DNA from: Candidatus Enterousia sp.
Lineage (GTDB): Bacteria; Pseudomonadota; Alphaproteobacteria; Rs-D84
Assembly: GCA_045613345.1 (NCBI GenBank)
Contig: JAZLAT010000005.1
Location: 203,263-267,262 of the forward strand
Length of the DNA stretch: 64,000 nucleotides
Direction of reading: 5' to 3'
The notes under the pieces are model-generated. The model was not told where the DNA came from. It saw nothing but the letters and a program-made list of their open reading frames with translations, and ran no database searches. The position numbers and the translations under genes are program-made. Of the stretch, positions 1 through 64,000 are shown one piece after another. Each line of letters starts with the position of its first letter. Position 1 is the first letter of the stretch.

Positions 1-960
1 AGCAACAACAATCTTGAATGTTGATCCCGGTGGATATAATCCTTCAAACACCTTGTTCATAAAGGGCTTTGCAAAGTCATGACGCAGACCATCAATGTAT
101 TCATCGGCGTCATCGTTTGAAAAATTATTTGGGTCAAAACTTGGCGTCGAAACAAGTGCCAAAATATCGCCATTTTCTATATCCAAGACAACACCGCATC
201 CCGCCCTGTGCATGGTAAGCGCGTCATAAAGTTTCCGTTGAATTGTGTCGTTTATAGTTGTTTGAATATCATTTCCAACAATTGGTACACGAAATTGATT
301 TTTATCTTCGCCTGTGACACGCCCCACTGCATTGGTAATCATAACGGTTTGCCCCGGAACCCCAGACAGTGTTTTATTAAACTGTTTTTCCATACCACTG
401 ATTCCATGTGTATAGAACGGATTGTTCGGCACCGCGCGTTCCGGGGCACCAACATATCCAAAAAATTGCGCACCCGCAGGTCCCATTTCATATACACGTG
501 CGTAACCGCTTTCTACATGTAATCCTGCAAGATTTTTCGCTTGGATTCCGGCAAGCTTATCCCAATTTGTATTTTCACTGACCAATACTGGTTGAAATTT
601 AGGTTGTTTTTTTATTTTTTTCCATATGTTATCAACACGTTTTTTTGTTAAATTTAAATCTGTTGCGACCGTATTCACCAAGGCTTCTAAATCTGGCGCT
701 TCTTCGGGAATAATATAGATGCGATAAACAGGCGCGTCATGCGAAAGCGGAGAACCATTTCGTGACAAAATCTTGCCGCGTTCAGGCATATTTATTTGGA
801 TACGAAATAAATTATTTTCGCTTTGTTTTTTATAATTTTTATAATTAAAAACCTGCATCTGCAACATACGCAGGACTAATACCGAAGTCAGAACTGTGCC
901 CGCGGTTAAAAACAGCGCACTGCGACGATCAAATTGTTTTGATATTTCGGTATCAATCAT
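1..960 (-). CDS. mrdA: Penicillin-binding protein 2 (peptidoglycan D,D-transpeptidase MrdA), N-terminal part; the gene runs off the window start
   Basis: I translated the minus strand by hand from an ATG at 958-960: MIDTEISKQFDRRSALFLTAGTVLTSVLVLRMLQMQVFNYK...NPFYTHGISGMEKQFNKTLSGVPG...GSTFKIVVA. This is a PBP2-type N-terminus and dimerisation domain. It lies directly downstream of mreD, the usual position. It is absent from the ORF track because no stop codon falls inside the window. Confidence 0.7.
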   Translation of the reverse strand, partial: MIDTEISKQFDRRSALFLTAGTVLTSVLVLRMLQMQVFNYKNYKKQSENNLFRIQINMPERGKILSRNGSPLSHDAPVYRIYIIPEEAPDLEALVNTVATDLNLTKKRVDNIWKKIKKQPKFQPVLVSENTNWDKLAGIQAKNLAGLHVESGYARVYEMGPAGAQFFGYVGAPERAVPNNPFYTHGISGMEKQFNKTLSGVPGQTVMITNAVGRVTGEDKNQFRVPIVGNDIQTTINDTIQRKLYDALTMHRAGCGVVLDIENGDILALVSTPSFDPNNFSNDDADEYIDGLRHDFAKPFMNKVFEGLYPPGSTFKIVVA

Positions 961-1411
961 ATTCGTCCACCATATTAATTATTGTTGCAATCGGGATGTA
1001 TACAGCGGAAACCAAAGCATACATCAAAATTCCAACCAATAAATTCATGAAACTAAAATTCCACAAAACTTGTGATAAAACCGCGATTCCAAAAAACAAC
1101 ATAAATGCGTACACACCGTGTTTCTTGGTGTGCGTCAAATCTATCATAGTTTGAATATTGACGATTACATAATAAATACAATAAACAGTTGTCCAAAATA
1201 ATACGGTATTAAACTTATAATCCAGTAGAAAACACATTAAAATTGCAAACGGAGTAAAATAATCAATTCGCCGGATAAAAGAACAGTAAAAAATCGGAAT
1301 AATTGCCAGAATTCCGGCGGGGTTTATCCACGGACAAGAAAGCCGCCACAAAAAAATCGTGATAATAAAAGGAAATAAAATTCGCAAATATTTAAATATA
1401 TTTTGCTTCAT
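953..1411 (-). CDS. mreD: Rod shape-determining protein MreD
   Basis: 152-aa polytopic membrane protein placed between mreC and mrdA. Its ends overlap both neighbours, which is the canonical arrangement. Confidence 0.6.
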   Translation of the reverse strand: MKQNIFKYLRILFPFIITIFLWRLSCPWINPAGILAIIPIFYCSFIRRIDYFTPFAILMCFLLDYKFNTVLFWTTVYCIYYVIVNIQTMIDLTHTKKHGVYAFMLFFGIAVLSQVLWNFSFMNLLVGILMYALVSAVYIPIATIINMVDEYD

Positions 1412-2253
1412 TTATATTTTCCTTCGGTTGTATTAAATTTTAAAATCATAACTCGCGACAATTCACCGGGTGATTGCACAGAAACTTCTGTTTCGTTACG
1501 CATTTGTCCAACATATATGTTTGACGGTAAAATTCCACTGATATTACTTGTTACAATTTTTACCCCTGCATCACCATGAAACTTTGGGTCGCTGAAAAAA
1601 CCGATTGTCGGTGTGTTTGAACCGTCGCCATGCAAGAATCCATAAACATCAGATCCCGCAACCCGAACTGCAATATTAGTATTTGCGTCTGTCAATGCAC
1701 GAACCCTTGCAAAATCGGACGCCGCATCTATGACAACACCAACCATAATGTTATTAAAAGAAACAACCACCATACCCGGCGTGACACCGTCGTTTGTGCC
1801 GCGATTTACCAAAAAGGTTTCGTGATTTATTGCCGAATTATCAAAAACTATATCCGCAACAACCGTATCGTATCCGATTGTGTACCGAGTATCCATTTCA
1901 TAGTTTAATCTTCTGTTTTCTAAAATTGCAACTTCACATTCTGTTTTCGTGGCCAAAGCCGCTTCAAGTCTTGTGCGTAATTCGTCGTTTTCTTGTTCAA
2001 GGTTGGAAATTTTATGAATTTTTCTTACCAAATTACCACCAACACGCACTGGCCAAGTAACCAAATCGCCAATTCCGTTTACAATCGGCATAGCAACATG
2101 AGCAATAGCATTTGTTATGCGATATTCGGGTTTTGCGACAATTGCGTATATAAATATTGTGGGTAACAATACCGCCACCGCAGCGGTCTTTAACAACGTG
2201 TGTAACCGTGAAGATACCTTTTTTGAACTCATTTGTCGCAAGTGTAAACACAA
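1408..2253 (-). CDS. mreC: Rod shape-determining protein MreC
   Basis: 281 aa with an N-terminal TM segment, a coiled-coil (ENDELRTRLEAAL...ENRRLNYEM) and an MreC beta-domain (VVSFNNIMVGVVIDAASDFARVRALTDANT...GILPSNIYVG). Confidence 0.75.
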   Translation of the reverse strand: MCLHLRQMSSKKVSSRLHTLLKTAAVAVLLPTIFIYAIVAKPEYRITNAIAHVAMPIVNGIGDLVTWPVRVGGNLVRKIHKISNLEQENDELRTRLEAALATKTECEVAILENRRLNYEMDTRYTIGYDTVVADIVFDNSAINHETFLVNRGTNDGVTPGMVVVSFNNIMVGVVIDAASDFARVRALTDANTNIAVRVAGSDVYGFLHGDGSNTPTIGFFSDPKFHGDAGVKIVTSNISGILPSNIYVGQMRNETEVSVQSPGELSRVMILKFNTTEGKYK

Positions 2254-2324
2254 AAAAATGAATATTCAATAAAAACTTGATTTTATAAAAAAATGTGTCA
2301 AAATAAGCCCGTTAAATCCCCAAA

Positions 2325-2343
2325 GTGGCAATGGCATTGCCAC
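2325..2343 (+). promoter_or_regulatory. Perfect 9-bp-stem hairpin (GTGGCAATG-G-CATTGCCAC) in the rpmI-rplT leader; candidate L20 autoregulatory structure
   Basis: Palindrome read directly, about 30 nt upstream of the rpmI start codon. Confidence 0.3.
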
Positions 2344-2371
2344 CAAGGGCAAAGCAAAAAAGAGGTTAAAA

Positions 2372-2575
2372 ATGCCAAAATTAAAAACAAAGTCATACTT
2401 GAAAAAGCGTGCAAGAATGACCGCAACCGGTAAAATCAACGTTCGCCGGAATGCTCACCACAAGTGTCTGTCGCATAAGTCTGCGCGTGCAAATAACGCG
2501 GGAACCAAGCCACAGTATTTAAACGAAAACATGGTCGGTCAGGCAAAAATCCTGGCGCCGTATGGTTTGAAATAA
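2372..2575 (+). CDS. rpmI: 50S ribosomal protein L35
   Basis: The N-terminus [26 protein letters not shown] matches L35. Confidence 0.9.
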
Positions 2576-2588
2576 AAGGGGGCATAAA

Positions 2589-2954
2589 ATGGCAAGGGTA
2601 AAACGTGGAACAACGGTTCGTCAAAAACACAATAAAATTCTGGAACGCGCCAAGGGTTATCTTGGCCGCCACAGCAGCACTTATCGCGCCGCGCGCGAAA
2701 AATCCGAAAAGGCGGGTCAGTATGCATATCGTGACCGTCGTGCCAAAAAACGTGATTTTCGTAGCCTGTGGATTGTGCGTATTAATGCCGCGGTTCGTCC
2801 GAATGGTATTACATACAGCCAATTCATGAACGGTTTGAAAAAGGCTGGTGTTGAACTGGATCGCAAGGTTTTGGCCGAAATGGCGTATGCCGGCGATAAA
2901 AACTTCGCAAAATTGGTCGAAACTGCAAAACGATTTATCGTCGGGGAAAAATAA
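2589..2954 (+). CDS. rplT: 50S ribosomal protein L20
   Basis: [29 protein letters not shown]...[21 protein letters not shown] is a textbook L20 sequence. Confidence 0.9.
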
Positions 2955-3039
2955 AACCCTTGGCGGCAGGTTGTTTTTTAGTTTAATATATATGGGCCGC
3001 GTTAGTGTGGCCCCATATTTATATAAAAAGGTAAAGGAT

Positions 3040-3990
3040 ATGACAAAGGAAAAAATAAAAGAAATAAATTCATTGGCGGAACTGCAAGAATTGTATACCG
3101 CAACCTTTGGTAAAAACGGTACTATGACCGCGCGCTTGCGTGAAATGAAGAATTTGGATAATGACGCGCGTGCAGAATTAAATCGTGAAAATGCCGAACT
3201 TCGTGAATTGTTTAAAAATCGCCAGTCCGAATTGGAAACTGCGGAATTAAACGCGGCATTGGCAAAGCAAAAATTGGATGTGACATTAGATGCCGAACCA
3301 CAAAATTGTGGAACGATTCATCCACTGACCCGTGCATTGAATGAAATTTCAGAAATTTTAGAATCCTTTGGTTATACACATTATACGGGACCCGAAATCG
3401 AAGACGATTGGCATAACTTTACTGCGCTGAATACGCCGTCTTATCATCCGGCGCGCGATATGCAAGATACTTTCTTTTTGCCGAATGGTAATGTTATGCG
3501 AACACAAACTTCGGCGATTCAAATTCGCACAATGGAAACAAATGGTGTACCTATCAAAATGTTCGGCACCGGGGCAACATACCGTAAAGAAATGGATGCA
3601 ACACATGGACCTATGTTTGGTCAAATTGAAGGCTTGTACATCGACAAGAATGTAACATTATCTGATTTGATTGGTGATATTCGCGCATTTTTCAAACGTT
3701 TCTTTAATTTAGATAATGTTGAATTGCGCATTCGTCCGTCTTACTTTCCTTTTACCGACCCCAGTATCGAGGTTGATATGAAATGGAACGGGGACAAATG
3801 GCTTGAAATGATGGGGGCCGGTATGGTTCATCCAAATGTTCTGCGTAATTGTGGGGTTGATCCGAATGAATATGGTGGTTTTGCATTTGGATTTGGTTTG
3901 GACCGGTTGGCAATGTTAAAGTATAACATACCAGATTTGCGCGACATATACGGAAATGATGTCCGTTGGTTAAAGTCTTGTGGTTTTTAA
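3040..3990 (+). CDS. pheS: Phenylalanine--tRNA ligase alpha subunit
   Basis: The class II core reads FTALNTPSYHPARDMQDTFFL...FGQIEGLYIDKNVTLSDL...FPFTDPSIEVD...GFAFGFGLDRLAML. The tracked ORF at 2848 overlaps rplT. An internal ATG at 3040 (MTKEKIKE...) is the more plausible start. Confidence 0.9.
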   Translation: MTKEKIKEINSLAELQELYTATFGKNGTMTARLREMKNLDNDARAELNRENAELRELFKNRQSELETAELNAALAKQKLDVTLDAEPQNCGTIHPLTRALNEISEILESFGYTHYTGPEIEDDWHNFTALNTPSYHPARDMQDTFFLPNGNVMRTQTSAIQIRTMETNGVPIKMFGTGATYRKEMDATHGPMFGQIEGLYIDKNVTLSDLIGDIRAFFKRFFNLDNVELRIRPSYFPFTDPSIEVDMKWNGDKWLEMMGAGMVHPNVLRNCGVDPNEYGGFAFGFGLDRLAMLKYNIPDLRDIYGNDVRWLKSCGF

Positions 3991-4005
3991 TAAAGGGGGA
4001 AAGAT

Positions 4006-6312
4006 ATGAAATGGACTTTTGATTGGTTATGTGATTATTTGAATACAGATTTGTCGGCAAAGCAAATCGCCGATACATTGACGCGCACGGGACTGGAAGT
4101 GGAAGATTTAATCGCCCCCCTGCCCCCGATTGCGGCAAAGATAGTTGAATGCAAACCCCATGAAAACAGTGACCACCTGCATGTTCTGCGTGTCGATGAC
4201 GGTTCGGGCGAATTGCGGACGGTTGTATGTGGTGCACCAAATGTGCGCGTTGGTATGATTTCTGCGCTGGCACGACCAGGCTGTGTTATCGAAGGACACG
4301 AAATTCAAAGTGGCAAATTGCGTGGTGTCGTATCCGATGGTATGATGTGCAGTGGCCGCGAACTGGGGATAAATGACGACCACAGTGGCATTATCGAATT
4401 GCCCGAAGATACAGAAATCGGCAGCACGATTGTCGATTGCCCAATCGTGTTCGACGCGGGTATTACGCCGAATCGTCCCGATTATTTGGCGGTGCGTGGT
4501 GTTGCGCGCGATTTGTCTGCGGCTGGTGCGGGTGAATTTATTGTACCAAATGACGCGGAATTCATGGTTTCCGGTAATGCACGCGATGTCCAGATTAAAA
4601 CAGACAAATGTCGTGCATATAAACTTGCAGAAATTCATGGAATCACAATGGCGCAAAGCAATGACAAGATTGCATCACGCCTGCGTGCGATTGGTATAAA
4701 CCCAAAGAATGCACCGGTGGACGCAACAAACTATATCTGTTATGACATGGCGCAACCAATGCATTGCTTTGATGCAGACGGTGTGCATGGCGACATTATC
4801 GTGCGCATGGCAAAATCGGGCGAAGAATTTACCGACCTTTTTGGTAATAAACATGAATTGGTTGATACCGATATGGTTATTGCGGATGCGGATGGAATAT
4901 TGGCTTTGGCGGGTGTGATTGGTGGTGCGCGCGGTTGCACAACCGATGATACGAAAAACATTATTCTTGAAAGCGCTTATTTTGACCCTGTGTCTGTGCG
5001 TAAAACCGCAAAGCGCCTTGGAATATCAACCGATGCGTCATATCGTTATGAACGCGGGCTTGACCCGACAATCACTGGTCCGGCTTTGATGAATGCGGTT
5101 AAAATTATAACCGACGCGTGTGGTGGCAATGTTGTTGGATTTAATGCGGCGGGAACCGATACACCATTGAACCCCGAAATAGAATTTGCACCCAAAATGT
5201 TTGCGCGTCGTACGGGTATAGAAATGCCGACTGACGAAATGCGCGATATATTGCAACGCCTTGGGTACAGTGGCAACTTTGACGGTGATTTGTGGCACAT
5301 TGTTGCGCCGAATTCACGTGTTGATGTCCAAATTCCGGAAACCGTTGTTGCCGATTTGATTCGTATATATGGTTATGATCGTATCGCCCAAAATGAAAAG
5401 CATACAACAGGTGACGCGCATCATGCGGATGATTTTGATATGGTTGTTCGTGAAACTTTGGTTGCGCGCGGATTGAACGAGTGCCGTTCTTATGGTTTTG
5501 GTAATTCGCGTATCGAAGAATTGTTAAGCGACAAACCCATTATTCGTGTTGCAAATCCGATTGTTGCAGACTTTGACACGGCGCGAAATTCTTTGTTGGG
5601 TATATTGCTGAACGCGGTTTCTGAAAACGAAAAACGTGGATATTCTGATTTGAATCTGTTCGAAGTTGGCACGGTGTTTGATGGCGACACACCGGGCGCG
5701 CAACATACATCGGTCTGTATAGTCCGCACGGGTGCGACATCGCCGCGGCATTGGCAGAAACGTAATCGCGATGTTGATATATACGATGTAAAATCTGATA
5801 TTGTTGCGTTGATGCGGGGTCAAAACTTTACGATTGATACCGAAAACCCACCGCGTTGGGCGCATCCGTACAGATATGGTCGCATTAAACAGGGCAATAA
5901 AACAATCGGTGAATTCGGCGAATTGCATCCATCGGTTGCGCGGGCTTTAAAGATAAAAACAAATGTCGTAATTGCGATGGTTGACGATATTGAAAACCTG
6001 CCACGGCCGGCGGTGAAGCGCAAGATTGTTGAAAAAGGTGAATTCCAACCGATAACACGCGACTTTGCGTTTGTTGTTGCAAATGATTTTCCGGCATCAA
6101 AATTGACGGCGGCGGCGCGCGGCGCATCGCCATTGATAACCGATATAGTCGTTTTTGATTCGTTTGAAATGGCGGACGGGAATAAATCTGTGGCTTTTAC
6201 GGTGACAATAGTCCCACGTGATAAAATGACCGAAGACGATTTGGCGAAACTGCACGGTGATATTATCGCGAACGTTGAAAAGAAATGCCCCGCCAAAGTG
6301 CGTGATAAATAG
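4006..6312 (+). CDS. pheT: Phenylalanine--tRNA ligase beta subunit
   Basis: 768 aa. N-terminus MKWTFDWLCDYLNTDLSAKQIADTLTRTGLEVE, followed by tRNA-binding, B3/B4 and B5 regions. Confidence 0.9.
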   Translation: MKWTFDWLCDYLNTDLSAKQIADTLTRTGLEVEDLIAPLPPIAAKIVECKPHENSDHLHVLRVDDGSGELRTVVCGAPNVRVGMISALARPGCVIEGHEIQSGKLRGVVSDGMMCSGRELGINDDHSGIIELPEDTEIGSTIVDCPIVFDAGITPNRPDYLAVRGVARDLSAAGAGEFIVPNDAEFMVSGNARDVQIKTDKCRAYKLAEIHGITMAQSNDKIASRLRAIGINPKNAPVDATNYICYDMAQPMHCFDADGVHGDIIVRMAKSGEEFTDLFGNKHELVDTDMVIADADGILALAGVIGGARGCTTDDTKNIILESAYFDPVSVRKTAKRLGISTDASYRYERGLDPTITGPALMNAVKIITDACGGNVVGFNAAGTDTPLNPEIEFAPKMFARRTGIEMPTDEMRDILQRLGYSGNFDGDLWHIVAPNSRVDVQIPETVVADLIRIYGYDRIAQNEKHTTGDAHHADDFDMVVRETLVARGLNECRSYGFGNSRIEELLSDKPIIRVANPIVADFDTARNSLLGILLNAVSENEKRGYSDLNLFEVGTVFDGDTPGAQHTSVCIVRTGATSPRHWQKRNRDVDIYDVKSDIVALMRGQNFTIDTENPPRWAHPYRYGRIKQGNKTIGEFGELHPSVARALKIKTNVVIAMVDDIENLPRPAVKRKIVEKGEFQPITRDFAFVVANDFPASKLTAAARGASPLITDIVVFDSFEMADGNKSVAFTVTIVPRDKMTEDDLAKLHGDIIANVEKKCPAKVRDK

Positions 6313-6424
6313 TGTAAGTGTTAGTGCAAGTGATTAGTGGTTAGTAGTGTCTGGAATAAATCCGTAATTACGAAATAATTCCAGAGCCCACTAACCACTA
6401 ACACTAACCACTAACACTTATACA
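6311..6424. repeat. Inverted pair of AGTG/GTTAGTG-rich repeat units flanking a central hairpin, sitting between convergent pheT and der
   Basis: The left arm is AGTGTAAGTGTTAGTGCAAGTGATTAGTGGTTAGTAGTG. The loop contains CTGGAAT...ATTCCAG. The right arm is CACTAACCACTAACACTAACCACTAACACTTATACACT. The same unit family recurs at 33463, 35112, 35181 and 44926. Confidence 0.55.
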
Positions 6425-7756
6425 CTAATCAAACGGATTCTCTGACTTTTCGTATTCTAAAACGATTGGCAAATGTTCCCATTTTAATGCGTTGGCAAGC
6501 CCGCGGCGCAAATACCGCGTATAAGATTCTGGAATATCCGACGCACCACCAACATTTATCACAACGCGCATCGGGTGGCGACCGGCTTGGCGTGCAAACT
6601 TTATGCGCATCGGCCGTTTAAGGCGCGACATTGGTGGCTGGCGCGATTCAACCAATTCACCGATGATTTTGTTTATCAAACTTGTTGGTGCGGTTGCATT
6701 AGAAATATCCCACTGTTCATAAAGTCGCTTGAACATATTCTGGACACCGGTTCCTGTTTCTGCCGAAATCGCCAATATCAGTGGCTTTATAATCTGGTGA
6801 AAAGAATTTGTAAATTGGTGCTTTAATTTCAACAACTTTTCTTCGCGTTCCGACGCATCCACCAAGTCCCATTTGTTCAGCGCAACACAGAGTATTTTCC
6901 CCGCGTCATATACGCGTGCCGCAATACCTAATGCTTGGTTTTCAATATTTTTTGTTGCGTCCACAACCAATATAACTGCATCAGCCTTGTCAATTGCATC
7001 CAAAGATTTTAATGCCGATAATGTTTCCACATCATCACGCACATTTGATTTTCGTCGTAAACCCGCCGTATCCATCAGTACTATATCACGACCATAGAAT
7101 TTTGTCGGAATCTTGACCGTGTCGCGTGTAACACCGGGTTCGTCTTTTACAATCTGGCGCTTTTCACCCAAAATACGATTTACCAGTGTCGATTTACCAA
7201 CATTTGGTTGTCCCAAAATTGCAATTTTTATCCGTGTGTCCGCCGCCACAGATTCCGCGTTTTCCGCCGCCGGCAAATGCCGTTCCAAAAATTCATATAT
7301 CGCATCAAAGCCCGACTTGTGTTCTGCCGAAATCAAGACCGGTTCCCCAAATCCCAATTTATAGAATTCATTTATATCCGCCAAACGTTTGTCTGATTCC
7401 GCCTTGTTCACAACCAATAATATCGGCGCATGAGTTTTACGGCGCACTGTGCGTGCCCAATTCATATCTTCCGATAACAAGCCCGCGCGTCCGTCGACCA
7501 CAAACAAAATCGCATCCGCGTCACCAATCGCGTCAATCGCCATATCCGTTGAATCGGCGGCGATACCACTTCGGGCATTTTCCAAACCCGCCGTGTCGCG
7601 CACAATACAATCAGCCCGCGTCGCCAAAGTTCCGCACACCGTGTCACGCGTCACACCCGGACGGTCATGCACCAATGCATCCCGCGTTCCGGTTAATGCG
7701 TTAAATAAAGTTGACTTTCCCGTATTCGGTCGTCCAACTATAGTAATCTTTGCCAT
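6425..7756 (-). CDS. der: Ribosome-biogenesis GTPase Der (EngA), two tandem GTPase domains
   Basis: MAKITIVGRPNTGKSTLFN, a second P-loop IAILGQPNVGKSTL, and a KH-like C-terminus. Confidence 0.9.
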   Translation of the reverse strand: MAKITIVGRPNTGKSTLFNALTGTRDALVHDRPGVTRDTVCGTLATRADCIVRDTAGLENARSGIAADSTDMAIDAIGDADAILFVVDGRAGLLSEDMNWARTVRRKTHAPILLVVNKAESDKRLADINEFYKLGFGEPVLISAEHKSGFDAIYEFLERHLPAAENAESVAADTRIKIAILGQPNVGKSTLVNRILGEKRQIVKDEPGVTRDTVKIPTKFYGRDIVLMDTAGLRRKSNVRDDVETLSALKSLDAIDKADAVILVVDATKNIENQALGIAARVYDAGKILCVALNKWDLVDASEREEKLLKLKHQFTNSFHQIIKPLILAISAETGTGVQNMFKRLYEQWDISNATAPTSLINKIIGELVESRQPPMSRLKRPMRIKFARQAGRHPMRVVINVGGASDIPESYTRYLRRGLANALKWEHLPIVLEYEKSENPFD

Positions 7757-7824
7757 AGTTTTTTCCGTTGATTTTTTCTAATTATAAAGCAAAAATATAA
7801 ATAATCAAACCCAGAGGTCACAAA

Positions 7825-8418
7825 ATGAAAAAAATAAAAAAATGGTATCGTTCAATCAAAGATGTCATTGTGAACCCGCGCCGGTTCTTTTCCAAGATTG
7901 TTGCAGACGGTGATATCGAAGAATCTATGTTAAAGGCGTTTATGTATGGCTTGATTGGTGGCGCGTTGGTTTTGGCGATGCGATTGATTGGTGGTGCGAC
8001 GGTCACAATAAGTTCTGTCTTTACGGCGGTCGTCATAGTCCCAGTGATTGCGGTGGCATTGTTATTTATTGGTGGGGGATTGATGATGTTGGTGTCCGAG
8101 ATTACCGGTGGCGAACGTGACTGGGAAATTGCGATAAAGGGTTTGGCGTCGATATTCTTTATATACCCCGTGATTTTGGTTTTAAATGCGCTTGCATTTA
8201 ATTGCACATCGCTTTGGGTGATAAGTATAATTTGTGATGCGTATGTGTTGTTCTTGTTCTATAACATCGCACTGTATTGTATGCGCGGGCGTCGTGGTGC
8301 AGTTTTGGCTGTGGTTGGCATATTTGCAGTGTTTATGGTGACGGTTTATTTAACAAACTATCATATTGGATGGTTCTTGTTTAAAAACACAACCGCCGCA
8401 TTGTCTTGTTTAATATAA
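7825..8418 (+). CDS. Multi-pass membrane protein, possibly Yip1-like
   Basis: 197 aa with about five hydrophobic segments. No catalytic motif was recognised. Confidence 0.35.
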   Translation: MKKIKKWYRSIKDVIVNPRRFFSKIVADGDIEESMLKAFMYGLIGGALVLAMRLIGGATVTISSVFTAVVIVPVIAVALLFIGGGLMMLVSEITGGERDWEIAIKGLASIFFIYPVILVLNALAFNCTSLWVISIICDAYVLFLFYNIALYCMRGRRGAVLAVVGIFAVFMVTVYLTNYHIGWFLFKNTTAALSCLI

Positions 8419-8419
8419 G

Positions 8420-8728
8420 ATGGCATCAAGTCGTGATTTTTTAGAATTTGTATTGGAACAATTATCAGAATTGCCCGATATAACATATCGCGCGATGATG
8501 GGCGAATTTATAATTTACTATCATAATACCGTGGTCGGTGGCATTTACGACAACAGGTTTTTGGTAAAGCCCACCGAATCTGTACGCAAGATTTTACCAA
8601 ACGCAAGCATGGAAATACCGTATAATGGCGGAAAACCGATGATGATGTTGGATGATATTGAAAACCCAGAATTATTAAAATGTGCGTTGAACGCGGTATA
8701 TGACGATTTATCAAAATCAAAAAAATAA
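8420..8728 (+). CDS. TfoX/Sxy N-terminal domain protein
   Basis: 102 aa: FLEFVLEQLSELPDITYRAMMGEFIIYYHNTVVGGIYDNRFLVKP resembles the TfoX_N fold, which has a conserved MFG/MMG..Y....F motif. Confidence 0.5.
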   Translation: MASSRDFLEFVLEQLSELPDITYRAMMGEFIIYYHNTVVGGIYDNRFLVKPTESVRKILPNASMEIPYNGGKPMMMLDDIENPELLKCALNAVYDDLSKSKK

Positions 8729-8739
8729 TGTAAAGTTTT

Positions 8740-9462
8740 TTATTCTATTATGAAACTTCGCGGATAAAAATCGCTGTAAAACCGGCCGTCGGTTGCGGTG
8801 AATCTAAGGACGCAATAGTTCGGGTCGGTAACACCACCAGGATAGTATTCGGTATCACCGTCGCGCCAAATCATTTCTTTGGTTGCGGTATCGGTCAAAA
8901 CTTCCATAGTTCCACGCAACATCATGCCTTGGAAATTTTTATCATCACAGAAGTAAATGCTGGCCTTGGGGTTTGCTTTATATTGTGCAACGCGTAAAGA
9001 AAAGGTGTTTGTGGTGAAATAAAATACTTTGATACCTTCACGAACGCGGGGCGACAACATTGCCTTGGTCCACGGGAAACCGTTTTCATCAACCGATGAT
9101 ATAAAGGTTATTGGTAATGTGTCTGCCATTTTGGCAATAAGTTCTTTGATGCCACGCAACGCGGGGTTTTCTGGGGTTTTATCTGTGATGGTCAATTCTG
9201 TGTGCCAACGTTTTAATTTTGGAAAATACATTTTCATTTGCCCAATGTATTCTTCGCGTGTGATAGGATTTGGTAAATTCTTGTTAAAATTATCAATAAA
9301 TTGCGCACAATGTTCAATCATTTCATCCATTGTAAAATTCTGTAAAAATTCGCCGTTTTTATAGCAATATATACAATAGTCAGAATTTTTTGCGCCACCC
9401 GAATCCGTGCCAAATAAGTTTTCATCGTTTATTGGCATTCCGCAACTTTGACAGATTTTCAT
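8740..9462 (-). CDS. Fusion protein: N-terminal zinc ribbon joined to a pyridoxamine-5'-phosphate-oxidase-like (split-barrel FMN-binding) domain
   Basis: The N-terminus has CQSCGMPI...DYCIYCY (a four-Cys ribbon). The C-terminal half (ITFISSVDENGFPWTKAML...KASIYFCDDKNFQGMMLRGTMEVLTD) is PNPOx-like. Confidence 0.55.
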   Translation of the reverse strand: MKICQSCGMPINDENLFGTDSGGAKNSDYCIYCYKNGEFLQNFTMDEMIEHCAQFIDNFNKNLPNPITREEYIGQMKMYFPKLKRWHTELTITDKTPENPALRGIKELIAKMADTLPITFISSVDENGFPWTKAMLSPRVREGIKVFYFTTNTFSLRVAQYKANPKASIYFCDDKNFQGMMLRGTMEVLTDTATKEMIWRDGDTEYYPGGVTDPNYCVLRFTATDGRFYSDFYPRSFIIE

Positions 9463-9653
9463 GATGATTCCTTTTGGTTATTGTTATGATGTTAACAGTT
9501 CCTATATAAAAAGCAAAGACTGTTTTTTGTTAAGAACCGCTTGCACTATCTCGGCAGAAAATAAACAAGAGTTTCCAGATTTAATGAAACAAGTGAAAGT
9601 GTTTAACGAAAAATGGTTATAATAACACTACATGCATATAATTTTGTGTCGTA

Positions 9654-10034
9654 TTATTTTTGTTTATAACCACACTTTATAAAACTTAGTACTTTTTGCA
9701 TTATTGGTTGCGATTGTTTATAAAATTTTGAAATACACAGCATATTTAATTCGTGCAAGGCTTTGAACACTTCTGTATTTTTTTGGTTGTCTAAATAAAA
9801 TGTAAAAACAGGTTTATTTCCTAATTGCATTTTATATTCATATGCGTTCAATAAATCATCATAATGTTCATAAATTGAAAATATATGCACCCCTGAACTA
9901 AATACATGATACCAATTACTTTGTTCTGGAAGATTAAAGATTTTAACCTTTTTGTTTTGCATAATATCACAATATATTTGTGCAAGATTATTCAAAGATT
10001 CTAAAAATATATTTTTATCCATTTTATGTGTCAA
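9654..10034 (-). CDS. Hypothetical protein, first island cargo gene
   Basis: 126-aa ORF in the AT-rich island with no recognisable motif. Its size and context fit an immunity-like protein. Confidence 0.4.
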   Translation of the reverse strand: MTHKMDKNIFLESLNNLAQIYCDIMQNKKVKIFNLPEQSNWYHVFSSGVHIFSIYEHYDDLLNAYEYKMQLGNKPVFTFYLDNQKNTEVFKALHELNMLCISKFYKQSQPIMQKVLSFIKCGYKQK

Positions 10035-10088
10035 GCCTCAGATAATAAGCATTATAAAATAATTATACAAATAATCAATATATTCGAA

Positions 10089-10123
10089 AAATGGTTAATT
10101 TCACCCGATGGTGAATTTTGATT
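10089..10123 (+). promoter_or_regulatory. Conserved hairpin module AATGGTTAATTTCACC-N6-GGTGAATTTTGAT just upstream of a TATAAT box; copy 1
   Basis: Near-identical to the module at 11200-11233. Both copies precede plus-strand island genes. Confidence 0.45.
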
Positions 10124-10173
10124 AAACATCAAAGATATGATATAATAATACCTGTTATTATAGAGGTATATAA

Positions 10174-10950
10174 ATGCGTTTGAATTGGGAACAAAAAGAT
10201 TTTGATAAAGATATAGATTTTATATTATTTCATCAAAAAGATAAAACACCTGTTTGGTGGCACAAACAGTTATTCAATACATATCCTGATTTAGATTACG
10301 ATTATTGTTGGAATTCTGGTATCAGCGAAGAGCAACGATTTGAATATATAATCAAGCAAATGAAAATTCAGGCACAAAAACGACAGCCTGTTATAGAAAA
10401 ATCAATAAATATATTCCAAAAAGCATGGACAGATATTGCTGATAATCTAAATGATGCATACAGTTCCGCTTTTGATAACGATTGTTTAAATATATTAAAC
10501 TCAATGACAGCAGAAGTTGGTTTAAATCCAATATGCCCGCGCGATAACGAAAATCATAAATTTGATATATATCATTATTTTGATGTTCAATATGCGATAT
10601 TAACAGCATTACATGAAATTACACATTTTGTATGGTTTTATTTTTGGCAGCAACACTTCAAAGACAACATAAATGAATATGATTATCCAAACTTAAAATG
10701 GTTGTTATCAGAAATAGTTGTTGAAACAATTATTCGTAATTCAAAGATAAACGATTTGATTGAACAACCCAAATATATCGCTTATTCGTATTTCTATGAT
10801 ATGAAAATTGGTGATGAACTGATTTTTGAAACTATGCGAAAAATGTATCTAAATCGGAAAGACATTTTTGATTTTATGAAAAAATCTTTTGATTGGATAA
10901 AAAATAATGAAACTGAATTAAGAAACAAGATAGCAGAAGCTGAAAAATAA
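10174..10950 (+). CDS. Hypothetical protein with an HExxH motif (LHEITHFVWF); possible zinc metallopeptidase-like protein
   Basis: 258 aa on the AT-rich island. Only the HEITH motif was recognised. Confidence 0.4.
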   Translation: MRLNWEQKDFDKDIDFILFHQKDKTPVWWHKQLFNTYPDLDYDYCWNSGISEEQRFEYIIKQMKIQAQKRQPVIEKSINIFQKAWTDIADNLNDAYSSAFDNDCLNILNSMTAEVGLNPICPRDNENHKFDIYHYFDVQYAILTALHEITHFVWFYFWQQHFKDNINEYDYPNLKWLLSEIVVETIIRNSKINDLIEQPKYIAYSYFYDMKIGDELIFETMRKMYLNRKDIFDFMKKSFDWIKNNETELRNKIAEAEK

Positions 10951-10952
10951 TA

Positions 10953-11227
10953 GTAAAAACTGCCTCGGTGGATTAGAACGGAGCAACCCCTTGGAAATCT
11001 TGGTTGTTCGAAGATTGGTAAAATTTAGTGTTTTTTATATATGCTTTCTTCGAACCGCCCGAACAATATAAAATACAAAGAAAACCGCACTTTAAAGGTG
11101 CGGTGTATCTTTTGGTGGGAGTATGCTTGCACTAATCGAGCAGAAAATAAACAACGGTTTGATGATTTAATGCAACAGGTAAAAGAGTTTAAAGAAAAAA
11201 ATGGCTAATTTCACCAATAGGTGAAAA
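10953..11227. repeat. Island inter-cassette repeat module, copy 1
   Basis: It contains CTTGGAAATCTTGGTTGTTCGAAGATTGGTAAAATTTAGTGTTTT. It also has a hairpin ACCGCAC-N-GTGCGGT followed by GTATCTTTTGGTGGGAGT, which matches the tRNA-Tyr 3' end. It ends with GCTTGCACTAATCGAGCAGAAAA...TTTAATGCAAC and a TTTCACC...GGTGAAA hairpin. Homologous copies lie at 12476-12780 and 13200-13595, and partial copies at 9535-9650 and 10085-10140. Confidence 0.6.
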
Positions 11228-11233
11228 TTGATA
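11200..11233 (+). promoter_or_regulatory. Conserved hairpin module AATGGCTAATTTCACC-N5-GGTGAAAATTGAT upstream of a TATAAT box; copy 2
   Basis: See 10089-10123. It sits immediately upstream of the S41 peptidase gene. Confidence 0.45.
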
Positions 11234-11278
11234 AAATCTTGTATATGTGATATAATCACAAGGAATAAGAGAAATATA

Positions 11279-12472
11279 ATGAAAAGCATCACTTTTAATC
11301 AGATTGTTTCTGCTGTTGGTTTTTCAGATTTAACAACAATAAGAACCGATGATGTAAAAACAAATATATCTGCTTTTGCAAGATGGGTTTTTAAGGGGCA
11401 CCCTGCATGGCCTTTTTGGGATAAACAAATTAAGGATTCTTTTAAAAAACATATAGTTGAATTGTATAAATATGCAAATAATATTTCTTCTTCAACACAA
11501 CTACTTGAAAGGTTGTATGAAATATCTTTAAAAACTATACCGGATCGGCATTTTTCTGTTTCTTTTAGCAATCATAAACGGGCTCTTGATAAGGAACAAA
11601 GAAAATCTATTAAGCATAAAATATTATCAGATTTAGAGGCTAATGAATCTGTTGGACACAACCTTGCTAAATTGAATTTATCAGAATTAAAAAAACTGGG
11701 GATAAATATTTATATGCGTGAGGATTTATCAAATGTCGGCAAAGCTTGGTTGTTTGTTGGTGAAATTAACCAAAAAATAGGTGTCATAGCTTGCACTAAT
11801 TTGACGACTATAAATCCCACAACAAAATTATTTTCTAAAGATCAGTTTAACAAAATATCAAAAATGGTAAAAACTGTAAAAAAATACAGTAAAAATTGGC
11901 TTGGTGTTATTATTGATTTGCGTGATAATACGGGTGGCGATTCCCAATTTTTTGAACAAATTGCTGGTATTATAAATGGGGGGGCTGCAGCGCCAATCAG
12001 TAAAAGATTGTGGGTAAGAAATACATCAGAAAATATTTGGTTATTAGAAGAGTTGCAGAAACGTTATAATGTACTTGATATAAAAAAACTTGAAAAATTG
12101 CGGGCACAAAAAAAATTAAAAATTTTATGGTATGAAGGCAAGAAAATAACAATAAAAAAACCATATAAACAGATAAGAATACTAACAAATAGGTTAGTCC
12201 AATCTTCTAGCGAAGCTGTAATTTTTCAACTTGGAAAATGTCCGGCATATAAAACTGTTGGTGAAAATACTGGTGGTTGCACAATAGGCTTTTGTCCGAT
12301 TGGGGTTATGTTGCCAAATGGCGGAATTATAAATATGGCAACCAGTTATTCTGTTAGTCCTATGATCTGTAAAGAAGGTATTGGAATTTCGCCAGATATC
12401 CCTATTACAAAAAAAGATACTTTTACTGTTGCGTTGAATGATATTGAACAAAAATTAAAAAAAGCATATTAG
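11279..12472 (+). CDS. S41-family (C-terminal processing / tail-specific protease-like) serine peptidase
   Basis: Motifs VIIDLRDNTGGDSQFFEQIAG (S41 IIDLRxNxGG), QSSSEAVIF (catalytic Ser region) and TVGENTGGC...GISPDIPI. The tracked start at 11228 is a TTG inside the promoter. ATG 11279 (MKSITF...) is preferred. Confidence 0.6.
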   Translation: MKSITFNQIVSAVGFSDLTTIRTDDVKTNISAFARWVFKGHPAWPFWDKQIKDSFKKHIVELYKYANNISSSTQLLERLYEISLKTIPDRHFSVSFSNHKRALDKEQRKSIKHKILSDLEANESVGHNLAKLNLSELKKLGINIYMREDLSNVGKAWLFVGEINQKIGVIACTNLTTINPTTKLFSKDQFNKISKMVKTVKKYSKNWLGVIIDLRDNTGGDSQFFEQIAGIINGGAAAPISKRLWVRNTSENIWLLEELQKRYNVLDIKKLEKLRAQKKLKILWYEGKKITIKKPYKQIRILTNRLVQSSSEAVIFQLGKCPAYKTVGENTGGCTIGFCPIGVMLPNGGIINMATSYSVSPMICKEGIGISPDIPITKKDTFTVALNDIEQKLKKAY

Positions 12473-12475
12473 TAT

Positions 12476-12780
12476 ATTCGATTAAAGCAAAATGTTGAAA
12501 ATCTCGGCTGTTCGAAGATTGGTAATTTTTAGTGTTTTTTATATATACTTTCTTCGAACCTGTGCAGATATTAAAAATCCAAAGACAACAAGTAGATTTT
12601 GCAAGCGAAGCGTGGCGAAATCGTTACGGTTGGCCCGCAGGGCTTTGCCCAAGGGAAACCCGCACTTTGATGGTGCGGTGTATCTTTTGGTGGGAATCAG
12701 TTTGCACTAATCGAGCAGAAAAAGAATTTTCTGATTTAATGCAACTAGTCTCCATATTTAAAAATAAATGGTTGGTTTAA
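12476..12780. repeat. Island inter-cassette repeat module, copy 2
   Basis: It shares the blocks TGTTCGAAGATTGGTAA, AAATCCAAAGACAACAAGTAGATTTTGCAAGCGAAGCGTGGCGAAATCGTTACGGTTGGCCCGCAGGGCTTTGCCC, the hairpin plus GTATCTTTTGGTGGGA, and GTTTGCACTAATCGAGCAG. Confidence 0.6.
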
Positions 12781-12781
12781 T

Positions 12782-13132
12782 TTATTTCTTATAACACCCA
12801 TATGTGTGTTCATCAGAATTTATACCAAGCATGTAATCTATTTGTTTCCCTTTTTTCGAAAAAACTATCATCAATTTAATTTGTTCGCCAACAGTATTCG
12901 TTCCATAGTAAGATATAGAATTGCTACCACTTTCTTGTTCTTGAGATTTCAATACGATGTTTTCACCATTAACAACAACATTTGCAACATGTTTATCAGC
13001 ATTAACATCTAATGTGATTTCTGCTTGTCCAGAATTATGAGTTGCATCTTCGCATAACAAACCTGTTTCTTGATATTTATTGCTACACGCGGCTAATAAA
13101 AGTCCAAAACTTAAAAACATAATTTTTTTCAT
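12782..13132 (-). CDS. Lipoprotein, probable MliC/PliC-family c-type lysozyme inhibitor
   Basis: Lipobox LLAAC-S. Two Cys are spaced as in MliC (LLCED...YGC). SGSNSISYY and FSKKGKQ resemble the MliC SGxxY and F/WxKG motifs. Confidence 0.45.
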   Translation of the reverse strand: MKKIMFLSFGLLLAACSNKYQETGLLCEDATHNSGQAEITLDVNADKHVANVVVNGENIVLKSQEQESGSNSISYYGTNTVGEQIKLMIVFSKKGKQIDYMLGINSDEHTYGCYKK

Positions 13133-13199
13133 AAATTCTCCTTTGATTGTGTGAATAGATTATATACATGAACACGTAAAAACACAATACAAAAATGCC

Positions 13200-13595
13200 T
13201 TGATGGATTCCCTCGACACTGCGTGTCTGTGGGGAAACCGTAACGATTGTGGTGTGCTACGCTTCCACAATCTACTTGTTTTCGAACGGGGCAAACCCTT
13301 GGAAATCTTGGTTGTTCGAAGATTGGTAAAATTTAGTGTTTTGTGGGTATGCTATTTTCGCTCGCTCGGCACTATGTGCCGGCTGCGCGCAACCCGTGAC
13401 GATTGCAGTTCGTTTCACTTCCGCAATCTACTTGGTTTCGAACCTGTACAACTATTGGAAATCCAAAGACAACAAGTAGATTTTGCAAGCGAAGCGTGGC
13501 GAAATCGTTACGGTTGGCCCGCAGGGCTTTGCCCGAGGGAAACCCGCACTTTTTAGGTGCGGTGTATCTTTTGGTGGGAGTGGGTGTGCCTTGAT
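13200..13595. repeat. Island repeat module, copy 3, with internal inverted sub-repeats; ends in 18 bp identical to the tRNA-Tyr 3' end
   Basis: CGTAACGATTGTGG...CCACAATCTACTTG occurs twice in one orientation and once inverted. The module ends GGTGCGGTGTATCTTTTGGTGGGAGTGGGTG. Confidence 0.6.
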
Positions 13596-13785
13596 AAACA
13601 ATAATCAACCGTATATGCAAAAACTCTATTAATCATATCCGTTTTTGCACGGTTGCTAATTGTTCATCTGCGTATTCATCATGCGTGTCATGGTCTTCGC
13701 CCACGAAAATTTCATTTTCGTACGGCACTTGTCGTGCCGTTGCCACTCTGGCGCATCCACCCACTCTCTTTTAGCAAAATAAAAA

Positions 13786-13812
13786 ATGACCCATCCAGGT
13801 CATTTTCTATTT
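13786..13812. terminator. Bidirectional hairpin terminator (TGACCCATCCAGGTCA with flanking A/T runs) at the 3' end of the tRNA-Tyr/Gly operon
   Basis: Read directly. Confidence 0.5.
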
Positions 13813-13899
13813 TGGTGGGAGTGGGTGGATTCGAACCACCTCAGGCTTAAGCCAACAGATTTACAGTCTGCCCCGGCTCTCCAACTCCGGCGCACGCCC
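13813..13899 (-). tRNA. tRNA-Tyr (anticodon GTA), class II with a long variable arm
   Basis: The reverse complement is GGGCGTG CG CCGG AGTTGGAGAG CCGG G GCAGA CTGTAAA TCTGT TGGCTTAAGCC TGA GGTGG TTCGAAT CCACC CACTCCC A CCA. The acceptor stem has one C-U mismatch. Confidence 0.75.
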
Positions 13900-13908
13900 A
13901 GAACTCAG

Positions 13909-13983
13909 TGGTGCGGGCAGCGGGACTCGAACCCGCACATCAAGCTTGGAAGGCTTGCGTACTAGCCCTTGTACTATGCCCGC
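13909..13983 (-). tRNA. tRNA-Gly (anticodon TCC)
   Basis: The reverse complement is GCGGGCA TA GTAC AAGGGCTA GTAC G CAAGC CTTCCAA GCTTG ATGT GCGGG TTCGAGT CCCGC TGCCCGC A CCA. Confidence 0.85.
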
Positions 13984-14103
13984 TGTGCACGTTAAGGCGA
14001 AGTCATTATATAACACATTTATCAAAAATCAAGAAAATAAATGGGTTGTGCCCCATAAAAATACTTGAAAAGCTTAATATTCTTGTGTAAGGTGTCTAAC
14101 ACC

Positions 14104-14179
14104 GCCGGTGTAGCTCAGTTGGTAGAGCATCTCATTCGTAATGAGGGGGTCGTAAGTCCGAGTCTTATCACCGGCACCA
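14104..14179 (+). tRNA. tRNA-Thr (anticodon CGT)
   Basis: GCCGGTG TA GCTC AGTTGGTAGAGC A TCTCA TTCGTAA TGAGG GGGTC GTAAG TCCGAGT CTTAT CACCGGC A CCA. A hairpin terminator follows at 14186-14212. Confidence 0.85.
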
Positions 14180-14216
14180 GAAATCAAAAACCGCCAAACG
14201 GCGGTTTTGTTTATTC

Positions 14217-14825
14217 TTATCGTGAACGCGCAAGTTGTTGCATTTTGAACTTTTCATCCACAATATTTGCCAGATAATTTGACAACTGTGGCGATATAGC
14301 CGCAATCTGTTTATATCCATCGCGCGAATCAAACTTGAATACGTACCCGTTACCTTGGATTCCGTCGCACCATTCTGTTCCTGCCGATGCAAAGTTTATC
14401 ATGTATTCGCCAAAACGGCAACGCATTGGTACACAAGATTGATGTTCGGTTTCTTCGAAATAGCGAACATTTATAACCTCTTGGTTTGACAGGCTGTATA
14501 ACACATTAACCAATCCTTTGGAAGTGATTTCAAATACAGGATTATATTTTTCTGCCGCAAACCGTGCAACACGAGCATCTGCGCGTTCCAAAGACCAAGT
14601 ATATAATCTTAACGAATTTGATTCTGTTATATGCTTGCGAAAATGACGTTTATATGTAGAGAAAAAATGTAATCTCTTGTCAATATTATTGATGTCCATT
14701 ATATCACTGCGAACTCCGCGTGCCGCCGCAAAAGGCGCAGAAATATACGCAATAATCGTATCGGCAAATGCCGCCATATCGGTTAATGTTTTATTTCTTT
14801 TTTCTATTTTTTCTAATGTTTTCAT
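14217..14825 (-). CDS. Hypothetical protein
   Basis: The tracked ORF extends to 15155 through low-complexity sequence. An internal ATG at 14823-14825 (MKTLEKIEKRNK...) has a good RBS (AAAGGAAAATATATG) and is the likely start. No motif was recognised. Confidence 0.45.
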   Translation of the reverse strand: MKTLEKIEKRNKTLTDMAAFADTIIAYISAPFAAARGVRSDIMDINNIDKRLHFFSTYKRHFRKHITESNSLRLYTWSLERADARVARFAAEKYNPVFEITSKGLVNVLYSLSNQEVINVRYFEETEHQSCVPMRCRFGEYMINFASAGTEWCDGIQGNGYVFKFDSRDGYKQIAAISPQLSNYLANIVDEKFKMQQLARSR

Positions 14826-15051
14826 ATATTTTCCTTTGATTGTACTGATAAATATAGCACAAAAAATCCAATTGTCAAGACATGCTTTTCTTGAATAAAA
14901 TACTGGAATTTTCTGATTTAATATATTACACTGTCCCACGATGAAAACAAAGACAATAATTATTATAAAATAATCGACTGGCGCGCTTTGGCGTTGACCG
15001 GGGCGCGTGCGGCGCCGTTTTTTTGTAATAAAACCAATGGAGTAATATACT

Positions 15052-18000
15052 ATGGCATACCCAAAGACAGAACCCAAGGCGGATTTTCCAAGCTTGGAAC
15101 ATAATGTAATAGAGTTTTGGCGCAATGATGATACTTTCCATAAAAGTTTAAACAAAACAAAAATGGGCGAACCATTTATGTTCTATGACGGTCCGCCTTT
15201 TGCAAATGGTTTGCCGCATTGGGGGCATTTGGGGGTTTCTGCGGTTAAAGATATGATATCGCGGTATCAAACTATGTGCGGTCGTTATGTAGAGCGTGCG
15301 CTGGGGTGGGATTGCCATGGTTTGCCCGCCGAAGCATCTGTTGAAAAAAAACAGGGACGTACCGCTAAAGATATTGTTGCAAACGATGGTATTGCTGCTT
15401 TCTGTGATATGTGCCGCGACGACGTTATGACATATACCAATGAATGGTTACGCTTTATCGAACGGGTCGGTCGTTGGGTTGATGGTGGCGATGATTATGG
15501 TTATCGCACAATGGACAAGAATTTTATGGAATCTGTGATTTGGGCAATAAAAGAACTTTATAACAAAGGGTTGCTTTATAAAGATTTCAAGGTCAATCCA
15601 TATGATTGGAAATTGGGAACCGTTCTGTCTAATTCCGAAGCGTCAAGCGAATATCAAGATGTTGTTGATGACACTGTGACCGTATGGTTTGAATTGGAAA
15701 ATGGTGACCGTGCTATCGCGTGGACAACGACACCTTGGACACTGCCCGCGAATTCTGCATTGGCGGTGAATCCAGATATGGAATATGTTCGTATGCGGCA
15801 CGATGACGGGCATGTTTATGTTTTGGCAGCATCGCGCGTTTCGGCATATGACAAGATTTTTGCGACATCTGAAAATTTGGGGACGGTGCGTGGTTCTGAA
15901 TTGGTCGGTATGCGCTATATACCGCTTTTCCCGTATTACAGTGATTTGTCCAAGAATGGTCATGGGCTGTATACAGTGATTTCTGGGGATTATGTATCTG
16001 ACAGTGATGGTACCGGTATCGTTCATATTGCGCCCGCGTATGGTGAAGACGACTATATCGTGGCTAAGGCAATTGACCCGATGTTCCCGGTGATATTGAA
16101 TGTTGATGATTATGGAAATTTTGATAACACTGTTACTGATTGGGCGGGTGAAAATATCTTTGATGCAAATTCAAAGATAATTGATTGGCTGCGCGCAAAT
16201 GGGCGACTGGTGCGCAAAGAACAACATAAACACAGTTATCCGTTCGGTCCACGCAGCAAAGAAAAACTAATCTATCGTGCGACGGATGCATGGTATGTTG
16301 ATGTGCCAAAGATTCGTGACCGGTTGGTTGAAATAACCAAGAATGAAACAACGTGGACATCGGCGGGAAATCGTTTCTTGTCTTGGATTGAAAACGCGCG
16401 GCCTTGGGGAATTTCGCGCAATCGTTTCTGGGGTGTACCATTACCAATTTGGGAACGAAATGGCGAATACAAAATCTTTGGTTCGGTTGCCGAAATTGAA
16501 GAATTTTTTGGGGTAAAAATTGATGACCTGCATCGACCAACATTGGATGCGTTAACCAAAGATGGTTGGAAACGTATTCCGGATGTTTTGGATTGCTGGT
16601 TTGAAAGTGGGTCTATGCCGTTTGCGTCGTTGCATTACCCATTTGAAAACCGTGATTTGTTTGAAAAAACTTTTCCGGCGGATTATATTATCGAAGGTCA
16701 AGACCAGACACGTGGATGGTTCTATCATTTAATGATTATGGCGGTTGCGCTGTTTGATCGACCGGCATTCCGCGTAGTTTCTGCGAATGGTATGGTGGTT
16801 GATGAAAATAAACGCAAGTTTTCTAAATCTTTACATAACTTTGTTGACCCAACCCAGCAACTTGAAGCGTACGGTGCAGATGCGGTTCGACTGTTTATAT
16901 TGGGCAGCAATTTTATGAAAGCCGAACCGGTGCCTGTTGACAAAGAAGGCAAAGTGTTTAATGAGTCAATCAAGACAATTTTGACACCATTGTGGAACGC
17001 ATATCATTTCTTTACATTGTATGCGAACGCGGGAAATATCACCGCATGCGATGTATGGGGTAAACCAACACGGAACGCGTTGGACGAGTACATATTGAAT
17101 GAAACGAATGTTTTGATAATGGTTGTGGCAAATGCGTTAGACGAATACAAGCCAGATATTGCAGTTAAAGAATTTGTACGATTCTTGGATGTCTTGAATA
17201 ATTGGTATATTCGTCGGTCGCGTGCGCGCTTTTGGGACGAAGACACGGACGCGTTTAATACGCTGTATACAGTGCTGACCACTGTATGCCGCGTTTTGGC
17301 ACCATTTGCACCATTTGTTTCTGAATATATTTACAAAAACTTGACTGGGGCGGAATCTGTGCATTTAACGGGCTTTCCAACAACATGTGCGGCAAATGAT
17401 AAAATCGTTGACGATATGCGGCGGGTCCAAGAAATTGTGTCTGTTGGAAAACAATTGCGCGAACAGTATAAATTGCGGAATCGTTTGCCACTTTCCAAGT
17501 TGATCGTTGCGGGTGGGCGCGCGATGCCAGAATACACTAACATCATTCGCGATGAATTAAATGTCAAAGAAGTTGAATGGGTTGACAATACCAATAAAGT
17601 CGCAGACAGCTTTATATACCTTGTTACACCAAAGATTGGTTCGCGGCTTGGCAGTGCGTTGCGCGACATTGTACCGGCGGTTAAACGCGGCGAATATGAA
17701 TTGCGTGGTGACAAGTTGATTGTTGGCGAATATGAATTAAACGCGGACGAATTTGAAAACCGCCTTAATATGCGTGAAGGTGTAACCGGCATGGCATTAC
17801 CAGATAACACTGCGGTTGTGGTTTTGGATACCGAATTAAATTCTGAACTTATTGCCGAAGGTTTGGCGAATGACGCGTTGCGATTTATTCAAGACACACG
17901 TAAAACAATCGGTTTGGATGTTTCTGATCGTATAAAATTGACCTATACAGCGGATTTAGCGCTGTCGGGGGCGATTGAGCAACACCGCAAACGAATAATG

Positions 18001-18096
18001 GCGGATGCATTGATTCGTGAAATGTCACCGGGTGCGGCAGAGCACTTTACGGAAATTGAAGGCTATAACTTTGGTATTTCCATAGAACACGCATAA
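15052..18096 (+). CDS. ileS: Isoleucine--tRNA ligase, type 2 (eukaryote-like) form
   Basis: 1014 aa. YDGPPFANGLPHWGHL is the type-2 HxGH region. KFSKSLHNFVDP is a KMSKS variant. There is a long editing domain. Confidence 0.9.
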   Translation: MAYPKTEPKADFPSLEHNVIEFWRNDDTFHKSLNKTKMGEPFMFYDGPPFANGLPHWGHLGVSAVKDMISRYQTMCGRYVERALGWDCHGLPAEASVEKKQGRTAKDIVANDGIAAFCDMCRDDVMTYTNEWLRFIERVGRWVDGGDDYGYRTMDKNFMESVIWAIKELYNKGLLYKDFKVNPYDWKLGTVLSNSEASSEYQDVVDDTVTVWFELENGDRAIAWTTTPWTLPANSALAVNPDMEYVRMRHDDGHVYVLAASRVSAYDKIFATSENLGTVRGSELVGMRYIPLFPYYSDLSKNGHGLYTVISGDYVSDSDGTGIVHIAPAYGEDDYIVAKAIDPMFPVILNVDDYGNFDNTVTDWAGENIFDANSKIIDWLRANGRLVRKEQHKHSYPFGPRSKEKLIYRATDAWYVDVPKIRDRLVEITKNETTWTSAGNRFLSWIENARPWGISRNRFWGVPLPIWERNGEYKIFGSVAEIEEFFGVKIDDLHRPTLDALTKDGWKRIPDVLDCWFESGSMPFASLHYPFENRDLFEKTFPADYIIEGQDQTRGWFYHLMIMAVALFDRPAFRVVSANGMVVDENKRKFSKSLHNFVDPTQQLEAYGADAVRLFILGSNFMKAEPVPVDKEGKVFNESIKTILTPLWNAYHFFTLYANAGNITACDVWGKPTRNALDEYILNETNVLIMVVANALDEYKPDIAVKEFVRFLDVLNNWYIRRSRARFWDEDTDAFNTLYTVLTTVCRVLAPFAPFVSEYIYKNLTGAESVHLTGFPTTCAANDKIVDDMRRVQEIVSVGKQLREQYKLRNRLPLSKLIVAGGRAMPEYTNIIRDELNVKEVEWVDNTNKVADSFIYLVTPKIGSRLGSALRDIVPAVKRGEYELRGDKLIVGEYELNADEFENRLNMREGVTGMALPDNTAVVVLDTELNSELIAEGLANDALRFIQDTRKTIGLDVSDRIKLTYTADLALSGAIEQHRKRIMADALIREMSPGAAEHFTEIEGYNFGISIEHA

Positions 18097-18744
18097 ATGA
18101 TAACGCCACGGCAATTTTTTGAAATCGTTCCGCCGAACCTTAACATGAATATTCGGTCAGAGTTGTATTATACAAACGAATTCAATTTTGCCGTGGCGGT
18201 AATTCTGTCCGCCCAGGCGACCGACAAAAAGGTCAACGAAGTAACACCGGCTTTGTTCGCTGTTGCGGACACTCCGCGTAAAATGCTGGCGTTGGGCATT
18301 GATGAATTAAAGAAACATATCCGTGTGATTTCGTTCTTTAATAACAAGGCTAAAAGTATCATGGGGCTGGCGGCGGCTTTGGCTGAATTTGATAATGGTG
18401 ATACGAACTTTATTTTTCCAAAAAAATTTCATAATCGTGATGAACTTATGAAATTACCCGGGGTTGGTCAAAAGACCGCAAATGTTATCATGAATGTTCT
18501 TTGGAATGCACCAAATATTGGGGTTGATACACATGTGTTTCGGCTTAGCCATCGGTATGGTTGGGTTGATGATACGGCAAACACGCCCGAAAAAGTAGAA
18601 CAAGAATTATTGCGCATAATTCCAAAAAAGTATCATGCAATTACGAATCATGTAATGGTCTTGTTTGGGCGGTATACATGTACGGCGCTGCGCCCAAAAT
18701 GTGACAAGTGTCCGTTGCGAATATATTGTCATGGGTGCAAATAA
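18097..18744 (+). CDS. nth: Endonuclease III
   Basis: ILSAQATDKKVNEVTPALF, LPGVGQKTANVIMN (helix-hairpin-helix) and a C-x6-C-x2-C-x5-C iron-sulfur cluster site. Its start overlaps the ileS stop. Confidence 0.85.
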   Translation: MITPRQFFEIVPPNLNMNIRSELYYTNEFNFAVAVILSAQATDKKVNEVTPALFAVADTPRKMLALGIDELKKHIRVISFFNNKAKSIMGLAAALAEFDNGDTNFIFPKKFHNRDELMKLPGVGQKTANVIMNVLWNAPNIGVDTHVFRLSHRYGWVDDTANTPEKVEQELLRIIPKKYHAITNHVMVLFGRYTCTALRPKCDKCPLRIYCHGCK

Positions 18745-18810
18745 AGGTTTGATTTTTTCTTGTATTGTGCTATGGTTTCGACATAGAAGCGAAACCAAAG
18801 GAGAAAATAC

Positions 18811-19176
18811 ATGAAAAAATTGATGTTTTGTGGTGCGGCGGCGGCAATAATTGCGGGCTGTTCTTCACATGAAAAGCCGGTTGCTGTTTTTGATGCACAA
18901 TGCGAACAAATTACAAAACTTAATGCGGGTACTTTTGTTGTGAAATGTCCGGTTACGCGCATATTGACCGTTATTCAACAGCAAAAACCAAACGGCAAAT
19001 TCACCAATACCGAAGGTTTGCCTTTGGCGGACTATGTTGCGGATGCCGAACACGTATATGTCGAAGTGACACCAAATGTGACATTTGGTGGTCAAGCAAA
19101 TCGGACACAATATCGTGTAATGGTTCCAAATGCCGATATCACCTCAGACCATTGGTCGGTTGCTTTGATAGATTAA
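18811..19176 (+). CDS. Lipoprotein of unknown function
   Basis: Signal peptide with lipobox IAGC-S. 121 aa. Confidence 0.5.
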   Translation: MKKLMFCGAAAAIIAGCSSHEKPVAVFDAQCEQITKLNAGTFVVKCPVTRILTVIQQQKPNGKFTNTEGLPLADYVADAEHVYVEVTPNVTFGGQANRTQYRVMVPNADITSDHWSVALID

Positions 19177-19198
19177 AAGCTTCTATTATTTTAAATAA

Positions 19199-19230
19199 AC
19201 ATACCGACGTTTGTCGGTATGTTTTATTTT
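19199..19230 (+). terminator. Rho-independent terminator (CATACCGACG-TTTG-TCGGTATG followed by a T-run)
   Basis: Read directly downstream of the lipoprotein gene. Confidence 0.6.
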
Positions 19231-19265
19231 AATAATCAATAATTTTATACAAAATAAAATGAATA

Positions 19266-19299
19266 AAAAACCACCGACATATGTCGATGGTTTTTTTCT
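19266..19299 (-). terminator. Rho-independent terminator for the adhesin gene (CCACCGACATATGTCGATGG with a T-run on the minus strand)
   Basis: Read directly. Confidence 0.6.
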
Positions 19300-19318
19300 C
19301 ACTTTCCGTTCAAAGGGT

Positions 19319-21934
19319 TTAGAACAATTTGAACTTATAGTTTGTTCCGGCGCGAACCGAGAAGTTGTCGCTGCCCTTCAGGCCAAGACCAGCACCAGCA
19401 TTAACCGACCAACGATCGCTTAAGCCCATTGCCGCGCCCAAAGCCACTGCAGATTGGTCATTGTAATAACCATATCCACCACCGACAGACACTTCACCGC
19501 GTTTCACATTCGAAACCGCAACCGAAGACAAGGCAACCGCGCTTGCCACGCCCGCCGACACATTTTCTTCTAATTTGTCGGTATAGCCCATTGCTTGTTT
19601 CAATGTCAATTCATCGCCCGCTACACGGTTTGCAACTTCTGTATCAAGTGACGCATTCAAAGTTGTCAAATGATCCGCAACACTTGGTGTTGTGGTGCTT
19701 GTTGCCGCCGCCAGGTTGTTACCAGTCAAGCCCGCAACATTACCAATTGCAACATCCAACGAATCCAAATGACCCGCGACACTTGCCGTAGAAACCGCCA
19801 AGTTGCCATTAGCATTTGTCATGCTGTGCACCGCACCAATATCATTTGTATTGGTTGTAACTTGGGTATCCAACGCCTTGATATTTGTCGCGATGTCACC
19901 AGTGGTTGTATAAGTCCCCGCCATATTACCACGGTTACCAATGGCGCTGTTCAAGGAATTCAAGTGCGCCGCAACGGTGGCTGTGGTTGCCGGTGACACA
20001 GGCGTCGCTAAATTAGTCCCGGTCACTGTGGACATATCGCCAATCGCATCAGCATTCGCCTGGATACCATTGTTCAAGCTTTGCAAGTTTTGTACAACAT
20101 CATTTGTACCGTCGACATAATTACCTGTCAATGCGCTGCGATTACCAATTGCAGTATTCAACTTTTGTAAGTTTGCAACAACTGTGCCATCTGTAACAAG
20201 GTTTTCACCACTCAAGCTACTGCGATTACCAATTGCGTTATCAACCGCATTGATTGCACCACTGAAAGTTGTTTCTTCGCCGGCATTTGGTCCTGTTAAA
20301 GCAGTTTTAACCGCATCAGCATTTGCAGAAACGATACCCAAGGTATTATCAACCCAAGTCTGTTTTGCATTAAATGTCGCAACAGCTTCTTGGCGCAATG
20401 CATCAACCTTTTGATCAACTGAACCATTAACTGTTTTGTCGCCGTTCAATTTATCAACCGCAGTATCCAGGCTTGTCAACACACCTGAAACGGTTGCGCC
20501 TGTTCCGCCAATCGCTTCCACTTCATCAGGGTCGCCAATAACGTCTCTGACCGCGACCAATGCATCGGACACCGTGGCACCCATGTCACTGAAGTCAGCA
20601 CTGCCCAGTTTACCATCGATTTCTGTCTTGGTGTAAACAGATGACGCATCAGCTTTGGCATCCAACGCCGTATCCAATGCACCACCATCAGCCATAGAAC
20701 GTGCTAATGCAGCATCAACTTCACCATCCACAGCTTTCTTCGTAGAAGCATTATAGGTATTATATGCACCAAGGGTTGTAGCATATTCGCCAGAATCCGC
20801 TGTAAAGGCCGCATAAGCATTTTGATAATCAGCATTGGCCGTGGCATAATCACTGGCTGCCGTAGTATAATCTGCATCATAAGTATTATATGCGTCAACC
20901 AACGAATTAAATGCACCACGTTCCGTGTTATATTGTGCAACAGCAGCTTGATAATTAGTATTATCGCCACCCCATACTGCCATTTCTGCATCATAATTTG
21001 TTTTATCGGTATTATAATGAGAAACCGCGGTCGCCGCATTATCAAATTCAGATACAGGCAAATTCAGCACTCCTTCCGAAACATAATTTCCTAAATTGTC
21101 AGCTTCGCCATTGGTGTTGGTAAATGTATAAACAGTCCAATCTAAACCGTCACCATTTAACGCATGCGAAACACTGTTCCAATCTGTCCATGAATAACCG
21201 GTATAAGCCAGGTTCGCATTCGCGTCTAACAAACCGTTAGTCAATTCAGTATTTGTGACATCTTTCAACGAAACATCACCGCCCGCCTTAGTAGAAGCGA
21301 ATGTATAATTGTCGCCAGCCAAAGCAGCCGCCACAGTTGGGTCATCACCAGCCGTTGCACCCATTTGGAATTTATAACCACCTGTTGCTTGCGTGTACAA
21401 TTGTGCATTGTTACGTGCAACATGTGCGGTACTGTAATCGTTAGCACCAGTCAAAGTGCCATCCGTCGCGGTTTTCAAATCACCGTAACTTGAAATAGCA
21501 ACCAAAGACTTGTTCATGTTTGTCCCATCGCCATTTCCATTGATGGTTGTTTGTGTGCCACCAAAATCAAACGCATACTCTGCCTGAGTCGGTGCACCAG
21601 CGGTCACACTTAATTCTGATTGTTCATCAATACGATATGCAGCAGTAGCATCATATTTTCCGTCAGAATAGTTTGTGTCGGTGATGCTGGCATTGACCGC
21701 AGCAACCGCAGCATTCATAACCGTACTGGAACCAGCAGCCGCTATTACTGCGGAATTTTGTACCTGTGGTTCGATATTTGTTAATACGTCATTAACGTCA
21801 ACATTAATCGCAGCGTTCGCAGGCATCGCAGCCACAACACCCATTACTGCAACACTTGTCAAGAATGCGTGACGCAAAACACCACGGTATTGCGCCGTCA
21901 ACTCTTTCAAAGTTGTTTTAGTTTGTCTTAACAT
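19319..21934 (-). CDS. Trimeric autotransporter adhesin (YadA-like)
   Basis: The C-terminal YadA-anchor is GVASAVALSSVAVSNV...GEVSVGGGYGYYNDQSAVALGAAMGLSDRWSVNAGAGLGLKGSDNFSVRAGTNYKF. The stalk carries repeats of the form HLNSLNSAIGNRG / NLQKLNTAIGNRS. The likely start is MLRQTKTTLKELTAQYRGVLRHAFLTSVAVMGVVAAMPANA, an extended autotransporter-type signal peptide, with RBS AAAGGAAAG. The tracked start at 22006 sits further upstream. Confidence 0.75.
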   Translation of the reverse strand: MLRQTKTTLKELTAQYRGVLRHAFLTSVAVMGVVAAMPANAAINVDVNDVLTNIEPQVQNSAVIAAAGSSTVMNAAVAAVNASITDTNYSDGKYDATAAYRIDEQSELSVTAGAPTQAEYAFDFGGTQTTINGNGDGTNMNKSLVAISSYGDLKTATDGTLTGANDYSTAHVARNNAQLYTQATGGYKFQMGATAGDDPTVAAALAGDNYTFASTKAGGDVSLKDVTNTELTNGLLDANANLAYTGYSWTDWNSVSHALNGDGLDWTVYTFTNTNGEADNLGNYVSEGVLNLPVSEFDNAATAVSHYNTDKTNYDAEMAVWGGDNTNYQAAVAQYNTERGAFNSLVDAYNTYDADYTTAASDYATANADYQNAYAAFTADSGEYATTLGAYNTYNASTKKAVDGEVDAALARSMADGGALDTALDAKADASSVYTKTEIDGKLGSADFSDMGATVSDALVAVRDVIGDPDEVEAIGGTGATVSGVLTSLDTAVDKLNGDKTVNGSVDQKVDALRQEAVATFNAKQTWVDNTLGIVSANADAVKTALTGPNAGEETTFSGAINAVDNAIGNRSSLSGENLVTDGTVVANLQKLNTAIGNRSALTGNYVDGTNDVVQNLQSLNNGIQANADAIGDMSTVTGTNLATPVSPATTATVAAHLNSLNSAIGNRGNMAGTYTTTGDIATNIKALDTQVTTNTNDIGAVHSMTNANGNLAVSTASVAGHLDSLDVAIGNVAGLTGNNLAAATSTTTPSVADHLTTLNASLDTEVANRVAGDELTLKQAMGYTDKLEENVSAGVASAVALSSVAVSNVKRGEVSVGGGYGYYNDQSAVALGAAMGLSDRWSVNAGAGLGLKGSDNFSVRAGTNYKFKLF

Positions 21935-22176
21935 TTTTCTTTCCTTTCGTTTTTGATTAATCAAACCCACGACCCAACCACGGACCGTGTATTTTTTATT
22001 TAGCACATTATATATTTCAAATCAAGATTTTTTTGTTTACAATTTCAAACCACACGCAAAGTCACGGTTCATGCGGCTTTGCGTATCGTACAAAATTTTT
22101 ATATTTATTTATATAACAAAGATATATAACTTGGAACAATAATAAGCAAAGTTATATTTAAACAAATTATATAAAT

Positions 22177-22206
22177 AAAAAAAACCGCCAATTGGCGGTT
22201 TTTTAT
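22177..22206. terminator. Bidirectional terminator (A-run, CCGCCAATTGGCGG hairpin, T-run)
   Basis: Read directly downstream of skp. Confidence 0.6.
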
Positions 22207-22216
22207 CAAAGCCTTT

Positions 22217-22870
22217 TTAAAAACCTTTGGGTTTATCCATCTTTACATTGGATACTTTTTTATTTAACGCATTAACAACGTCATTAGTTATATCCAAATT
22301 TCCAATGTTCGCACCCGTGCGAGCAAAACGACCATCAATCACCAAAGACAAATTCTTTTTAGTGATTATTGCATCAATAATTGGATCAAGATGCTTTTCT
22401 TGAATTTCTGCAAGTGCTTTTTGGAAAGCGACTTCTACGGCTTGGGCGCGTTCGGTTAAATCGCGTTGTAATTTTGCGATTTTTCCTTGGTATTCAACAA
22501 CGCGACGTTGTAATGCTTCACGCGATAAAACATCTTGAGATTTTTCGATGTCGGCTTTTTCTTTTTCCAAATCTTTTTGTTCTTTTTCCATTTCTTTGCG
22601 CAGTTGATTTTCATATTTTTCTTTTTGGTTGCGCAAATCTTGCAATGCTTTGGATTCCGATTGGATTGCGTCCATACGAACAATCGCAAATCGCAATTCG
22701 CCACCCGTTGGTGCATCTGCAGAAACTTCGGCAATGGCTTCGTCGGCGCTTACGTTTTTGGAACCACCAACCAGTGATACCCCAATCAGCGCAATTGCGA
22801 CAACCACCGCGGCAACGATACCAAATTTAATATATTTTTTTTGTGGGTTATTATTTTTTGTGTCTTGCAT
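22217..22870 (-). CDS. skp: Periplasmic chaperone Skp (OmpH family)
   Basis: Signal/TM segment followed by a long Lys/Glu-rich coiled-coil (KALQDLRNQKEKYENQLRKEMEKEQKDLEKEK) and the tail LVIDGRF...ITNDV. Confidence 0.7.
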   Translation of the reverse strand: MQDTKNNNPQKKYIKFGIVAAVVVAIALIGVSLVGGSKNVSADEAIAEVSADAPTGGELRFAIVRMDAIQSESKALQDLRNQKEKYENQLRKEMEKEQKDLEKEKADIEKSQDVLSREALQRRVVEYQGKIAKLQRDLTERAQAVEVAFQKALAEIQEKHLDPIIDAIITKKNLSLVIDGRFARTGANIGNLDITNDVVNALNKKVSNVKMDKPKGF

Positions 22871-23050
22871 ATCTAATCCTTTTTGTTGACACGGTGACTA
22901 TAGCAATAAAAAATTACAAAACACAAGTGAAAAATTTGGAACCGTTTATATTGGGAAAAATATCATCATTTATAAACGATACAAAAACCAGACTATGTTG
23001 TCTTGAAATGCGCAAATCGAAGCATTTAAGTAAAACATTTGTGAATATTT

Positions 23051-23518
23051 TTATTGTCCCTTGCGACGACGGAATTCGTCAAGTGACACGACACGCCCTT
23101 TATCAGGAATAGTATCACCCGTGCCGTCCAATGGTAATTCTATATCATTATCGGGCGATGCGACGGACGGTCTGTTGTGGAAAGACAACATAAAGTCCAC
23201 CGATGGGTCTTTGAATTCAACCAATGCCGAAAACGGAACACGAATAAAGAATGGTCGCCCATCAAAAGTCAATTGCACACCAAATTCTTTATCCGACACA
23301 TTTAAATTATTATAAGAATACTGTAACACTATTGTCATCACATCAGGATATCGTATACGCAAAAAATCCGGCAATACCACCCCCGCATCATGGGTGCGAA
23401 ATGTTATAAAGAAATGCATTCCGTCACCAAGGCCATTTATTTGCGCGTGTATCAAAGCTTCGCGTACCACAGATTTCAGTGCGTTATCTAATAAAGTTTG
23501 ATAATCTATTTTTGCCAT
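23051..23518 (-). CDS. sspB: ClpXP adaptor SspB (alphaproteobacterial type)
   Basis: GMHFFITFRTHDAGVVLPDFLRIRYPDVMTIVLQYSYNNLNV...GVQLTFDGRPFFIRVPFSALVEFKDPSVDFMLSF aligns closely to Caulobacter SspB-alpha. The protein ends with a ClpX-binding-like tail (RVVSLDEFRRRKGQ). Confidence 0.65.
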   Translation of the reverse strand: MAKIDYQTLLDNALKSVVREALIHAQINGLGDGMHFFITFRTHDAGVVLPDFLRIRYPDVMTIVLQYSYNNLNVSDKEFGVQLTFDGRPFFIRVPFSALVEFKDPSVDFMLSFHNRPSVASPDNDIELPLDGTGDTIPDKGRVVSLDEFRRRKGQ

Positions 23519-23520
23519 TT

Positions 23521-24603
23521 TTATGATTCCTGTTTTCTTATTATATTATGTATTCCCCCATCAACGCAAGCAACAAATATTGCATTTTGTACATTATTAA
23601 ATATTTCGGAATCTATTCCGGTTGCCCAAACTTGGGCATGTGCCGCCCCAAGTTCGGAAAATAACCGCGCCCGTGCATTTGTATCCAGATGTGCTGCGGC
23701 TTCGTCCAGTAATATTATTGGTTCTGCGCCCGTCTTTGTATGAATCAATTTTGCGTGCGCCAAAATTATGTTCAATAAAGTCGTTTTTTGCTGGCCGGTA
23801 CTGGTCAAATTTGCCGGCAAGTTCAATACCCGATTAAAGACACCGAAATCAGATTTATTAACACCATCCAAGACCATCTTGTCATTTACCAATTCTTTGG
23901 TTTGGCGCAAATATGATAAATAATTTCTTTCGGCATCTGCGGCATTTGTTTGCATTATCATGGATTCAACTATTCCGTCCACGGATATAGCGCAATCGGT
24001 CAAAAAATAGTTTATTTCACCTGCATATTGAATACGCGCGGCGGCAATTGCGATGGCAATCGCAGCAATTTGAGTATCAATAGCATCAATCCAGTTGGCA
24101 TCCGCCCCACCCTTTAATGCGGCGGCACGTTCAGTCATCAATTTATTGTGTCTTGCGATGCGTCCTGCGTGCGCTGAATCAAATCCGGCAACCATTCTGT
24201 CAAAAAAAGCACGTCTGTCCGCAGATGCATCAACAAATATTCTGTCTTCGCGCGGTGTTATCCACACAATACGCAATGATTTTGCCAATTCGGCAAGTGG
24301 TGCATTATCGCCATTTAATTTTGCGTGTCTGTTTGCATCCCCAGAATTGAAATATACACAAACTTCATCATCATGTGCGGTTGTCGCATACACTGAAAAT
24401 CCGCCCGTGCCGTCAAATCGTGCAACATCGGTCATTGGTGCACCACGCATACCGCGGTCCCCAGACAGCATCGATACGGCTTCGATAATTGCGGTTTTGC
24501 CCGCGCCATTGGGACCGGTTATAATAATATTACGCGCACCGTGAATATTAAGGCGCGTAGATTTATGGTTTCTAAAATCTGTCAAAGTCAGCCGACTAAT
24601 CAT
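23521..24603 (-). CDS. recF: DNA replication and repair protein RecF
   Basis: MISRLTLTDFRNHKSTRLNIHGARNIIITGPNGAGKTAIIEAVSML (Walker A) and LLDEAAAHLD (Walker B / signature). The tracked ORF begins 18 codons further upstream. Confidence 0.85.
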   Translation of the reverse strand: MISRLTLTDFRNHKSTRLNIHGARNIIITGPNGAGKTAIIEAVSMLSGDRGMRGAPMTDVARFDGTGGFSVYATTAHDDEVCVYFNSGDANRHAKLNGDNAPLAELAKSLRIVWITPREDRIFVDASADRRAFFDRMVAGFDSAHAGRIARHNKLMTERAAALKGGADANWIDAIDTQIAAIAIAIAAARIQYAGEINYFLTDCAISVDGIVESMIMQTNAADAERNYLSYLRQTKELVNDKMVLDGVNKSDFGVFNRVLNLPANLTSTGQQKTTLLNIILAHAKLIHTKTGAEPIILLDEAAAHLDTNARARLFSELGAAHAQVWATGIDSEIFNNVQNAIFVACVDGGIHNIIRKQES

Positions 24604-24717
24604 AACATGAATACTAGAAATTTTCCCGCGTATTTGCAAGAAATAAAGAATATCCACCCTGCTCTATTTGCTTTTGCAAAGAAAAACATCGGCAATCGCC
24701 GGTGTTTTTTATAAATT

Positions 24718-24791
24718 TGGAGGCTTGGGTCGGAATCGAACCGGCATCAAAGGATTTGCAGTCCTCTGCATAACCACTCTGCCACCAAGCC
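24718..24791 (-). tRNA. tRNA-Cys (anticodon GCA)
   Basis: The reverse complement is GGCTTGG TG GCAG AGTGGTTAT GCAG A GGACT GCAAATC CTTTG ATGCC GGTTCGATT CCGAC CCAAGCC T CCA. Confidence 0.85.
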
Positions 24792-24876
24792 ATGATTAGT
24801 GATTCAATCCTAACAAAAAAAATTTATTTTTCAACACAAAAAATATATAATAAAAAAGTTAAATGGTCAATGGGGA

Positions 24877-26205
24877 ATGAATTCGGTAAAAATTTCTTTA
24901 CTGTTTATTTTTATCTGCGAATTCGCGTTTGGCGCGAACAATGATTGTGTATCTCGTAAAACCGTGCCGACCGAAGTTATGGATTTAAGTGCGGTGATTG
25001 AATTGGGGTTATGCCGAAATCCAGATACCATGTCTGCGTATTATAATTATCAATCTGCACGATACAATAAAAACGCCGGATATGCAAATTACCTGCCCGC
25101 AGTAAATGGTTCGGCATCAATGTCGAACAATTATCAAAATCATGATTGGACAGATTGGCAATATGGTGCGTCAATTTCTGCATCTTATTTGATTTTTGAC
25201 TTTGGCAAGCGTCTTGCCGATTTGAACCAGTTGTCGTCTGTGTGGCGCGCGACCGGATTTGACTATGATGATCGGGTTCAAAATTATGTATACAGCATAA
25301 TTGGTTCGTATTATGGTTTGCTGAATGCAGACGCCGATTTAGAAAGCGCAAAATTTCTGCGCAGTGTTGCGCAAACGGCACTTGATATGGCAAAGACAAA
25401 ATTTCGTGCTGGTGTCGTTGCACGCGCAGATGTCTTGCGTGCAGAAACCACATTGGCGACGCGTGATTTAGAATTGGAACGCGCAAAAAACAATCGTGAA
25501 ATTTCCAAAGGAACATTACTGACCAAACTTTCTTTTCCGGCGAACCAGGAAATAATTATTGCAGATATGACCGGTGATTTTGGTACACCCCATGAAAACC
25601 GCAGTATAGATGAATTGGTCGATGTTGCACGTCAAAAACGTCCCGACCTTTTGCGGGCAAGCGCAAACAAAGATGCGGCATGGCATCGGCGCAACAGTGC
25701 ATTCCTTAAAAATTTGCCGTCTTTCAGTGCGACGGGAAATTTGAATTGGAACGATGACAATGCGCAATTCTTTGGCACGGGTGGTGATCACATTAGTGCG
25801 GGAATTGGAATTCGTGCGTCTATGCCGATATTTGCAGGGTTCGCGAATATGTACGGTCTGCGCAGCGCAACCGCCGCATACGAAAGTGCGGACGAAACAT
25901 TGCGTTCTGTTCGCGACAACGCCATGCTTGACGTGTTCAGTGCATATCAAAATTACAAGACCGCACAAACAGTTTTAACACAAACAGATACATTATTAAA
26001 ATCTGCAACTGAATCAGAACGCGTGACGGCGGGAATGTACCGTGTTGGGCGTGCAACTATGCTTGATTGGCAAACCGCACAATCAGAATTAGTTTCAGCT
26101 CAACGTCAACATAATGCTGCTAAATATGACCTTTATATCAAACGCGCGGCGGTTGCATTATCAATCGGCGATATCAAATCAGAAATAGAAAAGGATAATT
26201 TATGA
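24877..26205 (+). CDS. TolC-family outer-membrane efflux protein
   Basis: Signal peptide. Duplicated coiled-coil OEP repeats (ADLESAKFLRSVAQTALDMAKTKFRAGVVARADVLRAETTLATRDLELERAK...). Confidence 0.75.
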   Translation: MNSVKISLLFIFICEFAFGANNDCVSRKTVPTEVMDLSAVIELGLCRNPDTMSAYYNYQSARYNKNAGYANYLPAVNGSASMSNNYQNHDWTDWQYGASISASYLIFDFGKRLADLNQLSSVWRATGFDYDDRVQNYVYSIIGSYYGLLNADADLESAKFLRSVAQTALDMAKTKFRAGVVARADVLRAETTLATRDLELERAKNNREISKGTLLTKLSFPANQEIIIADMTGDFGTPHENRSIDELVDVARQKRPDLLRASANKDAAWHRRNSAFLKNLPSFSATGNLNWNDDNAQFFGTGGDHISAGIGIRASMPIFAGFANMYGLRSATAAYESADETLRSVRDNAMLDVFSAYQNYKTAQTVLTQTDTLLKSATESERVTAGMYRVGRATMLDWQTAQSELVSAQRQHNAAKYDLYIKRAAVALSIGDIKSEIEKDNL

Positions 26206-27392
26206 CGGATACCATGGAACCCAAAAAATCTTTTATTCGCCGTATGTTCGGATTTATATGGCGACACAAATGGTGGTCTTTGGTTGTGTTGTTGTGTTTA
26301 ATCGGTGGTGGCGTATGGTGGATTATCGCGGCAAGTTCAGAACGCGTGGAATATGTCACGGTTAATGTGTCGCGTGGTGATATTCGGCACTTGGTAACCG
26401 CCACAGGTGAAATAAATCCTGTGAACACGGTCAGCGTCGGTTCCCAAGTTTCCGGCACAATAGAAGAAATCTATGTTGATTATAATTCTCATGTGAACAA
26501 AGGCGATTTATTATTGACCATCGAACCGTCGGTATTACAGGCGTCGGTTGATGAAGCGCGCGCATCATTGGATTCGGCTAAATCGCAATTAAACCTTGCC
26601 AAAAACGATTATGAACGCAATAAAACATTATATGACCAAGGTTACATTGCACGCGCAGAAATGGAACAATCCCAGGCAAACTATGAACAAGCTGTGCAAT
26701 CCGTGAAACGCGCAGAATCTCAATATGAACGCGCAGAAACGAACCTTGGGTATGCGACCATTACTTCGCCTGTGGACGGCACGGTTATATCGCGCAAGGT
26801 TGACCGTGGACAAACAGTTGCGGCATCTTTCCAAACGCCCGATTTATTTGAAATTGCCGAAGATTTATCAAAAATGCAGATTGAAACCGCTGTGTCCGAA
26901 GCCGATATCGGTGTAATCCAAGAAGGTCAAAATGTCACATTTACTGTTGATGCATATCCACAAAAGAAATTTAATGGCATTGTTCGTCAAATAAGATTAT
27001 CGCCAACAATGACATCAAATGTTGTTGTATACACTGTGGTTATTGATGTTGATAATTCCGACCTTAGTTTGATGCCGGGTATGACCGCTTTTGTCACAAT
27101 ACTTATCGACGAAGCAAAAAACGTGTGGAAAACCCAAAATGCGGCATTTTTGGTGCGAAATTTTAAGAATATAATTCCAAATGCCCCCGAAGATATTAAA
27201 CCCGATGCATATGTTGCAATTCTGCGCGGCAAAGATGTTGTCTATGTGCCCTATTCCAAAGGTTTAACCACCGCCACCGAAAGTCAAATTGTGTCCGATA
27301 AAATTGTCGAAGGCGATAAAATCATTGTCGGTCGTATCGGTCAATCAACTGCATCGGCCGCAACCCAGGCGCGTCGTCGTGGTCCAATGTAA
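26202..27392 (+). CDS. Efflux periplasmic adaptor (membrane-fusion protein, HlyD/MacA family)
   Basis: N-terminal TM segment, coiled-coil hairpin, lipoyl and beta-barrel regions (YATITSPVDGTVISRKVDRGQTVA). Confidence 0.75.
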   Translation: MTDTMEPKKSFIRRMFGFIWRHKWWSLVVLLCLIGGGVWWIIAASSERVEYVTVNVSRGDIRHLVTATGEINPVNTVSVGSQVSGTIEEIYVDYNSHVNKGDLLLTIEPSVLQASVDEARASLDSAKSQLNLAKNDYERNKTLYDQGYIARAEMEQSQANYEQAVQSVKRAESQYERAETNLGYATITSPVDGTVISRKVDRGQTVAASFQTPDLFEIAEDLSKMQIETAVSEADIGVIQEGQNVTFTVDAYPQKKFNGIVRQIRLSPTMTSNVVVYTVVIDVDNSDLSLMPGMTAFVTILIDEAKNVWKTQNAAFLVRNFKNIIPNAPEDIKPDAYVAILRGKDVVYVPYSKGLTTATESQIVSDKIVEGDKIIVGRIGQSTASAATQARRRGPM

Positions 27393-27393
27393 A

Positions 27394-28134
27394 ATGAAGA
27401 AAACCGAAACAATTATTTCTTTGAATAAAATTTGCAAAAGTTTCCCATTGGAAATTGGTGGGCGACAACAGGTTTTATTTGATATAACTTTTGATATTGG
27501 TGCCGGCGAATTTGTCGCAATTATGGGACCATCGGGTTCGGGCAAATCCACATGTATGAATATCATTGGTGCGCTGGACACGCCAAGTTCCGGTGTATAC
27601 GCGTTGTACGGTCGCGATATTACAAATATGACCGCGGATGAACTTGCGATGGTTCGTAACGAATATATTGGGTTTGTTTTTCAAAACTTTAACCTTTTGC
27701 CCAAACGAAATGTGTTGGACAATGTTATGTTGCCATTGATGTATCGCGGAATGTCGCCTGATGACAGAATCCGCCGTTCACGTGAAATGCTGCATCGGGT
27801 CGGTCTTAGAGATTTTGAAACTTATTTGCCGACACAATTATCGGGCGGAATGAAACAACGTGTCGCAATTGCGCGCGCATTGGCGGGTGAACCCAAATTG
27901 ATACTGGCAGACGAACCAACTGGCGCATTGGATTCCAAAATGGGAAACGAAATTTTGGGATTCTTTCGCAAATTAAATAACGAAGAAGGAATTACAATCG
28001 TTATGATAACACACGAATTTGACACGGCACAATATGCAAAACGGCTGATACACATTTACGATGGTCGAATAAATTATGACGGGGTCGTCCCAGAAACCGA
28101 AGCAACACTTATCAAAAAGACGCAAAAGAAATGA
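27394..28134 (+). CDS. ABC transporter ATP-binding protein (MacB/LolD-type)
   Basis: Walker A GPSGSGKST, signature LSGGMKQRVAIARAL, Walker B ILADEPTGALD. The ATG at 27394 follows the MFP stop. Confidence 0.85.
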   Translation: MKKTETIISLNKICKSFPLEIGGRQQVLFDITFDIGAGEFVAIMGPSGSGKSTCMNIIGALDTPSSGVYALYGRDITNMTADELAMVRNEYIGFVFQNFNLLPKRNVLDNVMLPLMYRGMSPDDRIRRSREMLHRVGLRDFETYLPTQLSGGMKQRVAIARALAGEPKLILADEPTGALDSKMGNEILGFFRKLNNEEGITIVMITHEFDTAQYAKRLIHIYDGRINYDGVVPETEATLIKKTQKK

Positions 28135-29348
28135 CATTAAACGACATATTAAAAGAATCTTGGTTATCCATAAGTGGCAACAAAATCCGTTCGTTTTTGA
28201 CGGTCTTGGGAATTATTATCGGTGTTTTGGCGGTGGTTTTGATGGTCGCCGTTGGCGAAACAGTGCAAACAGAAATTACCGACCAATTTTCATCACTTGG
28301 GACAAATACTATCGTGATTCGTGCAGGTGCGGCACAAATAGGTGGTGTGCGCAGTGGGAATCGTCAAACATTGACGACTGATGATGCCGAAGTCATCGCT
28401 AAATTACCCGATGTCGCCGCCATAACCCCAGTGCAAATATCGGGTGCACAAATTGTTTACGGCAATAAAAATTGGTCTACATCAATGATTGGTGTTTATC
28501 CCGATTATACCACTGTTCAAAGTGTGGATATCGAATATGGTGCATTTTTTGACCAAAGCGCGGTTCGAAACGCTTCCACTTACGCCGTAATCGGTCCCAA
28601 AACGGCAAGAGAGTTGGGGATGGATGCAAACCCTGTCGGTGAAGTAATTCGCATCCAGAACGTCCCTTTTGTGATTGTGGGGGTGTCCAAAGAACGTGGC
28701 GATACCGCCATGGGTTCCCAAGACGATATGGTTATGATTCCGGTAACCACAATGAAAAAAAGATTGCAAGGCAGCAAGTTTCCAAATGCCGTCAGTATGA
28801 TTGCGTTAAAACTTTATACTGATGCTGATAATTCCGTGGTAATCGACCAGATTTCCGCCCTGCTCCGCGATAGACACCGTTTGCGCGATGGTGACGAAGA
28901 CGATTTCCAAGTTATGGATATGCGCCAGATTATGGAAACTATGACAACCGTAACCGGATATTTAAAACTGTTATTGATTGCAATTGCGGCGGTATCTTTG
29001 TTGGTGGGTGCAATTGGTATCATGAACATGATGTTGGTGTCTGTGGCGGAACGCACGCGTGAAATAGGTATACGTAAAGCAATCGGCGCACGCGAACGTC
29101 ATATTATTACACAGTTTTTGGCCGAATCTATTATGATTTCTTTTATTGGGTCAATGATTGGGTTGATTTTGGGTGTTGGATTATCCCAAGGAATCGGACG
29201 GTTTATATTGGGTTATAATGTTCCGTTCAGCGCGTGGCCAGTTGTGCTTTCTATTTCTGTGGCGGTAATCGTGGGGTTGGCATCGGGGGTTATGCCCGCA
29301 ATCAAGGCGGCAAAATTGAACCCAATAGACAGCCTTAGATATGAATAG
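28131..29348 (+). CDS. ABC transporter permease, FtsX/MacB family, with a large periplasmic domain
   Basis: 405 aa. N-terminal TM segment, periplasmic domain, then three C-terminal TM segments with a MacB-like motif region. Confidence 0.8.
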   Translation: MTLNDILKESWLSISGNKIRSFLTVLGIIIGVLAVVLMVAVGETVQTEITDQFSSLGTNTIVIRAGAAQIGGVRSGNRQTLTTDDAEVIAKLPDVAAITPVQISGAQIVYGNKNWSTSMIGVYPDYTTVQSVDIEYGAFFDQSAVRNASTYAVIGPKTARELGMDANPVGEVIRIQNVPFVIVGVSKERGDTAMGSQDDMVMIPVTTMKKRLQGSKFPNAVSMIALKLYTDADNSVVIDQISALLRDRHRLRDGDEDDFQVMDMRQIMETMTTVTGYLKLLLIAIAAVSLLVGAIGIMNMMLVSVAERTREIGIRKAIGARERHIITQFLAESIMISFIGSMIGLILGVGLSQGIGRFILGYNVPFSAWPVVLSISVAVIVGLASGVMPAIKAAKLNPIDSLRYE

Positions 29349-29349
29349 T

Positions 29350-30963
29350 TTATTTGATTTTCTTTAATTTTTTTTGAATGTTTGGGACAATAACAAATCC
29401 ATCGTCTGATAATTCTATGGCACGCATATAGGCTGTGCGCGCCAAGTCATTTTTGCCGGCGATTATATACGCGTCACCCAAATGTTCAAACAGCGATGAA
29501 CAAGTGCTTGCACTTGCACCAACGCGTTCCAAAATGTCCAATGCCGCATCGTTTCCTTCGCGTACAGAAACAACCACCGCTAAAGTATCCCAGGCTAAAA
29601 CATCCATTGGATCATTTTTAATCATATTCATTGCATAATCATATGCATTTTCAATTTCGCGCCATTGTGCCGCCCAAATGCGCGCTTGGATCATTAAAAC
29701 TTCGGCATTTATTCCCGACAATTTAACCGCGTCACGAATATCGGCCTGGGCATCATTTAAATTGCCAAACAGCATATTGACCAATGCCCGCCTTTTTATC
29801 AAGTACGCACGTCCCGTATCGGTCAGTTTCTTGTTTTTTAAAGCACGTCGCAAAACTGTCAATGCGGCGGTTTTGTTACCGTTTGCAATATGCAACGCGA
29901 CCAATTTATTTAATGCAGGAACAAACAGCGGTTGCTTTTTTAATATTTTTTCCAATGCATCAATCGATCCGCTGTCCCCTGCCCTTCGCATTTCTGCAAA
30001 AAGATACAGCGGGCTTTCGGGGCTGATTAAATCAAATTGTTTTTGATAATTTCCGCGTGTATTCGCAAAAAATTGCCCGATATAGTAATTACATGTGTCT
30101 TGAAATAATTGTGTGTCTGGACCGATTATTTGCGCAAAACGCAACATCAAAACAGACAAATCCGAATAAAGAATAATTTGTGTATGCGATACATTTTGTA
30201 TTAAACTGAATGCCAATGCATTCTTTATTCCCTTGTATATGGCAAAATCTGGGAAGTTTGCAAAGTCTGACATAAACATTCCGCCAATCGATGATGTAAA
30301 TTTTTTTTGTAATTCATTTGCTTGGTCTGTCAAGGAATTCGCTGTATAGAACGAATAAAGATACATATAATCGTTGATATTCATAAAATCGATTGGAACC
30401 GCAGCAAATTCTTTGGTGGCTGATTTTATATCGCCCTGCTCTGCATAAATTTGACCGCGAACAAATGCCTTCCAAGCGGCACCCGCCTCCATGGAATCGA
30501 TGTATTTCAAAGTTTCCTTGTAATGCCGTGTCGCGATTCCTGACCATATGCGAAAAGGCGCGTCCAATGCCGATTTGTTGGTGCTGTGCCGTTTATACAA
30601 TGTATCCCAATCGTTGTTTTGCGCCAAATAAGCATCATAAATAAATTTCAGCGCGGTATTTTTTTCTTTGACCAACTTTTGGGCATCTTGGGGTATGTTG
30701 CCACCCAAAAATTCTGCCAACATACGTGTGACTTTAACGCCATCATATTCAATATCGGCAAATTCTTGTGTAAATGTTTTTGCCGTCTTGAAATCATTTG
30801 TATATATTGCATGCTGGGCCGCCAAATATGCACCGTATTTAGTTGTCAGTCCGGACACTTCATAATCCGCCCCACCTTTTGGCAAATGTTTTACAACGGC
30901 GATACCGCCGCCCAATATAAAGGCACAAAAAGCGATAAAAAATAAAGTTTTTCTTTTCATCAT
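29350..30963 (-). CDS. Secreted TPR-repeat protein
   Basis: Signal peptide followed by repeated TPR-like helices (for example AYMRAIELS, AYDYAMNMIKN). Confidence 0.5.
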   Translation of the reverse strand: MMKRKTLFFIAFCAFILGGGIAVVKHLPKGGADYEVSGLTTKYGAYLAAQHAIYTNDFKTAKTFTQEFADIEYDGVKVTRMLAEFLGGNIPQDAQKLVKEKNTALKFIYDAYLAQNNDWDTLYKRHSTNKSALDAPFRIWSGIATRHYKETLKYIDSMEAGAAWKAFVRGQIYAEQGDIKSATKEFAAVPIDFMNINDYMYLYSFYTANSLTDQANELQKKFTSSIGGMFMSDFANFPDFAIYKGIKNALAFSLIQNVSHTQIILYSDLSVLMLRFAQIIGPDTQLFQDTCNYYIGQFFANTRGNYQKQFDLISPESPLYLFAEMRRAGDSGSIDALEKILKKQPLFVPALNKLVALHIANGNKTAALTVLRRALKNKKLTDTGRAYLIKRRALVNMLFGNLNDAQADIRDAVKLSGINAEVLMIQARIWAAQWREIENAYDYAMNMIKNDPMDVLAWDTLAVVVSVREGNDAALDILERVGASASTCSSLFEHLGDAYIIAGKNDLARTAYMRAIELSDDGFVIVPNIQKKLKKIK

Positions 30964-30987
30964 TGGAATTTATGCTACAATAATATC

Positions 30988-31560
30988 ATGAATAGTAAAG
31001 AAAAATTTGAAAAATATGCAAAAATGCTGTGCGAATGGTCGGAACGCATGAATCTTGTTGCGCCAAGTACGCTGTCTGATATAGAAATACGACATTTTGC
31101 AGATTCGGCCCAATTGGCGGATGTTTTACCAAATGATGTTGAGGTAATTGATTTGGGGTCGGGTGCGGGTTTTCCTGGGGTTGTTTTGGCAATTTTGGGG
31201 TGGCGTGTCACATGTATTGAATCAATCGGTAAAAAAGTATCTTTTTTGAATGCGGTGCGTGATGAACTTCAACTTGAAAATTTAACAATTTATCATGGGC
31301 GTGTTGAAAACTTTTTCCCGGCTTTTTTGAACAAAAATGCAAAAAAAGCCGGTAATTTTGTCGTAACCGCACGTGCTTTTGCACCATTAGTTAAAATTTT
31401 AGATTATGTTCGTAATGTAAATTGTCGGCTTTTTTTACTAAAAGGTCGGGAAATTGAAAACGAAATTGCGGTTGCAAAGCAAAAATACCGATTCGATTAC
31501 GAACTTATCCCATCAAAAACCGGCGATGGTTTTATTATAATTATCGATTTTGACCGGTAA
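30988..31560 (+). CDS. rsmG: 16S rRNA (guanine527-N7)-methyltransferase RsmG (GidB)
   Basis: LCEWSERMNLVAPSTLSDIEIRHFADS...VIDLGSGAGFPGVVLAI. Confidence 0.85.
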   Translation: MNSKEKFEKYAKMLCEWSERMNLVAPSTLSDIEIRHFADSAQLADVLPNDVEVIDLGSGAGFPGVVLAILGWRVTCIESIGKKVSFLNAVRDELQLENLTIYHGRVENFFPAFLNKNAKKAGNFVVTARAFAPLVKILDYVRNVNCRLFLLKGREIENEIAVAKQKYRFDYELIPSKTGDGFIIIIDFDR

Positions 31561-31562
31561 TT

Positions 31563-31637
31563 TCATATGAAATAAAGAATAACATATTGAAATTACGTAT
31601 TTTTGGTTTTTTGTTGTATTATTTCATGTGAAATAGA
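31563..31637. promoter_or_regulatory. Two degenerate parS-like palindromes (ATTTCATATGAAAT and ATTTCATGTGAAAT) upstream of parA
   Basis: They resemble the parS consensus TGTTTCACGTGAAACA but carry a TG/TA centre in place of CG. No exact parS was found in the window. Confidence 0.3.
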
Positions 31638-31741
31638 TTATAATATGTTGTTTTTACTGTTTTTTTGTGTTTTATAAAATTTATGCCTTGACCCGATTTG
31701 TTTTTTGATATATGTTATTTGTGACAAAAGGAAAGGACAAA

Positions 31742-32515
31742 ATGACAGAAATAATAGCGTTTGCGAATCAGAAAGGTGGTGTTGGCAAAACGACCACCGC
31801 AATAAACCTTGGTGCATCGTTGGCGGCAATCAAAAAGCGGGTGTTGTTGGTTGATTTGGATTCCCAAGGTAATGCCGGCACGGGGCTTGGGTTCGTGCGG
31901 TCTTCGCATTCACAAAGTGTGTACGGGGTTTTAATGGGTACGGACAGTGCGGCAAACAATATTTTATCAACCGCGGTTCCGGGATTGCATATTTTGCCGT
32001 CGACCCAGGCGTTGTCGGGTGCAGAAGTTGAATTATTGGATGTGGAAAACCGCGAATATCGCTTGCGCGAAGGCTTAAAGCCGATTATGGAACACTATGA
32101 TTTTATATTGTTGGATTGTCCGCCGGCTTTGGGATATGTGACACTTAATGCGCTGACAACCGCGAATCATGTTATAATTCCGTTGCAATGCGAGTTTTTC
32201 CCACTGGAGGGTGTTTTGCACCTTGTTAATAATATACGCGGTGTGCGACAAAAATGGAATCCAAATTTGGATGTTTTGGGGGTATTGTTGACCATGTACG
32301 ACCGCCGGTATGGCATGACGCGTGATGTAGAAGAAAATGTGCGCGCGACGTTTGGCGACAAGGTGTTTAAAACCGTTGTTCCGCGCAATGTTCGCGTGGC
32401 CGAGGCGCCAAGTCACGGTAAACCGGCGTTATTTTACGACTTTAATTCCACCGGTGCCCAGGCATATTTGCGTGTGGCAACCGAAGTTATTCAAAAAATA
32501 GAGCAGGGGGCATAA
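31742..32515 (+). CDS. parA: Chromosome-partitioning ATPase ParA
   Basis: MTEIIAFANQKGGVGKTTTAINLGASLA (deviant Walker A). The tracked ORF starts 10 codons upstream. Confidence 0.85.
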   Translation: MTEIIAFANQKGGVGKTTTAINLGASLAAIKKRVLLVDLDSQGNAGTGLGFVRSSHSQSVYGVLMGTDSAANNILSTAVPGLHILPSTQALSGAEVELLDVENREYRLREGLKPIMEHYDFILLDCPPALGYVTLNALTTANHVIIPLQCEFFPLEGVLHLVNNIRGVRQKWNPNLDVLGVLLTMYDRRYGMTRDVEENVRATFGDKVFKTVVPRNVRVAEAPSHGKPALFYDFNSTGAQAYLRVATEVIQKIEQGA

Positions 32516-32520
32516 ATAAA

Positions 32521-33405
32521 ATGGCTAAATTTGGACTTGGGCGCAATTTAAACGATTTGCAGAACGAAATAGGCGTCGCACCGGATATATCGATTTTATC
32601 GGGGGCTGAACGTGTTGTGGTGCGTCAGATACCGTTGGCACAAATCGGTGTGAATCCAGATCAACCGCGTAAGACCTTTACGCCCGCGGATTTGGAAGAT
32701 TTGGCGGCATCTGTTCGAGAAAAAGGCGTTTTACAGCCGATTTTGCTGCGCAGTGTAAAAAACCGACCCTATTTATATGAAATTGTTGCGGGTGAACGTC
32801 GTTTCCGCGCAAGCAAGATGGCTGGATTGTCCGAAATTCCGGCGTTTATCAAGAATTTGGCGGATGAAAACGCGATGGAAATCGCGCTGATTGAGAACGT
32901 GCAACGCGAAAACCTGAATCCCATAGAAGAGGCAGCGGCATATGTGAACCTTATGTCCAAATGCAAATATACTATGGACGATGTGTCGCGCCTGATTGGA
33001 AAATCAGAAAGTTATATTCGAAATTTGGTGCGTTTGAATGCGTTACCAGAATCTGTTAAAAAGTTAGTAGAGCAGGGCGCAATTTCCGCGTCCCATGCGC
33101 GTACTATTGCGGTGGCGGAAAATCCCGAAGCATTGGCGCGTGAGATTATTGCCGGCAAAATGTCGGTGGCGGAAACCGAACGCCGTGTAAAACATGCACC
33201 GCGTGCCGCCCGCGCCCGTGCGCACAGCGATAAAACGATGGATGAAAACGATGTTGCCGATATGACCAAGAGGCTGGGGCGCGCCTTGATGTCGCGCGTC
33301 AAAATTACAGAACGTCGTGGCGGTTCGGGTCAAATAACAATTTACTTTAACACGCGTGCACACTTGACAGAAATTGTTAACAAAGTTTCCGGCAAAAATG
33401 AATAA
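32521..33405 (+). CDS. parB: Chromosome-partitioning protein ParB
   Basis: ParB box (GERRFRAS), HTH region, and C-terminal dimerisation domain. Confidence 0.85.
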   Translation: MAKFGLGRNLNDLQNEIGVAPDISILSGAERVVVRQIPLAQIGVNPDQPRKTFTPADLEDLAASVREKGVLQPILLRSVKNRPYLYEIVAGERRFRASKMAGLSEIPAFIKNLADENAMEIALIENVQRENLNPIEEAAAYVNLMSKCKYTMDDVSRLIGKSESYIRNLVRLNALPESVKKLVEQGAISASHARTIAVAENPEALAREIIAGKMSVAETERRVKHAPRAARARAHSDKTMDENDVADMTKRLGRALMSRVKITERRGGSGQITIYFNTRAHLTEIVNKVSGKNE

Positions 33406-33462
33406 AAATATCAAAAAAGCCGGAAAAATCTTGACAAAAGTTAAAGCGATTTGTTAAATAAT

Positions 33463-33517
33463 AGTGTTAGTGGATAGTGTAAGTGGTTAGTGCGGGCGCA
33501 TTCGCGCCCGTGTTTTT
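33463..33517 (+). repeat. AGTG/GTTAGTG repeat unit (AGTGTTAGTGGATAGTGTAAGTGGTTAGTG) fused to a hairpin terminator (GCGGGCGCATTCGCGCCCG with a T-run)
   Basis: Read directly downstream of parB. Confidence 0.55.
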
Positions 33518-33810
33518 TGATTCCTGTATATGATAATATTCCAAAGAATTGCCATGGTGGACGGGCGTTTGGTGCGTTTTTTTCACATATAAAGTGGTCG
33601 AAATTAAACCAAGGTTTTTTTTCTACCTTGTTTTTGAAATCCACCATTTACGGTTTGTGTATTGTTTTTATTGATAAAATTTGTTTTTTAAATATTAAAA
33701 AAAGTGGTTGACTTTTAACCTTGGTTTTTTATACACTTTTCCATAGGGAACTTCTTGAATAAATTGGTATCTGGTGTGACGCAAAATGAGAGGAAATATT
33801 AGAGATAAAG

Positions 33811-33960
33811 AGATTATTCCAGAAACTGTCATTCCGGACTTGGTCCGGAACAGGGCTAAGAGTTCTGGACGGATTGTTCAGAATAATTCTGAAAACACCG
33901 GCTCGCATTTCCTGGCCCTATTGCGGACCGGGTCCGCAATGACAGTATCAGGAGTAACAA
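33811..33960 (+). promoter_or_regulatory. Conserved leader element, long form, upstream of the secreted-paralog gene
   Basis: GATTATTCCAGAAACTGTCATT...AATGACAGTATCAGGAGTAACAAAAATATAAC. The arms ACTGTCATT / AATGACAGT enclose two internal hairpins (CCGGACTTGGTCCGG and GCGGACCGGGTCCGC). A shorter homolog lies at 48887-48960. Confidence 0.45.
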
Positions 33961-33996
33961 AAATATAACCAATAAAAACAAAAGGGAGTAGAAAGG

Positions 33997-35118
33997 ATGA
34001 ACCTTAACAAAATAATTTTAACATCACTGTGTGCCATCATCACCACGGCGACCGCCGCATTCGCCGCCGGCGAAAATGTGGTGGCATCAAAAAAATACAC
34101 CGACGACACGTTTCAGACGAAAATATCAACCGGAAATGTTTTGTTTTGGGATGATGACGAAGATGGTGTTTATGACGCGGAAGATGATGTGCAGGTTCCG
34201 GGCCTGGTTGCATATGACCCAACCACTGGTGCCCTGAACGGCAGAAAAATTGGTATTTTGGATTATGAAACGATTGCGAGTGATGGTGAGGGTTCTTTGA
34301 ATTTGTATTCTTATGATGGTGGATATGGCGCTGAAATGGATAATTTTGTTCCAACTGTTCATGCCGTTGCGAATGATTTGCAACGCATATGGAATAGTAT
34401 AGAAGTATTACCTTGGACCTACACCCAAACCGCGGCCGTGAATAATTACAGCACCGCATTTAACAACACAACAAATAATTGGTCAGATGTTGATTCAGGT
34501 TACATGGTTAACGGACTTAGTTTGGCAAACGGCCTGGCATTGAAACAAAACAAGATCCCGGCGCATGCGGCAAATGCGGTTGATTCAGTTTTAACCGATT
34601 CAACCACCGATGGTAATGTGCAAAAGCGTGCAATATTTGATGGCAGTGCCACATATGCCGCCGGCACTCACGCAAACCAAATCCCAACCATGGGTGCGGT
34701 TATGTCGGCAATTACAAATGGTACACCAAAGATAACTTGGTCGGCAACACAAACCGCCGCGGTGAATAATTACAGCACTACATTTAACGGCACAACAAAT
34801 AATTGGGTCGCAGCCGACAGTGGTAAATTGGTTGATGGTAATGTTTTGGCTAATGCGGTCGCACTAAAACAAAATAAAGTTCCGGCGGGGATAGCGGGTA
34901 ATGTTGTTACATATACCGGTACCGCGGGCATGGTTGGGTCGGTTGCAACATACGACGGTTCAACAACTTATGCTGCGGCAACTGACGCAAATAAAATTGC
35001 AACCGCGGCATTTGTGGAAACAAAACAAAAAAAGAAAGTATGTGCGGGTTGGCCGGACGATGTTGCGGTTGCCGATCGCACAGATGCGAATTGCTGGCTT
35101 TGGACTTTCCCAGATTAG
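33997..35118 (+). CDS. Secreted repeat protein, paralog A of an uncharacterised family
   Basis: Signal peptide MNLNKIILTSLCAIITTATAAFA. Internal repeat TQTAAVNNYST.FN.TTNNW...DSG..V.G..LAN..ALKQNK.PA. The conserved C-terminus is ETKQKKKVCAGWPDDVAVADRTDANCWLWTFPD. Paralog B is at 48994. Confidence 0.5.
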   Translation: MNLNKIILTSLCAIITTATAAFAAGENVVASKKYTDDTFQTKISTGNVLFWDDDEDGVYDAEDDVQVPGLVAYDPTTGALNGRKIGILDYETIASDGEGSLNLYSYDGGYGAEMDNFVPTVHAVANDLQRIWNSIEVLPWTYTQTAAVNNYSTAFNNTTNNWSDVDSGYMVNGLSLANGLALKQNKIPAHAANAVDSVLTDSTTDGNVQKRAIFDGSATYAAGTHANQIPTMGAVMSAITNGTPKITWSATQTAAVNNYSTTFNGTTNNWVAADSGKLVDGNVLANAVALKQNKVPAGIAGNVVTYTGTAGMVGSVATYDGSTTYAAATDANKIATAAFVETKQKKKVCAGWPDDVAVADRTDANCWLWTFPD

Positions 35119-35247
35119 TGGTAAGTGTCAGTTGTTAGTACGGGTGGCAAATGCCACCCGTTTTTTTGCACCAGAAATCCGTTACTAACCACTAACACTT
35201 ATCACTATCACTAAAAAAACACCGCCCGGATGGGCGGTGTTTTCAAT
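35112..35247. repeat. Forward AGTG-repeat unit, hairpin terminator, inverted AGTG-repeat unit, second hairpin terminator
   Basis: GATTAGTGGTAAGTGTCAGTTGTTAGTA, then CGGGTGGCAAATGCCACCCG with a T-run, then GTTACTAACCACTAACACTTATCACTATCACT, then AAAAAAACACCGCCCGGATGGGCGGTGTTTT. The architecture matches 6311-6424. Confidence 0.55.
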
Positions 35248-35257
35248 TTGTTTTAAC

Positions 35258-35674
35258 TTATTTAACCGTTGTGGTTGCGTTACGGTTATATTTCCAAACC
35301 GCTTCGCCGGTACCTTTGACCAACGGGCGTTCTTTACCATATGAAATGGTAGAGATACGACGTGGATCGATACCTTCTTCAACGATGACTTGTTTCGCCG
35401 CGTTTGCACGACGTGCGCCCAATGCCAAGTTGTATTCGGTTGAACCGCGTTCGTCGCAGTTACCCGCGATTTGCACCCGAACATCATCGTGCGATTTCAT
35501 ATACAGCGCCTGACCCATAAGGTTGTCGCGCGCCGCGTCAGAAATTTCCGACGAATTGAACGCAAAGAATACGCGTTGATTGTTAAGGTCTTCTGGTTCA
35601 ACAATACTTGAACCACCGCACGCCGCCAGAACCCCAGCCGCGCCAGCCAATAAAGCAAAGTTTTTTATTTTCAT
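35258..35674 (-). CDS. pal: Peptidoglycan-associated lipoprotein Pal (OmpA family)
   Basis: Lipobox LAAC-G. OmpA-like domain FAFNSSEISDAARDNL...GNCDERGSTEYNLALGARRANAAKQ. Confidence 0.8.
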   Translation of the reverse strand: MKIKNFALLAGAAGVLAACGGSSIVEPEDLNNQRVFFAFNSSEISDAARDNLMGQALYMKSHDDVRVQIAGNCDERGSTEYNLALGARRANAAKQVIVEEGIDPRRISTISYGKERPLVKGTGEAVWKYNRNATTTVK

Positions 35675-35727
35675 GAAAATACTCCCTTGAGTTTTTGTTG
35701 CTCATGTTATAGTCTATATTAAAACTT

Positions 35728-36510
35728 TTGAAAAATCAAGACGAAAAGAAACGAAAAATGAATGAATTTTTACGCGATTTATTTATGGCGGGTGTTCGGT
35801 GGGAATTGTCTGAAAATTCCGTTGGTTTTATGGAAATGATGTCACGTGCATCGGCAACCACGGCGGCAAGTGCACGCACGCGAACATCGCATACGGTTGT
35901 TCCGCCAATTTCGCCGGTATTGCCTGTATCTGTTGAAACAGCAAACGCTATGGCGGCGCGACCGACAACCGTCGAGGCATTAAATCGTATGATTGGGGAA
36001 TTTAATCACCCGTTGCGCGGCGGTGTTTCAAATGTGGTTTTGCCACACAGTGCACCGAATCCAAGTGGGGTTATGATTATTACTGATATTCCGTCCAGTG
36101 ATGATGATAAATCCGGACAAATTTTGACTGGTGCGGCGGGCGATTTATTAGACAAGATGCTTGGGGCGATTGAATTATCGCGCGATTCGGTATCTGTGTG
36201 TCCGCTTTTATTCTGGCGCACACCGGGCGGTCGCACACCGTCGCGCATAGAATTGGATTTGTCGCGACCTTTTGTTAATCGATTTATCGAACTGAACGAA
36301 CCCAAAGTAATTATCACACTGGGGACGTTATCGGCATCAGAAATCGCAGGCACAGATTTAATGCGCGAACATGGTGCGATGGTTGATTTGCCAAATGGTC
36401 TGCATGTGTTCCCGATATATCATCCAAACTTTCTTATATTAAAACCCACATTAAAACGTGATGTTTGGGTGGTATTGCAAAATGTGCAAAACTTGTTGAA
36501 AAATGTGTAA
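35728..36510 (+). CDS. Uracil-DNA-glycosylase-superfamily protein with a non-canonical motif A and a low-complexity N-terminal extension
   Basis: The C-terminal 150 aa (MIITDIPSSDDDKSGQILTGAAGDLLDKML...VIITLGTLSASEIAG...HVFPIYHPNFLI) has a family-4/5 UDG-like layout. The GEAPG motif is replaced by TDIPSS. The start may be at 35758. Confidence 0.45.
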   Translation: MKNQDEKKRKMNEFLRDLFMAGVRWELSENSVGFMEMMSRASATTAASARTRTSHTVVPPISPVLPVSVETANAMAARPTTVEALNRMIGEFNHPLRGGVSNVVLPHSAPNPSGVMIITDIPSSDDDKSGQILTGAAGDLLDKMLGAIELSRDSVSVCPLLFWRTPGGRTPSRIELDLSRPFVNRFIELNEPKVIITLGTLSASEIAGTDLMREHGAMVDLPNGLHVFPIYHPNFLILKPTLKRDVWVVLQNVQNLLKNV

Positions 36511-36552
36511 AATTGTTTATACTGGACACATAGCTTAACAAAGGAGCATACA

Positions 36553-37110
36553 ATTAAAAACGCAAATAATCGTGACAATCGTCGGGACATTGGACCGCGT
36601 ATAAATAACAAAATCCTTGCAAAAACTGTTCAAGTTATTGGTGAAGACGGCAAAAATTTGGGTGTTATGCCAACTGGGGCTGCGGTTCAAATGGCGGCTG
36701 ATTTGGGGCTTGATTTGGTGGAAATGAATGCAAATATGACACCGCCGATTGCGAAAATTATGGACTTTGGTAAATATAAATACGAGCAAAAAAAGCACGC
36801 AGCCGAGGCCAAGAAAAAACAAAAAACGACCGAAATAAAAGAGGTTTGGATAAAGCCTTTTATCGAAGAAAATGATTTGCAAATTAAATTGAAAAAAGTT
36901 TTCGAATTCTTGGACGAAGGAAACAAGGTTAAAATTGCGGTCATGACGCGTGGGTCAAAGCGTGTTCTGGCCATGGGTAAAGACGCTGTGCCGGGGCTTT
37001 TTGCGCATGTGGTTGAATTGATTGGCGAACGCGGGACATTGGAAAGTCGTTCAAAGCCCGACGAACGTACAAAGTCTATTATTATTGCACCAACAAAACC
37101 CGCAAAGTAA
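36553..37110 (+). CDS. infC: Translation initiation factor IF-3 with a non-canonical ATT start codon
   Basis: In-frame translation from ATT 36553 gives IKNANNRDNRRDIGPRINNKILAKTVQVIGEDGKNLGVMPTGAAVQMAADLGLDLVEM...IMDFGKYKYEQ. The RBS is AAGGAG, 7 nt upstream. The tracked ORF begins at an internal TTG at 36658. Confidence 0.8.
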   Translation: MKNANNRDNRRDIGPRINNKILAKTVQVIGEDGKNLGVMPTGAAVQMAADLGLDLVEMNANMTPPIAKIMDFGKYKYEQKKHAAEAKKKQKTTEIKEVWIKPFIEENDLQIKLKKVFEFLDEGNKVKIAVMTRGSKRVLAMGKDAVPGLFAHVVELIGERGTLESRSKPDERTKSIIIAPTKPAK

Positions 37111-37196
37111 ATAAAAAACACCCGAACGGGTGTTTTTTTATGGAATATTTGATTTTTATTTTGTATGCTTTGCCCGTGAATTAAAAAGGTGAAAAT

Positions 37197-37403
37197 ATGG
37201 ACACGGAAAAATTATCTTTCGAAGAAGCATACAAGCAACTTAGTGAATTAGTTAAAAAAATGGAATCGGGCGAATTGCCTTTGGCAGACGCGGTCGCCGC
37301 GTACGAGCAAGGAATTAAACTGAAGGCGTATTGCGAACAATTGCTTAAAGAAGCCGAATTAAAAATCGAAACATTGAAAATAACTACACCTGACGCACAG
37401 TAA
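37197..37403 (+). CDS. xseB: Exodeoxyribonuclease VII small subunit
   Basis: 68 aa: LSFEEAYKQLSELVKKMESGELPLADAVAAYEQGIKLKAYCEQLL. Confidence 0.75.
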   Translation: MDTEKLSFEEAYKQLSELVKKMESGELPLADAVAAYEQGIKLKAYCEQLLKEAELKIETLKITTPDAQ

Positions 37404-37410
37404 ATTTAAT

Positions 37411-39924
37411 ATGGCTGAAAAATCCAAACTTACACCAGTAATGCAACAGTATGTGGATTTCAAACAAGAAAATCCCGATGCTTTGCTGATGTTTCGTTTG
37501 GGCGATTTTTATGAATCTTTCTTTGACGATGCAAAAATTATCAGTGAAAAATTGGGCTTGGTTTTGACTTCGCGCGGAACAGATGGCGATGGCGAAAATA
37601 TCCCTATGTGCGGGATTCCGTGGCATGCATCGGAAAACTATTTTGGGCGACTTGTAAGGGCAGGGTACAAATTGGCGTTGGTTGAACAAATGGAAACCCC
37701 CGCCCAAGCCAAAGAACGTGGTCACAAATTTATCGAACGAAAAATTATTCGTGTATTGACGCCCGGAACATTAACCGATGAAAATTTATTGTCGCCGAAA
37801 AATTCAAATTTCTTGGTGGCAATTTTGCCAACGGGTGGCGCAGGTTTTGATATTGCGGGTTGCGATATTTCCACCGGCGAATTTTTTGTTGGAAAGACAC
37901 AAGACATCATTGATGATTTAGTGCGGCTTGGGCCCGCCGAAGTAATATATCCATCAATGGATGCAGAAAATGAAAAGATATTAGATATTCGCGATATGTT
38001 CAAGGCAACGCCTGTGTTCGAAAAGATTTATCATCGGGCCGATATTGACACTATTATTAACGCGGTCTTTGCGGCGGGGGTGCGTGACGGAAATAACGCG
38101 GCGGTCGGACTGCTTGCGGGATATTTGTTTAATACGCAACGCGGTGCAAGTCTTACATTTCGTGCGCCTTATGAATTTAAATCTGGGGCGCAGGTTCTGA
38201 TTGATTCGGCGACATGGAAAAGTTTGGAAATAGATGCACCAATAAATGATGGCGGTCGATGTCTGCTTGATGTGTTGGATAAAACAAAAACCGCGGCGGG
38301 TGCGCGAAAACTGCGTGCATATATGCGGAATTTGACCGCAGATGTGGCGGAAATAAGATTGCGCCAAGAACATATTTCGCACCTTGTTTTGAATTCTGAT
38401 GTGCGTGGTATGGCGGTTGATATGCTGACGCATGTGCCGGATGTTGGGCGTGCGCTGGCACGGCTTTTGTCGGGGCGGGGGACGCCGCGTGATATGCGAA
38501 ATATTACGGATTTTATGATAGAGTTGCCAAATATTAAAATGCTGGCACCGCGTATGTCTGCGGGTTTGGGGCAACGTTTGGAATCAATCAATACTCACAA
38601 TGAATTGGCGCACCAGTTGAATTCTGCATTGGTTGAAGAATTACCGACATTCTTTCGTGACGGTGGCGTTATTCGTGATGGATTTGATGCGGGGCTGGAC
38701 AGTGTGCGCGCACTTTCGCATGGCGCAAAAGATACTATTGCAGAATTACAGGCGGAATATGCAAACACAACCGATATTCATACATTGAAAATCAAGTTCA
38801 ATAATGTTATGGGGTATTTTATTGAAGTCCCATCTTCGCGCGCATTTGAAATGATGAAACCTGAATCTGGGTTTATACATCGTCAAACTATGACGGGCAA
38901 TGTACGTTTTACTACTGCGCGTTTGGTAGAGTTGGATAATGATATTCGGTCGGCATCTGATCGTGCGGCGGCGATAGAGGCAAATATCATAGAAACGTTT
39001 ATTTCGGCAATTCGTGCGGTTGCAGATGATTTGTTGGCATCGGCGGACATATTGGCAGACATTGATACATGGTGTTCTTTGGCGACGGTCGCATCGGAAT
39101 GGGATTGGGTTTGTCCGACGATTACCGAAGGACGTGACTTTAATATTATTGGTGGTCGCCATCCGGTCATAGAATCTGCGTTGCGCATGCACGGGGACAG
39201 TTTTGTGAAAAATGATTGTAATCTTGATGTAAATCCAATTGCGCTTATTACGGGACCAAATATGGCGGGAAAGTCAACTTATTTGCGCCAAAATGCGATT
39301 TTGGTTGTGTTGGCGCATATGGGGTCTTTTGTTCCGGCAACGACGGCGACTATTGGCATATGTGACCAATTGTTCAGTCGCGTTGGCGCATCAGATAATT
39401 TGGCGGCGGGTCAATCAACATTTATGGTAGAAATGGGCGAAACGGCAAATATATTGCGGCGCGCAACACCACGGTCTTTTATCATATTTGATGAAATTGG
39501 GCGCGGAACAGCAACATATGATGGTATGGCAATTGCCCAAGCAGTATTGGAATATATTAATGATTTATCACCACGCACGCTGTTTGCGACGCACTATCAT
39601 GAATTGACGGGGCTGGCGGCGGGGCAGGGTGGAAATTTAAATAAAGTATCGTGTCTTACCATTGATGTGCGCGAGCATAATAATGAAATCGTATTTATGC
39701 ACCGCATAGTGCCGGGGGTTGCAAATCGGTCTTATGGTATACATGTTGCGCAAATGGCGGGCATGCCGGAATCAGTGGTCGCACGTGCAGAATCTGTCCT
39801 GGCGGGACTTGAAGGTTCAAAATCTTTGCCCCAAAATTGCCAGGCATCGCGTGTTGCGCCCTGTGTAAAATCGCCGGCGGCTGATTCGCCCCAGTTGTCT
39901 TTGTTTGGAGCATTGGGGGGATAA
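37411..39924 (+). CDS. mutS: DNA mismatch repair protein MutS
   Basis: 837 aa: TPVMQQYVDFKQENPDALLMFRLGDFYESFFDDA, Walker A GPNMAGKSTYLRQ, and STFMVEM. Confidence 0.9.
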   Translation: MAEKSKLTPVMQQYVDFKQENPDALLMFRLGDFYESFFDDAKIISEKLGLVLTSRGTDGDGENIPMCGIPWHASENYFGRLVRAGYKLALVEQMETPAQAKERGHKFIERKIIRVLTPGTLTDENLLSPKNSNFLVAILPTGGAGFDIAGCDISTGEFFVGKTQDIIDDLVRLGPAEVIYPSMDAENEKILDIRDMFKATPVFEKIYHRADIDTIINAVFAAGVRDGNNAAVGLLAGYLFNTQRGASLTFRAPYEFKSGAQVLIDSATWKSLEIDAPINDGGRCLLDVLDKTKTAAGARKLRAYMRNLTADVAEIRLRQEHISHLVLNSDVRGMAVDMLTHVPDVGRALARLLSGRGTPRDMRNITDFMIELPNIKMLAPRMSAGLGQRLESINTHNELAHQLNSALVEELPTFFRDGGVIRDGFDAGLDSVRALSHGAKDTIAELQAEYANTTDIHTLKIKFNNVMGYFIEVPSSRAFEMMKPESGFIHRQTMTGNVRFTTARLVELDNDIRSASDRAAAIEANIIETFISAIRAVADDLLASADILADIDTWCSLATVASEWDWVCPTITEGRDFNIIGGRHPVIESALRMHGDSFVKNDCNLDVNPIALITGPNMAGKSTYLRQNAILVVLAHMGSFVPATTATIGICDQLFSRVGASDNLAAGQSTFMVEMGETANILRRATPRSFIIFDEIGRGTATYDGMAIAQAVLEYINDLSPRTLFATHYHELTGLAAGQGGNLNKVSCLTIDVREHNNEIVFMHRIVPGVANRSYGIHVAQMAGMPESVVARAESVLAGLEGSKSLPQNCQASRVAPCVKSPAADSPQLSLFGALGG

Positions 39925-39927
39925 TTT

Positions 39928-40797
39928 ATGGACGGTTGGATTATTCTTGATAAACCCAGTGGCGTTTTTTCTAAAACGGCGGCAATGCGTGCAGCCAGGA
40001 TTTTTGACACCAAAAAGAATGGGCATATCGGCACATTGGATCCTATGGCAACGGGCGTTTTACCAATTGCGATTGGGAACGCGACAAAAATGGTTCCTTT
40101 TGTCGAAGAATTTTGCGACCAAAAAAAAGAATATTTGTTTTCTGTGCGGTTTGGGTTTGAAACAGATACTTTGGATAAAACCGGAACCGAAACCAAAAGG
40201 AACGATATTATACCAACCGAAATTGATGTGCGCGCAGTTTTGCCAAAATTTATCGGTAAAATTATGCAAACTCCGCCGTTGTTCAGTGCGGTGCACATTG
40301 CGGGGCGTCGTGCGTATGAATTGGCGCGTTCGGGCGAAAGCATTGAAATTCCACCCCGTCGGGTAGAAATATACGAATTGGAATTGGTTGGTGTTGCGGA
40401 TGGAATATGGAATTTCCGTATGGTCTGTGCGCCGGGAACATATGTGCGAAGTGTCGCACGCGATATTGCGTATGAATTGGACACTTTGGCGACGGTTGAA
40501 TCTATACACCGCACGCGCACCAGTGGCTTTGAAATAAAAGATGCGGTAAAACTTGATTTTTTGGAAAATCTGTTCAATAATGGGGCTGATGTCGGGCAAT
40601 ACCTGGCACCGGTGGATTTTGGACTGGGGGACATTCCGGTCCTAAGTCTGGACGGCGGATTTGTCAAATTGTATAAAAATGGCGGGTTCGTTCGTGTCAA
40701 CGGCGCAGATGGCATACGGCGCGTGTATTCAAACGGTGTATTCATCGGAATTGGTACGGTTGCGGATGGCGTTTTGCGTCCAACAAGAACACTTTAA
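39928..40797 (+). CDS. truB: tRNA pseudouridine(55) synthase TruB
   Basis: [52 protein letters not shown]. Confidence 0.9.
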
Positions 40798-40814
40798 CAA
40801 AAAAGGAAAACATA

Positions 40815-41087
40815 ATGTCCATAACAAAAGAAAAAAAGACTGAAATCATCAATGCGTTCAAAATGGGCGAACACGATAACGGTGGTTCTGTGGAATCCCA
40901 GGTTGCGGTTTTGACCGAACGTATTCGTAACTTGACCGAACACATGAAGAAAAATCATAAAGATTTGCATTCACGTCGCGGTCTGTTGATGATGGTCAAT
41001 CGCCGTAAAAAGTTACTTGCGTATATCAAGAAACGTAATGAAGGCGAATACGAAGAACTGATTAAAAAATTGGGTCTGCGTAAATAA
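40815..41087 (+). CDS. rpsO: 30S ribosomal protein S15
   Basis: 90 aa: [50 protein letters not shown]. Confidence 0.9.
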
Positions 41088-41110
41088 TTTGTGTAAAATT
41101 TTATACATTT

Positions 41111-41141
41111 ATGTCGACGAAATTTCGTCGACATTTTTTTG
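41111..41141 (+). terminator. Rho-independent terminator (ATGTCGACGAAATTTCGTCGACAT with a T-run) after rpsO
   Basis: Read directly. Confidence 0.6.
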
Positions 41142-41288
41142 TATGCGAACAAAAAAGTTTCAATAATATCTTCAAAGATAAAAATGCAGGGAAATAATAA
41201 GTTTTTAATAATGGTTTTGTGTTACTTTTTCTCTTTTATTTTTTTATGATCTGTGATATAATAAATTGATACCAAAAGGGGTCAGAGA

Positions 41289-44200
41289 ATGAATATATTT
41301 ACGAAAACTGTTGGAATTTTGTCTGTTTTTTGCGCGGTTGGGCCATGTATGGCGGCACTTCGTGCGGGTGGTACAAATACCCAAAACGCGACCGGCCGTG
41401 TTTCTGTTGCAACCACAACGGGCACATCGGCGGCGCGTCGTTTGCCGACATTGTTAAAGGGGACAACCACTACAACTGATACATCGTCTGATTCTTCTTT
41501 GTTGGGACGTGACGATTGTATTGAACAGTATGACGAATGTATCAAAGACGCAAATGTTTGCGGGGCAAATTTCGAAGAATGTACAACGGCGGAATTGTTC
41601 TATGCCAAAAAACCCCAATGCAATAATGTGTTGTTACAGTGCGGAACCGCGGGTATCAACGCCTTGTTCGGGACGTCAAATATCACAGATTTATCGGCGG
41701 ATAATATTGGTGTTTACCCCACAAGCGGAAGCTTGGTCGGGCAATATATCGAAGCCGGTCATTTGGCCAACTTGTATGATACGGGAACATGTGTTCGGCG
41801 TGTGACGTCATGTTTGCAAAAAGACAATGTATGCGGTTCTGAATTTGAACTTTGCACAAGTAACAATGAATTCAAAAAGCAACGCGTATTCTGTGAATCG
41901 AACATCGCGCGGTGTCAAGAAGATGGTATCCGTGAATTGTTCGGTTCGACCGACGCGTCATCTACCCCTGTTGAGGGCAGTCGCCTGCGTATATTGATTG
42001 ACGAAGGTGCAGATTTGGCGGCGGCAAACGCGGTTGACACATGTCATCGTATTGCTGACCAGTGCATATTGAATGCATGCAAGGCGAATCCGTACAAGTG
42101 CCTTGATGGCAGTAATGTATTAACCATAAACATTGTTGACGCAATAAACAGTGGGGCGTCTGTATCGGAAGAGCAAGCCAAAGGTGCGGCGGCTGTAACA
42201 TCCAAAGGAGAAGTAAATCGTTATATATACAGTCAATGCAGTGATACAATCGGGGGCAGCAAGTATTGCTATATGAATGCAAATGGTGGCAAAATTCCGA
42301 CGGCGTCACAATTGAAAGATGAATATATTCGTGACGAAGTTTTTGCAGATACTTATGAATGGGTAAAAAAGGCGGGTTTAGATGCAAAACTTAAAGAATT
42401 AAAAGAAAATTTTGATACCGAAGCCAAGGATAAATGTGCGGAAACACTTATGTCGTGCGCAATGAGTTCTTGTGGCGGTGGATTTGAAGCTGCATGCTAT
42501 GGAAAAGTGTACGGCAAAGACCCAAGTGGAACAGAATCAATAAATAAAACTGGTACGTATACAGAAATTCAACGCGGATGCGAAGCAATCGTGAATACTG
42601 ATGCAAATTGTCAGTATGCGGCGGCGGTGACAGATACGTATCAATATAATAACAAAGAAGTATTTACGACATTGTTCCCAAAATATACACAAGGTTACGA
42701 AGATCCAATTGGGGTTATTGCCAAGTTAAATGGTTCTTTGGCACAAACATATAATTCCGCGGCGATCGAGAGAATAGCGGACAGTTGCCGTGATAATGTG
42801 GAAGAGTGCATCATAAGTGAATGCGGTTCTGATTATAGTATGTGTTATCGTAATCGTTCGGATATTATGAGTGACACTTACGCGACAAGTGGAACCGATG
42901 TAACAAGCCTTAATACATTTGATGCAAGTATGAACAAGGTTGGTGGTGTTTTGGACTTTACAATTGTTCGTGGTTTGTGCATGGGTGATGTTGAAAAGTC
43001 GTCTGCATGTAATGAACACCTTAGAATCCAAGCGGCAAGAAATGATACCGGCAATGGTTGGGCCGGTGTGAAAAAAACCACGGTGGGCTCAACGTGGGCA
43101 GATACCGCCAAAGGGTATAGTTTGAAAGAAGTCGAATACAATGATGCTGATGACAAACTTTGTGTTGCGACCCCTGACGATTCTAAATGTTCGGTTGATG
43201 AAGCATCGGATCCGCACGAATGTGGCACGGTTGCAGATGGTTGCAAATATGATCAACCTATAACTTACAAAGATTATTTGTTGACGCTTAGTCGTGATAC
43301 GTTATTCCGCGAGGTTGTAGATAGAGTAGAAAAGAATGCCCAGTCGATGTATAACGCGCAACTGACCAAGGAACAAAATATGTGCCGTGCCGCGAACAAT
43401 GGTGGTGTTATGGGACGTAACGATATGGCCAGCACATATATGTGGGTGAAATTGAATTCACGCAAAGTTCCAAAGAATTACAGCGTCACTGGATTAAAGG
43501 CAAATGAATTCAAACCAAGTAACGATTTGTATGGTTCGTTCTGTCGTGCACGTGTCACGGTTCAGTCCGATGACCCAGATATACAAAACGCATTACAGAA
43601 AGGCGCGAATTGGTCCACGGCATACTTTGCGGTTGGTGATATGTTCACCTGCGGTTCCTGGATTCCACAAGATAAATTGGAAGAAATTGCGATAAATGTC
43701 GCATGCAAGAAAGCAAAAGCAGAAGGTAAAATAAAAGCCGATGCATCTTGTACTGGCGCCGATAGTGTGGGTATGACAACCGGTCAGAAATGGGCGACGG
43801 CGGCATCAGCAATCGGCTCGGCTGCGTTGGGTGGTGTCGGTATGGATTTGCTGCAAACCAAGACCGGATTGGGTGGGTTGGTGACAACTAAGAATTATAC
43901 GTCCAGCGAAGAAAATGCGATAAGTGCATCTATTGGTGCGGCAGAGGCCATTTACAATACAAATTGCACAGGAAATTCACCGAAATGTTCTGATGGCAGG
44001 AAGTGTTTTAGTGTTAGGACCGGCTTTAGTGGATCTAATATAACAAACACTTATACTTTCAATAAGGATAATGATAATTATCAGTATACGTGTGCAGATA
44101 TTAACAGTTATATAGATAAACAGTACAGTTTGTTAGGAATAAATAGAACGACAGGTGAGAGGTCTGGTAATTGGTGGCAGAAAAATGGCAAGCGTGCAAC

Positions 44201-44399
44201 TGTTGATGCGGTGGGCGCTATTGGACTTGGTATAACTGGTGGATTGGCGGTTGGTAAAAACATCAAGGCGGCAAATCGTCAAGAATTTACCAAAGATCAG
44301 CAAGAATTTATGAACCAAGTTGGCGACCATATCTATTGCTTTGTTGGTGCGGACGAAGCCGGAAAATACGGTGACCTGAACGAAATAAGTTTGGATTAA
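41289..44399 (+). CDS. Large cysteine-rich secreted protein of unknown function
   Basis: 1036 aa. Signal peptide MNIFTKTVGILSVFCAVGPCMA. Repeated C-x2-4-C modules (DDCIEQYDECIKDANVCGANFEECT; VTSCLQKDNVCGSEFELCT; ADQCILNACKANPYKCLD; CAETLMSCAMSSCGGGFEAACYG; DSCRDNVEECIISECGSDYSMCY). The C-terminal region is Gly-rich (AIGLGITGGLAVGKN). No TM segment lies beyond the signal peptide, and no family was recognised. Confidence 0.5.
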   Translation: MNIFTKTVGILSVFCAVGPCMAALRAGGTNTQNATGRVSVATTTGTSAARRLPTLLKGTTTTTDTSSDSSLLGRDDCIEQYDECIKDANVCGANFEECTTAELFYAKKPQCNNVLLQCGTAGINALFGTSNITDLSADNIGVYPTSGSLVGQYIEAGHLANLYDTGTCVRRVTSCLQKDNVCGSEFELCTSNNEFKKQRVFCESNIARCQEDGIRELFGSTDASSTPVEGSRLRILIDEGADLAAANAVDTCHRIADQCILNACKANPYKCLDGSNVLTINIVDAINSGASVSEEQAKGAAAVTSKGEVNRYIYSQCSDTIGGSKYCYMNANGGKIPTASQLKDEYIRDEVFADTYEWVKKAGLDAKLKELKENFDTEAKDKCAETLMSCAMSSCGGGFEAACYGKVYGKDPSGTESINKTGTYTEIQRGCEAIVNTDANCQYAAAVTDTYQYNNKEVFTTLFPKYTQGYEDPIGVIAKLNGSLAQTYNSAAIERIADSCRDNVEECIISECGSDYSMCYRNRSDIMSDTYATSGTDVTSLNTFDASMNKVGGVLDFTIVRGLCMGDVEKSSACNEHLRIQAARNDTGNGWAGVKKTTVGSTWADTAKGYSLKEVEYNDADDKLCVATPDDSKCSVDEASDPHECGTVADGCKYDQPITYKDYLLTLSRDTLFREVVDRVEKNAQSMYNAQLTKEQNMCRAANNGGVMGRNDMASTYMWVKLNSRKVPKNYSVTGLKANEFKPSNDLYGSFCRARVTVQSDDPDIQNALQKGANWSTAYFAVGDMFTCGSWIPQDKLEEIAINVACKKAKAEGKIKADASCTGADSVGMTTGQKWATAASAIGSAALGGVGMDLLQTKTGLGGLVTTKNYTSSEENAISASIGAAEAIYNTNCTGNSPKCSDGRKCFSVRTGFSGSNITNTYTFNKDNDNYQYTCADINSYIDKQYSLLGINRTTGERSGNWWQKNGKRATVDAVGAIGLGITGGLAVGKNIKAANRQEFTKDQQEFMNQVGDHIYCFVGADEAGKYGDLNEISLD

Positions 44400-44650
44400 T
44401 CCCCTTGGTGGCTTGGTATTGCTGGCACACATCAGTGTGCCAGTATTATTTTTCAGAAATTTAATATAAAACAAAATATAAATAGCGCTGTGTACGAATA
44501 TCTGTTGTTTTTTTGTCCGTAATTTTCACTGTTGTTTGGATTTTTCTTAGGAAAACAAACATAATAAAAATCCTTGTCCTAGGAAGTTATTTCAACTATA
44601 ATAAGAATACATACTTTAGTTCTAGTATAATACAAAAGGAGAAAGAAAAA

Positions 44651-44899
44651 ATGACTCATGAAGAATTATGGCGGGCGATTGTCGAATTGGCGGCTTCAAA
44701 AAATATGTCTTGTTCGGGGCTTGCGAAGTTTGCAGGGCTTGACGCGACAACGTTTAATAAAAGCAAACGGTTCAGTAAATATGGTCAACCCCGTTGGCCG
44801 TCGACATACAGTTTGGCAAAGGTTCTTAATGCAACGGGTATTACAATGTCTGAATTTGTCCGCTTTATGCCCGAACATAATAAAGAAATGGGAAATTAA
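44651..44899 (+). CDS. Small HTH (XRE/Cro-like) DNA-binding protein
   Basis: 83 aa starting MTHEELWRAIVELAASKNMSCSGLAKFAGLDATTFNKSKR, with RBS AAAGGAGAAAG. The tracked ORF begins 46 codons upstream in AT-rich sequence. Confidence 0.5.
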   Translation: MTHEELWRAIVELAASKNMSCSGLAKFAGLDATTFNKSKRFSKYGQPRWPSTYSLAKVLNATGITMSEFVRFMPEHNKEMGN

Positions 44900-44948
44900 A
44901 AACCGCCAATCGGCGGTTTTCACTAACCACTTACGCTGACCACCAGCA

Positions 44949-44950
<2 letters not shown>
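44898..44950 (+). repeat. Hairpin terminator (AAAACCGCCAATCGGCGGTTTT) followed by an inverted AGTG-repeat unit (CACTAACCACTTACGCTGACCACCAGCACTAAT)
   Basis: Read directly between the HTH gene and the mreB stop. Confidence 0.5.
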
Positions 44951-46492
<1,542 letters not shown>

Positions 46493-46509
<17 letters not shown>

Positions 46510-46729
46510 ATTTCCACGGTATATTGGGCTTGGACTAATTTGGGTTTACCAAAGATTTATTTCGCCCGCATTCGGTGGTCGTGCCGCGTGCCGATTTATA
46601 CCGACATGCAGCGAATATACCAAAACCGCGATTTTGCGATATGGTTTGTTTCGCGGAAGCATTATGGGTATGCGGCGGATTATGCGTTGCAGACCGGGCG
46701 GTGGGTTTGGATTTGACCCTGTGCCTTGA
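46493..46729 (+). CDS. yidD: Membrane protein insertion efficiency factor YidD
   Basis: LIWVYQRFISPAFGGRAACRFIPTCSEYTKTAILRYGLFRGSIMGMRRIMRCRPGGGFGFDPVP. The start overlaps the rnpA 3' end. Confidence 0.8.
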
Positions 46730-46791
46730 CAATTAGTCTTTTTTCTCTTAGAATTTATATAATATCGTAAAATTTTACAAAAGGATTAGAT

Positions 46792-47238
46792 ATGTCATTT
46801 CGTTCAACCGTAGAATCTATGTCGAAAATCATGGATGATATGGGGATTACAGAACTTGATTTGGAACGCCAATTTTTGTTTGGCGTGTATCGCAAACATA
46901 TTCATTTATCAAAACAAACAGCAACGGCGGTTGCTATGCCGGCATTGCCGACTTCGGACACCGCAAAGCACACAACCAGTGAACCTTCGGATGCGACGAC
47001 ATCGGGTTACGCGTTGAAATCGCCGATGGTTGGGGTTGCGTATTTGTCGCCTGAACCGGGTGCCAAGCCTTTTACCAAGGTTGGTGCGCAAATCAAGGCG
47101 GGTGATACCGTAATTTTGGTCGAAGCAATGAAGACCTTTAACCCGATTAAATCTGACAAAGACGGCGTCGTCAAAGAAATCTTGGTTTCCGACGGTGCGG
47201 CGGTCGAATTTGACCAACCATTGATTATTATCGAGTAA
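46792..47238 (+). CDS. accB: Acetyl-CoA carboxylase biotin carboxyl carrier protein
   Basis: Biotinyl domain with EAMKTFNPIKSDKDGVVKEILVSDGAAVEFDQPLIIIE. Confidence 0.85.
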   Translation: MSFRSTVESMSKIMDDMGITELDLERQFLFGVYRKHIHLSKQTATAVAMPALPTSDTAKHTTSEPSDATTSGYALKSPMVGVAYLSPEPGAKPFTKVGAQIKAGDTVILVEAMKTFNPIKSDKDGVVKEILVSDGAAVEFDQPLIIIE

Positions 47239-47242
47239 TATT

Positions 47243-48610
47243 ATGCCAAAAATTAAAAAAGTTTTAATTGCCAATCGTGGCGAAATTGCGTTGCGCATAA
47301 TTCGTGCGTGCCGCGATATGGGCATTCGCACGGTTGCGGTGTATTCTACCGCCGATCGTGATGCGATGCATGTGCAGTTGGCGGATGAATCTGTATGCAT
47401 TGGTCCGGCACAGTCGCGCGAATCTTATTTGAATGAATCGGCAATATTGACGGCGGCGTTATTGACCAATGCGGACGCGATTCACCCGGGATATGGCTTT
47501 TTGTCTGAACGCGCGGACTTTGTGCAAAAGGTAGAACAGCACGGTCTGATATGGATTGGACCGGATGCCGCGATGATAAATAAAATGGGCGACAAAGTGA
47601 ACGCCAAACGGACGGCGATTGAATGCGGACTGCCCGTGGTTCCGGGTTCGGACGGTTCGGTTGACACATTGGAAGACGCGTTAAAATGGGGTGAAAAAAT
47701 CGGATATCCCGTTATGTTAAAGGCATCCGCCGGTGGTGGTGGTCGTGGTATGCGTCCCGTGATGTCCGCGGACCAAATGGCAGAAGCATTTGAAATCACC
47801 AAGAACGAAGCACGCAGTGGCTTTGGTGATGACACATTGTATATGGAAAAATTATTGTTGCACCCGCGGCATATCGAATTCCAAGTCTTGGGTGACAAGC
47901 ACGGAAATGTTGTTATATTTGGCGAACGCGATTGTTCGCTGCAACGCAAGAATCAAAAGGTAATGGAAGAATGCCCCGCCGCGGCACTGACCCAGAAACA
48001 GCGCGACGACATGATTGAAATTTGCAAAACGGCGGCGAAAAAGATGGGCTATACGAATGCCGGCACTTTTGAATTTATGTACGAAGACGGAAAATTCTAT
48101 TTCTTGGAAATGAACACTCGGTTGCAAGTTGAACATCCGGTAACCGAAATGGTGTATGGTGTTGACCTTGTGCGCGAACAGATTCGTATTGCCGCCGGTG
48201 AAAAGTTGGGATATACCCAATCGAATGTAATTCCGCACGGGCATGCAATAGAATTTCGTATCAATGCCGAAGACCCCGAAACTTTTGTTCCAAATCCCGG
48301 CAAGATAACGCTTTATGCGCCGTCGGGCGGGTTGGGCGTTCGCGTGGACAGTGCGGTTTATACCGGTTACACAATTCCGCCAACATATGATTCAATGATT
48401 GCGAAACTGATTGTGCATGGGCAATCGCGGTCGGCGTGTATTATGCGTGCGGAACGTGCGTTGGACGAATTTGTTATCGAAGGTGTCAAGACGACAATAC
48501 CATTGCAAAAAAAATTATTGGGCAATCGCGATGTGCGAACATTGAACTTTGATAACCATTGGTTAGAAGGGTATTTAAATAAAGAAAATAAAAAAGAATC
48601 TAAAAAATGA
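47243..48610 (+). CDS. accC: Acetyl-CoA carboxylase biotin carboxylase subunit
   Basis: KVLIANRGEIALRIIRACRDMGIRTVAVYSTADRDAMHV...MLKASAGGGGRGMR...EMNTRLQVEHPVTE. Confidence 0.9.
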   Translation: MPKIKKVLIANRGEIALRIIRACRDMGIRTVAVYSTADRDAMHVQLADESVCIGPAQSRESYLNESAILTAALLTNADAIHPGYGFLSERADFVQKVEQHGLIWIGPDAAMINKMGDKVNAKRTAIECGLPVVPGSDGSVDTLEDALKWGEKIGYPVMLKASAGGGGRGMRPVMSADQMAEAFEITKNEARSGFGDDTLYMEKLLLHPRHIEFQVLGDKHGNVVIFGERDCSLQRKNQKVMEECPAAALTQKQRDDMIEICKTAAKKMGYTNAGTFEFMYEDGKFYFLEMNTRLQVEHPVTEMVYGVDLVREQIRIAAGEKLGYTQSNVIPHGHAIEFRINAEDPETFVPNPGKITLYAPSGGLGVRVDSAVYTGYTIPPTYDSMIAKLIVHGQSRSACIMRAERALDEFVIEGVKTTIPLQKKLLGNRDVRTLNFDNHWLEGYLNKENKKESKK

Positions 48611-48611
48611 T

Positions 48612-48640
48612 AAAACCGCCGAAATCGGCGGTATTTTTTT
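48612..48640 (+). terminator. Rho-independent terminator (CCGCCGAAATCGGCGG with a T-run) after accC
   Basis: Read directly. Confidence 0.6.
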
Positions 48641-48886
48641 ATTGCGTAAAATTCAAGAAATGTGTAATATAGTGATGACGCGTGATGAACGTGTTTGGGC
48701 GTAGAAACCCATAATTTCACGATGTCCGACAAGGACGAAAACTCCAACCAAAATGGTTGGAGGGGGACGAATAAATTGAATAATCCCGGCTATTTTTCGT
48801 GAATTATAGTTTCTAACCTCCAACCGCTTCGTTTCGCTGCGGTTTTTCAATATAAAAAAGCAAGGAAAAATGTTCGAAATAAAAAG

Positions 48887-48960
48887 AGATATTCCAGAAA
48901 CTGTCATTGCGGACACCGTTCCGCAACGCCATGACAGTATCAAAAGTAACAAAGATATAA
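48887..48960 (+). promoter_or_regulatory. Conserved leader element, short form, upstream of secreted paralog B
   Basis: GATATTCCAGAAACTGTCATTGCGGACACCGTTCCGCAACGCCATGACAGTATCAAAAGTAACAAAGATATAAC. It is homologous to 33811-33960. The arms are ACTGTCAT / ATGACAGT, with a central hairpin GCGGA-CACCGT-TCCGC. Confidence 0.45.
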
Positions 48961-48993
48961 CATAATAAAAAACAAACCAAAAGGAGGGCAAAA

Positions 48994-49758
48994 ATGAACC
49001 TTAACAAACTTATTTTAACATCACTGTGCGCCATCATCACGGCGACCGCCGCATTCGCCGCCGGCGAAAACGTTGTCGCGTCAAAAAAATACACCGACGA
49101 CACGTTTCAGACGAAAATTCCGGCGGAGGTTTCAACGTTGTCGGACATAACCGGTAATGCCGGTGCATTGATTGGTGCAACCGATGCAAACGGTGTTGTA
49201 TCACAACGTTTAATAATCCCCGGATATAAAAGTGCCAGCGGAAACGGTGAATTGGGGGCCGCGATGTATGAACAAAGTGGTGACGGTACTGAGCTGTGGG
49301 GTGCTTGGGACGACTTTACTGTCGATTCATTTGCCGGAACGTTGGATGACATTTATCGTCAGTTGAATGATGCTAACGGTATGGGATATGAGCCGCAATA
49401 TTCCGTCCCCAGTATGGAATTGGCTTTGAATTGGGTGGGTGATATTGGTGATAAATTGAGTGATATTAACGGTCAATTGGTGGATATTGACGAATCAAAA
49501 CAACCAATGATTCCGGCGGGCACGGCGGGTAATGTGGTCACTTACACTGGCACCGCGGGTGTGGTTGGGTCAAATACTGTGGCATCCGCCGCAACATATA
49601 ATCAACAAACCGGTGCTTTGACCAACGGTTCGTCTATTGCCAATGTGACTTTGGTCGAAACCAAACAGAAAAAGAAAGTATGCGCCGGTTGGCCGGACTA
49701 TGTTGCCGTTGCCGACCGCACAGATGCAAATTGCTGGCTTTGGAGCCTTCCAGACTAA
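48994..49758 (+). CDS. Secreted protein, paralog B of the family at 33997
   Basis: MNLNKLILTSLCAIITATAAFAAGENVVASKKYTDDTFQTKI is nearly identical to paralog A. The C-terminus is ETKQKKKVCAGWPDYVAVADRTDANCWLWSLPD. Confidence 0.5.
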   Translation: MNLNKLILTSLCAIITATAAFAAGENVVASKKYTDDTFQTKIPAEVSTLSDITGNAGALIGATDANGVVSQRLIIPGYKSASGNGELGAAMYEQSGDGTELWGAWDDFTVDSFAGTLDDIYRQLNDANGMGYEPQYSVPSMELALNWVGDIGDKLSDINGQLVDIDESKQPMIPAGTAGNVVTYTGTAGVVGSNTVASAATYNQQTGALTNGSSIANVTLVETKQKKKVCAGWPDYVAVADRTDANCWLWSLPD

Positions 49759-49858
49759 TTGTTTTGGTAATTTGAAAAAAAGTTATCGCGCACAACAAAG
49801 TGCGCGATAATTATAAATACCATAATTGCTTTTAATGATAAATAATATTTTTGTAAAA

Positions 49859-50203
49859 TTATCTTGGCAACGGTATTCCGGCGGTTGCGTCCGCCATTAC
49901 ATCATCAATAAGCTTGTCTGCCTTTTGTTTGGCGTCACGCATCGCCGCCAAGACCGCGGATTCTATTGCCGCGGCACCTTGCGCCAAAATATCCGGATTT
50001 ATTATCACCGATATCGGGTCATATTTGCCGGTGATATCGATAATGCATGCACCCCCCGCCGCCAAGCCTTTGACATGCATGTCCGCCAATTTTTCTTGTG
50101 CGTTCGCAACTTTGGATTGCAATTCACTGGCTTGTGCCATCAAAGCTTCCATATCCATTTTTTTATCCTTTTGGTTAAAAATGTCCGGTGCATGACCGGA
50201 CAT
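49859..50203 (-). CDS. ybaB: Nucleoid-associated protein YbaB/EbfC
   Basis: MEALMAQASELQSKVANAQEKLADMHVKGLAAGGACIIDITGKYDPISVIINPDIL. Confidence 0.7.
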   Translation of the reverse strand: MSGHAPDIFNQKDKKMDMEALMAQASELQSKVANAQEKLADMHVKGLAAGGACIIDITGKYDPISVIINPDILAQGAAAIESAVLAAMRDAKQKADKLIDDVMADATAGIPLPR

Positions 50204-50211
50204 TTATTTTC

Positions 50212-52419
50212 TTATTCCGTCACCGTGGATTCGGTTTTTCCGGTTCCTTCTTCGGACGATTTTTCCTTTTTGGTTTCTTCGCCCGTCTTTTGGTCGATGT
50301 TTGCCATGCTCATACGTGTTTTACCACGTTTATCTGCACCTAAGTACTTTACAAACACGGAATCACCTTCGGATAATCCGGCATCTTCAATCTTGGCCAA
50401 ATGTTTGCCCGTGATATCAGAAATATGAACCATCGCTTCAAATCCGTTCAAAATACGCACGAACAAGCCAAAATCTTTGATACCTGTGATGACACCCGGA
50501 TATATTGCACCGACTTCGGGTTCGGCGACGATTTCTTTGATGCGTTTGATTGCAGCATTCGCAGAATCTTTATTAAACGCCAAAATCTTGACCGTTCCGT
50601 CATCTTCCAAATCAATGGTTGTGTCTGTTTCACGTGTCAAAGCCTGGATAACGACACCACCTTTACCAATCACATCGCGAATCTTGTCCGGATTAATTTT
50701 GATTGTATAAACCTGGGGTGCGTATTCAGAAACATGATCGCGCGGTTTGTCAATCGCAGATGTAATCTTGCCCAAGATATGCATACGCCCGTCTTTGGCC
50801 TGGGCCAGGGCGCGTTCCATAATTTCAAAAGTAATAGATGTGATTTTAATGTCCATCTGTAACGCGGTGATACCACGGTCGGTCCCGGTTACTTTGAAAT
50901 CCATATCGCCCAAATGATCTTCATCGCCCAAGATATCGGTCAAAATTGCGTAATCATCGCCTTCTTTGATAAGACCCATCGCAATACCCGCAACCGGACG
51001 CTTCATCGGGACACCACCGTCCATCAATGCCAAAGTTGCACCGCAAGTTGTCGCCATTGACGAAGAACCGTTCGATTCCAAAATGTCCGAACAAATGCGA
51101 ATCACATAGTCAAATTCTTTACGTGATGGCAACATCGGATGAACCGCACGCCACGCCAAATTACCATGACCAAGTTCACGACGGCCCGGCGCACGCAAGC
51201 CTTTGGCTTCGCCAACCGAAAAGCCCGGGAAATTATAGTTTAACATGAATTCGCGTTCTTCGGAACCGTCCAAAGTTTCCAACGGTAACGCATCTGTGCC
51301 GCCACCCAATGTCAAAGACACCAATGCTTGGGTTTCGCCACGTGTGAACAATGCAGAACCATGTGCGCGCGGTAACAATCCCAATTCTATCTCAATCGGA
51401 CGCACCGTTTTCGTGTCACGACCATCAATACGCGGACGTCCCGCCAAGATGTTGGAACGCATGATACGCGCAGTGATATTTTCAATGATTTCGTCTGCCG
51501 CAGATTCCAATGTTGATGTTGCAACAACTGTATCAGGGAACATTTCCGGAATCAGTGTTTTTGCCGCCGCATGAATTTCGCCTAACTTTTCCAAGCGCAC
51601 CAATTTTTCCTTGATACCCAAAGCCGATTCAATATCGCCCGCGAATTGTTCGAAACGTTTTTCCATTTCGATATATTCTGGACTTTTTTCTGGGGTTGCC
51701 CAACGTTCTTTGCCCGCAAGTTTAACCAAATCGTTGATTGCATTGATGACAACTTGTTGTGCTTCAAACCCGAATTTGACCGCGCCCAGTGTTGTTGCTT
51801 CGTCCAGTTCGCCGATTTCAGATTCAACCATCAAAACGCCGTCTTTGGTTGCGGCAACGACCAAGTCCATTTCAGAAGTTTCCACCGCTTTCTTGGACGG
51901 ATTCAAAATGTATTGTCCATCGCGATATCCCACACGCGCCGCACCAATCGGTCCATTAAATGGAACACCCGATAATGCCAACGCCGCCGAAGACGCAATC
52001 ATTGCCAAGATATCAGGCTGGTTCTTGCGGTCATACGAAAAAACTTGTGCGATAACTTGGACTTTGTTTTTGAAAGTTTCAGGAAACAACGGTCTTATTG
52101 GACGATCAATAAGGCGCGCAATCAATGTTTCGCCTAAACTTGCACGACCTTCGCGACGGTCACGTGACCCCGGAATACGCCCCGCAGACGCAAATTTTTC
52201 TTGGTAATCAACGGTCAACGGAAAGAAATCTTGACCTTCGACCGCGTTCTTTTCGGCGCACACGGTTGCCAACACCATTGTTTCGCCCATTGTCGCTAAT
52301 ACGGCACCGTTCGCCTGTTTTGCCATACGTCCTGTTTCAAGACGCAATTTTGTCCGACCATAATCAACTTCGACCACAACCGGATTATTCAGGTGCTTTA
52401 CACCATTTTCATTTGACAT
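50212..52419 (-). CDS. pnp: Polyribonucleotide nucleotidyltransferase (PNPase)
   Basis: 735 aa: two RNase PH domains, a KH domain and an S1 domain (GAIYPGVITGIKDFGLFVRILNGFEAMVHISDI). Confidence 0.9.
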   Translation of the reverse strand: MSNENGVKHLNNPVVVEVDYGRTKLRLETGRMAKQANGAVLATMGETMVLATVCAEKNAVEGQDFFPLTVDYQEKFASAGRIPGSRDRREGRASLGETLIARLIDRPIRPLFPETFKNKVQVIAQVFSYDRKNQPDILAMIASSAALALSGVPFNGPIGAARVGYRDGQYILNPSKKAVETSEMDLVVAATKDGVLMVESEIGELDEATTLGAVKFGFEAQQVVINAINDLVKLAGKERWATPEKSPEYIEMEKRFEQFAGDIESALGIKEKLVRLEKLGEIHAAAKTLIPEMFPDTVVATSTLESAADEIIENITARIMRSNILAGRPRIDGRDTKTVRPIEIELGLLPRAHGSALFTRGETQALVSLTLGGGTDALPLETLDGSEEREFMLNYNFPGFSVGEAKGLRAPGRRELGHGNLAWRAVHPMLPSRKEFDYVIRICSDILESNGSSSMATTCGATLALMDGGVPMKRPVAGIAMGLIKEGDDYAILTDILGDEDHLGDMDFKVTGTDRGITALQMDIKITSITFEIMERALAQAKDGRMHILGKITSAIDKPRDHVSEYAPQVYTIKINPDKIRDVIGKGGVVIQALTRETDTTIDLEDDGTVKILAFNKDSANAAIKRIKEIVAEPEVGAIYPGVITGIKDFGLFVRILNGFEAMVHISDITGKHLAKIEDAGLSEGDSVFVKYLGADKRGKTRMSMANIDQKTGEETKKEKSSEEGTGKTESTVTE

Positions 52420-52666
52420 AATTTTTCTCCATTTTATTGGTTAAATTTTCATTTCACCCCAGAGAAAAATCATTCGTTATTGCATTCTGGGAAATCACAA
52501 AAAATGCAAAAATGAATAATTCTTTCCCCAAGGGCAACGGTATTATACGAAATATTTATCCATTTGCAAATATTTTATACGAAACAAACTTTTTTATTGT
52601 GTGTTCGTATTTTGCCAATGTTGCAATAGATGTTATAATTTTTGCAAAAAAATCAAAGCATGGTTT

Positions 52667-52993
52667 TTAATTCAGATTCGTTAAAAACATTGGAAAGCTT
52701 GGTTCTTCTTCGTCCGAATTGTCCGAAGTATCAGTATTTTCCACCGTGGTTTCTGGTGCATGCGATTTATCATGCGGATCGCGGCTTGAATCAATCTTGC
52801 TTTGTTCTTCATTTACGATACGACCGTAATGTTCGGCGGCTTGCAAAAGGCGTTCGCGTGCTATTTCATCGGTGGCTTGGCGTGCCTGGTCTAAATATTG
52901 TTTGCGTTTCATGCGCCATTTATGACACCGCTGGATCATCATGCCAACGGCAGATTGGTTTTTTCCAGATGACTGATTTTTCTTACTTGGCAT
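52667..52993 (-). CDS. DUF4167-domain protein (conserved in alphaproteobacteria)
   Basis: RMKRKQYLDQARQATDEIARERLLQAAEHYGRI matches the DUF4167 N-terminal pattern. The tail is acidic. Confidence 0.5.
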   Translation of the reverse strand: MPSKKNQSSGKNQSAVGMMIQRCHKWRMKRKQYLDQARQATDEIARERLLQAAEHYGRIVNEEQSKIDSSRDPHDKSHAPETTVENTDTSDNSDEEEPSFPMFLTNLN

Positions 52994-53138
52994 ATCTCTA
53001 TCTTTTATTTTGGGGATAATCCGTGGGCAAATAATTTTGCTTTGCCCGTCTTAACTACAGGTTAAATGATAAAACATCTTAAAACCAATTGCAATATTTT
53101 TTTTATATTGCTATGCTTTCATTGTATATGGGGGGGAT

Positions 53139-54506
53139 GTGAAAGCAGAACGTGGTAATTTTTTATTGCAAGCACTTTTGTCTTTGACATTGGTATTCGC
53201 GTTTATACCTTTTTTTGCGCGGCGTCTGGCAACACGTGATATGGGGTCCCAGATGTATACCACAACCCGTCAAGTCGAAACGGTAAAGGCGGCGGCAAAA
53301 TCGTTTATTATTGAAAATGCTTATACATTTCCATATGGTCGTATTCGTATCACGGGTGACAAGTTCATAGACAGCCTTAGTCCATACGGATTGCCGATTG
53401 GCTTTTTGACACGGACCGCGATGGGACAAGATATAAGTTTAATTATCAATAATGATGATGGGGTTGTTTCTGCATTTGTGCGATTGAGCGGCGGAAATCT
53501 TGGGGTGATCCAGCGCGCAGAGTTGGCGCGACGCATTGGATTCTTTGCGATGTATAATCCTGATGACCCTGATGGTCATATTGATGTCGGTATCCAATTG
53601 GCAGATATGTATTCTGATGTTGTGCGAAGAAATGAAAAGGATTATGAATATTCGGGATTCTTGTCTGATTTGGATATGGGTGGCTTTCGATTTGATAATG
53701 CGGCAACAATATTGGCAGAAAATGCATCTTTTGATACCGCGGAAGTCACCACGCTTGGTATAAATGGAACAGAATCAGGCCGCAAAGAACGAAGCGGAAT
53801 TTTAAGTATTACTACAAATAAGACCGTGTTTCAAACAAGTGCAGGTGAATCCGCATTGTCTATAAGTCGCGGCGAATTAAAAGCCGATTCACTGGTCGTA
53901 AGAACGGTGTCTAAATATGGCAGCACCGGCAACATAACCGTTGGTGATGCCGCGGTTGACAGTTTTGATATGTCCACGGGGCACACCGGATTCGAAGGCC
54001 CAGAAAAATGGAATGTTGGCGGCAATATTGTCACAAGCCGAATCACTTTTAACGTTGAAAGATTAGATATAAGTTCTGTTATCAATACTACGCGCGGTCA
54101 AGATGTATATATCGATTCAGACACATTATCGTACAGCAGTGTCAGTGGTATAGATGCCGGCACAATTTATGCGTCCAATATTACATTGCGTGACCAAACT
54201 TCGGGTGGCTTAGTCCGTGGTGGCGATGGCGCGGCAGTATTGGATATAAGGCCTGCTGGGGCTTCGTTATTACCGGACGCATTGGTTGATAATATAAATA
54301 ATGGCGGTTTTACGATACTTGCACAACCCGAAAAAGACGACAGTTCAACCGTAACTTGCGAATCTGTGATTGGCGCGATTGGCGGTAAATATAATTCAAA
54401 ATCTTTGTCACAATATATAATATGCCAATATGTTTTTTGGCAAAGATTGGAACACAGAATAAATATCAAACAATGCCTTGTGGAGGGTGGCAGTGATTGC
54501 AGGTAA
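53139..54506 (+). CDS. Large TadE/pseudopilin-like protein 1, with a prepilin-type N-terminus
   Basis: The N-terminus AERG|NFLLQALLSLTLVFAFIPFF is a class-III-signal-like segment with Gln at +5. Confidence 0.45.
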   Translation: MKAERGNFLLQALLSLTLVFAFIPFFARRLATRDMGSQMYTTTRQVETVKAAAKSFIIENAYTFPYGRIRITGDKFIDSLSPYGLPIGFLTRTAMGQDISLIINNDDGVVSAFVRLSGGNLGVIQRAELARRIGFFAMYNPDDPDGHIDVGIQLADMYSDVVRRNEKDYEYSGFLSDLDMGGFRFDNAATILAENASFDTAEVTTLGINGTESGRKERSGILSITTNKTVFQTSAGESALSISRGELKADSLVVRTVSKYGSTGNITVGDAAVDSFDMSTGHTGFEGPEKWNVGGNIVTSRITFNVERLDISSVINTTRGQDVYIDSDTLSYSSVSGIDAGTIYASNITLRDQTSGGLVRGGDGAAVLDIRPAGASLLPDALVDNINNGGFTILAQPEKDDSSTVTCESVIGAIGGKYNSKSLSQYIICQYVFWQRLEHRINIKQCLVEGGSDCR

Positions 54507-54507
54507 A

Positions 54508-55698
54508 ATGAAATTTTTATCACGCGCACATAAATCCGAAATCATCGCACAACGTGGTGGTGGATTGGTTGAAATATTGCTTGCGATGGTAATTATTTCT
54601 GTTGCTGCGCCATTTACTTATTCAATGATAGCCGAATCCACGCATGCGATACACAACATGGCAATTGCGAATGATATTATCAGTTTAAAATCAGGTATAT
54701 TGAATTTTGTGCGATTAAATCAAGACCTTTGGCCGACCGAGGTTCAGATAAAAATGTCTGATGATGAATTAGCAGAGTTTTCAGATTCCATATCATCAGG
54801 TTTTATTGATAAATACACGGTTCATGGCGGGACAATTATCGATGTATATTTGGCTTTTGATTTGGATGCGACACCAAAGCGTATCGCTCAAATTGCACAA
54901 AACATTGGTGATGATGCCGCGGTTGTTGCCGACGATGGAATCGCATACAGTGATTCTTGGGCGGTAACCGCCCCAGATTTTAAGCCCGGAAATTTGATTT
55001 ATAAAATAAGTCGTGATCTTTCGGATCGTGATACTTCGCGATTCTTGCATCGTGGTGCCTCTGGGACAGACAATTTGAATACAATGGAACGTGATTTGAA
55101 TATGGGCGGATACGATGTTTATAATGTTGGAAATTTGGAAGGAAAATCTGTTCGTGTTCGCACAATTGATACCACGTTTGTGAATTCAGAAACCATAGAT
55201 GCACAAAATGTTTACTTTTCGTCTGGGGCGAATATGAATGCCGATAAAGTTAAAATCGGAACAGTTCGTGTTTCGGGTGATACAAACGGATTCAGAAATA
55301 TCGAAGCAAAAAAATTAAACGGTTCCGCATACAGCATAAATGGACGTATAATCACAGATCGCGCTACGATAAACAATTCGATAAATATTGGACGCGATTT
55401 AACATTAAAATCTTCGTCTGTGCGCACCGTCAGTGGTTTTGTGGGTTTGGCGGTCGGTTCTGTGTATACGCCATATCTTTCCGCGGGTGAAATAATGTTC
55501 TATGATAATTTTGGTTTAACTGTGTCGGGCGAATTGATGATATCTTCAAATCCACCAATAAAGTTGGGTTCGTGGAGTTTTCCATCAACAACACCGCCGT
55601 CTTTTTCGTCATTGAATCTTACGCGTGCGATGATGCCATCAATGCCAAATCCAAAAGAATTTGATAAAATTATGGGGTCTGATTGGAAAACAAAATGA
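54508..55698 (+). CDS. Large TadE/pseudopilin-like protein 2
   Basis: MKFLSRAHKSEIIAQRG|GGLVEILLAMVIISVAAPF has Glu at +5 after the putative cleavage Gly. The ATG lies 2 nt after the upstream stop (TAAAATG). The tracked ORF begins at 54478. Confidence 0.45.
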   Translation: MKFLSRAHKSEIIAQRGGGLVEILLAMVIISVAAPFTYSMIAESTHAIHNMAIANDIISLKSGILNFVRLNQDLWPTEVQIKMSDDELAEFSDSISSGFIDKYTVHGGTIIDVYLAFDLDATPKRIAQIAQNIGDDAAVVADDGIAYSDSWAVTAPDFKPGNLIYKISRDLSDRDTSRFLHRGASGTDNLNTMERDLNMGGYDVYNVGNLEGKSVRVRTIDTTFVNSETIDAQNVYFSSGANMNADKVKIGTVRVSGDTNGFRNIEAKKLNGSAYSINGRIITDRATINNSINIGRDLTLKSSSVRTVSGFVGLAVGSVYTPYLSAGEIMFYDNFGLTVSGELMISSNPPIKLGSWSFPSTTPPSFSSLNLTRAMMPSMPNPKEFDKIMGSDWKTK

Positions 55699-57008
55699 AA
55701 ACATACAAAAAAATCTTTGCGCATAATTTTGCAGAACGTGGAACGGTGCTGATTGAATTTTTATTGACTATCGCATTGGCGGGGACATTGGTACCATTTA
55801 TATACAGTTATCATACTCGTGCCGTCACACGTGCAGAAAATGTTAAAATTACGCGTCAAATGGAACGTATTCAATCAGTATTGGAAAGATACATTGTGGA
55901 AAACAAAGAACGTATGATGACAACCGTCGGTCGCAGCATAATCAAAATAGGCTTGTCTGATTTAGTTGAATATGGTTTAGATTCTGATTTTGCAAACAAT
56001 GCCTCCGATAAATACCAAGTCAGAATATTAAAATCTGTGGATGCGGGCAATCAATCTTCTTTGCAAGGCGTGATTGTTTTAAATGATTCTGAGATAACCG
56101 CGTTACGCACGCGACAAATTGTGTCTATGGGTGATGACAAGTTGGGTTTTGTCGATGGCAATCGTGCTTATGGTGGATTCGGTACGTGGCGTGCAAGTAT
56201 CGCAGATTTAGGAATTGATAGTACATCGGGTATTGTTCGTACCACAGGCATAAATCGCGACAGCGCATTGTATTTATGGCGTGTGCCTTCGTCAAATGTT
56301 GCCGATGCAACAATGATGTCTGCATTAAACCTTGGGGGGCGCGACATTAAAAACGCATCTTTTGTAAATACGGGCGGATTAAAAATAGATGAAATTTTTA
56401 ATGCAAAAAAGATTGTCACAAATGATTTAGTCTTTCAAAACAGAACCACTATTGATTCCGATTATAAAACACAAACTGCGATAGTTTCCGGGACTTTATC
56501 GGGCGATTCGAAAAATGTCAATGTGAATGGAACTTTCTTTTTGAATGATTTGGGAAAATTTTCTGCATTCACAGCAGACAATTTATGGGTAAATACTTTA
56601 AATCTAAGTGGTTTATCTGTTAAATCTGGTGGTGCGGCGGTATTACGTACGGGTGGCTTGTTGGACATGACCGAAGGTCGCATAACGGCAATGTTTGTGA
56701 CGGTCGGTTTTACTGGGTCAATAACATCGCGTTTAAATGTCAAAAATAAAATAATCGATTCAATAAATTCTGATTACTATTGGGACGTCCAATCTCGTGT
56801 TGCAAATTTATCAGATATATCATCACCAACTTTATCAGATATGGCGACACGGGCATTACGCCGTGAATCTGTGTCTGGAAGCGTTGCAACACAATTATTC
56901 AATGCGGTTGCCACAAACAAGAATGCAACTGTGGCGGATTTTATGAATACGATAAATGAAATACAAACCAAGGTTAAGGCAAAATATCATATGTTGAATT
57001 TGCAATAA
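55695..57008 (+). CDS. Large TadE/pseudopilin-like protein 3
   Basis: MKTYKKIFAHNFAERG|TVLIEFLLTIALAGTLVPF is a textbook prepilin signal with E+5. The start overlaps the upstream stop (ATGA). Confidence 0.45.
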   Translation: MKTYKKIFAHNFAERGTVLIEFLLTIALAGTLVPFIYSYHTRAVTRAENVKITRQMERIQSVLERYIVENKERMMTTVGRSIIKIGLSDLVEYGLDSDFANNASDKYQVRILKSVDAGNQSSLQGVIVLNDSEITALRTRQIVSMGDDKLGFVDGNRAYGGFGTWRASIADLGIDSTSGIVRTTGINRDSALYLWRVPSSNVADATMMSALNLGGRDIKNASFVNTGGLKIDEIFNAKKIVTNDLVFQNRTTIDSDYKTQTAIVSGTLSGDSKNVNVNGTFFLNDLGKFSAFTADNLWVNTLNLSGLSVKSGGAAVLRTGGLLDMTEGRITAMFVTVGFTGSITSRLNVKNKIIDSINSDYYWDVQSRVANLSDISSPTLSDMATRALRRESVSGSVATQLFNAVATNKNATVADFMNTINEIQTKVKAKYHMLNLQ

Positions 57009-57045
57009 TTTGTGCTATAAGAAAAATATATCAAAGGAAACAGAT

Positions 57046-57564
57046 ATGAAAATTAAATGCGATGTTTGCAAAACAGAATATTCTATGGACAATGCGCCAA
57101 ACGGTCGTGTGCGTTGCACGGTATGCGGAAATGTATGGGCCGTGCCGCGTGCGAATCGTCGAAGCGGACTTATGGTTTTTATCGCATCAATTTGCGCATT
57201 GTTGGCGGCAACAATATTTGCGGTTGTGGTTATTGTTACTTCGCGTCACGATGACCCAAATAAAAGACCGCTTATTGCAACAATAACAAGTATTGAAAAT
57301 ATAAATCAAGACGGTAAAGATGCTTTGGTGGTCAACGGCACAATAACAAATCGTTCTGACGATATATACGGGTTGCCAGATTTGGTGATAATTTTGCATG
57401 ACGCAAACGGTGCACCAATCGCCCATCAAAAATTTATGCCAACGGCAACATTGTTAGATGCAGGACAATCTGTGGGATTCAGTCATACATTAACAACTAA
57501 TGTATCGGGTGTAAAAAAAGTTTCGGTTGAATTATTGGAATCTGAAAAACAAGGGACAAAATGA
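57046..57564 (+). CDS. Zinc-ribbon (MJ0042-type) + TM + DUF3426 protein
   Basis: MKIKCDVCKTEYSMDNAPNGRVRCTVCGNVW (C-x2-C...C-x2-C), then a TM helix (LMVFIASICALLAATIFAVVVIV), then a beta-rich C-terminal domain. RBS AAAGGAAACAGAT ATG. Confidence 0.6.
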   Translation: MKIKCDVCKTEYSMDNAPNGRVRCTVCGNVWAVPRANRRSGLMVFIASICALLAATIFAVVVIVTSRHDDPNKRPLIATITSIENINQDGKDALVVNGTITNRSDDIYGLPDLVIILHDANGAPIAHQKFMPTATLLDAGQSVGFSHTLTTNVSGVKKVSVELLESEKQGTK

Positions 57565-58040
57565 TGAAAAAACTTCTTGTGTTATTCGGTTTGGTTGCTC
57601 CGTTATATGCGATTGCCACAGATACACCACAAACACCGCCGGCACCGGTGCCCGTTTCACGCGTCAGTATCTTTTCAACAACGACTGATTGGGCGGCATT
57701 GACCGGATTGCCATTGCGTCAGTTTATTGGTGATTTTTCATGGACGAATTCTGATGTTACGCGTGGTCTTGTTTTATACTATCTTGACGCATTTCCATGC
57801 TATGGCGAAGCCGACAGTGTTCGCATATGGCTTGGTCCAAATAAACAATCAACCGGAACATTACGGTTGGTGTGCGTGCATGCACCGACAGAGATAAGTT
57901 TTACTTGGCGTAACGCCACCCGTGATGCAGATCAAGCACAAAGTACGGGTATATTGAAATGTCCTGTGACCGGTGATTATGAATTAAAAATCGATATATC
58001 AAAATGCAAACGCGGTCCCGATTGGAAGGAATATAAATAA
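57561..58040 (+). CDS. Secreted protein of unknown function
   Basis: Signal peptide MMKKLLVLFGLVAPLYAIA. Four Cys. The start overlaps the upstream stop (ATGATG). Confidence 0.4.
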   Translation: MMKKLLVLFGLVAPLYAIATDTPQTPPAPVPVSRVSIFSTTTDWAALTGLPLRQFIGDFSWTNSDVTRGLVLYYLDAFPCYGEADSVRIWLGPNKQSTGTLRLVCVHAPTEISFTWRNATRDADQAQSTGILKCPVTGDYELKIDISKCKRGPDWKEYK

Positions 58041-58042
58041 CA

Positions 58043-58999
58043 ATGTCTGATACGCGTGAACTTATTGTTAAACCCGAAAGTGCCGGTGTGCGCATTGATA
58101 AATTCTTGGTTGGTGAATTACCAGAATTTTCACGCAGCGAAATTCAAAAATTCATTGTCACACGCAATAATGCTTCGGTAAAATTTTCTGATAAAGTAAA
58201 ATGTGGCGATAATATATCTGTGGAAATACCCGCACAAGAAACAGATGTTGCAACCGATAATATTTCAAACGAACTGGATTTAGAAGTGTTATACCAAGAC
58301 GATGATATAATCGTTATAAATAAACCGCGTGGCGTTGTTATGTATCCGTCTGCGGGAAACAAGACGGGAACTTTGGTTCAAAATGTTTTATCAATAACAC
58401 ATCTGTCTGGGTTGGGTGGCGCAACGCGCCCCGGGGTTGTGCATCGTTTAGATAAAGACACAAGTGGCATCGTTGTTTTTGCGAAATCTGATGCCGCGTA
58501 TCGCGGATTGGTGCATACTTTTTCTACACACAATTTAACACGGAAATATATCGCCTTTGTTTGGGGTGTGCCAAATTGGACCGGGGCAGATATAACCGGT
58601 AATATCGCGCGTTCGTCCCGCAATCGTCAAAAAATGACCATGGTTAAAACCGGGGGACGCCCCGCACACACGGTTGTTGATGTTATTGACGCATGGACTC
58701 GCGTTGGGGTTTCGGAATTTCGTTGCACTTTGATGACCGGTCGAACACATCAAATTCGTGTGCATTTATCGGCACATGGTTTTCCTGTTTTGTGTGATCC
58801 GGTATATGGTCATGGTGCGTCGCGATACGGTTCGGTCAAAGATCCCGAGTTATTAGAATTTATCAAGACGCATAATGGGCAAATGCTTCATGCGGCAGTA
58901 TTGGAATTTGCTCATCCGGTGACGGGCAAACAAATGAAATTCAAAACGGAATTGCCCGACGATATGCAAGAATTACAATGTATACTAAATGAAGCCTAG
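58043..58999 (+). CDS. rluD: 23S rRNA pseudouridine synthase, RluA family (RluD-like)
   Basis: S4 domain, then HRLDKDTSGIVVFAKSDAAYRGLVHTF...KYIAFVWG. Confidence 0.8.
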   Translation: MSDTRELIVKPESAGVRIDKFLVGELPEFSRSEIQKFIVTRNNASVKFSDKVKCGDNISVEIPAQETDVATDNISNELDLEVLYQDDDIIVINKPRGVVMYPSAGNKTGTLVQNVLSITHLSGLGGATRPGVVHRLDKDTSGIVVFAKSDAAYRGLVHTFSTHNLTRKYIAFVWGVPNWTGADITGNIARSSRNRQKMTMVKTGGRPAHTVVDVIDAWTRVGVSEFRCTLMTGRTHQIRVHLSAHGFPVLCDPVYGHGASRYGSVKDPELLEFIKTHNGQMLHAAVLEFAHPVTGKQMKFKTELPDDMQELQCILNEA

Positions 59000-60639
59000 C
59001 CGCGCAAGCGACGCAATACAACCATGATTCCTGCCGGTGTTATGCCGGGTATTCTTTGTAAATCCGCAACCGTAGCGGGACGAGTTCGATTTAATTTCTC
59101 ACGCAATTCTAATGTCAAGCCCGGCATATTATCATAGTTAAAATCGGAGGGAATCTTTATCATCTTGTCACGATTATATGATTCAATTTCACGGTGGTTA
59201 CGTGCAATATATCCGGCATAGAATTTGTCGTTTTCAGAGATTTCTATGGATTTTTTATCCATTTTGTTCAAAAAAGCCGGCGATTCGATTAAACCCAAAT
59301 CAACACCAATTTGCCCAAGTCGTGCAATTGCATTATCCGCACGCAGGCTCAAACGATATTCCGCGCGCGATGTGAACATACGATAAGGCTCGTCCACACC
59401 CAATGTTGTTATATCATCAATCATAACACCAATCATTGAATTCGTTCGGTTCAGTTCAAGATATTTCGCATCCAACGCAAATGCCGCGGCATTTGCCCCC
59501 GCAACCAAACCTTGGGATGCGGCTTCTTCATATCCCGATGTGCCGTTGATTTGTCCTGCAAAGAACAATCCCGGTGCATTTCGTGACATAAGGTGTGAAT
59601 CCAATGCCCGTGCATCAATCGCATCATATTCGATTGCATATCCGTATCGTGCGATTCGCGCATTTTGCAGACCCGGAATCGTTCGAATCCATTGGTCTTG
59701 GACGGTGCGACCAAAACTTGTTGAAATACCGTTTGGATAAATTAAATCGCTGTGTAATCCTTCGGGTTCCAAGAATACATGGTGCGAAGTGTGTTCTGGA
59801 AAACGCATAACTTTATCTTCCAAAGACGGACAATACCTCGGTCCTGTACCAACTATGTCACCGTTATACATTGGCGCATCACCGATATTTTTACGAATTA
59901 TTTCGTGTGTTCGTTCGGTGGTGTGTGTGATATAACAAACTGCAACATTATTATCCACCGCGCAACCGTCGGAAAACCAATCGTGCGGATTATCAGGATG
60001 TTGTTCTTCACACACCGAAAAATCAATGCTGTCACGATATATGCGTGCCGGTGTTCCAGTTTTAAGTCGCATTATATCAAAACCAAAATCGTGCAACCTT
60101 TGGGAAATTGCTGTGTCTGGCGATTGGTATTCGCCACTGTCCATAATTCGGCCGGACGGAATTTTTTCCGCGCCCATGGTCACAAGACCTTGCAAGAAGG
60201 TACCTGTGGTAAAAACCAATGCTTTTCCGATGTATGCACCATTTATGACTTTTTTATCTAAATCAATTGAGTGAACCGTTTCGAATGTGATGGTTAAATT
60301 ATCATATTCACGCAAAATTTGCGATACTGCATTATGATACAATTCACGATCAATTTGTGCGCGCAGCGCGCGTGTCGCCGGCCCATGCGATGCATTCAGT
60401 GTGCGAAAGTGAATACCCGCCATATCCGCCGCGCGTGGCATAACACCCGCAAATGCGTCCATTTCTGCGACCATTTGCGATTTGCCGGGACCACCGATTG
60501 ACGGATTGCAAGACATCGCACCCAAATCAGATTCACGCATTGTTATCAACAATGTCCGCGCACCACGGCGCGCAGATGCCGCCGCGGCTTCGACCCCGGC
60601 ATGCCCCCCACCAATAACAATGACATCAAAACTGTGCAT
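58996..60639 (-). CDS. mnmG: tRNA uridine-5-carboxymethylaminomethyl modification enzyme MnmG (GidA)
   Basis: FDVIVIGGGHAGVEAAAASARRGARTLLIT...GAMSCNPSIGGPGKSQMVAEMDAFAGVM...FRTLNASHGPATRALRAQIDR. At 547 aa it is shorter than typical. Confidence 0.8.
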   Translation of the reverse strand: MHSFDVIVIGGGHAGVEAAAASARRGARTLLITMRESDLGAMSCNPSIGGPGKSQMVAEMDAFAGVMPRAADMAGIHFRTLNASHGPATRALRAQIDRELYHNAVSQILREYDNLTITFETVHSIDLDKKVINGAYIGKALVFTTGTFLQGLVTMGAEKIPSGRIMDSGEYQSPDTAISQRLHDFGFDIMRLKTGTPARIYRDSIDFSVCEEQHPDNPHDWFSDGCAVDNNVAVCYITHTTERTHEIIRKNIGDAPMYNGDIVGTGPRYCPSLEDKVMRFPEHTSHHVFLEPEGLHSDLIYPNGISTSFGRTVQDQWIRTIPGLQNARIARYGYAIEYDAIDARALDSHLMSRNAPGLFFAGQINGTSGYEEAASQGLVAGANAAAFALDAKYLELNRTNSMIGVMIDDITTLGVDEPYRMFTSRAEYRLSLRADNAIARLGQIGVDLGLIESPAFLNKMDKKSIEISENDKFYAGYIARNHREIESYNRDKMIKIPSDFNYDNMPGLTLELREKLNRTRPATVADLQRIPGITPAGIMVVLRRLRG

Positions 60640-61367
60640 TAAAACCGACCCAACCCGCCGTTGATATGTAATGTTTGACCGTTGATATAAGATGCTTCAT
60701 CGGATGCCAAAAACACACATGCGTTTGCGATATCAACCGGTTCACCAAAACGGGCCGCCGGAATTTGCGCCAGATATGCTTTTTTCAATTCTTCGGGCAA
60801 AACATCGGTCATTGGTGTTTTGATAAATCCTGGGGCAATCGCATTTGCGGTGATACCACGCGACGCGACTTCGGCGGCGATAGACTTTGTCATTGCGATC
60901 ATACCACCCTTGGATGCTGCATAGTTCGCCTGACCCGCGCCCCCAATGGTTCCGATAATCGACGCCATATTTATAATGCGACCAAAACGTTGCTTCATCA
61001 TCGGCATAATCGCCGCACGGCACATCTTGAAACAAGAACGTAAGTTCGTGTTTATCACATTATCAAATTGTTCATCGGTCATACGCATCAATAATGTATC
61101 CGCCGTAATTCCTGCGTTATTCACCAAGACATCAATGCGGCCGCATTTTTCAAGTGTTGCCGCGACCAAATCATTTGCACCATTTTCCGCCGCCAAATCT
61201 GCCGGAATTTTGGTATACGCATCGTCGAAATCTGCGTTTAATTTTTCCATGCTGCGTCCCGATACAACGACGGTTGCACCCGCATCGCGCATTTTCCGTG
61301 CAATTGCACCACCAATGCCGCCCGTCGCGCCAGTAATTAAAACAACTTTATTTGTTAAATTGAACAT
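60639..61367 (-). CDS. fabG: 3-oxoacyl-[acyl-carrier-protein] reductase FabG
   Basis: VVLITGATGGIGGAIARKM...NAGITAD...NMASIIGTIGGAGQANYAASKGGMIAMTKS (SDR catalytic YxxxK). The stop overlaps the mnmG start (TAATG). Confidence 0.85.
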   Translation of the reverse strand: MFNLTNKVVLITGATGGIGGAIARKMRDAGATVVVSGRSMEKLNADFDDAYTKIPADLAAENGANDLVAATLEKCGRIDVLVNNAGITADTLLMRMTDEQFDNVINTNLRSCFKMCRAAIMPMMKQRFGRIINMASIIGTIGGAGQANYAASKGGMIAMTKSIAAEVASRGITANAIAPGFIKTPMTDVLPEELKKAYLAQIPAARFGEPVDIANACVFLASDEASYINGQTLHINGGLGRF

Positions 61368-61379
61368 TGTTTTCTCCTT

Positions 61380-61715
61380 TTAAGATTTTACACATGCACC
61401 ACGTGTGTATGTGCGACTTTTTACCATTATTTCAAATTGTCGTCTATATTCATCTGTTATGTTCTGAATTGTTGCATTGTCCGAACTTGTGGGGTATGGA
61501 ATATCGATTTCCACATTGTTGAACACCATTTTTACGGGCATTTTGTATTGGTTTGATATATCTATGGATGCATGAACGGCACCATTTACAGAAGTGCCTT
61601 CTATGGGTGTGAACCGAATGTCATATTTGTTTTGCACATACGAACCAATGCATACATTGTCATCGTTATAGTATGCATGTGGTTTAATTCGTGCAAGAAA
61701 ACTGCGAAATATCAT
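61380..61715 (-). CDS. Hypothetical protein inserted between fabD and fabG
   Basis: 111-aa ORF with no recognised motif. It is tightly packed between fabD and fabG. Confidence 0.35.
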   Translation of the reverse strand: MIFRSFLARIKPHAYYNDDNVCIGSYVQNKYDIRFTPIEGTSVNGAVHASIDISNQYKMPVKMVFNNVEIDIPYPTSSDNATIQNITDEYRRQFEIMVKSRTYTRGACVKS

Positions 61716-61716
61716 T

Positions 61717-62598
61717 TTAGACCTCCAGTTTTTTGCCGTCCATTTCCGGACAAATCCGCTTGGTCAGCCCCGTCAAAACCGCGCCCGGACCGACTTCGAT
61801 TGTTTCGTTTATGCCCATGTCGTGCATAGCCAAGACGCTTTCGCGCCAACGAACACCGTGGGTAATTTGATACACCAAAGCGTCGCGAATTTTGTCTGGG
61901 TTGGTCAGTGGAGTGCAAGTCTTATTTGAAATCAAAGCCGCCGCCGGTGTTTTTATTTCTGTGTTCGCCAACGCGGCGCGCATTTCATTTGCCGCCGGTT
62001 CTTGGATTCGACAATGCACCGGCACAGACAACGCAAGTGGCATTGCACGCTTTGCCCCAGCGTTTCTGGCATCTTCCAATGTTTTTTCGACGATTTCGCG
62101 TGCCCCAGAAATCACAACTTGGCCTGGGGAATTATCGTTTGCGACATCGCAATCATTCTTTGCACATATGTCACGCACAACATCAATATCCAAACCCAAT
62201 ATCACGGCGGTCAGACCATGACCAACCGGAACCGCGCGTTGCATCGCGTCCCCACGCAGGCGCAAAAGACGTGCTGTATCCGCCAACGATAACGCGCCCG
62301 CGGCACACAGTGCGGTATATTCGCCCAACGAATGCCCCGCCACATATTCGGTCAACGGCACACCCGACGCACGCAACATCGCGATAGATGTCGCCATAAT
62401 CGCAGGTTGGACATTGGTGGTCAATGTTAAATCTTCCATCGGACCATTAAAAATTATATCCGATAATTTCTGACCCAGCGCATCGTCAACCTCGTCAAAG
62501 ACGGCGCGCGCCGCGGCATTGTTTTCGTAAAGTTCGCGTCCCATACCAACGGTTTGTGAACCTTGACCCGGAAAAACCAATACAGACGACATAATCAC
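61717..62598 (-). CDS. fabD: Malonyl CoA-acyl carrier protein transacylase FabD
   Basis: VLVFPGQGSQTVGMGREL...GHSLGEYTALCAAG. Confidence 0.85.
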   Translation of the reverse strand: MIMSSVLVFPGQGSQTVGMGRELYENNAAARAVFDEVDDALGQKLSDIIFNGPMEDLTLTTNVQPAIMATSIAMLRASGVPLTEYVAGHSLGEYTALCAAGALSLADTARLLRLRGDAMQRAVPVGHGLTAVILGLDIDVVRDICAKNDCDVANDNSPGQVVISGAREIVEKTLEDARNAGAKRAMPLALSVPVHCRIQEPAANEMRAALANTEIKTPAAALISNKTCTPLTNPDKIRDALVYQITHGVRWRESVLAMHDMGINETIEVGPGAVLTGLTKRICPEMDGKKLEV

Positions 62599-62681
62599 CC
62601 CTTTTTCTTTGATTATAGCAAGTAATATTCACTATGCAAATATAAATAAATATGGTAAAATTACAACCAAGGAGAATAAAT

Positions 62682-62963
62682 ATGAAAGATGAAATTTTGG
62701 AATTGATTAATAAATATGGTGCCGAAATAATGGAACACACCCCAAGCCGCCGGCGGTATCGCGTTGGCAAATATATGATTATAAAAAATCTTAAACCCAC
62801 CGAAACATTTTCCATAACCGATGAAAACGGCGAAGTTGATATGCCGGTTGAGGAAAAACAAGAAATATTTGATTATGCTCGCAAACATCCGTGTGCCAAG
62901 GTTGGTAATACTTTGGACGCGGCAATGGCATATTTGCGGAATAACCCTTATCTAAGGAAATAA
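62682..62963 (+). CDS. Hypothetical protein
   Basis: About 93 aa from MKDEILELINKYGAEIMEH. No motif was recognised. A terminator follows. Confidence 0.35.
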   Translation: MKDEILELINKYGAEIMEHTPSRRRYRVGKYMIIKNLKPTETFSITDENGEVDMPVEEKQEIFDYARKHPCAKVGNTLDAAMAYLRNNPYLRK

Positions 62964-62990
62964 AAAAAACCGCCGATTGGCGGTTTTTTT
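62962..62990. terminator. Bidirectional terminator (A-run, CCGCCGATTGGCGG, T-run)
   Basis: Read directly between the hypothetical gene and infB. Confidence 0.6.
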
Positions 62991-63009
62991 AATTATATTG
63001 TTTTTTTTA

Positions 63010-64000
63010 TTATAACTGTGCTTTGATTTCTTGAACTTCATAACATTCGACGCGGTCACCTTCTTTAAGGTCGTTGTATTTATCAAAGCTCATACCAAAT
63101 TCAACACCGCCAGAAACTTCACGCACTTCGTTCTTTTCACGACGCAGTTCACCAACCTTGCCATCGTAAATAACGACATTATCGCGCAGCAAGCGAACGA
63201 AAGCATCTTTTTTAATTACACCTTCACTCATACGGCAACCCGCAACCCGCGTGCCTTTGCCCACCGTGAACAGTGCAATAACATCGGCGTAACCAATAAA
63301 GTTTTCCTTGCGTTCAGGTGCCAATTTACCCGACAGAATTTCTTTGATTTCATCGGTAATGCGATATACGACACTGTGATAACGAATATCGACATGCGCA
63401 CTGCGTGCCATATCGCGAACCGCAGAATCTGCACGGACGTTAAATGCAATAACTACCGCACCTGACGCCGTGGCTAAACGAATATCACCTTCGGTAATCT
63501 GACCAACACCCGCCGACAGTATTTCCACTGATGCTTTATCGGTTTTGATATTGTTCAACATATCGGTAATTGCTTCGACACTGCCTTGAACATCGGCGCG
63601 TAAAATAATCGGCAAAGTCAATTTGCTGTCGGATGTTGTTTGTTTTGCAAACAGTTCTTCCAATGACGAACGTTTAACCGCATTTGCCTTGTCGCGGGCG
63701 CGTTGTGTCCGCCACGCGGCGACTTCGCGGGTTTGTGCGTCGGTTTCCATAACATTTAATTGGTCACCCGCCAAAGGCACAGAATCTAACCCCAACACCA
63801 TAACTGGTTGTGCAGGTTTCACTGACTTTACGCGTTCGCCGTTTGACATGACCAGCCCACGAACACGACCAAAAGTTTCGCCAACAACGAACACGTCGCC
63901 AACTTTCAAAGTTCCTTGGCGAATGATGACGGTTGCAACCGCACCAAGACCGCGTTCCATTTTTGCTTCGACCACGGTGGCGACCGCCGGCATATCGGGG
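63010..64000 (-). CDS. infB: Translation initiation factor IF-2, C-terminal part; the gene continues past the window end
   Basis: C-terminal domains ...VVIAFNVRADSAVRDMARSAHVDIRYHSVVYRITDEIK...GDRVECYEVQEIKAQL match IF-2 domains II to C2. Confidence 0.85.
   Translation of the reverse strand, partial: PDMPAVATVVEAKMERGLGAVATVIIRQGTLKVGDVFVVGETFGRVRGLVMSNGERVKSVKPAQPVMVLGLDSVPLAGDQLNVMETDAQTREVAAWRTQRARDKANAVKRSSLEELFAKQTTSDSKLTLPIILRADVQGSVEAITDMLNNIKTDKASVEILSAGVGQITEGDIRLATASGAVVIAFNVRADSAVRDMARSAHVDIRYHSVVYRITDEIKEILSGKLAPERKENFIGYADVIALFTVGKGTRVAGCRMSEGVIKKDAFVRLLRDNVVIYDGKVGELRREKNEVREVSGGVEFGMSFDKYNDLKEGDRVECYEVQEIKAQL

Follow-up and report, generated by a model that had tools for sequence, protein, structure and literature searches.

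At the 3′ end of a tRNA-Tyr gene in an uncultured rumen alphaproteobacterium (Ca. Enterousia-like) we found an array of small gene units in which copies of the tRNA-Tyr 3′ end, 11–18 nt long, are present at every junction. The same plan, ending at tRNA-Tyr and with the same junction copies, recurs in ~70 loci of rumen and gut Alphaproteobacteria (Ca. Enterousia-like); units are reassorted between these arrays with breakpoints in the tRNA-derived core, and no recombinase is encoded in cis. We consider it probable that the units are miniature, recombinase-less gene cassettes arranged in tandem, which were inserted successively by site-specific recombination at the 3′ (CCA) end of tRNA-Tyr. A sequence-only reading of the window (the whole 64-kb stretch of DNA analysed) had taken the locus for a decayed island that had lost its integrase; it is instead one example of a type of array, built of uniform mini-cassettes, that is conserved throughout the lineage.

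Copies of the tRNA-Tyr 3′ end divide an AT-rich locus

The AT-richness that had been noticed beside tRNA-Tyr was confirmed by GC binning of the window: the GC content is 28–33% at 9480–13200 vs ~43% (about 0.40–0.48) in the rest of the window, with 0.317, 0.278, 0.314 and 0.326 in the successive 1-kb bins from 9001 to 13000. The attachment gene, tRNA-Tyr(GTA), lies on the minus strand at 13813–13899 (ARAGORN; Rfam, 38.5 bits), its 3′ end corresponds to the repeated core according to acceptor-stem analysis, and it is followed by tRNA-Gly and tRNA-Thr. An Rfam-type search of 9000–14300 for RNA families detected only the tRNAs, all other matches being far below gathering scores. The tRNA-Tyr contains a C4·U69 mismatch that is clade-wide and may be a price paid for carrying the array.

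The sequence TTTTGGTGGGA occurs exactly four times in the 64 kb (11110, 12685, 13569 and 13810), always on the plus strand. When one mismatch was allowed there were eight matches vs 2.4 ± 1.5 in shuffled sequences, and 0/100 shuffles reached eight. The reported 18/18 identity to the end of tRNA-Tyr is real, with positions shifted by one base (13569–13586 and 13810–13827). All three claimed copies of the hairpin ACCGCAC..GTGCGGT followed by GTATC and the core were also found (11084–11122, 12659–12697 and 13543–13586), and a terminator scan gave each of the three hairpins a terminator-like score. The junction as read is the hairpin, GTATC, TTTTGGTGGGAGT and GCTTGCAY..., and the junction repeats are 75–93% identical over 150–400 bp. 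These long repeats between the genes have no copy elsewhere in the window. That they separate the genes is correct in general but not for the gap between the 126-aa ORF and the HExxH ORF, which contains only a 60-nt partial copy (10087–10146).

The interpretation of the repeats as att-type copies of the tRNA-Tyr 3′ end is supported, while the part played by the hairpin needs correction: it is a terminator that each cassette supplies to tRNA-Tyr, and it abuts the intact tRNA in 20 loci. Within the hairpin lies ACCGCACTT, which is complementary to the Haemophilus USS. Uptake signals as in Pasteurellaceae (USS) or Neisseria (DUS) were rejected as an explanation of the junction because the USS occurs only twice in the 64 kb and the DUS is absent. 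Xer/dif-like, IS200/IS605-like and tmRNA-like readings were discarded as well, their spacing and orientation being unsuited as judged from the sequence.

Order of modules in the window

Reading from the distal edge toward the tRNA, with features on the plus strand unless noted, the array begins with a degenerate core (TTTTTTGTTAAGAACC, 9523–9538; read from the sequence) that precedes the first copy of module A; a similar degenerate core precedes the distal A of locus L008. Module A copy 1 (9539–9622; direct repeats D4/D6), which reads ...ACTISAENKQEFPDLMKQVKVFNEKWL* and has a coding-like signature, is 83% identical to copy 2. The first cargo ORF (126 aa, 9654–10034, minus strand) has no family match, and its cassette has lost the B/H end. 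The following segment (10087–10146, repeat D7) consists of a truncated A (last 12 nt), the palindrome TTCACC-N4-GGTGAA (10100–10115) and a sigma-70-like promoter (TTGATT-17-TATAAT with TG, score 10/12). It leads to the second cargo ORF (258 aa, 10174–10950) and then to module B (10951–11079, repeat D1), a locus-specific repeat that includes the inverted repeat GTTCGAAGA...TCTTCGAAC and is present in most related arrays.

Junction 1 (11084–11122) is composed of hairpin H (11084–11104), GTATC and the core, here 13 nt long. The next segment (11125–11256) carries module A copy 2 (11125–11208), the palindrome (11210–11225) and a promoter (11228–11256) that has the best score of the region (TTGATA-17-TATAAT with TG, 11/12), and is followed by the third cargo ORF (397 aa, 11279–12472). 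Junction 2 (12487–12697) contains B, an inverted B2 unit (12584–12640), H (12660–12678), GTATC and the core TTTTGGTGGGA; a 116-nt copy of repeat D1 starts at 12445, inside the end of the preceding ORF. Module A copy 3 (12698–12780) has an in-frame 6-nt deletion, and the fourth cargo ORF (116 aa, 12782–13132, minus strand) is lipoprotein-like with the signal MKKIMFLSFGLLLAAC. Beyond it, a block of B/B2 repeats in both orientations (13200–13540; repeats D5 and I1–I4) comprises units at 13227–13307, 13281–13360 and 13383–13463 and an inverted unit at 13468–13524.

Junction 3 (13544–13586) is formed by H (13544–13562), GTATC and the 18-nt copy of the tRNA-Tyr 3′ end (repeat D8). Between this junction and the tRNA lies a 223-bp mini-insert, X (13587–13809; repeat I5), flanked by the 18-nt direct repeat. 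Within X there is an imperfect copy of the tRNA end in inverted orientation, and, according to the terminator scan, X supplies the present terminator of tRNA-Tyr (13783–13806). It is 97.8% identical in L001, and X-like copies were seen in nine further loci.

Module A appears to be protein-coding from its coding-like signature and yet is part of no detectable gene. The possibility that A is the C-terminus of a longer protein was rejected by a search of 5.8e9 proteins, which returned only ORFs of 37–76 aa from the arrays themselves, and tblastn of the A peptide against the collected sequences found nothing outside the arrays. The opposite strand likewise has an open frame, with a less favourable pN/pS (0.47 vs 0.36) and non-conservative substitutions.

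Cargo genes are diverse and resemble an accessory-gene store

All four of the cargo ORFs that had been proposed exist, and their proposed identities fared differently. The S41 peptidase was verified (PF03572, E 3.3e-13, 50 bits vs a cut-off of 24), and distant S41 cargos are present in L102 and L130. The HExxH protein does have the motif (HEITH) but matches no family; a cargo 80% identical to it in amino acid sequence sits within an intact cassette of L088. The MliC-like assignment of the 116-aa ORF found no support, with no MliC match in Pfam/NCBIfam at E ≤ 0.01; this ORF has only weak matches to unrelated families, PAS_6 and (at E 0.004) lipo_LytA. Models of defence systems matched none of the four window cargos.

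Across the arrays, 57 cargo ORFs fell into 39 clusters. Pfam matches include GNAT in five cargos, together with APH, S8, S41, S51, GT2, PNP_UDP and Ser_hydrolase, and the cargo also includes surface lipoproteins and many unknowns. The median GC is 0.31 for the cargo vs 0.39 for the flanks. The array would thereby appear to be a reservoir of accessory genes for the lineage as a whole.

An array of mostly single, diverse and small cargos, including a GNAT, a kinase and unknowns that are typical of integron cassettes, invites the explanation that the locus is a chromosomal integron or a CALIN (an attC cluster without integrase). We regard this as very improbable, and the sequence-only suggestion of a degenerate integron-like array fails on the same points. 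An IntI-type tyrosine recombinase was not found in the window or the array loci by phmmer with XerD, a single-sequence query of limited sensitivity; the junctions lack the RYYYAAC...GTTRRRY ends of attC and are copies of a tRNA 3′ end with a terminator hairpin; and the cargo lies on both strands, with some cassettes having their own promoter.

The same repeats carry different genes in related bacteria

A genome scan with the PNPOx gene identified syntenic loci bearing the same modules in six Alphaproteobacteria MAGs, and a metagenome scan with a 22-mer spanning H and the core identified 53 loci, 16 of which have two to three exact copies. In the module maps the order was identical throughout: tRNA 3′-end core, the 85-nt module A, sometimes the palindrome and promoter, cargo, B/B2 and the terminator hairpin H. 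The arrays contain up to five or more cassettes and terminate at tRNA-Tyr/tRNA-Gly or a large insert. The 48 complete cassettes are 509–2308 bp from A to H, and 40 of them contain a single ORF, on either strand. No match was obtained when viral contigs were scanned for the H-core and A patterns, or when phage and plasmid collections were scanned for the whole junction.

Two observations had been named in advance as damaging to an att-site reading: relatives with the same genes and no repeats, and a generic dispersed 18-mer. The relatives instead show the same repeats with different genes, and the core with its hairpin is at the tRNA 3′ end or in the array in every locus that is long enough, the tRNA being tRNA-Tyr everywhere but in L132 (tRNA-Leu). 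Because the relatives have the same arrays with different genes, the locus works like an integron-style gene-collecting site on a tRNA. No locus showed the predicted empty site, with tRNA-Tyr directly beside the PNPOx gene; among relatives, PNPOx itself and the adjoining TfoX_N shift position.

Such an AT-rich block beside a tRNA with att-like repeats could also be what is left of one genomic island, prophage or ICE that formerly had an integrase and has since degraded, its repeats being leftovers and the whole an immobile fossil; one related array (L090) does contain integrase-like and other gene fragments. This explanation accounts poorly for a cassette plan with conserved ends that carries 39 cargo families in ~70 loci, or for cassettes that reassort between arrays at 93–99% identity, and the window's array is devoid of phage, conjugation and integrase remnants. 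We therefore judge it to be improbable. The array is not a tandem array of satellites either, as had been suggested, because the cassettes have no phage-like genes.

Cassettes behave as discrete units with breakpoints in the core

Tandem accretion of units, as originally proposed, is supported. Identical cassettes have different neighbours in different arrays, the shared copies being 93–99% identical. The L104 array is made of the L008 cassette (97.5% identical in nucleotides) followed by the L011 cassette (93.5%), and the two identity blocks overlap in the core only (5342–5348). A cassette for a lipoprotein of 99–104 aa has different neighbours in L092, L098, L113 and L001, and a 97.5% identical cassette common to L107 and L126 is next to the tRNA in one and to a further cassette in the other. 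In six pair comparisons, seven of the eight boundaries examined were in the T-run/core of ~20 nt; the eighth begins in A, beside the degenerate distal core of L008.

In some cases an unrelated terminator hairpin precedes core-A, such as the terminator of X in L102. In addition, a GNAT cargo with its H was found at tRNA-Leu(TAG) in L132, 97.3% identical to a cargo in the tRNA-Tyr array of L084; the two tRNAs have only ...CCCACCA in common, and this single example is without A and B. Since core-A follows unrelated terminators and the GNAT cargo with H is at tRNA-Leu, integration appears to be independent of long homology.

These observations bear on the strongest alternative, in which the array is maintained and reshuffled solely by RecA-dependent homologous exchange between its long junction repeats, through unequal crossing-over, Campbell-type insertion of looped-out circles or allelic replacement after DNA uptake, and the tRNA core is just a conserved part of the repeat rather than an active att site. 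Repeats of 150–400 bp with 75–93% identity are long enough for this, no dedicated enzyme would be needed, no recombinase is nearby, and the deletion derivatives (the truncated A at 10087, and a fusion of A to the tail of the HExxH gene in L091) look illegitimate or homologous. Homologous exchange is harder to reconcile, however, with boundaries concentrated in the T-run/core rather than elsewhere in the repeat, core-A after unrelated terminators where the homology is merely 10–18 nt, or the same cargo with H at tRNA-Leu, and X and an element encoding a serine recombinase enter at the same nucleotides. Overall we consider RecA recombination alone unlikely, and site-specific insertion at the tRNA end remains our preferred explanation.

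The six bases to the right of TGGTGG differ even between near-identical cassettes, and a simple conservative crossover does not account for them. Neither a circular cassette nor a true empty site within one species was seen.

No recombinase in cis and a candidate in trans

The claim that no integrase or recombinase remains was upheld for the window by phmmer (XerD) and tblastn (serine recombinases). When XerD was compared by phmmer with all ORFs ≥80 aa from the window and the 133 loci L001–L133, no match fell in the window or any array locus; the sole match was in a Bacteroidales locus, this single-sequence query having limited sensitivity. No recombinase was found within ~10 kb of most arrays, and no large serine recombinase (CcrB/DsiB-like) is carried by the 48 A-type cassettes. 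The supposed integrase in the L090 array proved to be a weak DUF6538-like fragment (E 0.003) accompanied by a piece of an MnmE pseudogene.

In L149, the TGGTGG of tRNA-Tyr is the exact insertion point of an element of ~11 kb that encodes DUF2924 and a 526-aa serine recombinase (Resolvase and Recombinase domains); in L104 and L144–L148 this element separates the array from the tRNA. It is absent from the 64-kb window. We infer that a recombinase encoded elsewhere moves the cassettes, and the large serine recombinase of this element would be the leading candidate. Because its att arms resemble the cassette junction only in TGGTGG and a similar hairpin, its role is a guess, and a tyrosine integrase is equally possible as the mover.

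Possible mechanism and implications

In the site-specific model, the H-core-A junction of a circular cassette would act as attP and recombine with the tRNA end as attB. The incoming H would then be placed directly behind the tRNA, where it would serve as a terminator and rebuild an attB-like site, and the former tRNA end would become an internal H-core-A junction. Repeated rounds would produce the array and displace older cassettes away from the tRNA.

More tentatively, the array may belong to a dedicated and still active gene-capture system, in which the CCA end of tRNA-Tyr has the role of attI, the H-core-A of the circle has that of attC, a recombinase acts in trans and module A is functional. 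Such a system would have evolved independently in gut and rumen Alphaproteobacteria and be functionally parallel to integrons. Its mover could be a large serine recombinase specific for tRNA ends, its single-gene cassettes would bring their own promoter and terminators, and the conserved 27 codons of module A, rather than being a relic, would serve the system, for example as a translated peptide or as a binding arm for the recombinase.

Integrase-less units accreting in tandem at tRNA or tmRNA genes are already known, whereas until now essentially the only described arrays built almost wholly of uniform, mostly one-gene units of 0.5–2.3 kb with conserved arms are those of integrons. If the cassettes are mobile, they represent a second, tRNA-anchored way of building cassette arrays. 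With each insertion, an essential tRNA would receive a new end. The hosts are poorly known, host-associated Alphaproteobacteria with small genomes, and the array may be a main site of their accessory-gene turnover. It becomes testable which recombinase recognises the tRNA CCA end and the terminator hairpin, and whether this site could be a programmable landing pad.

Comparison with known systems

The closest parallels, in our best reading, are CIMEs, SCC composites, the Dehalococcoides ssrA islands and the tycheposon islands. CIMEs accrete in tandem at att sites in the Streptococcus ICESt1/ICESt3 family (PMC5704250). As in CIMEs, the units lie in tandem between direct repeats that reproduce the target gene's 3′ end, they have no integrase, excisionase or transfer genes (a single ORF in 40/48, with no recombinase matches), and a recombinase in trans is presumed. 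CIMEs differ in being few per site, several kb long and of recognisable ICE/IME origin, whereas the cassettes here are 0.5–2.3 kb, have uniform ends (A, B and H), usually carry one gene and have an unrecognisable parent element.

The Dehalococcoides ssrA islands and staphylococcal SCC composites use a CcrB-like large serine recombinase as integrase, and many of their units, being without the integration module, are classed as CIMEs (PMC3146451). Those systems resemble the present array in that multiple islands follow one another behind a single-copy RNA gene or an essential gene, with ~20-bp repeats of its 3′ end between them. Here, too, an element with a serine recombinase uses the array's site; its action on the cassettes is putative, and the enzyme is carried by that separate ~11-kb element, not by array units. 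The ssrA/SCC islands are larger (10–30 kb), many have a six-gene integration module, and the target here is a tRNA CCA end.

In tycheposon-seeded Prochlorococcus islands, repeated integration at one tRNA displaces older elements into the island (bioRxiv 10.1101/2020.12.28.424599), and partial tRNAs are likewise scattered in a hypervariable island of adaptive genes. Tycheposons are kilobases long, carry a tyrosine recombinase and replication genes, and leave irregular partial-tRNA remnants. The units here are uniform and integrase-free with conserved arms; no tyrosine recombinase was detected (phmmer with XerD), the weak DUF6538-like fragment of L090 being the only trace. As in integrons, small cassettes that mostly carry one gene and have very diverse accessory functions are lined up at a single fixed place in the chromosome. 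The array differs from integrons in having no intI, attC or attI, in using a tRNA 3′ end as the site and in cassettes that have their own promoter and terminators.

Modular structure of the array beside tRNA-Tyr

Between the zinc-ribbon/PNPOx gene (hereafter PNPOx; 8740-9462, - strand) and tRNA-Tyr(GTA), which ARAGORN places at 13813-13899 on the - strand with tRNA-Gly and tRNA-Thr adjoining, the window holds an array of five units. The region is AT-rich, as a sequence-only reading had proposed, with a GC content of 0.28-0.33 over 9001-13000 against ~0.40-0.48 elsewhere in the window. A second GC dip (0.348) occurs at 22001-23000, a few kb from tRNA-Cys (24718-24791). The suspected copy of the tRNA-Tyr 3' end is real: the 18 nt at 13569-13586 repeat those at 13810-13827 without a mismatch, and the latter are made up of the final 15 nt of the tRNA and three bases of its trailer. 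Four copies of TTTTGGTGGGA are present in the 64 kb, always on the + strand and within 2.7 kb, and when up to one mismatch is allowed it has 8 matches, compared with 2.4 +/- 1.5 in shuffled sequences. All three hairpin copies (H; ACCGCAC..GTGCGGT) noticed earlier are present, each followed by GTATC and then by the tRNA-end copy (the core), and all three score as intrinsic-terminator-like. The long inter-gene repeats were likewise recovered and are confined, within the window, to this array.

These repeats split into ordered modules: the core (TTTTGGTGGGAGT), module A of ~85 nt, an optional palindrome/promoter, the cargo gene, the local repeats B/B2, H, GTATC and the next core. In two window cassettes, the palindrome (TTCACC-N4-GGTGAA) accompanies a sigma-70 promoter that is close to consensus and has an extended -10, and these two promoters are the top + strand matches of the region. 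Cargo ORFs lie on either strand, and B2 repeats are found in both orientations. Unit 1 consists of A1 and a 126-aa ORF that matches no family; it has a degenerate distal core, has lost its B/H end and is fused to the next unit at 10087. Unit 2 contains a promoter, an ORF with the HExxH motif described before and no family match, B and H, and unit 3 contains A2, a promoter, an ORF confirmed as an S41 peptidase, B and H. In unit 4, A3 precedes an ORF that is only lipoprotein-like, its former "MliC-like" label being unsupported, and a B2/B block with H. Unit 5 is X, a 223-bp mini-insert (13587-13809) between copies of the 18-nt repeat, and the terminator currently used by tRNA-Tyr comes from it. 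X is 97.8% identical in L001 (3229-3451), one of the related MAG or metagenome contigs that are given L numbers here; for PNPOx, the nucleotide identity between these genomes is just 77%. The tRNA 3' end also recurs within X as an imperfect copy in inverted orientation (13761-13791 vs 13798-13828), which could pair with the tRNA trailer.

Related arrays and their cargo

Relatives were sought by a genome scan with the PNPOx protein, and the matches were rumen MAGs, the closest being uncultured Alphaproteobacteria that include Candidatus Enterousia. In L001, L003, L005, L008, L011 and L023, A, B and/or H modules lie between PNPOx and tRNA-Tyr, and the genes among these shared modules differ from those of the window. 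A 22-mer spanning H and the core was found in 53 metagenome loci, and in 16 of these it is present exactly two or three times over; small ORFs covering A led to more annotated contigs from gut samples, those of cattle and pig included. The module order was identical in every locus long enough to judge, and the arrays terminate at tRNA-Tyr/tRNA-Gly or at a large insert, with L132 as the sole exception. Because H runs directly into an intact tRNA in 20 loci, H is the terminator given to the tRNA by the last cassette, and such a junction is a "reset" attachment site. About 25 loci resemble the window in having a short insert (X-like, B2-like or pseudo-tRNA-like) between the last core and the tRNA. 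A ~230-bp mini-insert between H and tRNA-Tyr in L008 (14105-14300) and L001 (12700-12880; both in reverse-complemented coordinates, with the array toward tRNA-Tyr) starts with the apparent 3' half of another tRNA (TGGTGGGTGGATTCGATCGG...) and adds a third small-element family to this site.

At the distal side, PNPOx shows 76-84% amino acid identity to genes of over 70 Bacteroidales MAGs from the rumen and to genes of Alphaproteobacteria MAGs, which points to recent transfer between phyla in the rumen, and its position relative to tRNA-Tyr varies among relatives. A TfoX_N-only gene (~100 aa) lies at or near the distal array edge in many loci, at 8420-8728 (+) in the window and likewise in L084, L088, L122, L125 and L140.

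The 48 complete cassettes measure 509-2308 bp from A to H, and a single ORF (78-399 aa, either strand) is carried by 40 of them; up to 5-6 core copies are present per array (L084, L090, L140). The 57 cargo ORFs fall into 39 clusters, and the median GC of the cargo is 0.31, compared with 0.39 for the chromosomal flanks. Pfam identifies GNAT acetyltransferases in five cargos, and in others an APH-type kinase, S8, S41 and S51 peptidases, a GT2 glycosyltransferase, a PNP_UDP phosphorylase, a serine hydrolase and a P-loop kinase; many cargos are without a Pfam match, and several are lipoproteins. The L090 array also holds a pseudogene fragment from the N-terminal part of MnmE and a 106-aa ORF that weakly matches DUF6538 (integrase N-terminal; E 0.003), at 2111-2437 and 3645-3965 of the reverse-complemented contig, and these fragments are debris of other insertions.

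Reassortment of cassettes at the core

Cassettes occur in different combinations. In L104, a cassette of L008 (97.5% nucleotide identity, 1.78 kb) is directly followed by one of L011 (93.5%, 1.08 kb); the first block stops at 5348 and the second starts at 5342, within TTGGTGG, and beyond the outer end of each block the flanks are unrelated. A 157-aa GNAT cassette adjoins the tRNA in L097 and stands behind a lipoprotein cassette in L113, the right-hand neighbours of a 99-104-aa lipoprotein cassette differ among L092, L098, L113 and L001, and a cassette common to L107 and L126 (97.5% identical) has the tRNA next to it in one and a further cassette in the other. Seven of the eight cassette boundaries examined in these pairwise comparisons fall in the T-run/core, and the eighth begins in A, beside the degenerate distal core of L008. 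Core-A also follows terminators that bear no relation to H. One of these, in L102, is the X terminator, and its junction with core-A is the one expected in the window if a further cassette were to insert now. In L132 (160-871), a GNAT cargo with H sits directly at tRNA-Leu(TAG), beside rpmG. This cargo is 97.3% identical to one in the tRNA-Tyr array of L084, the tRNA-Leu locus is without A or B modules, and the two tRNA 3' ends have just ...CCCACCA in common; tRNA-Leu is a possible secondary attachment site. The reassortment, the boundaries at the core, the unrelated terminators and the tRNA-Leu case argue for recombination guided by the short core, not by long homology.

In the proposed mechanism, a circular cassette carrying the junction H-GTATC-core-A would recombine with the tRNA end in or beside TGGTGG. 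This would put H behind the tRNA and thereby rebuild the same attB-like site, leave the former tRNA end in front of A, and keep the tRNA intact. Since both partner sites would have the same left arm after the first event, the products would equal the substrates, so that arrays could grow, shrink and swap units. RecA could, in addition, use the long junction repeats to delete or reshuffle units, and some products of deletion are indeed present (at 10087 in the window and in L091). Both features are compatible with an old array reshuffled purely by homologous recombination, but the core-bounded units point to guidance by the short core, and we regard the purely homologous explanation as unlikely; that the array is an immobile fossil seems more improbable still. 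Site-specific, trans-mobilised accretion of cassettes is the reading that we consider probable.

Module A and the tRNA-Tyr acceptor stem

Module A resembles the last 27 codons of a gene. Of 51 distinct copies, 48 have an open frame 0, and pN/pS is 0.36 in this frame but 0.92-1.06 in three control frames; Phe/Tyr and Trp positions are conserved via different codons, and 6 nt are missing in frame from the third window copy. A lacks a start codon and is located after a terminator, and no protein longer than 76 aa ending in A was found among 5.8 × 10⁹ sequences. The six bases between TGGTGG and GCTTGCAY differ even among near-identical cassettes.

In 13 of 14 distinct tRNA-Tyr sequences (45/46 copies), positions 4 and 69 of the acceptor stem form a C4.U69 mismatch, and pair 6:67 covaries (U-A or C-G). 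U69 lies within the repeated core, which is supplied by incoming elements. The Rfam score of the window tRNA-Tyr is just 38.5 bits, compared with 66-71 for the neighbouring tRNAs.

A serine-recombinase element at the same site and comparison with known systems

No recombinase was found in the window or the cassettes by phmmer with XerD or by tblastn with serine recombinases, nor in the precomputed Pfam context of four long contigs. Larger elements, however, do occupy this site. One of ~11 kb in L149 (85-11110) has entered the CCA end of tRNA-Tyr at TGGTGG, which is the sole sequence repeated at its ends, and supplies its own terminator. It encodes ParB_N-N6_N4_Mtase, DUF5681, a large terminase, DUF2924 and a 526-aa large serine recombinase, together with the defence-like ThsB_TIR, KAP NTPase and HigB. 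In L104 (6424 onward) and in L144-L148 (1122 onward in L144 and L145), this element separates the cassette array from the tRNA. A recombinase variant (58% identical) adjoins tRNA-Gln in L151, and in L140 a 199-aa resolvase neighbours a 20-nt copy of the core, where another large insert starts. The att arms of the ~11-kb element and the cassette junction are alike just in TGGTGG and a broadly similar hairpin; by analogy with the systems discussed below, its large serine recombinase may act on the cassettes.

The principle of successive integration at tRNA/tmRNA sites, with integrase-less units and partial-tRNA repeats, is already known. It is exemplified by CIMEs (PMC5704250), by ssrA islands and SCC composites (PMC3146451), and by tycheposon islands (bioRxiv 10.1101/2020.12.28.424599). 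An integron was also considered and rejected, as neither of its two defining features was found: phmmer with XerD detected no IntI-type recombinase in the window or in any array locus, and the junctions lack attC ends. What is new is the form: lineage-wide arrays composed mostly of uniform miniature cassettes with conserved arms, mostly carrying one gene, each supplying the tRNA terminator and sometimes its own promoter. Full-text literature searches found no description of such arrays. In SCC elements and Dehalococcoides ssrA islands, a CcrB-like serine recombinase works for islands arranged in tandem, including many that do not carry it (PMC3146451), and the ~11-kb serine-recombinase element together with the recombinase-free cassettes matches this logic.

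Follow-up and report, generated by a model that had tools for sequence, protein, structure and literature searches.

The leader shared by two paralogous genes of Candidatus Enterousia, here called A and B, is probably (at roughly 60%) a small non-coding palindromic repeat of the REP/REPIN or MITE type located in the 5′ UTR of both genes. It would lie between the ribosome-binding site (RBS) and the real upstream control region, which for A would be a promoter with a palindromic operator-like site and for B a terminator-bearing leader RNA, element (iii) below. The repeat would be co-transcribed, forming a very stable stem in the mRNA, and might at most modulate mRNA stability or processing (e.g. 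as an RNase III substrate) or ribosome access; we would expect it neither to sense a ligand, nor to encode a functional leader peptide, nor to bind a dedicated repressor. Better regulatory candidates than the palindrome are, most likely, structured terminator-bearing leader RNAs, one of which is found just upstream of B. All coordinates refer to the whole stretch of DNA analysed, 64 kb in length, called the window.

The two genes and their 5′ cassette

The genes and their parts are as follows:
33997–35118, + strand: gene A, 373 aa (ORF list, BLASTP)
aa 1–24 of A, approximately: signal peptide, ending ..AFA and followed by AGEN; the N-terminal motif is GENVVASKKYTDDTFQTKI
aa 128–229 (nt 34378–34683) and aa 236–339 (nt 34702–35013) of A: internal repeats
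C-terminus of A: two-Cys module, ..KKKVCAGWPD..DANCWLWTFPD
33958–33996, + strand: A-rich spacer of gene A with Shine-Dalgarno (SD) AAGGGAG (sequence, aligned with B)
35140–35161, + strand: intrinsic terminator of gene A (terminator scan)
48994–49758, + strand: gene B, 254 aa; both terminal modules as in A, centre unrelated

The initial annotation described two proteins with common ends and divergent centres, and BLASTP bore this out. The N-termini, signal peptide included, are identical at 40/43 positions (93%) and the Cys-containing C-termini at 67/111 (60%), while the centres are unrelated and that of A carries two copies of a ~100-aa repeat (54% identity between them, E = 3e-29). More than 170 relatives, several per genome, were found in Rs-D84/Enterousia gut Alphaproteobacteria, again with conserved termini and variable centres. 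The sequences thus support a paralogous, secreted, modular protein family. Within the window a search for further paralogs returned only A and B, in direct orientation, 15 kb apart and with housekeeping genes between them; an NCBI MAG protein, P0043, is a possible third paralog. Gene A protein gave no match in Pfam and PHROG searches, and a sequence profile gave none in the PDB. The AF2 model of A, obtained from a deeper alignment, reached a pLDDT of 80.8, and Foldseek found no significant fold match for it in PDB and BFVD; the model of B, from 43 sequences, had a pLDDT of 61 and was too poor for use. The family has no known domain or fold. It is a good candidate for a cell-surface or host-/partner-contact coat, and an uncultured gut lineage with a genome under 1 Mb devotes coding space to a large orphan family of secreted modular proteins.

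Synonymous divergence (pS) was 0.24 in the 5′ module, leader plus first 43 codons, and 0.58 in the C-terminal part. This module is therefore younger than the remainder of the gene, which indicates concerted evolution. The palindrome would be part of this nearly identical 5′ cassette (UTR, signal peptide and first 43 codons), whose near-identity may be kept by gene conversion or stem from recent duplication. As a member of a homogenised cassette, the palindrome would mimic a conserved leader. The idea of a variable surface-protein family with a shared control element was supported for the secreted modular paralogs and not for the palindromic leader as that element. The palindrome itself is ordinary; its lesson is one of caution, since a repeat element in such a cassette can pass for a conserved regulatory leader.

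Structure, conservation and possible roles of the palindrome

Two conserved leader blocks had been described and both were found: the 5′ block ATTCCAGAAACTGTCATT at 33816 and 48891 (0.16 matches expected by chance) and the 3′ block ATGACAGTATCARRAGTAACAAA at 33939 and 48931 (0.00 expected), each perfectly conserved between A and B. Their arms ACTGTCAT and ATGACAGT, previously given as 104 and 22 bp apart, lie 106 nt apart in A, 23 nt apart in B and 105 nt apart in the homologous locus L001. Each 8-bp arm is the head of a short REP-like hairpin unit of ~28 nt, composed of GTCAT, a GC-rich hairpin and AGGG:
33814–33957, no strand: palindromic element A, 144 nt, a REPIN-like inverted repeat with outer arms TTATTCCAGAAACTGTCAT and ATGACAGTATCAGGAGTAA
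33828–33856, + strand: REP-like unit 1 of A, GTCAT-TCCGGAC-TTG-GTCCGGA-ACAGGG (unit scans)
33857–33914, no strand: central spacer of A, ~58 nt, with apex hairpin TTCAGAA-TAA-TTCTGAA at ~33877–33893 (fold, alignment)
33915–33943, − strand: REP-like unit 2 of A, inverted, GTCAT-TGCGGAC-CCG-GTCCGCA-ATAGGG (unit scans)
48891–48953, no strand: palindromic element B, a short version with one full unit and the head of a second
48903–48925: full unit of B, GTCAT-TGCGGA-CACCGT-TCCGCA
48931–48938: second inverted unit of B, head only, ATGACAGT

Since two inverted units surround a spacer in A, its 144 nt form one long imperfect hairpin, and self-complementarity extends beyond the 8-bp arms noted earlier to 73% of the whole ~144–145 nt. 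The predicted MFE is −74.9 kcal/mol (z = −9) for the + strand and −69.0 for the − strand. Two inverted units, a short spacer and a single long hairpin are the layout of a REPIN, and the same two-unit arrangement is present in L001. The hairpin of element B (48897–48941) folds at −19.6 kcal/mol (z = −4.3); judged on its sequence, element B is an internally deleted copy from which 80 nt were lost, and the central spacer of A is missing in the alignment from both B and L008, a water-buffalo rumen MAG locus. The leaders of A and B are the only copies within the window.

Element A and its counterpart at L001 2809–2954 are 85% identical, the 3′ half and apex being best kept; a 26-nt stretch of the spacer, CAGAATAATTCTGAAAACACCGGCTC, is the same in both. 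Mismatches amount to 15% in the element against 42–48% at adjacent synonymous sites (Fisher p = 1e-9). Such conservation would fit recent spread as well as an mRNA hairpin role. The covariation between copies that the initial annotation had suggested checking was not seen in the long helix: of 14 changed pairs between A and L001, none was a double compensatory change, 6 were one-sided and 8 were broken. Local hairpin 1 showed one compensatory change, from C-G to G-C. Rfam gave no match for the palindrome at gathering or permissive thresholds.

Units also occur outside these leaders. L008 carries three, on the strand opposite to the gene and inside the 5′ end of a family gene; one (2102–2123, opposite strand) is identical to window unit 1 at 25/26 positions, and another shares 29 identical nt with unit 1 of L001, whereas the functional element (i) in these same loci is only ~68–70% identical. 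Further intergenic sites with related GTCAT-hairpin units are L034 1103, L035 119, L013 3194 and 3268, and L004 1146, and the unrelated contig L023 has five more. By genome, the 64 kb of the window have units in the A and B leaders only, the 21 kb covered of the L001 genome contain one additional related unit, and four lie around L013. The element is absent from the closest homologs, L027 (syntenic, parB-adjacent), L028 and L031, where the RBS follows directly after the promoter or terminator. A comparable insertion (CCGTCATCCCG...CGGGATGACGG) is present in L013 and missing from its sister locus L015. The L026 contig ends inside the leader tail, for which a repeat or palindrome just upstream is one possible reason. 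A JGI metagenome scan for the 3′ block (ATGACAGTATCANNAGTAANAAA) returned five loci, all of them chance matches without the 5′ arm, and thus no further leader copies from those metagenomes.

Some observations were counted against the repeat-element reading. Copy number is low, with units only in two leaders within 64 kb, and in all three of A, B and L001 the element stands at the same point, immediately before the RBS. Its conservation between A and L001 could mean purifying selection on function instead of recent spread. Terminal inverted repeats are present, but no direct target-site duplication of the kind that goes with them in a MITE flanks A, B or L001; the compensatory change in hairpin 1 was counted here as well.

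Neither of the two roles first proposed for the leader was supported. A structured cis-regulatory RNA with a leader peptide is at odds with the lack of double compensatory changes and of an Rfam match, with an unconserved upstream ORF and with L008, where the units face the other way with respect to the gene. If the leader were the operator of a dedicated dimeric regulator, its half-sites should keep a fixed spacing; here the spacing varies about five-fold (23 nt in B, 106 in A, 105 in L001), and the closest homologs do without the element.

Somewhat unlikely is a selected cis-acting RNA hairpin in the 5′ UTR, perhaps a co-opted repeat, serving abundantly expressed surface proteins. As a 5′ stabiliser or a target of RNase III it could set mRNA half-life or processing, or else it could link the RBS to translation further upstream. 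The very stable hairpins (z = −9.1, −6.8 and −4.3), the conservation well above synonymous sites, the constant distance of ~40–55 nt from the start codon across A, B and L001 and the single compensatory change would all agree with it, as would the greater frequency of G.U pairs on the sense strand (7 versus 2 in A, 5 versus 3 in L001, 4 versus 1 in L013). However, this strand asymmetry is a property of the unit and not of the gene, the stable strand being antisense in L008; moreover, the long helix has 8 broken and no double-compensated pairs, B lacks 80 nt of the element and the closest homologs dispense with it altogether. An anti-SD pairing by the 5′ block would be possible in A, but B has AAAAG for AGGAG in the 3′ block and the idea was rejected.

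That the inverted repeats act as DNA, as operator for a dedicated regulator or as a recombinase site in an invertible or recombining switch varying the surface proteins, is improbable. The perfect conservation of both blocks between A and B and the resemblance to a variable surface-protein family with concerted 5′ ends speak for it. Against it, besides the discordant arm spacing, 23 bp are too short for inversion, and inversion of A would alter almost nothing since its interior is itself palindromic. A and B stand in direct orientation, 15 kb apart, across housekeeping genes. All copies in L001, L002 and L003 have a single orientation, and a search for a Hin-like recombinase in the window and in L001–L019 came up empty (a weak test). 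An inverton would have inverted repeats around a promoter-bearing segment, both orientations and a recombinase, which these observations do not bear out. A candidate promoter within the 3′ block (ATGACA-19-TATAAC) was rejected: its −10 is weak, its spacer measures 19 nt, L001 does not preserve it and the promoter scan did not call it.

Small upstream ORFs had been reported in both leaders, and they exist:
33786–33968, + strand: upstream ORF A, 60 aa (MRGNIRDKEIIPETVI...), reading through the palindrome, without an SD before its ATG (ORF list)
48870–48965, + strand: upstream ORF B, 31 aa (MFEIKRDIPETVI...), with an AAGGA SD 5 nt before its ATG

ORF A is doubtful as a gene and ORF B as a conserved peptide on the available alignments, and the claim of a shared peptide and frame did not stand, because the stops differ and L001 is thrown out of frame by an indel of 1 nt. 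Least credible of all is a translated leader peptide regulating the main gene through ribosome-dependent unfolding of the hairpin or reinitiation: an ATG-started ORF with ACT GTC AT. in one frame does occur in A, B and L001, an AGGAA SD lies 5–8 nt before the ATG in B and L001, the stops in A and B fall 28–30 nt before the main ATG, and palindromic insertions in L008, and in database proteins such as P0054, P0056 and P0083, are read through in frame from an upstream start codon as far as the signal peptide, but the peptides (MRGNIRDKEIIPETVI.., MFEIKRDIPETVI.. and MKVLERLCQRTVM.. in A, B and L001) are unconserved, the SD-linked ATG is ATT in A, whose own ATG has no SD, the 3′-block frame differs between A and B, the L001 ORF stops in the apex loop and A-versus-L001 substitutions show no synonymous bias. 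Peptide, 3′-block frame, start context and stop position thus all differ, whereas leader-peptide attenuation would keep the frame or the peptide.

Other upstream elements of the family

A shared control element probably does exist, but elsewhere, in element (iii) at 48675–48850 and the paired promoter palindromes at 33591–33739:
33591–33629, no strand: distal palindromic site, ~39 bp (AAAGTGGTCGAAATTAAACCAAGGTTTTTTTTCTACCTT), 110 bp before the proximal one (read from sequence)
33701–33739, + strand: proximal palindromic site, overlapping the promoter-like TTGACT (33708), 18 nt and TACACT (33737) (promoter scan)
48642–48670, + strand: promoter-like TTGCGT-17-TAATAT that would start element (iii) (sequence)
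48675–48850, + strand: element (iii), a conserved structured leader RNA of ~176 nt (nhmmer E = 1.5e-54; RNAalifold)
48822–48847: intrinsic terminator of element (iii), AACCGC-TTCGTTTCGCT-GCGG-TTTTT

The dyad of the proximal site fills the −35/−10 spacer, and the site is a probable promoter plus operator of gene A. Upstream of family genes, homologous pairs of sites (..AAAAAGGTACCTTTTT.. or ..AAAACGWWCGTTTT..) occur in L007, L011, L013, L015, L017, L018 and the syntenic L027; in L027, L016, L011 and L018 alignment by eye likewise placed the palindrome against a TACNNT/GACAAT −10. The centres AACCAAGGTT and AACCTTGGTT resemble Hin hix sites, and ACGTTCGT resembles the Bacteroides invertase repeats. 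An inverton at these sites was nevertheless rejected, because the sites are direct repeats by their flanks, the segment has a single orientation in L011, L013, L015, L017 and L018 (the five genomes with closely similar architecture) and no Hin-like ORF was found in the window or in L001–L019.

In element (iii), GGUUGGAGG can pair with upstream CUCCAACC or, alternatively, with downstream CCUCCAACC. Among 49 pairs, 10 changed on both sides, compared with 3.9 ± 1.5 in shuffles (0/500) and 0–2 in slid controls. TTGCAT-17-TAAYAT stands at the equivalent place in L028 and L031, where the terminator lies ~25 nt before the RBS. As read from these features, with a putative promoter of its own, covariation, a terminator with competing pairing and an RBS downstream, element (iii) looks like an attenuator or riboswitch-like leader. 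Its match to the Rfam family sRNA-Xcc1 (RF02221) is full-length and sub-threshold, at 30.7 bits against a gathering score of 53. The two have in common the outer helix GGUUGGAGG/CCUCCAACC and two inner hairpins. They differ in that element (iii) is ~176 nt long, has extra 5′ helices and its own terminator, and stands directly before an RBS in the layout of a cis-leader, whereas sRNA-Xcc1 is a free-standing integron sRNA.

Family genes elsewhere have other upstream elements, two of which are covarying terminator-bearing leader RNAs absent from Rfam; element (i), ~220 nt and strongly covarying, occurs in related genomes. Each family copy comes with one of several elaborate upstream modules, two of them well-supported structured RNAs with terminators outside all Rfam families. 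Tentatively, the family might be governed by interchangeable leader modules, elements (iii) and (i) being new riboswitch-like attenuator classes and the palindrome a repeat co-opted as an mRNA hairpin for processing or stability and carried along with the 5′ cassette through gene conversion. If the leader RNAs sense a signal, they would reveal the cues by which unculturable symbionts control their surface.

Comparison with known systems

Variable surface-protein families with conserved 5′ UTR and signal peptide are known from Mycoplasma (vsp, vsa, mpl). The present family similarly consists of multi-copy secreted proteins in a reduced genome, with 5′ UTR, signal peptide and N-terminus nearly identical within each genome and divergent or repetitive centres. 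It differs in that copies are single and scattered among housekeeping genes instead of clustered, each with its own promoter or leader, and in that no lipobox, recombinase or evidence of switching was found.

Ogata et al. in 2000 reportedly placed Rickettsia palindromic elements (RPEs) in frame within genes. Host and genome are comparable, alphaproteobacterial and reduced, and in L008 and in database proteins extended by MKKINLFNRNTN... palindromic insertions form an open, in-frame stretch from an upstream start codon to the signal peptide. There is no sequence similarity, however, and the window upstream ORFs stop before the main start, out of frame with it. RPEs are in-frame insertions into genes of reduced alphaproteobacterial genomes (reviewed in PMC10969869).

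For the palindrome taken as a repeat element, the closest models are MITEs and REPINs. Two inverted units plus spacer forming a long hairpin recall the REPINs, REP doublets that form hairpins and are mobilised by RAYT transposases (Bertels & Rainey 2011, PMC3116915; PMC3337134). The unit likewise combines a conserved head with an imperfect GC-rich palindrome of short length, occurs singly and as a doublet, in both orientations and in non-coding DNA, and has a G.T wobble in the stem that gives it an intrinsic strand asymmetry. Unlike REPs, it has a very low copy number in the sequence covered here, within the window it is confined to the leaders of a single gene family, its head reads GTCAT instead of GTAG and outer arms extend ~12 nt past the units. 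A tblastn search with an approximate E. coli RAYT sequence, a weak test, found no RAYT or other transposase in the window, which is <10% of the genome (best E = 2.3), or in L001–L019 (best E = 0.97).

Correia/NEMIS elements of Neisseria are 100–155 bp MITEs with inverted ends, often co-transcribed. They duplicate a TA target, number in the hundreds and have defined IHF sites, three features not found here. What the present element shares with them is a palindrome of ~100–150 bp between promoter and start codon, a transcribed long hairpin able to alter mRNA fate, and full-length and internally deleted forms side by side.

Two related genes and their palindromic leaders

The two related secreted-protein genes, A and B, adjoin housekeeping genes (ParB, an OmpA/Pal-like protein, AccC, YbaB and PNPase), and each is preceded by a conserved palindromic leader.

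33997..35118, +, gene A ORF, 373 aa
48994..49758, +, gene B ORF, 254 aa

By BLASTP the N-termini of the two proteins are identical at 40/43 positions and the C-termini at 67/111, the central regions being unrelated; within protein A, aa 128-229 are repeated as aa 236-339 (54% identity, E = 3e-29). This confirmed the paired genes with common termini and diverged centres, as well as the two ~100-aa repeats of A, that the initial annotation had noticed from the sequence. No further family gene or leader copy was found in the 64-kb window.

Between A and B both leader blocks match perfectly or almost perfectly (0 expected by chance), their arms being separated by 106 nt in A and 23 nt in B. We observed that 33814-33957 of A is 73% self-complementary throughout, beyond any 8-bp arm pair: the outer arms reach TTATTCCAGAAACTGTCAT / ATGACAGTATCAGGAGTAA, and the RNA fold attains -75 kcal/mol (z = -9.1), with about -70 kcal/mol for the opposite strand. 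The palindrome is built from a REP-like unit of ~28 nt, namely GTCAT, a GC-rich hairpin (SCGGRC-loop-GYCCGS) and A.YAGGG. In A, a unit scan located two units around a spacer of ~58 nt that forms an apex hairpin of its own. B carries one full unit and only the head of a second, and looks like an internally deleted form.

33828-33856, +, unit 1 in A
33915-33943, -, unit 2 in A
48903-48925, full unit in B

The A-rich tail of leader A (33956-33981, AACAAAAATATAACCAATAAAAACAA) is 81% complementary to 33662-33687, a stretch 268 nt upstream between two promoter palindromes; both being AT-rich, this may be due to chance.

Occurrence of the leader and its units

Outside the window, a single further lineage yielded the full leader (database loci L001, L002 and L003, identical in sequence), where it is 82% identical to that of A over 176 nt. 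The comparison covers three independent full copies, and 64 kb of the source genome. A metagenome scan with the 3' block gave chance matches only. L026, which encodes the closest relative of A (P0044), holds a leader fragment at a broken contig end (1-26); the contig starts within the leader tail (AAATATAAC...), consistent with the assembly having broken at a palindrome or repeat immediately 5' of it. The palindrome is absent from the homologs whose N-termini are closest: in the syntenic L027 (gidB-parA-parB-gene) the RBS is directly 3' of the promoter, and in L028 and L031 directly 3' of a terminator.

The decisive evidence on the nature of the leader came from L008, which has three units, all antisense to the gene, between an upstream RBS and ATG and the signal-peptide ATG. 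One shares 29 identical nt with unit 1 of L001, another is identical to unit 1 of the window at 25/26 positions, and two adjoining units, taken together, correspond to leader A in reverse complement, minus its spacer. Across the same loci, another upstream module, the structured element (i), is only about 68-70% identical. Related GTCAT-hairpin units also occupy other intergenic sites:

L034 1103; L035 119; L013 3194, 3268; L004 1146
L023 2976, 3902, 4017, 5995, 6107: GTCAT-CCCGGAC-TTGA-TCCGGG-ATCCAG, n=5, dispersed

L023 is an unrelated metagenome contig met through a chance pattern match, which suggests that GTCAT-headed REP-like hairpins may form a widespread class. L013 carries an analogous palindromic insertion and its sister locus L015 does not.

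GC-rich palindromic insertions separate the signal peptide from a conserved upstream start (MKKINLFNRNTN.. or MTTLFKFFNRQMN..) in some genomes. In L008 (1883-2161) and in the database homologs P0054, P0056, P0079, P0083, P0068, P0050 and P0059 these insertions contain no stop and keep the reading frame, hence the 35-90 aa N-terminal extensions predicted by gene callers. The L008 signal-peptide ATG sits within a unit head (CGCCATGACAAAG).

Conservation of the palindrome and competing readings

Between A and B, pS amounts to 0.24 in codons 1-43 and to 0.58 in the C-terminal part; the 5' cassette (UTR, signal peptide and these 43 codons) is therefore of more recent origin than the remainder of the gene, an indication of concerted evolution. 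Near-identical N-termini also occur among paralogs of other genomes. Between A and L001, the palindrome differs at 22 of 143 aligned positions (15%) and is less diverged than synonymous sites of the genes (pS 0.42-0.48; Fisher p = 1e-9); its 3' half and apex are best kept and its flanks align poorly. This excess conservation is what speaks most strongly against a remnant that is simply neutral. A recently spread repeat and a hairpin under selection are both compatible with it; the near-identity with units of the distant L008 genome favours spread. Our preferred reading, with a probability of about 0.6, is a REP/REPIN- or MITE-like palindromic repeat, which would be lodged in the 5' UTR portion of a homogenised 5' cassette. 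Of this reading, the sequences show the unit anatomy, the orientation independence, the presence or absence among homologs, the lack of covariation and the younger cassette. The palindrome would be co-transcribed, its hairpin may affect the mRNA, and the repeat would have some means of spread. An mRNA hairpin under selection, compatible with such a repeat and with the excess conservation, is distinctly less probable.

The initial annotation had proposed a cis-regulatory RNA with a leader peptide, or an operator, neither of which was supported. No Rfam match was obtained for the palindrome leader. In the long helix of A compared with L001, 42 pairs were unchanged, 6 changed on one side and 8 were broken, with 0 double compensatory changes; the sole compensatory swap (C-G to G-C) falls in local hairpin 1. 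Moreover, the G.U excess tracks unit orientation, not gene strand, and the more stable strand in L008 is antisense. A DNA-level operator or recombination site is improbable; as to an operator, the half-site spacing is five-fold different. An inverton was rejected (interior palindromic or just 23 bp), and a weak search of the window and of loci L001-L019 found no Hin-like recombinase.

33786..33968, upstream ORF of A
48870..48965, upstream ORF of B

The upstream ORFs do exist and ACT GTC AT. is in the same frame in 3/3 (A, B, L001), but control through them is likewise improbable: peptides and stops differ among copies, A and B use different frames across the 3' block, the L001 frame is displaced by a 1-nt indel, and A has ATT where B and L001 have their SD-linked ATG.

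Other upstream modules and repeats

Each family gene carries one of several upstream modules, among them elements (i) to (iii).

Element (i), ~220 nt leader RNA with own promoter and terminator, just 5' of the RBS: L001 2542-2766; L006 2144-2360; L008 1640-1853; L014 2062-2291; L019 2406-2627; L020 2250-2478; L035 about 160-430
Element (ii), two ~39-bp palindromic sites roughly 110 bp apart: 33591-33629 (distal), 33701-33739 (proximal), centres AACCAAGGTT, AACCTTGGTT
Element (iii), ~176 nt leader RNA: 48675-48850; promoter-like 48642-48670; terminator 48822-48847

Structures of (i) and (iii) were derived from the alignments also used for pair counts, which makes the controls somewhat favourable: 17 of 50 pairs changed on both sides in (i) (shuffles 9.0 +/- 1.9, 0/500; slid controls 2-4) and 10 pairs in (iii) (shuffles 3.9 +/- 1.5, 0/500; slid controls 0-2). 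Element (i), absent from the window, has 96.9% paired cells and no Rfam match at E <= 0.1, and probably represents a new structured cis-regulatory RNA. The proximal site of element (ii) fills the -35/-10 spacer, which in the window belongs to the gene A promoter, TTGACT-18-TACACT. Family genes in L007, L011, L013, L015, L017, L018 and L027 are preceded by related pairs (AAAAAGGTACCTTTTT or AAAACGWWCGTTTT), and half-sites co-vary between genomes; the pairs look like a candidate operator pair for a dimeric protein. An inverton was considered here too and rejected.

Element (iii) adjoins the B palindrome on its upstream side and precedes family genes in L009, L028 and L031, with a TTGCRT-17-TAAYAT promoter. 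Its 3' end is an intrinsic terminator, and a GGUUGGAGG segment can pair upstream or downstream, which would constitute a terminator/antiterminator switch. It matched Rfam sRNA-Xcc1 over its full length but below threshold, a weak similarity, and may be an attenuator or a riboswitch-like element. The terminators of L028 and L031 end about 25 nt before the RBS, an attenuator layout; since in B and L001 the palindrome is interposed between a terminator of this kind and the RBS, it represents an additional module.

Motifs resembling TAGTGGTTAGTG occur at 33468, 33481 and 35116 (+) and at 35183, 35196, 6389, 6402 and 44921 (-), and also in L007 and L027. Often tandem, they contain stop codons in more than one frame and lie before or beside predicted terminators where scanned (parB, gene A, Pal-like gene). 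At 13227-13524, a 57-nt sequence is present three times (two direct, one inverted; 72-77% complementary) just 5' of a tRNA-Tyr/Gly/Thr cluster, and is a further repeat family of this small genome.

The protein family and comparison with known systems

A homolog search gathered >170 clusters, the named or titled records all being gut or rumen Alphaproteobacteria MAGs, including Candidatus Enterousia; genomes of the order Rs-D84 lineage are < ~1 Mb (PMC12306168). By sequence, members have a Sec-type signal peptide with an AxA end, a mature N-terminus GENxV(T/A)SKxY(V/T)D...K(Q)(D/K)I, modular centres with recurring P(T)VxAV and ALKQNKIP motifs, and a C-terminus with two near-invariant Cys and a CWLW motif. 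No Pfam or PHROG family matched and no PDB relative was found by sequence profile. An AF2 model (148 sequences) reached pLDDT 80.8 and pTM 0.50, with most blocks of residues 45-180 scoring >90 and values of ~90 for the C-terminal module. Foldseek searches of PDB (best E = 0.43) and BFVD (best E = 0.15) gave no significant match; the highest-ranking viral proteins, likewise not significant, were tail or fibre proteins.

Mycoplasma variable surface families have a conserved 5' end, as does the present gene family, but no switching machinery was found here. Correia elements coexist in full and deleted forms and carry a target duplication; the leader palindrome resembles them in position and in its full and deleted forms side by side, but is without target duplication. 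A weak tblastn search with a RAYT transposase query found none in the window (best E = 2.3) or in L001-L019 (best E = 0.97), and within the 64 kb units were seen only in the two leaders. The palindromic insertions that keep the frame in L008 and in the MKKINLFNRNTN... database proteins recall the Rickettsia palindromic elements (PMC10969869). The architecture of the leader palindrome is like that of REPINs (PMC3116915, PMC3337134).

Follow-up and report, generated by a model that had tools for sequence, protein, structure and literature searches.

In the 64,000-nucleotide stretch of Candidatus Enterousia DNA that we analyzed (the window), the position behind rpsO at which pnp would be expected is occupied by a gene for an unusually large, Cys-rich protein, and this raises the questions of how the gene came to lie there and what its product might do. 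The coding sequence (41289-44399, plus strand, stop codon included) specifies 1036 amino acids; we refer to its product as the giant protein and label related loci with L-numbers (L089, L088 and so on). An original prediction, made from the DNA letters, had described this reading frame as an insertion with a foreign-looking, AT-rich promoter region. The reading frame itself was borne out: it is preceded by a Shine-Dalgarno motif (AAAGGGG) 8 nt upstream of the start codon, and it is real and native to this genome. Its GC content of 43.7% compares with a mean of 43.6%, its GC3 value is native as well, and its codon usage is the fourth most typical among 23 long genes. The upstream spacer, at 24.9% GC, lies inside the normal range of the intergenic regions found here, since these have a mean of 31.2% (sd 6.2) and a minimum of 19.4%.

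The gene for ribosomal protein S15, rpsO (40815-41087, plus strand; Pfam Ribosomal_S15, 1.1e-31), ends as described before in a strong intrinsic terminator (41111-41141, plus strand; 10-bp stem, 4-nt loop, T7 run). That pnp has been displaced is correct insofar as the giant gene sits in its expected place, but pnp is not missing: the polynucleotide phosphorylase gene (two RNase_PH domains, PNPase, KH and S1 in Pfam) is present at 50212-52419 on the minus strand. Comparison by blastn with the locus of a close relative, L089, located two junctions. At the left one, the last gene before which is rpsO, positions 41135-41223 have no counterpart upstream of the L089 giant gene, and homology starts at 41224 (window 41224-41392 corresponds to L089 9936-10101, 86% identity). 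At the right junction (52420-52666) the upstream region of pnp abuts the 3' end of a small reading frame, and homology to L089 (window 52667-53200 corresponds to L089 9847-9299) ends exactly at 52667. The homology at the junctions fits an inversion of about 11.4 kb whose ends lie in the rpsO/pnp spacer and in the spacer preceding the giant gene. Such an event would explain why the giant gene stands beside rpsO in the window and why pnp lies at the other end of the inverted DNA; the place of the giant gene next to rpsO is without functional meaning. A broken truB-rpsO-pnp cluster can thus come from a simple inversion instead of an insertion. The AT-rich spacer and the loss of homology between 41135 and 41223 might also be attributed to a horizontally acquired insertion or to an assembly chimera at 41100-41290, the latter a source of error that the original prediction had itself flagged. 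We find both scarcely credible, given the native GC, GC3 and codon usage, the inheritance of the family across the whole clade together with its promoter, and the second, reciprocal junction with the orientations expected of an inversion; a chimera in particular is unlikely because a single contig carries both junctions, 11.4 kb from each other.

As had been proposed, the giant gene possesses its own promoter. An extended -10 element, TGATATAAT (41254-41262, plus strand), is conserved in relatives, with TGnTAyAmT present 34-36 nt upstream of the giant ATG in 55 of 73 loci. An intrinsic terminator with an 11-bp stem and a T-rich tail follows the gene (44420-44455, plus strand), and its hairpin has been kept behind the L089 gene as well. 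Since the giant gene has its own promoter and terminator-like hairpins are found in 20 of 67 spacers, co-transcription with the six-gene block discussed below is not needed.

Database searches recovered about 800 full-length homologues (794 proteins) from Candidatus Enterousia (order Rs-D84) and from allied gut and rumen MAGs, and the family is represented in 211 species-level genomes across the whole clade. Among 1.84 billion representative sequences there are only 260 relatives, all of one orphan family, and none were detectable outside tiny-genome gut Alphaproteobacteria. Pfam and NCBIfam contain no family matching the giant protein, those of autotransporters and LPXTG proteins included, which agrees with the earlier failure to recognize such signals, and no PDB sequence matches it. 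A Pfam search for a beta-barrel translocator or YadA anchor was likewise negative, although it did detect a YadA anchor in the reading frame 19319-22006 nearby. Known repeat adhesin families (haemagglutinin, laminin-type and others), a confident match to which the original prediction had named as a refuting observation, gave no such match. The window also encodes Skp and TolC in addition to the YadA-anchor adhesin, and from these three proteins the organism can be taken to be diderm.

With 46 Cys residues (4.4%, compared to 1.2% in the remaining reading frames), the giant protein has the highest Cys content in the window. The arrangement C-x6-C accounts for 15 of the 45 gaps between successive Cys residues (P<5e-5; the maximum seen in 20,000 random Cys placements was 8), and C-x4-C and C-x9-C are present as well. 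Of the C-x2-4-C modules described originally, the C-x4-C form does occur, but C-x2-C and C-x3-C are absent from the sequence; the Cys clusters are spaced by 28-59 residues instead of 20-40. Among the homologues 36 Cys residues are invariant, and the Cys count of the mature protein is even in 42 of 42 of them across seven different totals, a signature of pairing that supports disulfides. We infer about 18 or more disulfide bonds. The invariant Cys residues could be viewed as ligands in a periplasmic protein that binds a metal, an option raised in the original prediction, or a redox cofactor, and one may ask how a strict anaerobe without respiration would make and keep disulfides. We nevertheless judge this reading very improbable, because the even Cys count points to pairing, the sequence is free of CxxC, CxxCH and every other known motif for a cluster or haem and spaces its Cys residues by x4, x6 and x9, His is scarce (5 residues), and no metal-binding family matches the protein.

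The chain begins with a Sec-type signal peptide (aa 1-22; 41289-41354, plus strand, as are all features of the giant gene given here), which was recognized by hydropathy and alignment and carries an A-x-A cleavage motif with an invariant Ala22. A Thr/Ser-rich low-complexity linker follows (aa 23-69; 41355-41495); it is predicted to be disordered and contains the conserved motif AARR(L/M)PT, with R51, P53 and T54 invariant. Modules M1 (aa 70-160) and M2 (aa 161-245; together 41496-42023) form a tandem duplication (hhalign probability 99.6%, E=5e-24), each with the pattern C-x6-C-x6-C-x6-C-x12-C-x6-C, and all 12 Cys residues are invariant. The helical modules M3-M5 (aa 246-375, 376-492 and 493-590; 42024-43058; AF2 pLDDT about 70-88) each carry C-x6-C-x4-C-x6/7-C and then C-x9-C, again with every Cys invariant; they are alike in this pattern, without significant profile similarity to each other (hhalign E 0.006-0.18). 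Behind them lie a hypervariable, Cys-containing loop region (aa 591-658; 43059-43262; 28% identity to the close relative, pLDDT <50) and a conserved alpha/beta domain (aa 659-830; 43263-43778), modelled by AF2 as one long helix plus a beta-sheet. The latter is the best-conserved globular part (column identity 0.6-0.89; 77% identity to the close relative). We propose that the giant protein is mostly alpha-helical, Sec-exported and stapled by disulfides, in support of its earlier description as a secreted, disulfide-rich, probably surface or envelope protein of an unnamed family. It is an orphan at the level of the fold as well, since its five helical, putatively disulfide-stapled modules have no structural relative.

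The C-terminal region (aa 831-1000; 43779-44288) consists of two conserved, Gly/Ala-rich glycine-zipper helices (about 835-858 and 970-990) around a hypervariable insert (aa 871-965; 17% identity to the close relative), and the Gly-rich segment pointed out before, GAIGLGITGGLAVGKN, was found at residues 976-991. The claim that the protein has no TM anchor is not secure, as membrane association of these weakly hydrophobic helices is possible. The extreme C-terminus is conserved more widely than any other element of the family and always forms the protein end (logo of 120 homologues plus a distant tier). In the tail (aa 1001-1036; 44289-44396), which ends in YGD(L/I/V)-I/N-E-I-S-L-D-COOH, AF2 predicts a helix and three short beta-strands (1015-1019, 1022-1026 and 1030-1032; pLDDT 63-80), and we consider it a candidate docking strand. 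The giant protein evolves 4-7 times faster than its neighbours (dN of 0.29 compared to 0.04-0.075) and does so in a mosaic fashion, with hypervariable segments beside conserved ones, a pattern that suggests an exposed location.

The original prediction had missed the genomic context of the giant gene in relatives, a conserved partnership with three pilin-like genes. In the window these encode the paralogues A (455 aa; 53139-54506), B (406 aa; 54478-55698) and C (441 aa, or 437 aa from the annotated start; 55683-57008), and they are followed by the genes for protein D (184 aa; 57010-57564; an MJ0042-type zinc ribbon, one TM segment and an FxLYD/DUF3426 domain), protein E (159 aa; 57561-58040; secreted, four Cys residues, no known family) and, as the last of the six, a RluD-type pseudouridine synthase (rlu; 58043-58999; Pfam PseudoU_synth_2, 2e-28), all on the plus strand. 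A small conserved reading frame (108 aa; 52667-52993, minus strand) resembles DUF4167 (Pfam, 6.6e-5; 23.5 bits against a cutoff of 25) and is 78% identical to its L089 counterpart; in relatives it lies between A and the giant gene or is divergent from A. A giant homologue directly follows A-B-C-D-E-rlu in 74-78 of 82 related loci with varying outer flanks, and rlu is its immediate predecessor in most relatives. In the closest relative (L089/L090) the giant gene and A are divergently oriented, and in the distant locus L084 the giant gene precedes A-B-C by 1.3 kb. It is detached from the block in L011 and in the window, where the inversion would account for its distance of 9 kb from the pilin-like genes.

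Part of this synteny may reflect inertia, because the cluster contains an unrelated housekeeping gene, rlu. The distant homologues in L083, L085 and L086 stand alone, with no block nearby. One could view the giant protein as an autonomous envelope or surface protein, an adhesin or a disulfide-cross-linked structural scaffold of the envelope, that is anchored in a membrane by the two glycine-zipper helices and the tail and whose gene adjoins pilin-like genes through inherited order, without functional coupling. Its own promoter and terminator, its detachment here and in L011, its fast, mosaic evolution, the diderm cell envelope and the two conserved helices around a hypervariable insert would suit such a protein, as would the C19orf12-like glycine-zipper matches over the C-terminal region of two distant homologues, which are sub-threshold (16-19 bits against a cutoff of 30). 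We consider it somewhat unlikely. The helices are weakly hydrophobic (Kyte-Doolittle 1.2-1.55) with charged residues inside, and the giant protein of the window has no glycine-zipper family match at E up to 10. An autonomous protein would also leave the strongest conservation, that of the extreme C-terminus, unexplained, and the adjacency, kept through three rearranged layouts despite changing flanks, is hard to attribute to inertia alone.

The N-termini of A (MKAERG followed by NFLLQALLSLTLVFAFIPF), B (...QRG followed by GGLVEILLAMVIISVAAPF) and C (...ERG followed by TVLIEFLLTIALAGTLVPF) resemble class III signals, in which a short basic leader ends in Gly and a hydrophobic helix of ~20 residues follows. 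Between 73 and 77 orthologues per protein conserve this motif, and every one of them has Gly-1 and Pro+18 (for A, Pro+18 in 73 of 73). Glu+5 is found in B (74 of 75 orthologues) and C (77 of 77); position +5 of A is Gln in 72 of 73, and A is a candidate apical (PilK/GspK-type) subunit because this residue is not Glu. The three proteins are mutual paralogues (hhalign E=4e-35 for A-C, 5e-15 for B-C and 1.5e-9 for the remaining pair). The AF2 model of C combines a 60-residue N-terminal helix with a beta-sheet in a predicted pilin-like ('lollipop') fold whose nearest counterparts are type IVb pilins, including TcpB and CofB, two large minor pilins; of four PDB profile matches, the top three are pilins aligned in register, and one homologue has been named PilE by JGI. 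Matches to pilin HMMs are sub-threshold (N_methyl, 13 against 21.2 bits; TIGR02532, 13 against 16.3 bits), and Pfam TadE or Tad_N gave no match at E up to 10; the shared pattern (RG followed by xxLxE(F/L)LL...P) presumably resembles TadE/G-type leaders. A canonical 152-aa pilin family, labelled 'PulG' or 'GspH family' in the sources, is present in the same MAGs; in L088 its gene is about 2 kb away from the block.

Large PilC/PilY1/MshQ proteins (~1000-1200 aa) are encoded right after minor pilins and dock through their last ~6-10 residues as a beta-strand, and apical PilK-family minor pilins invariably lack Glu+5 (PMC12918778). We tentatively favour, with somewhat less than even confidence, the view that the giant protein sits at the tip of a divergent type IV filament as a large non-pilin protein of the PilY1/MshQ kind. 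It would cross the inner membrane by Sec, fold in the periplasm with its putative disulfides, and dock its conserved extreme C-terminal strand onto a tip complex of A, B and C, in which A (Gln+5) would be the apical subunit beside the Glu+5-carrying B and C. A filament of the separate ~152-aa pilin would then display it on the cell surface, with the conserved modules as a stalk and the hypervariable segments (aa 591-658 and 871-965) in contact with a partner cell, the host surface or mucus. Such contact would serve the partner-dependent lifestyle of reduced-genome gut bacteria, and the order Rs-D84 is predicted to depend on partner cells (PMC12306168). The tail ends in a conserved strand-like peptide and a Gln+5 pilin-like partner is present, a candidate pair for strand complementation. 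The main caveat on the tip-protein reading is the assembly machinery: neither the window and the other neighbourhoods nor a motif scan covering 1.44 Mb from related loci revealed an assembly ATPase, a platform protein, a prepilin peptidase or a secretin, and a published genome survey reported type IV pili for a different lineage alone and none for Rs-D84.

The giant protein shares with PilY1, PilC and MshQ of type IVa and MSHA pili (PMC12918778, PMC7541494) its size, Sec export and non-pilin nature beside minor pilin-like genes, the predicted conserved beta-strand at the extreme C-terminus and a presumed adhesive, exposed role; as in PilI-J-K (GspI-J-K-type) sets, one pilin-like partner, A, lacks Glu+5. 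Unlike PilY1 and PilC, it has no C-terminal beta-propeller (Pfam Neisseria_PilC/PilY1), vWA domain, or sequence or fold match to them and is built of Cys-rich helical modules. A, B and C are large (406-455 aa) mutual paralogues and not small, distinct I, J and K types, three extra genes (D, E and rlu) separate the pilin-like genes from the giant gene, and PilY1 systems differ further in the assembly machinery that we did not find here.

The type IVb proteins TcpB and CofB (PMC5207764, PMC6048534, PMC9565799, PMC10120004) are roughly 400-500 aa long and carry extra C-terminal domains behind a pilin domain, reminiscent of A, B and C; TcpF and CofJ are described there (PMC6048534, PMC9565799, PMC10120004) as separately encoded, Sec-exported partners that depend on these tip pilins. 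The arrangement studied here differs in its three paralogues with a differentiated +5 residue. TcpB and CofB are homotrimers of a single gene product. The type IVb parallel allows the giant protein to be read as a cargo that folds in the periplasm, is pushed out by a pseudopilus resembling those of type II secretion, with A, B and C at its tip, and then acts at a distance as a colonisation factor, a toxin or a scavenger. Its Sec signal and putative periplasmic disulfides, the pilin-like neighbours, the names given to the small pilin and the similarity of C to TcpB and CofB are compatible with this. TcpF and CofJ are, however, far smaller than the 1036-aa giant protein, which is moreover Cys-rich, and its glycine-zipper helices and strictly conserved C-terminal strand suggest retention, not release. 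Secreted partners in type IVb pili bind the tip minor pilin (PMC6048534, PMC9565799, PMC10120004). A T2SS cargo, once released, needs no strand complementation (PMC12918778). Since the scan of the neighbourhoods and the 1.44 Mb also lacked a secretin and an ATPase, we regard released cargo as improbable.

Returning to the tip-protein reading, a bolder form of it, which we rate as rather doubtful, is that the giant protein and the three large pilin-like paralogues constitute a previously unrecognised type IV filament tip, an organelle for attachment to partner cells. Three duplicated large minor pilins, one without Glu+5, would form a heterotrimer, and the giant protein would be its non-propeller, disulfide-stapled helical cap, held by the C-terminal strand. 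Rs-D84 bacteria would thereby attach to needed partner cells in animal guts, and the filament may use a minimal or highly divergent assembly machinery missed by standard annotation. A C-terminal-strand licensing rule has recently been proposed for type IV filaments; if the docking model is true, this rule would also cover a tip protein whose architecture is entirely different. Rs-D84 and Candidatus Enterousia occur widely in the guts of humans, ruminants and poultry. Their genomes of about 0.75-1.0 Mb lack respiration and most biosynthesis, and a life at the expense of other cells is predicted for them (PMC12306168). A universally retained protein of 1000 aa takes up about 0.35% of such a reduced genome. 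Retained, fast-evolving and tied to pilin-like genes, the giant protein is thus a concrete candidate for a contact apparatus.

Cys-rich envelope proteins are known from obligate host-dependent bacteria, as exemplified by chlamydial OmcB and OmcA, and Helicobacter Hcp with its Sel1-like repeats represents the disulfide-stapled helical repeat proteins. The giant protein resembles both in its predicted export, its many conserved, probably paired Cys residues and its plausibly stapled helical hairpins. It differs from them in Cys spacing and fold and has no Pfam match to Chlam_OMP6/DUF11 or Sel1, and unlike for OmcB and OmcA, nothing here points to intermolecular cross-linking. Within the Alphaproteobacteria, a large (~600 aa) pilin-like tip protein is present in TadG/CpaL of the Tad (type IVc) system (PMC12918778). 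CpaL provides the complementing strand in cis, whereas the candidate donor in our system would be the separately encoded giant protein.

The open reading frame at 41289-44399 (+) encodes a Cys-rich protein of 1036 amino acids and is preceded by a Shine-Dalgarno sequence (AAAGGGG) located 8 nt upstream. It lies behind truB (39928-40797, +) and rpsO (40815-41087, +), and the terminator that the original prediction had placed after rpsO was found as a hairpin with a T7 tract (41111-41134). Since a second terminator (44420-44445) is present 3' of the gene itself, the 1036-aa protein is encoded monocistronically in the window. Its 46 Cys residues (4.4%, compared with 1.2% in the other ORFs) represent the highest content of this amino acid in the window, and a C-x6-C arrangement is found exactly in 15 of the 45 successive Cys gaps, while 20,000 random placements yielded a maximum of 8. 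The initial observation of an unusual Cys-rich protein was thus real but in part mis-described: instead of C-x2-4-C modules separated by 20-40 aa, we found spacings of x4, x6, x9 and x12 and intervals of 28-59 aa between clusters. The Gly-rich segment is present (residues 976-991).

The protein represents an orphan family that has not been described and has no detectable relative in sequence or fold, and the failure of the original prediction to name a family was borne out by remote searches. No Pfam or NCBIfam family was matched even at E values up to 10, a sequence profile search of the PDB gave a single chance match (E=0.35), and the best Foldseek match of the structural model in the PDB was to designed armadillo repeats (E=0.38). 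Nine distant homologues compared with Pfam produced glycine-zipper-type matches, all of them sub-threshold. At E<=1e-3, 794 proteins match; the best 120 of these are full-length (1000-1160 aa), 41-62% identical and unnamed. Relatives are encoded in 211 species-level genomes (one 958,618-bp complete chromosome included), whose titles refer to Candidatus Enterousia or to uncultured gut/rumen Alphaproteobacteria. Searched exhaustively with a profile, 1.84 billion representatives yielded only 260 proteins, among them a distant tier in which the alignment starts only at profile position ~225. Enterousia is a member of the order Rs-D84, whose genomes of 0.75-1.0 Mb lack respiration and flagella and for whose members dependence on partner cells is predicted (PMC12306168). 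No paralogue was found in the window by tblastn. Locus L086 from a distant genome contains two divergently transcribed Cys-rich paralogues (6855-9560, -, 901 aa; 10001-13414, +, 1137 aa) with a common N-terminal 'RPSV...ARVPTL' motif and poly-Thr linker; the family can therefore duplicate. A contig titled 'Bacteroides fragilis isolate ... cleanbin_000047' (L030; CAVGNU010000002.1) carries a complete pilin-like gene block together with a homologue of 42% identity and is almost certainly mis-binned or mislabelled, and Enterousia-like.

We derived the anatomy of the protein from an alignment of 42 sequences and an AF2 model (mean pLDDT of 64). A Sec signal peptide with an AxA site and an invariant Ala22 (aa 1-22) is followed by a disordered, Thr/Ser-rich linker (aa 23-69) in which R51, P53 and T54 are invariant. 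Two 6-Cys modules, M1 and M2 (aa 70-245), form a tandem duplication; self-BLAST did not detect any internal repeats, but hhalign of sub-alignments recovered this one (99.6%, E=5e-24). Modules M3-M5 (aa 246-590) have a second 6-Cys pattern in common, without significant mutual profile similarity in the same hhalign comparisons. Further along the chain are a hypervariable loop region (aa 591-658), a well-conserved alpha/beta domain (aa 659-830), a hypervariable insert between two glycine-zipper helices (aa 831-1000), and a conserved tail (aa 1001-1036). The tail, with the logo ...EAGTYGD(L/I/V)I(E/T/S)(I/T/L)S(I/V/L)(E/D)-COOH, is always found at the protein end and is a predicted strand; even the distant-tier homologues retain ...(Y/F)GDxIxI(K/R)-COOH. 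The linker (41355-41495) carries, close behind the signal peptide, an invariant R...RR(L/M)PT motif ahead of its poly-Thr/Ser tract, and this motif is kept even in the distant L086 paralogue; a processing site, a glycosylation tract or a sorting signal are candidate roles. An LPXTG-type reading of RRLPT was rejected because the motif is N-terminal and the organism diderm, as was a lipoprotein reading of the N-terminus, which has no lipobox (Phe, Leu or Pro precedes Cys).

Compared with a close relative, the protein is 64% identical (dN 0.29), whereas its neighbours are 87-93% identical (dN 0.04-0.075) at a comparable dS. This divergence is a mosaic: identity amounts to 81% in M1, 86% in M2, 49% in M3, 62% in M4, 47% in M5, 28% in aa 591-658, 77% in the alpha/beta domain, 17% in aa 871-965, and 86% in the tail. 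Thirty-six Cys residues are invariant in the 42-sequence alignment, and all 42 homologues have an even number of Cys residues once the signal peptide is removed (36, 38, 40, 42, 44, 46 or 48); Cys residues are therefore gained and lost pairwise. This behavior provides strong indirect evidence that they would be engaged in disulfides. That so many Cys residues serve instead to bind metal or to carry out redox chemistry appears very improbable next to this pairwise pattern.

The original prediction regarded the gene as inserted, its AT-rich upstream region as foreign, and pnp as missing after rpsO. Neither the base composition of the gene (43.7% GC versus a mean of 43.6% for long genes; GC3 38.9% versus 40.0%) nor its codon usage (rank 4 most typical among 23 long genes) departs from that of native genes, and the 24.9% GC of its upstream spacer is ordinary for the intergenic regions of the window (31.2 +/- 6.2%, minimum 19.4%). 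The pnp gene is present at 50212-52419 (-), and an inversion accounts for the position of the Cys-rich gene. In the closest relative found (L089/L090), whose neighbouring proteins are 77-95% identical to those of the window, fabD, a gene for a 111-aa protein, fabG and mnmG are followed by rlu, E, D, C, B and A, transcribed leftward, and then by a small DUF4167-like ORF and the homologue, transcribed rightward. Nucleotide homology between the window and L089/L090 begins at 41224, only 65 bp upstream of the ATG; on the other side it ends exactly at 52667, the 3' end of the small ORF (52667-52993, -), which now adjoins the upstream region of pnp. The order in the window is rpsO(+), the Cys-rich gene(+), and further along pnp(-), small ORF(-) and A(+). 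These reciprocal junctions are those that a single inversion of ~11.4 kb would leave, with its breakpoints in the rpsO|pnp spacer and in the spacer between the small ORF and the Cys-rich gene. Contiguity of rpsO and pnp, as is usual for this cluster, is the presumed ancestral state. The two junctions possess no long inverted repeats beyond chance-sized matches of 14-27 nt. Given these findings, a foreign insertion or an assembly chimera is scarcely credible.

The 65 bp that moved with the gene contain an extended -10 promoter (TGATATAAT, 41254-41262), an element found 34-36 nt upstream of the ATG of homologues in 55 of 73 loci. A second perfect extended -10 (TGnTATAAT; 52631-52639, +) is present in the right junction, antisense to the small ORF and facing gene A 500 bp away; it is a candidate promoter of the A-B-C block. 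Other rearrangements are visible as well. The HTH gene adjoining the Cys-rich gene in the window lies beside infB in L087, a close relative in which it follows nusA-infB convergently, and the nusA-infB-(rbfA)-truB-rpsO-pnp supercluster is split in the window into infB (63010-63993, -, cut by the window end), truB-rpsO (39928-41087, +) and pnp. The region has therefore been repeatedly rearranged in this lineage.

In 74-78 of 82 loci, a homologue directly follows a six-gene block (53139-58999 in the window), with a median spacer of 89 bp behind rlu, the gene for an RluD-type pseudouridine synthase; the outer flanks vary. Alternatively, the homologue is divergent from A (L089/L090) or lies 1.3 kb upstream of A-B-C (the distant L084); it is separated from the block in the window and in L011, and the block is not near the homologues in L083, L085 and L086. 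In 31 of the 82 loci, a 16S-tRNA-23S-5S rRNA operon is located on the same strand 0.6-8 kb downstream (e.g., L001 13918-18862; L009 12111-16979), and a further 15 contigs break off less than 1.5 kb from the homologue. Many MAG contigs end just after this gene because an rRNA operon so often lies downstream; the window itself contains no rRNA.

Paralogy among the block proteins A (455 aa), B (406 aa) and C (441 aa) extends to most of each sequence (hhalign E values of 4e-35, 5e-15 and 1.5e-9); D combines a zinc ribbon, a TM segment and an FxLYD domain, and E is small and secreted. At their N-termini, A, B and C have a short, Gly-terminated basic leader and then ~20 hydrophobic residues; all orthologues have Pro at +18. 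Position +5 is Gln in 72 of 73 A orthologues, and Glu in 74 of 75 B and 77 of 77 C orthologues. Curated pilin HMMs gave sub-threshold matches only, while the top three of four PDB profile matches are pilins that align in register, C is modelled by AF2 with a 60-residue N-terminal helix and a beta-sheet, and one homologue has been named PilE by JGI. The same MAGs encode a separate canonical pilin family of 152 aa (PulG or GspH in some sources), situated ~2 kb from the block in L088. No such small canonical pilin was found in the window; the ORF at 23051-23518, a neighbour of the block in L039, does not resemble a pilin.

Tip complexes of type IV filaments rest on a trimer of minor pilins, of which the apical PilK/GspK-type subunit invariably lacks Glu+5, and directly behind the minor-pilin genes follow those for the large PilC/PilY1/MshQ proteins (~1000-1200 aa), which attach through insertion of a beta-strand made of their ~6-10 C-terminal residues (PMC12918778). 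The system studied here mirrors each of these points: exactly one of three pilin-like proteins lacks Glu+5, the Cys-rich neighbour is Sec-exported and 1036 aa long, and its extreme C-terminus is conserved, terminal and a predicted strand. For this reason, we favour as its most likely role that of a large tip protein alongside minor pilins, in a system of known type; that it would be a PilY1/MshQ-like protein with a wholly different body is proposed tentatively from this analogy. The modest fold scores weaken this reading, as does a motif scan of the window and the related loci that found no GspE/PilB Walker A, prepilin peptidase or secretin; likewise, neither assembly machinery nor type IV pili are among the traits reported for Rs-D84 (PMC12306168). 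The promoter of its own and the occasional detachment from the block also speak against a tip role, and set against the usual linkage to the block they leave, as a less probable reading, an envelope or surface protein that is membrane-anchored and acts on its own. Release as a secretion cargo is an unlikely reading. As a tip protein, it would be a concrete, testable candidate for cell contact by a widespread, uncultured, partner-dependent gut lineage.

Other surface and export genes are located nearby. An 895-aa protein (19319-22006, -) ends in a YadA-like membrane anchor (Pfam 4.7e-10), which suggests a trimeric autotransporter adhesin and hence another large surface protein in this genome of ~1 Mb; the gene immediately downstream, also on the minus strand, encodes Skp/OmpH (22217-22870). 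Genes for tripartite ABC efflux or export of the TolC-MacA-MacB type (OEP, HlyD, ABC_tran, MacB_PCD/FtsX) form a complete set at 24877-29348 (+), followed by a TPR protein gene on the opposite strand; type I secretion of the Cys-rich protein via these genes was rejected in view of its Sec signal and many Cys residues. Rfam detected four tRNA genes: a cluster of three on both strands (13816-14176) and a single one at 24721-24791. L087 encodes a VirD4/TraG-type T4SS coupling protein (11740-14007, -; T4SS-DNA_transf, TrwB_AAD_bind) near a small pilin-OmpA-Skp cluster, possibly part of another cell-contact system in the lineage. The window also contains ORFs without a Pfam or NCBIfam family at 48994-49758 (+; 254 aa, with a clear signal peptide), 33997-35118 (+), 10174-10950 (+) and 14217-15155 (-), in keeping with the abundance of 'hypothetical membrane-bound proteins' reported for Rs-D84 (PMC12306168).
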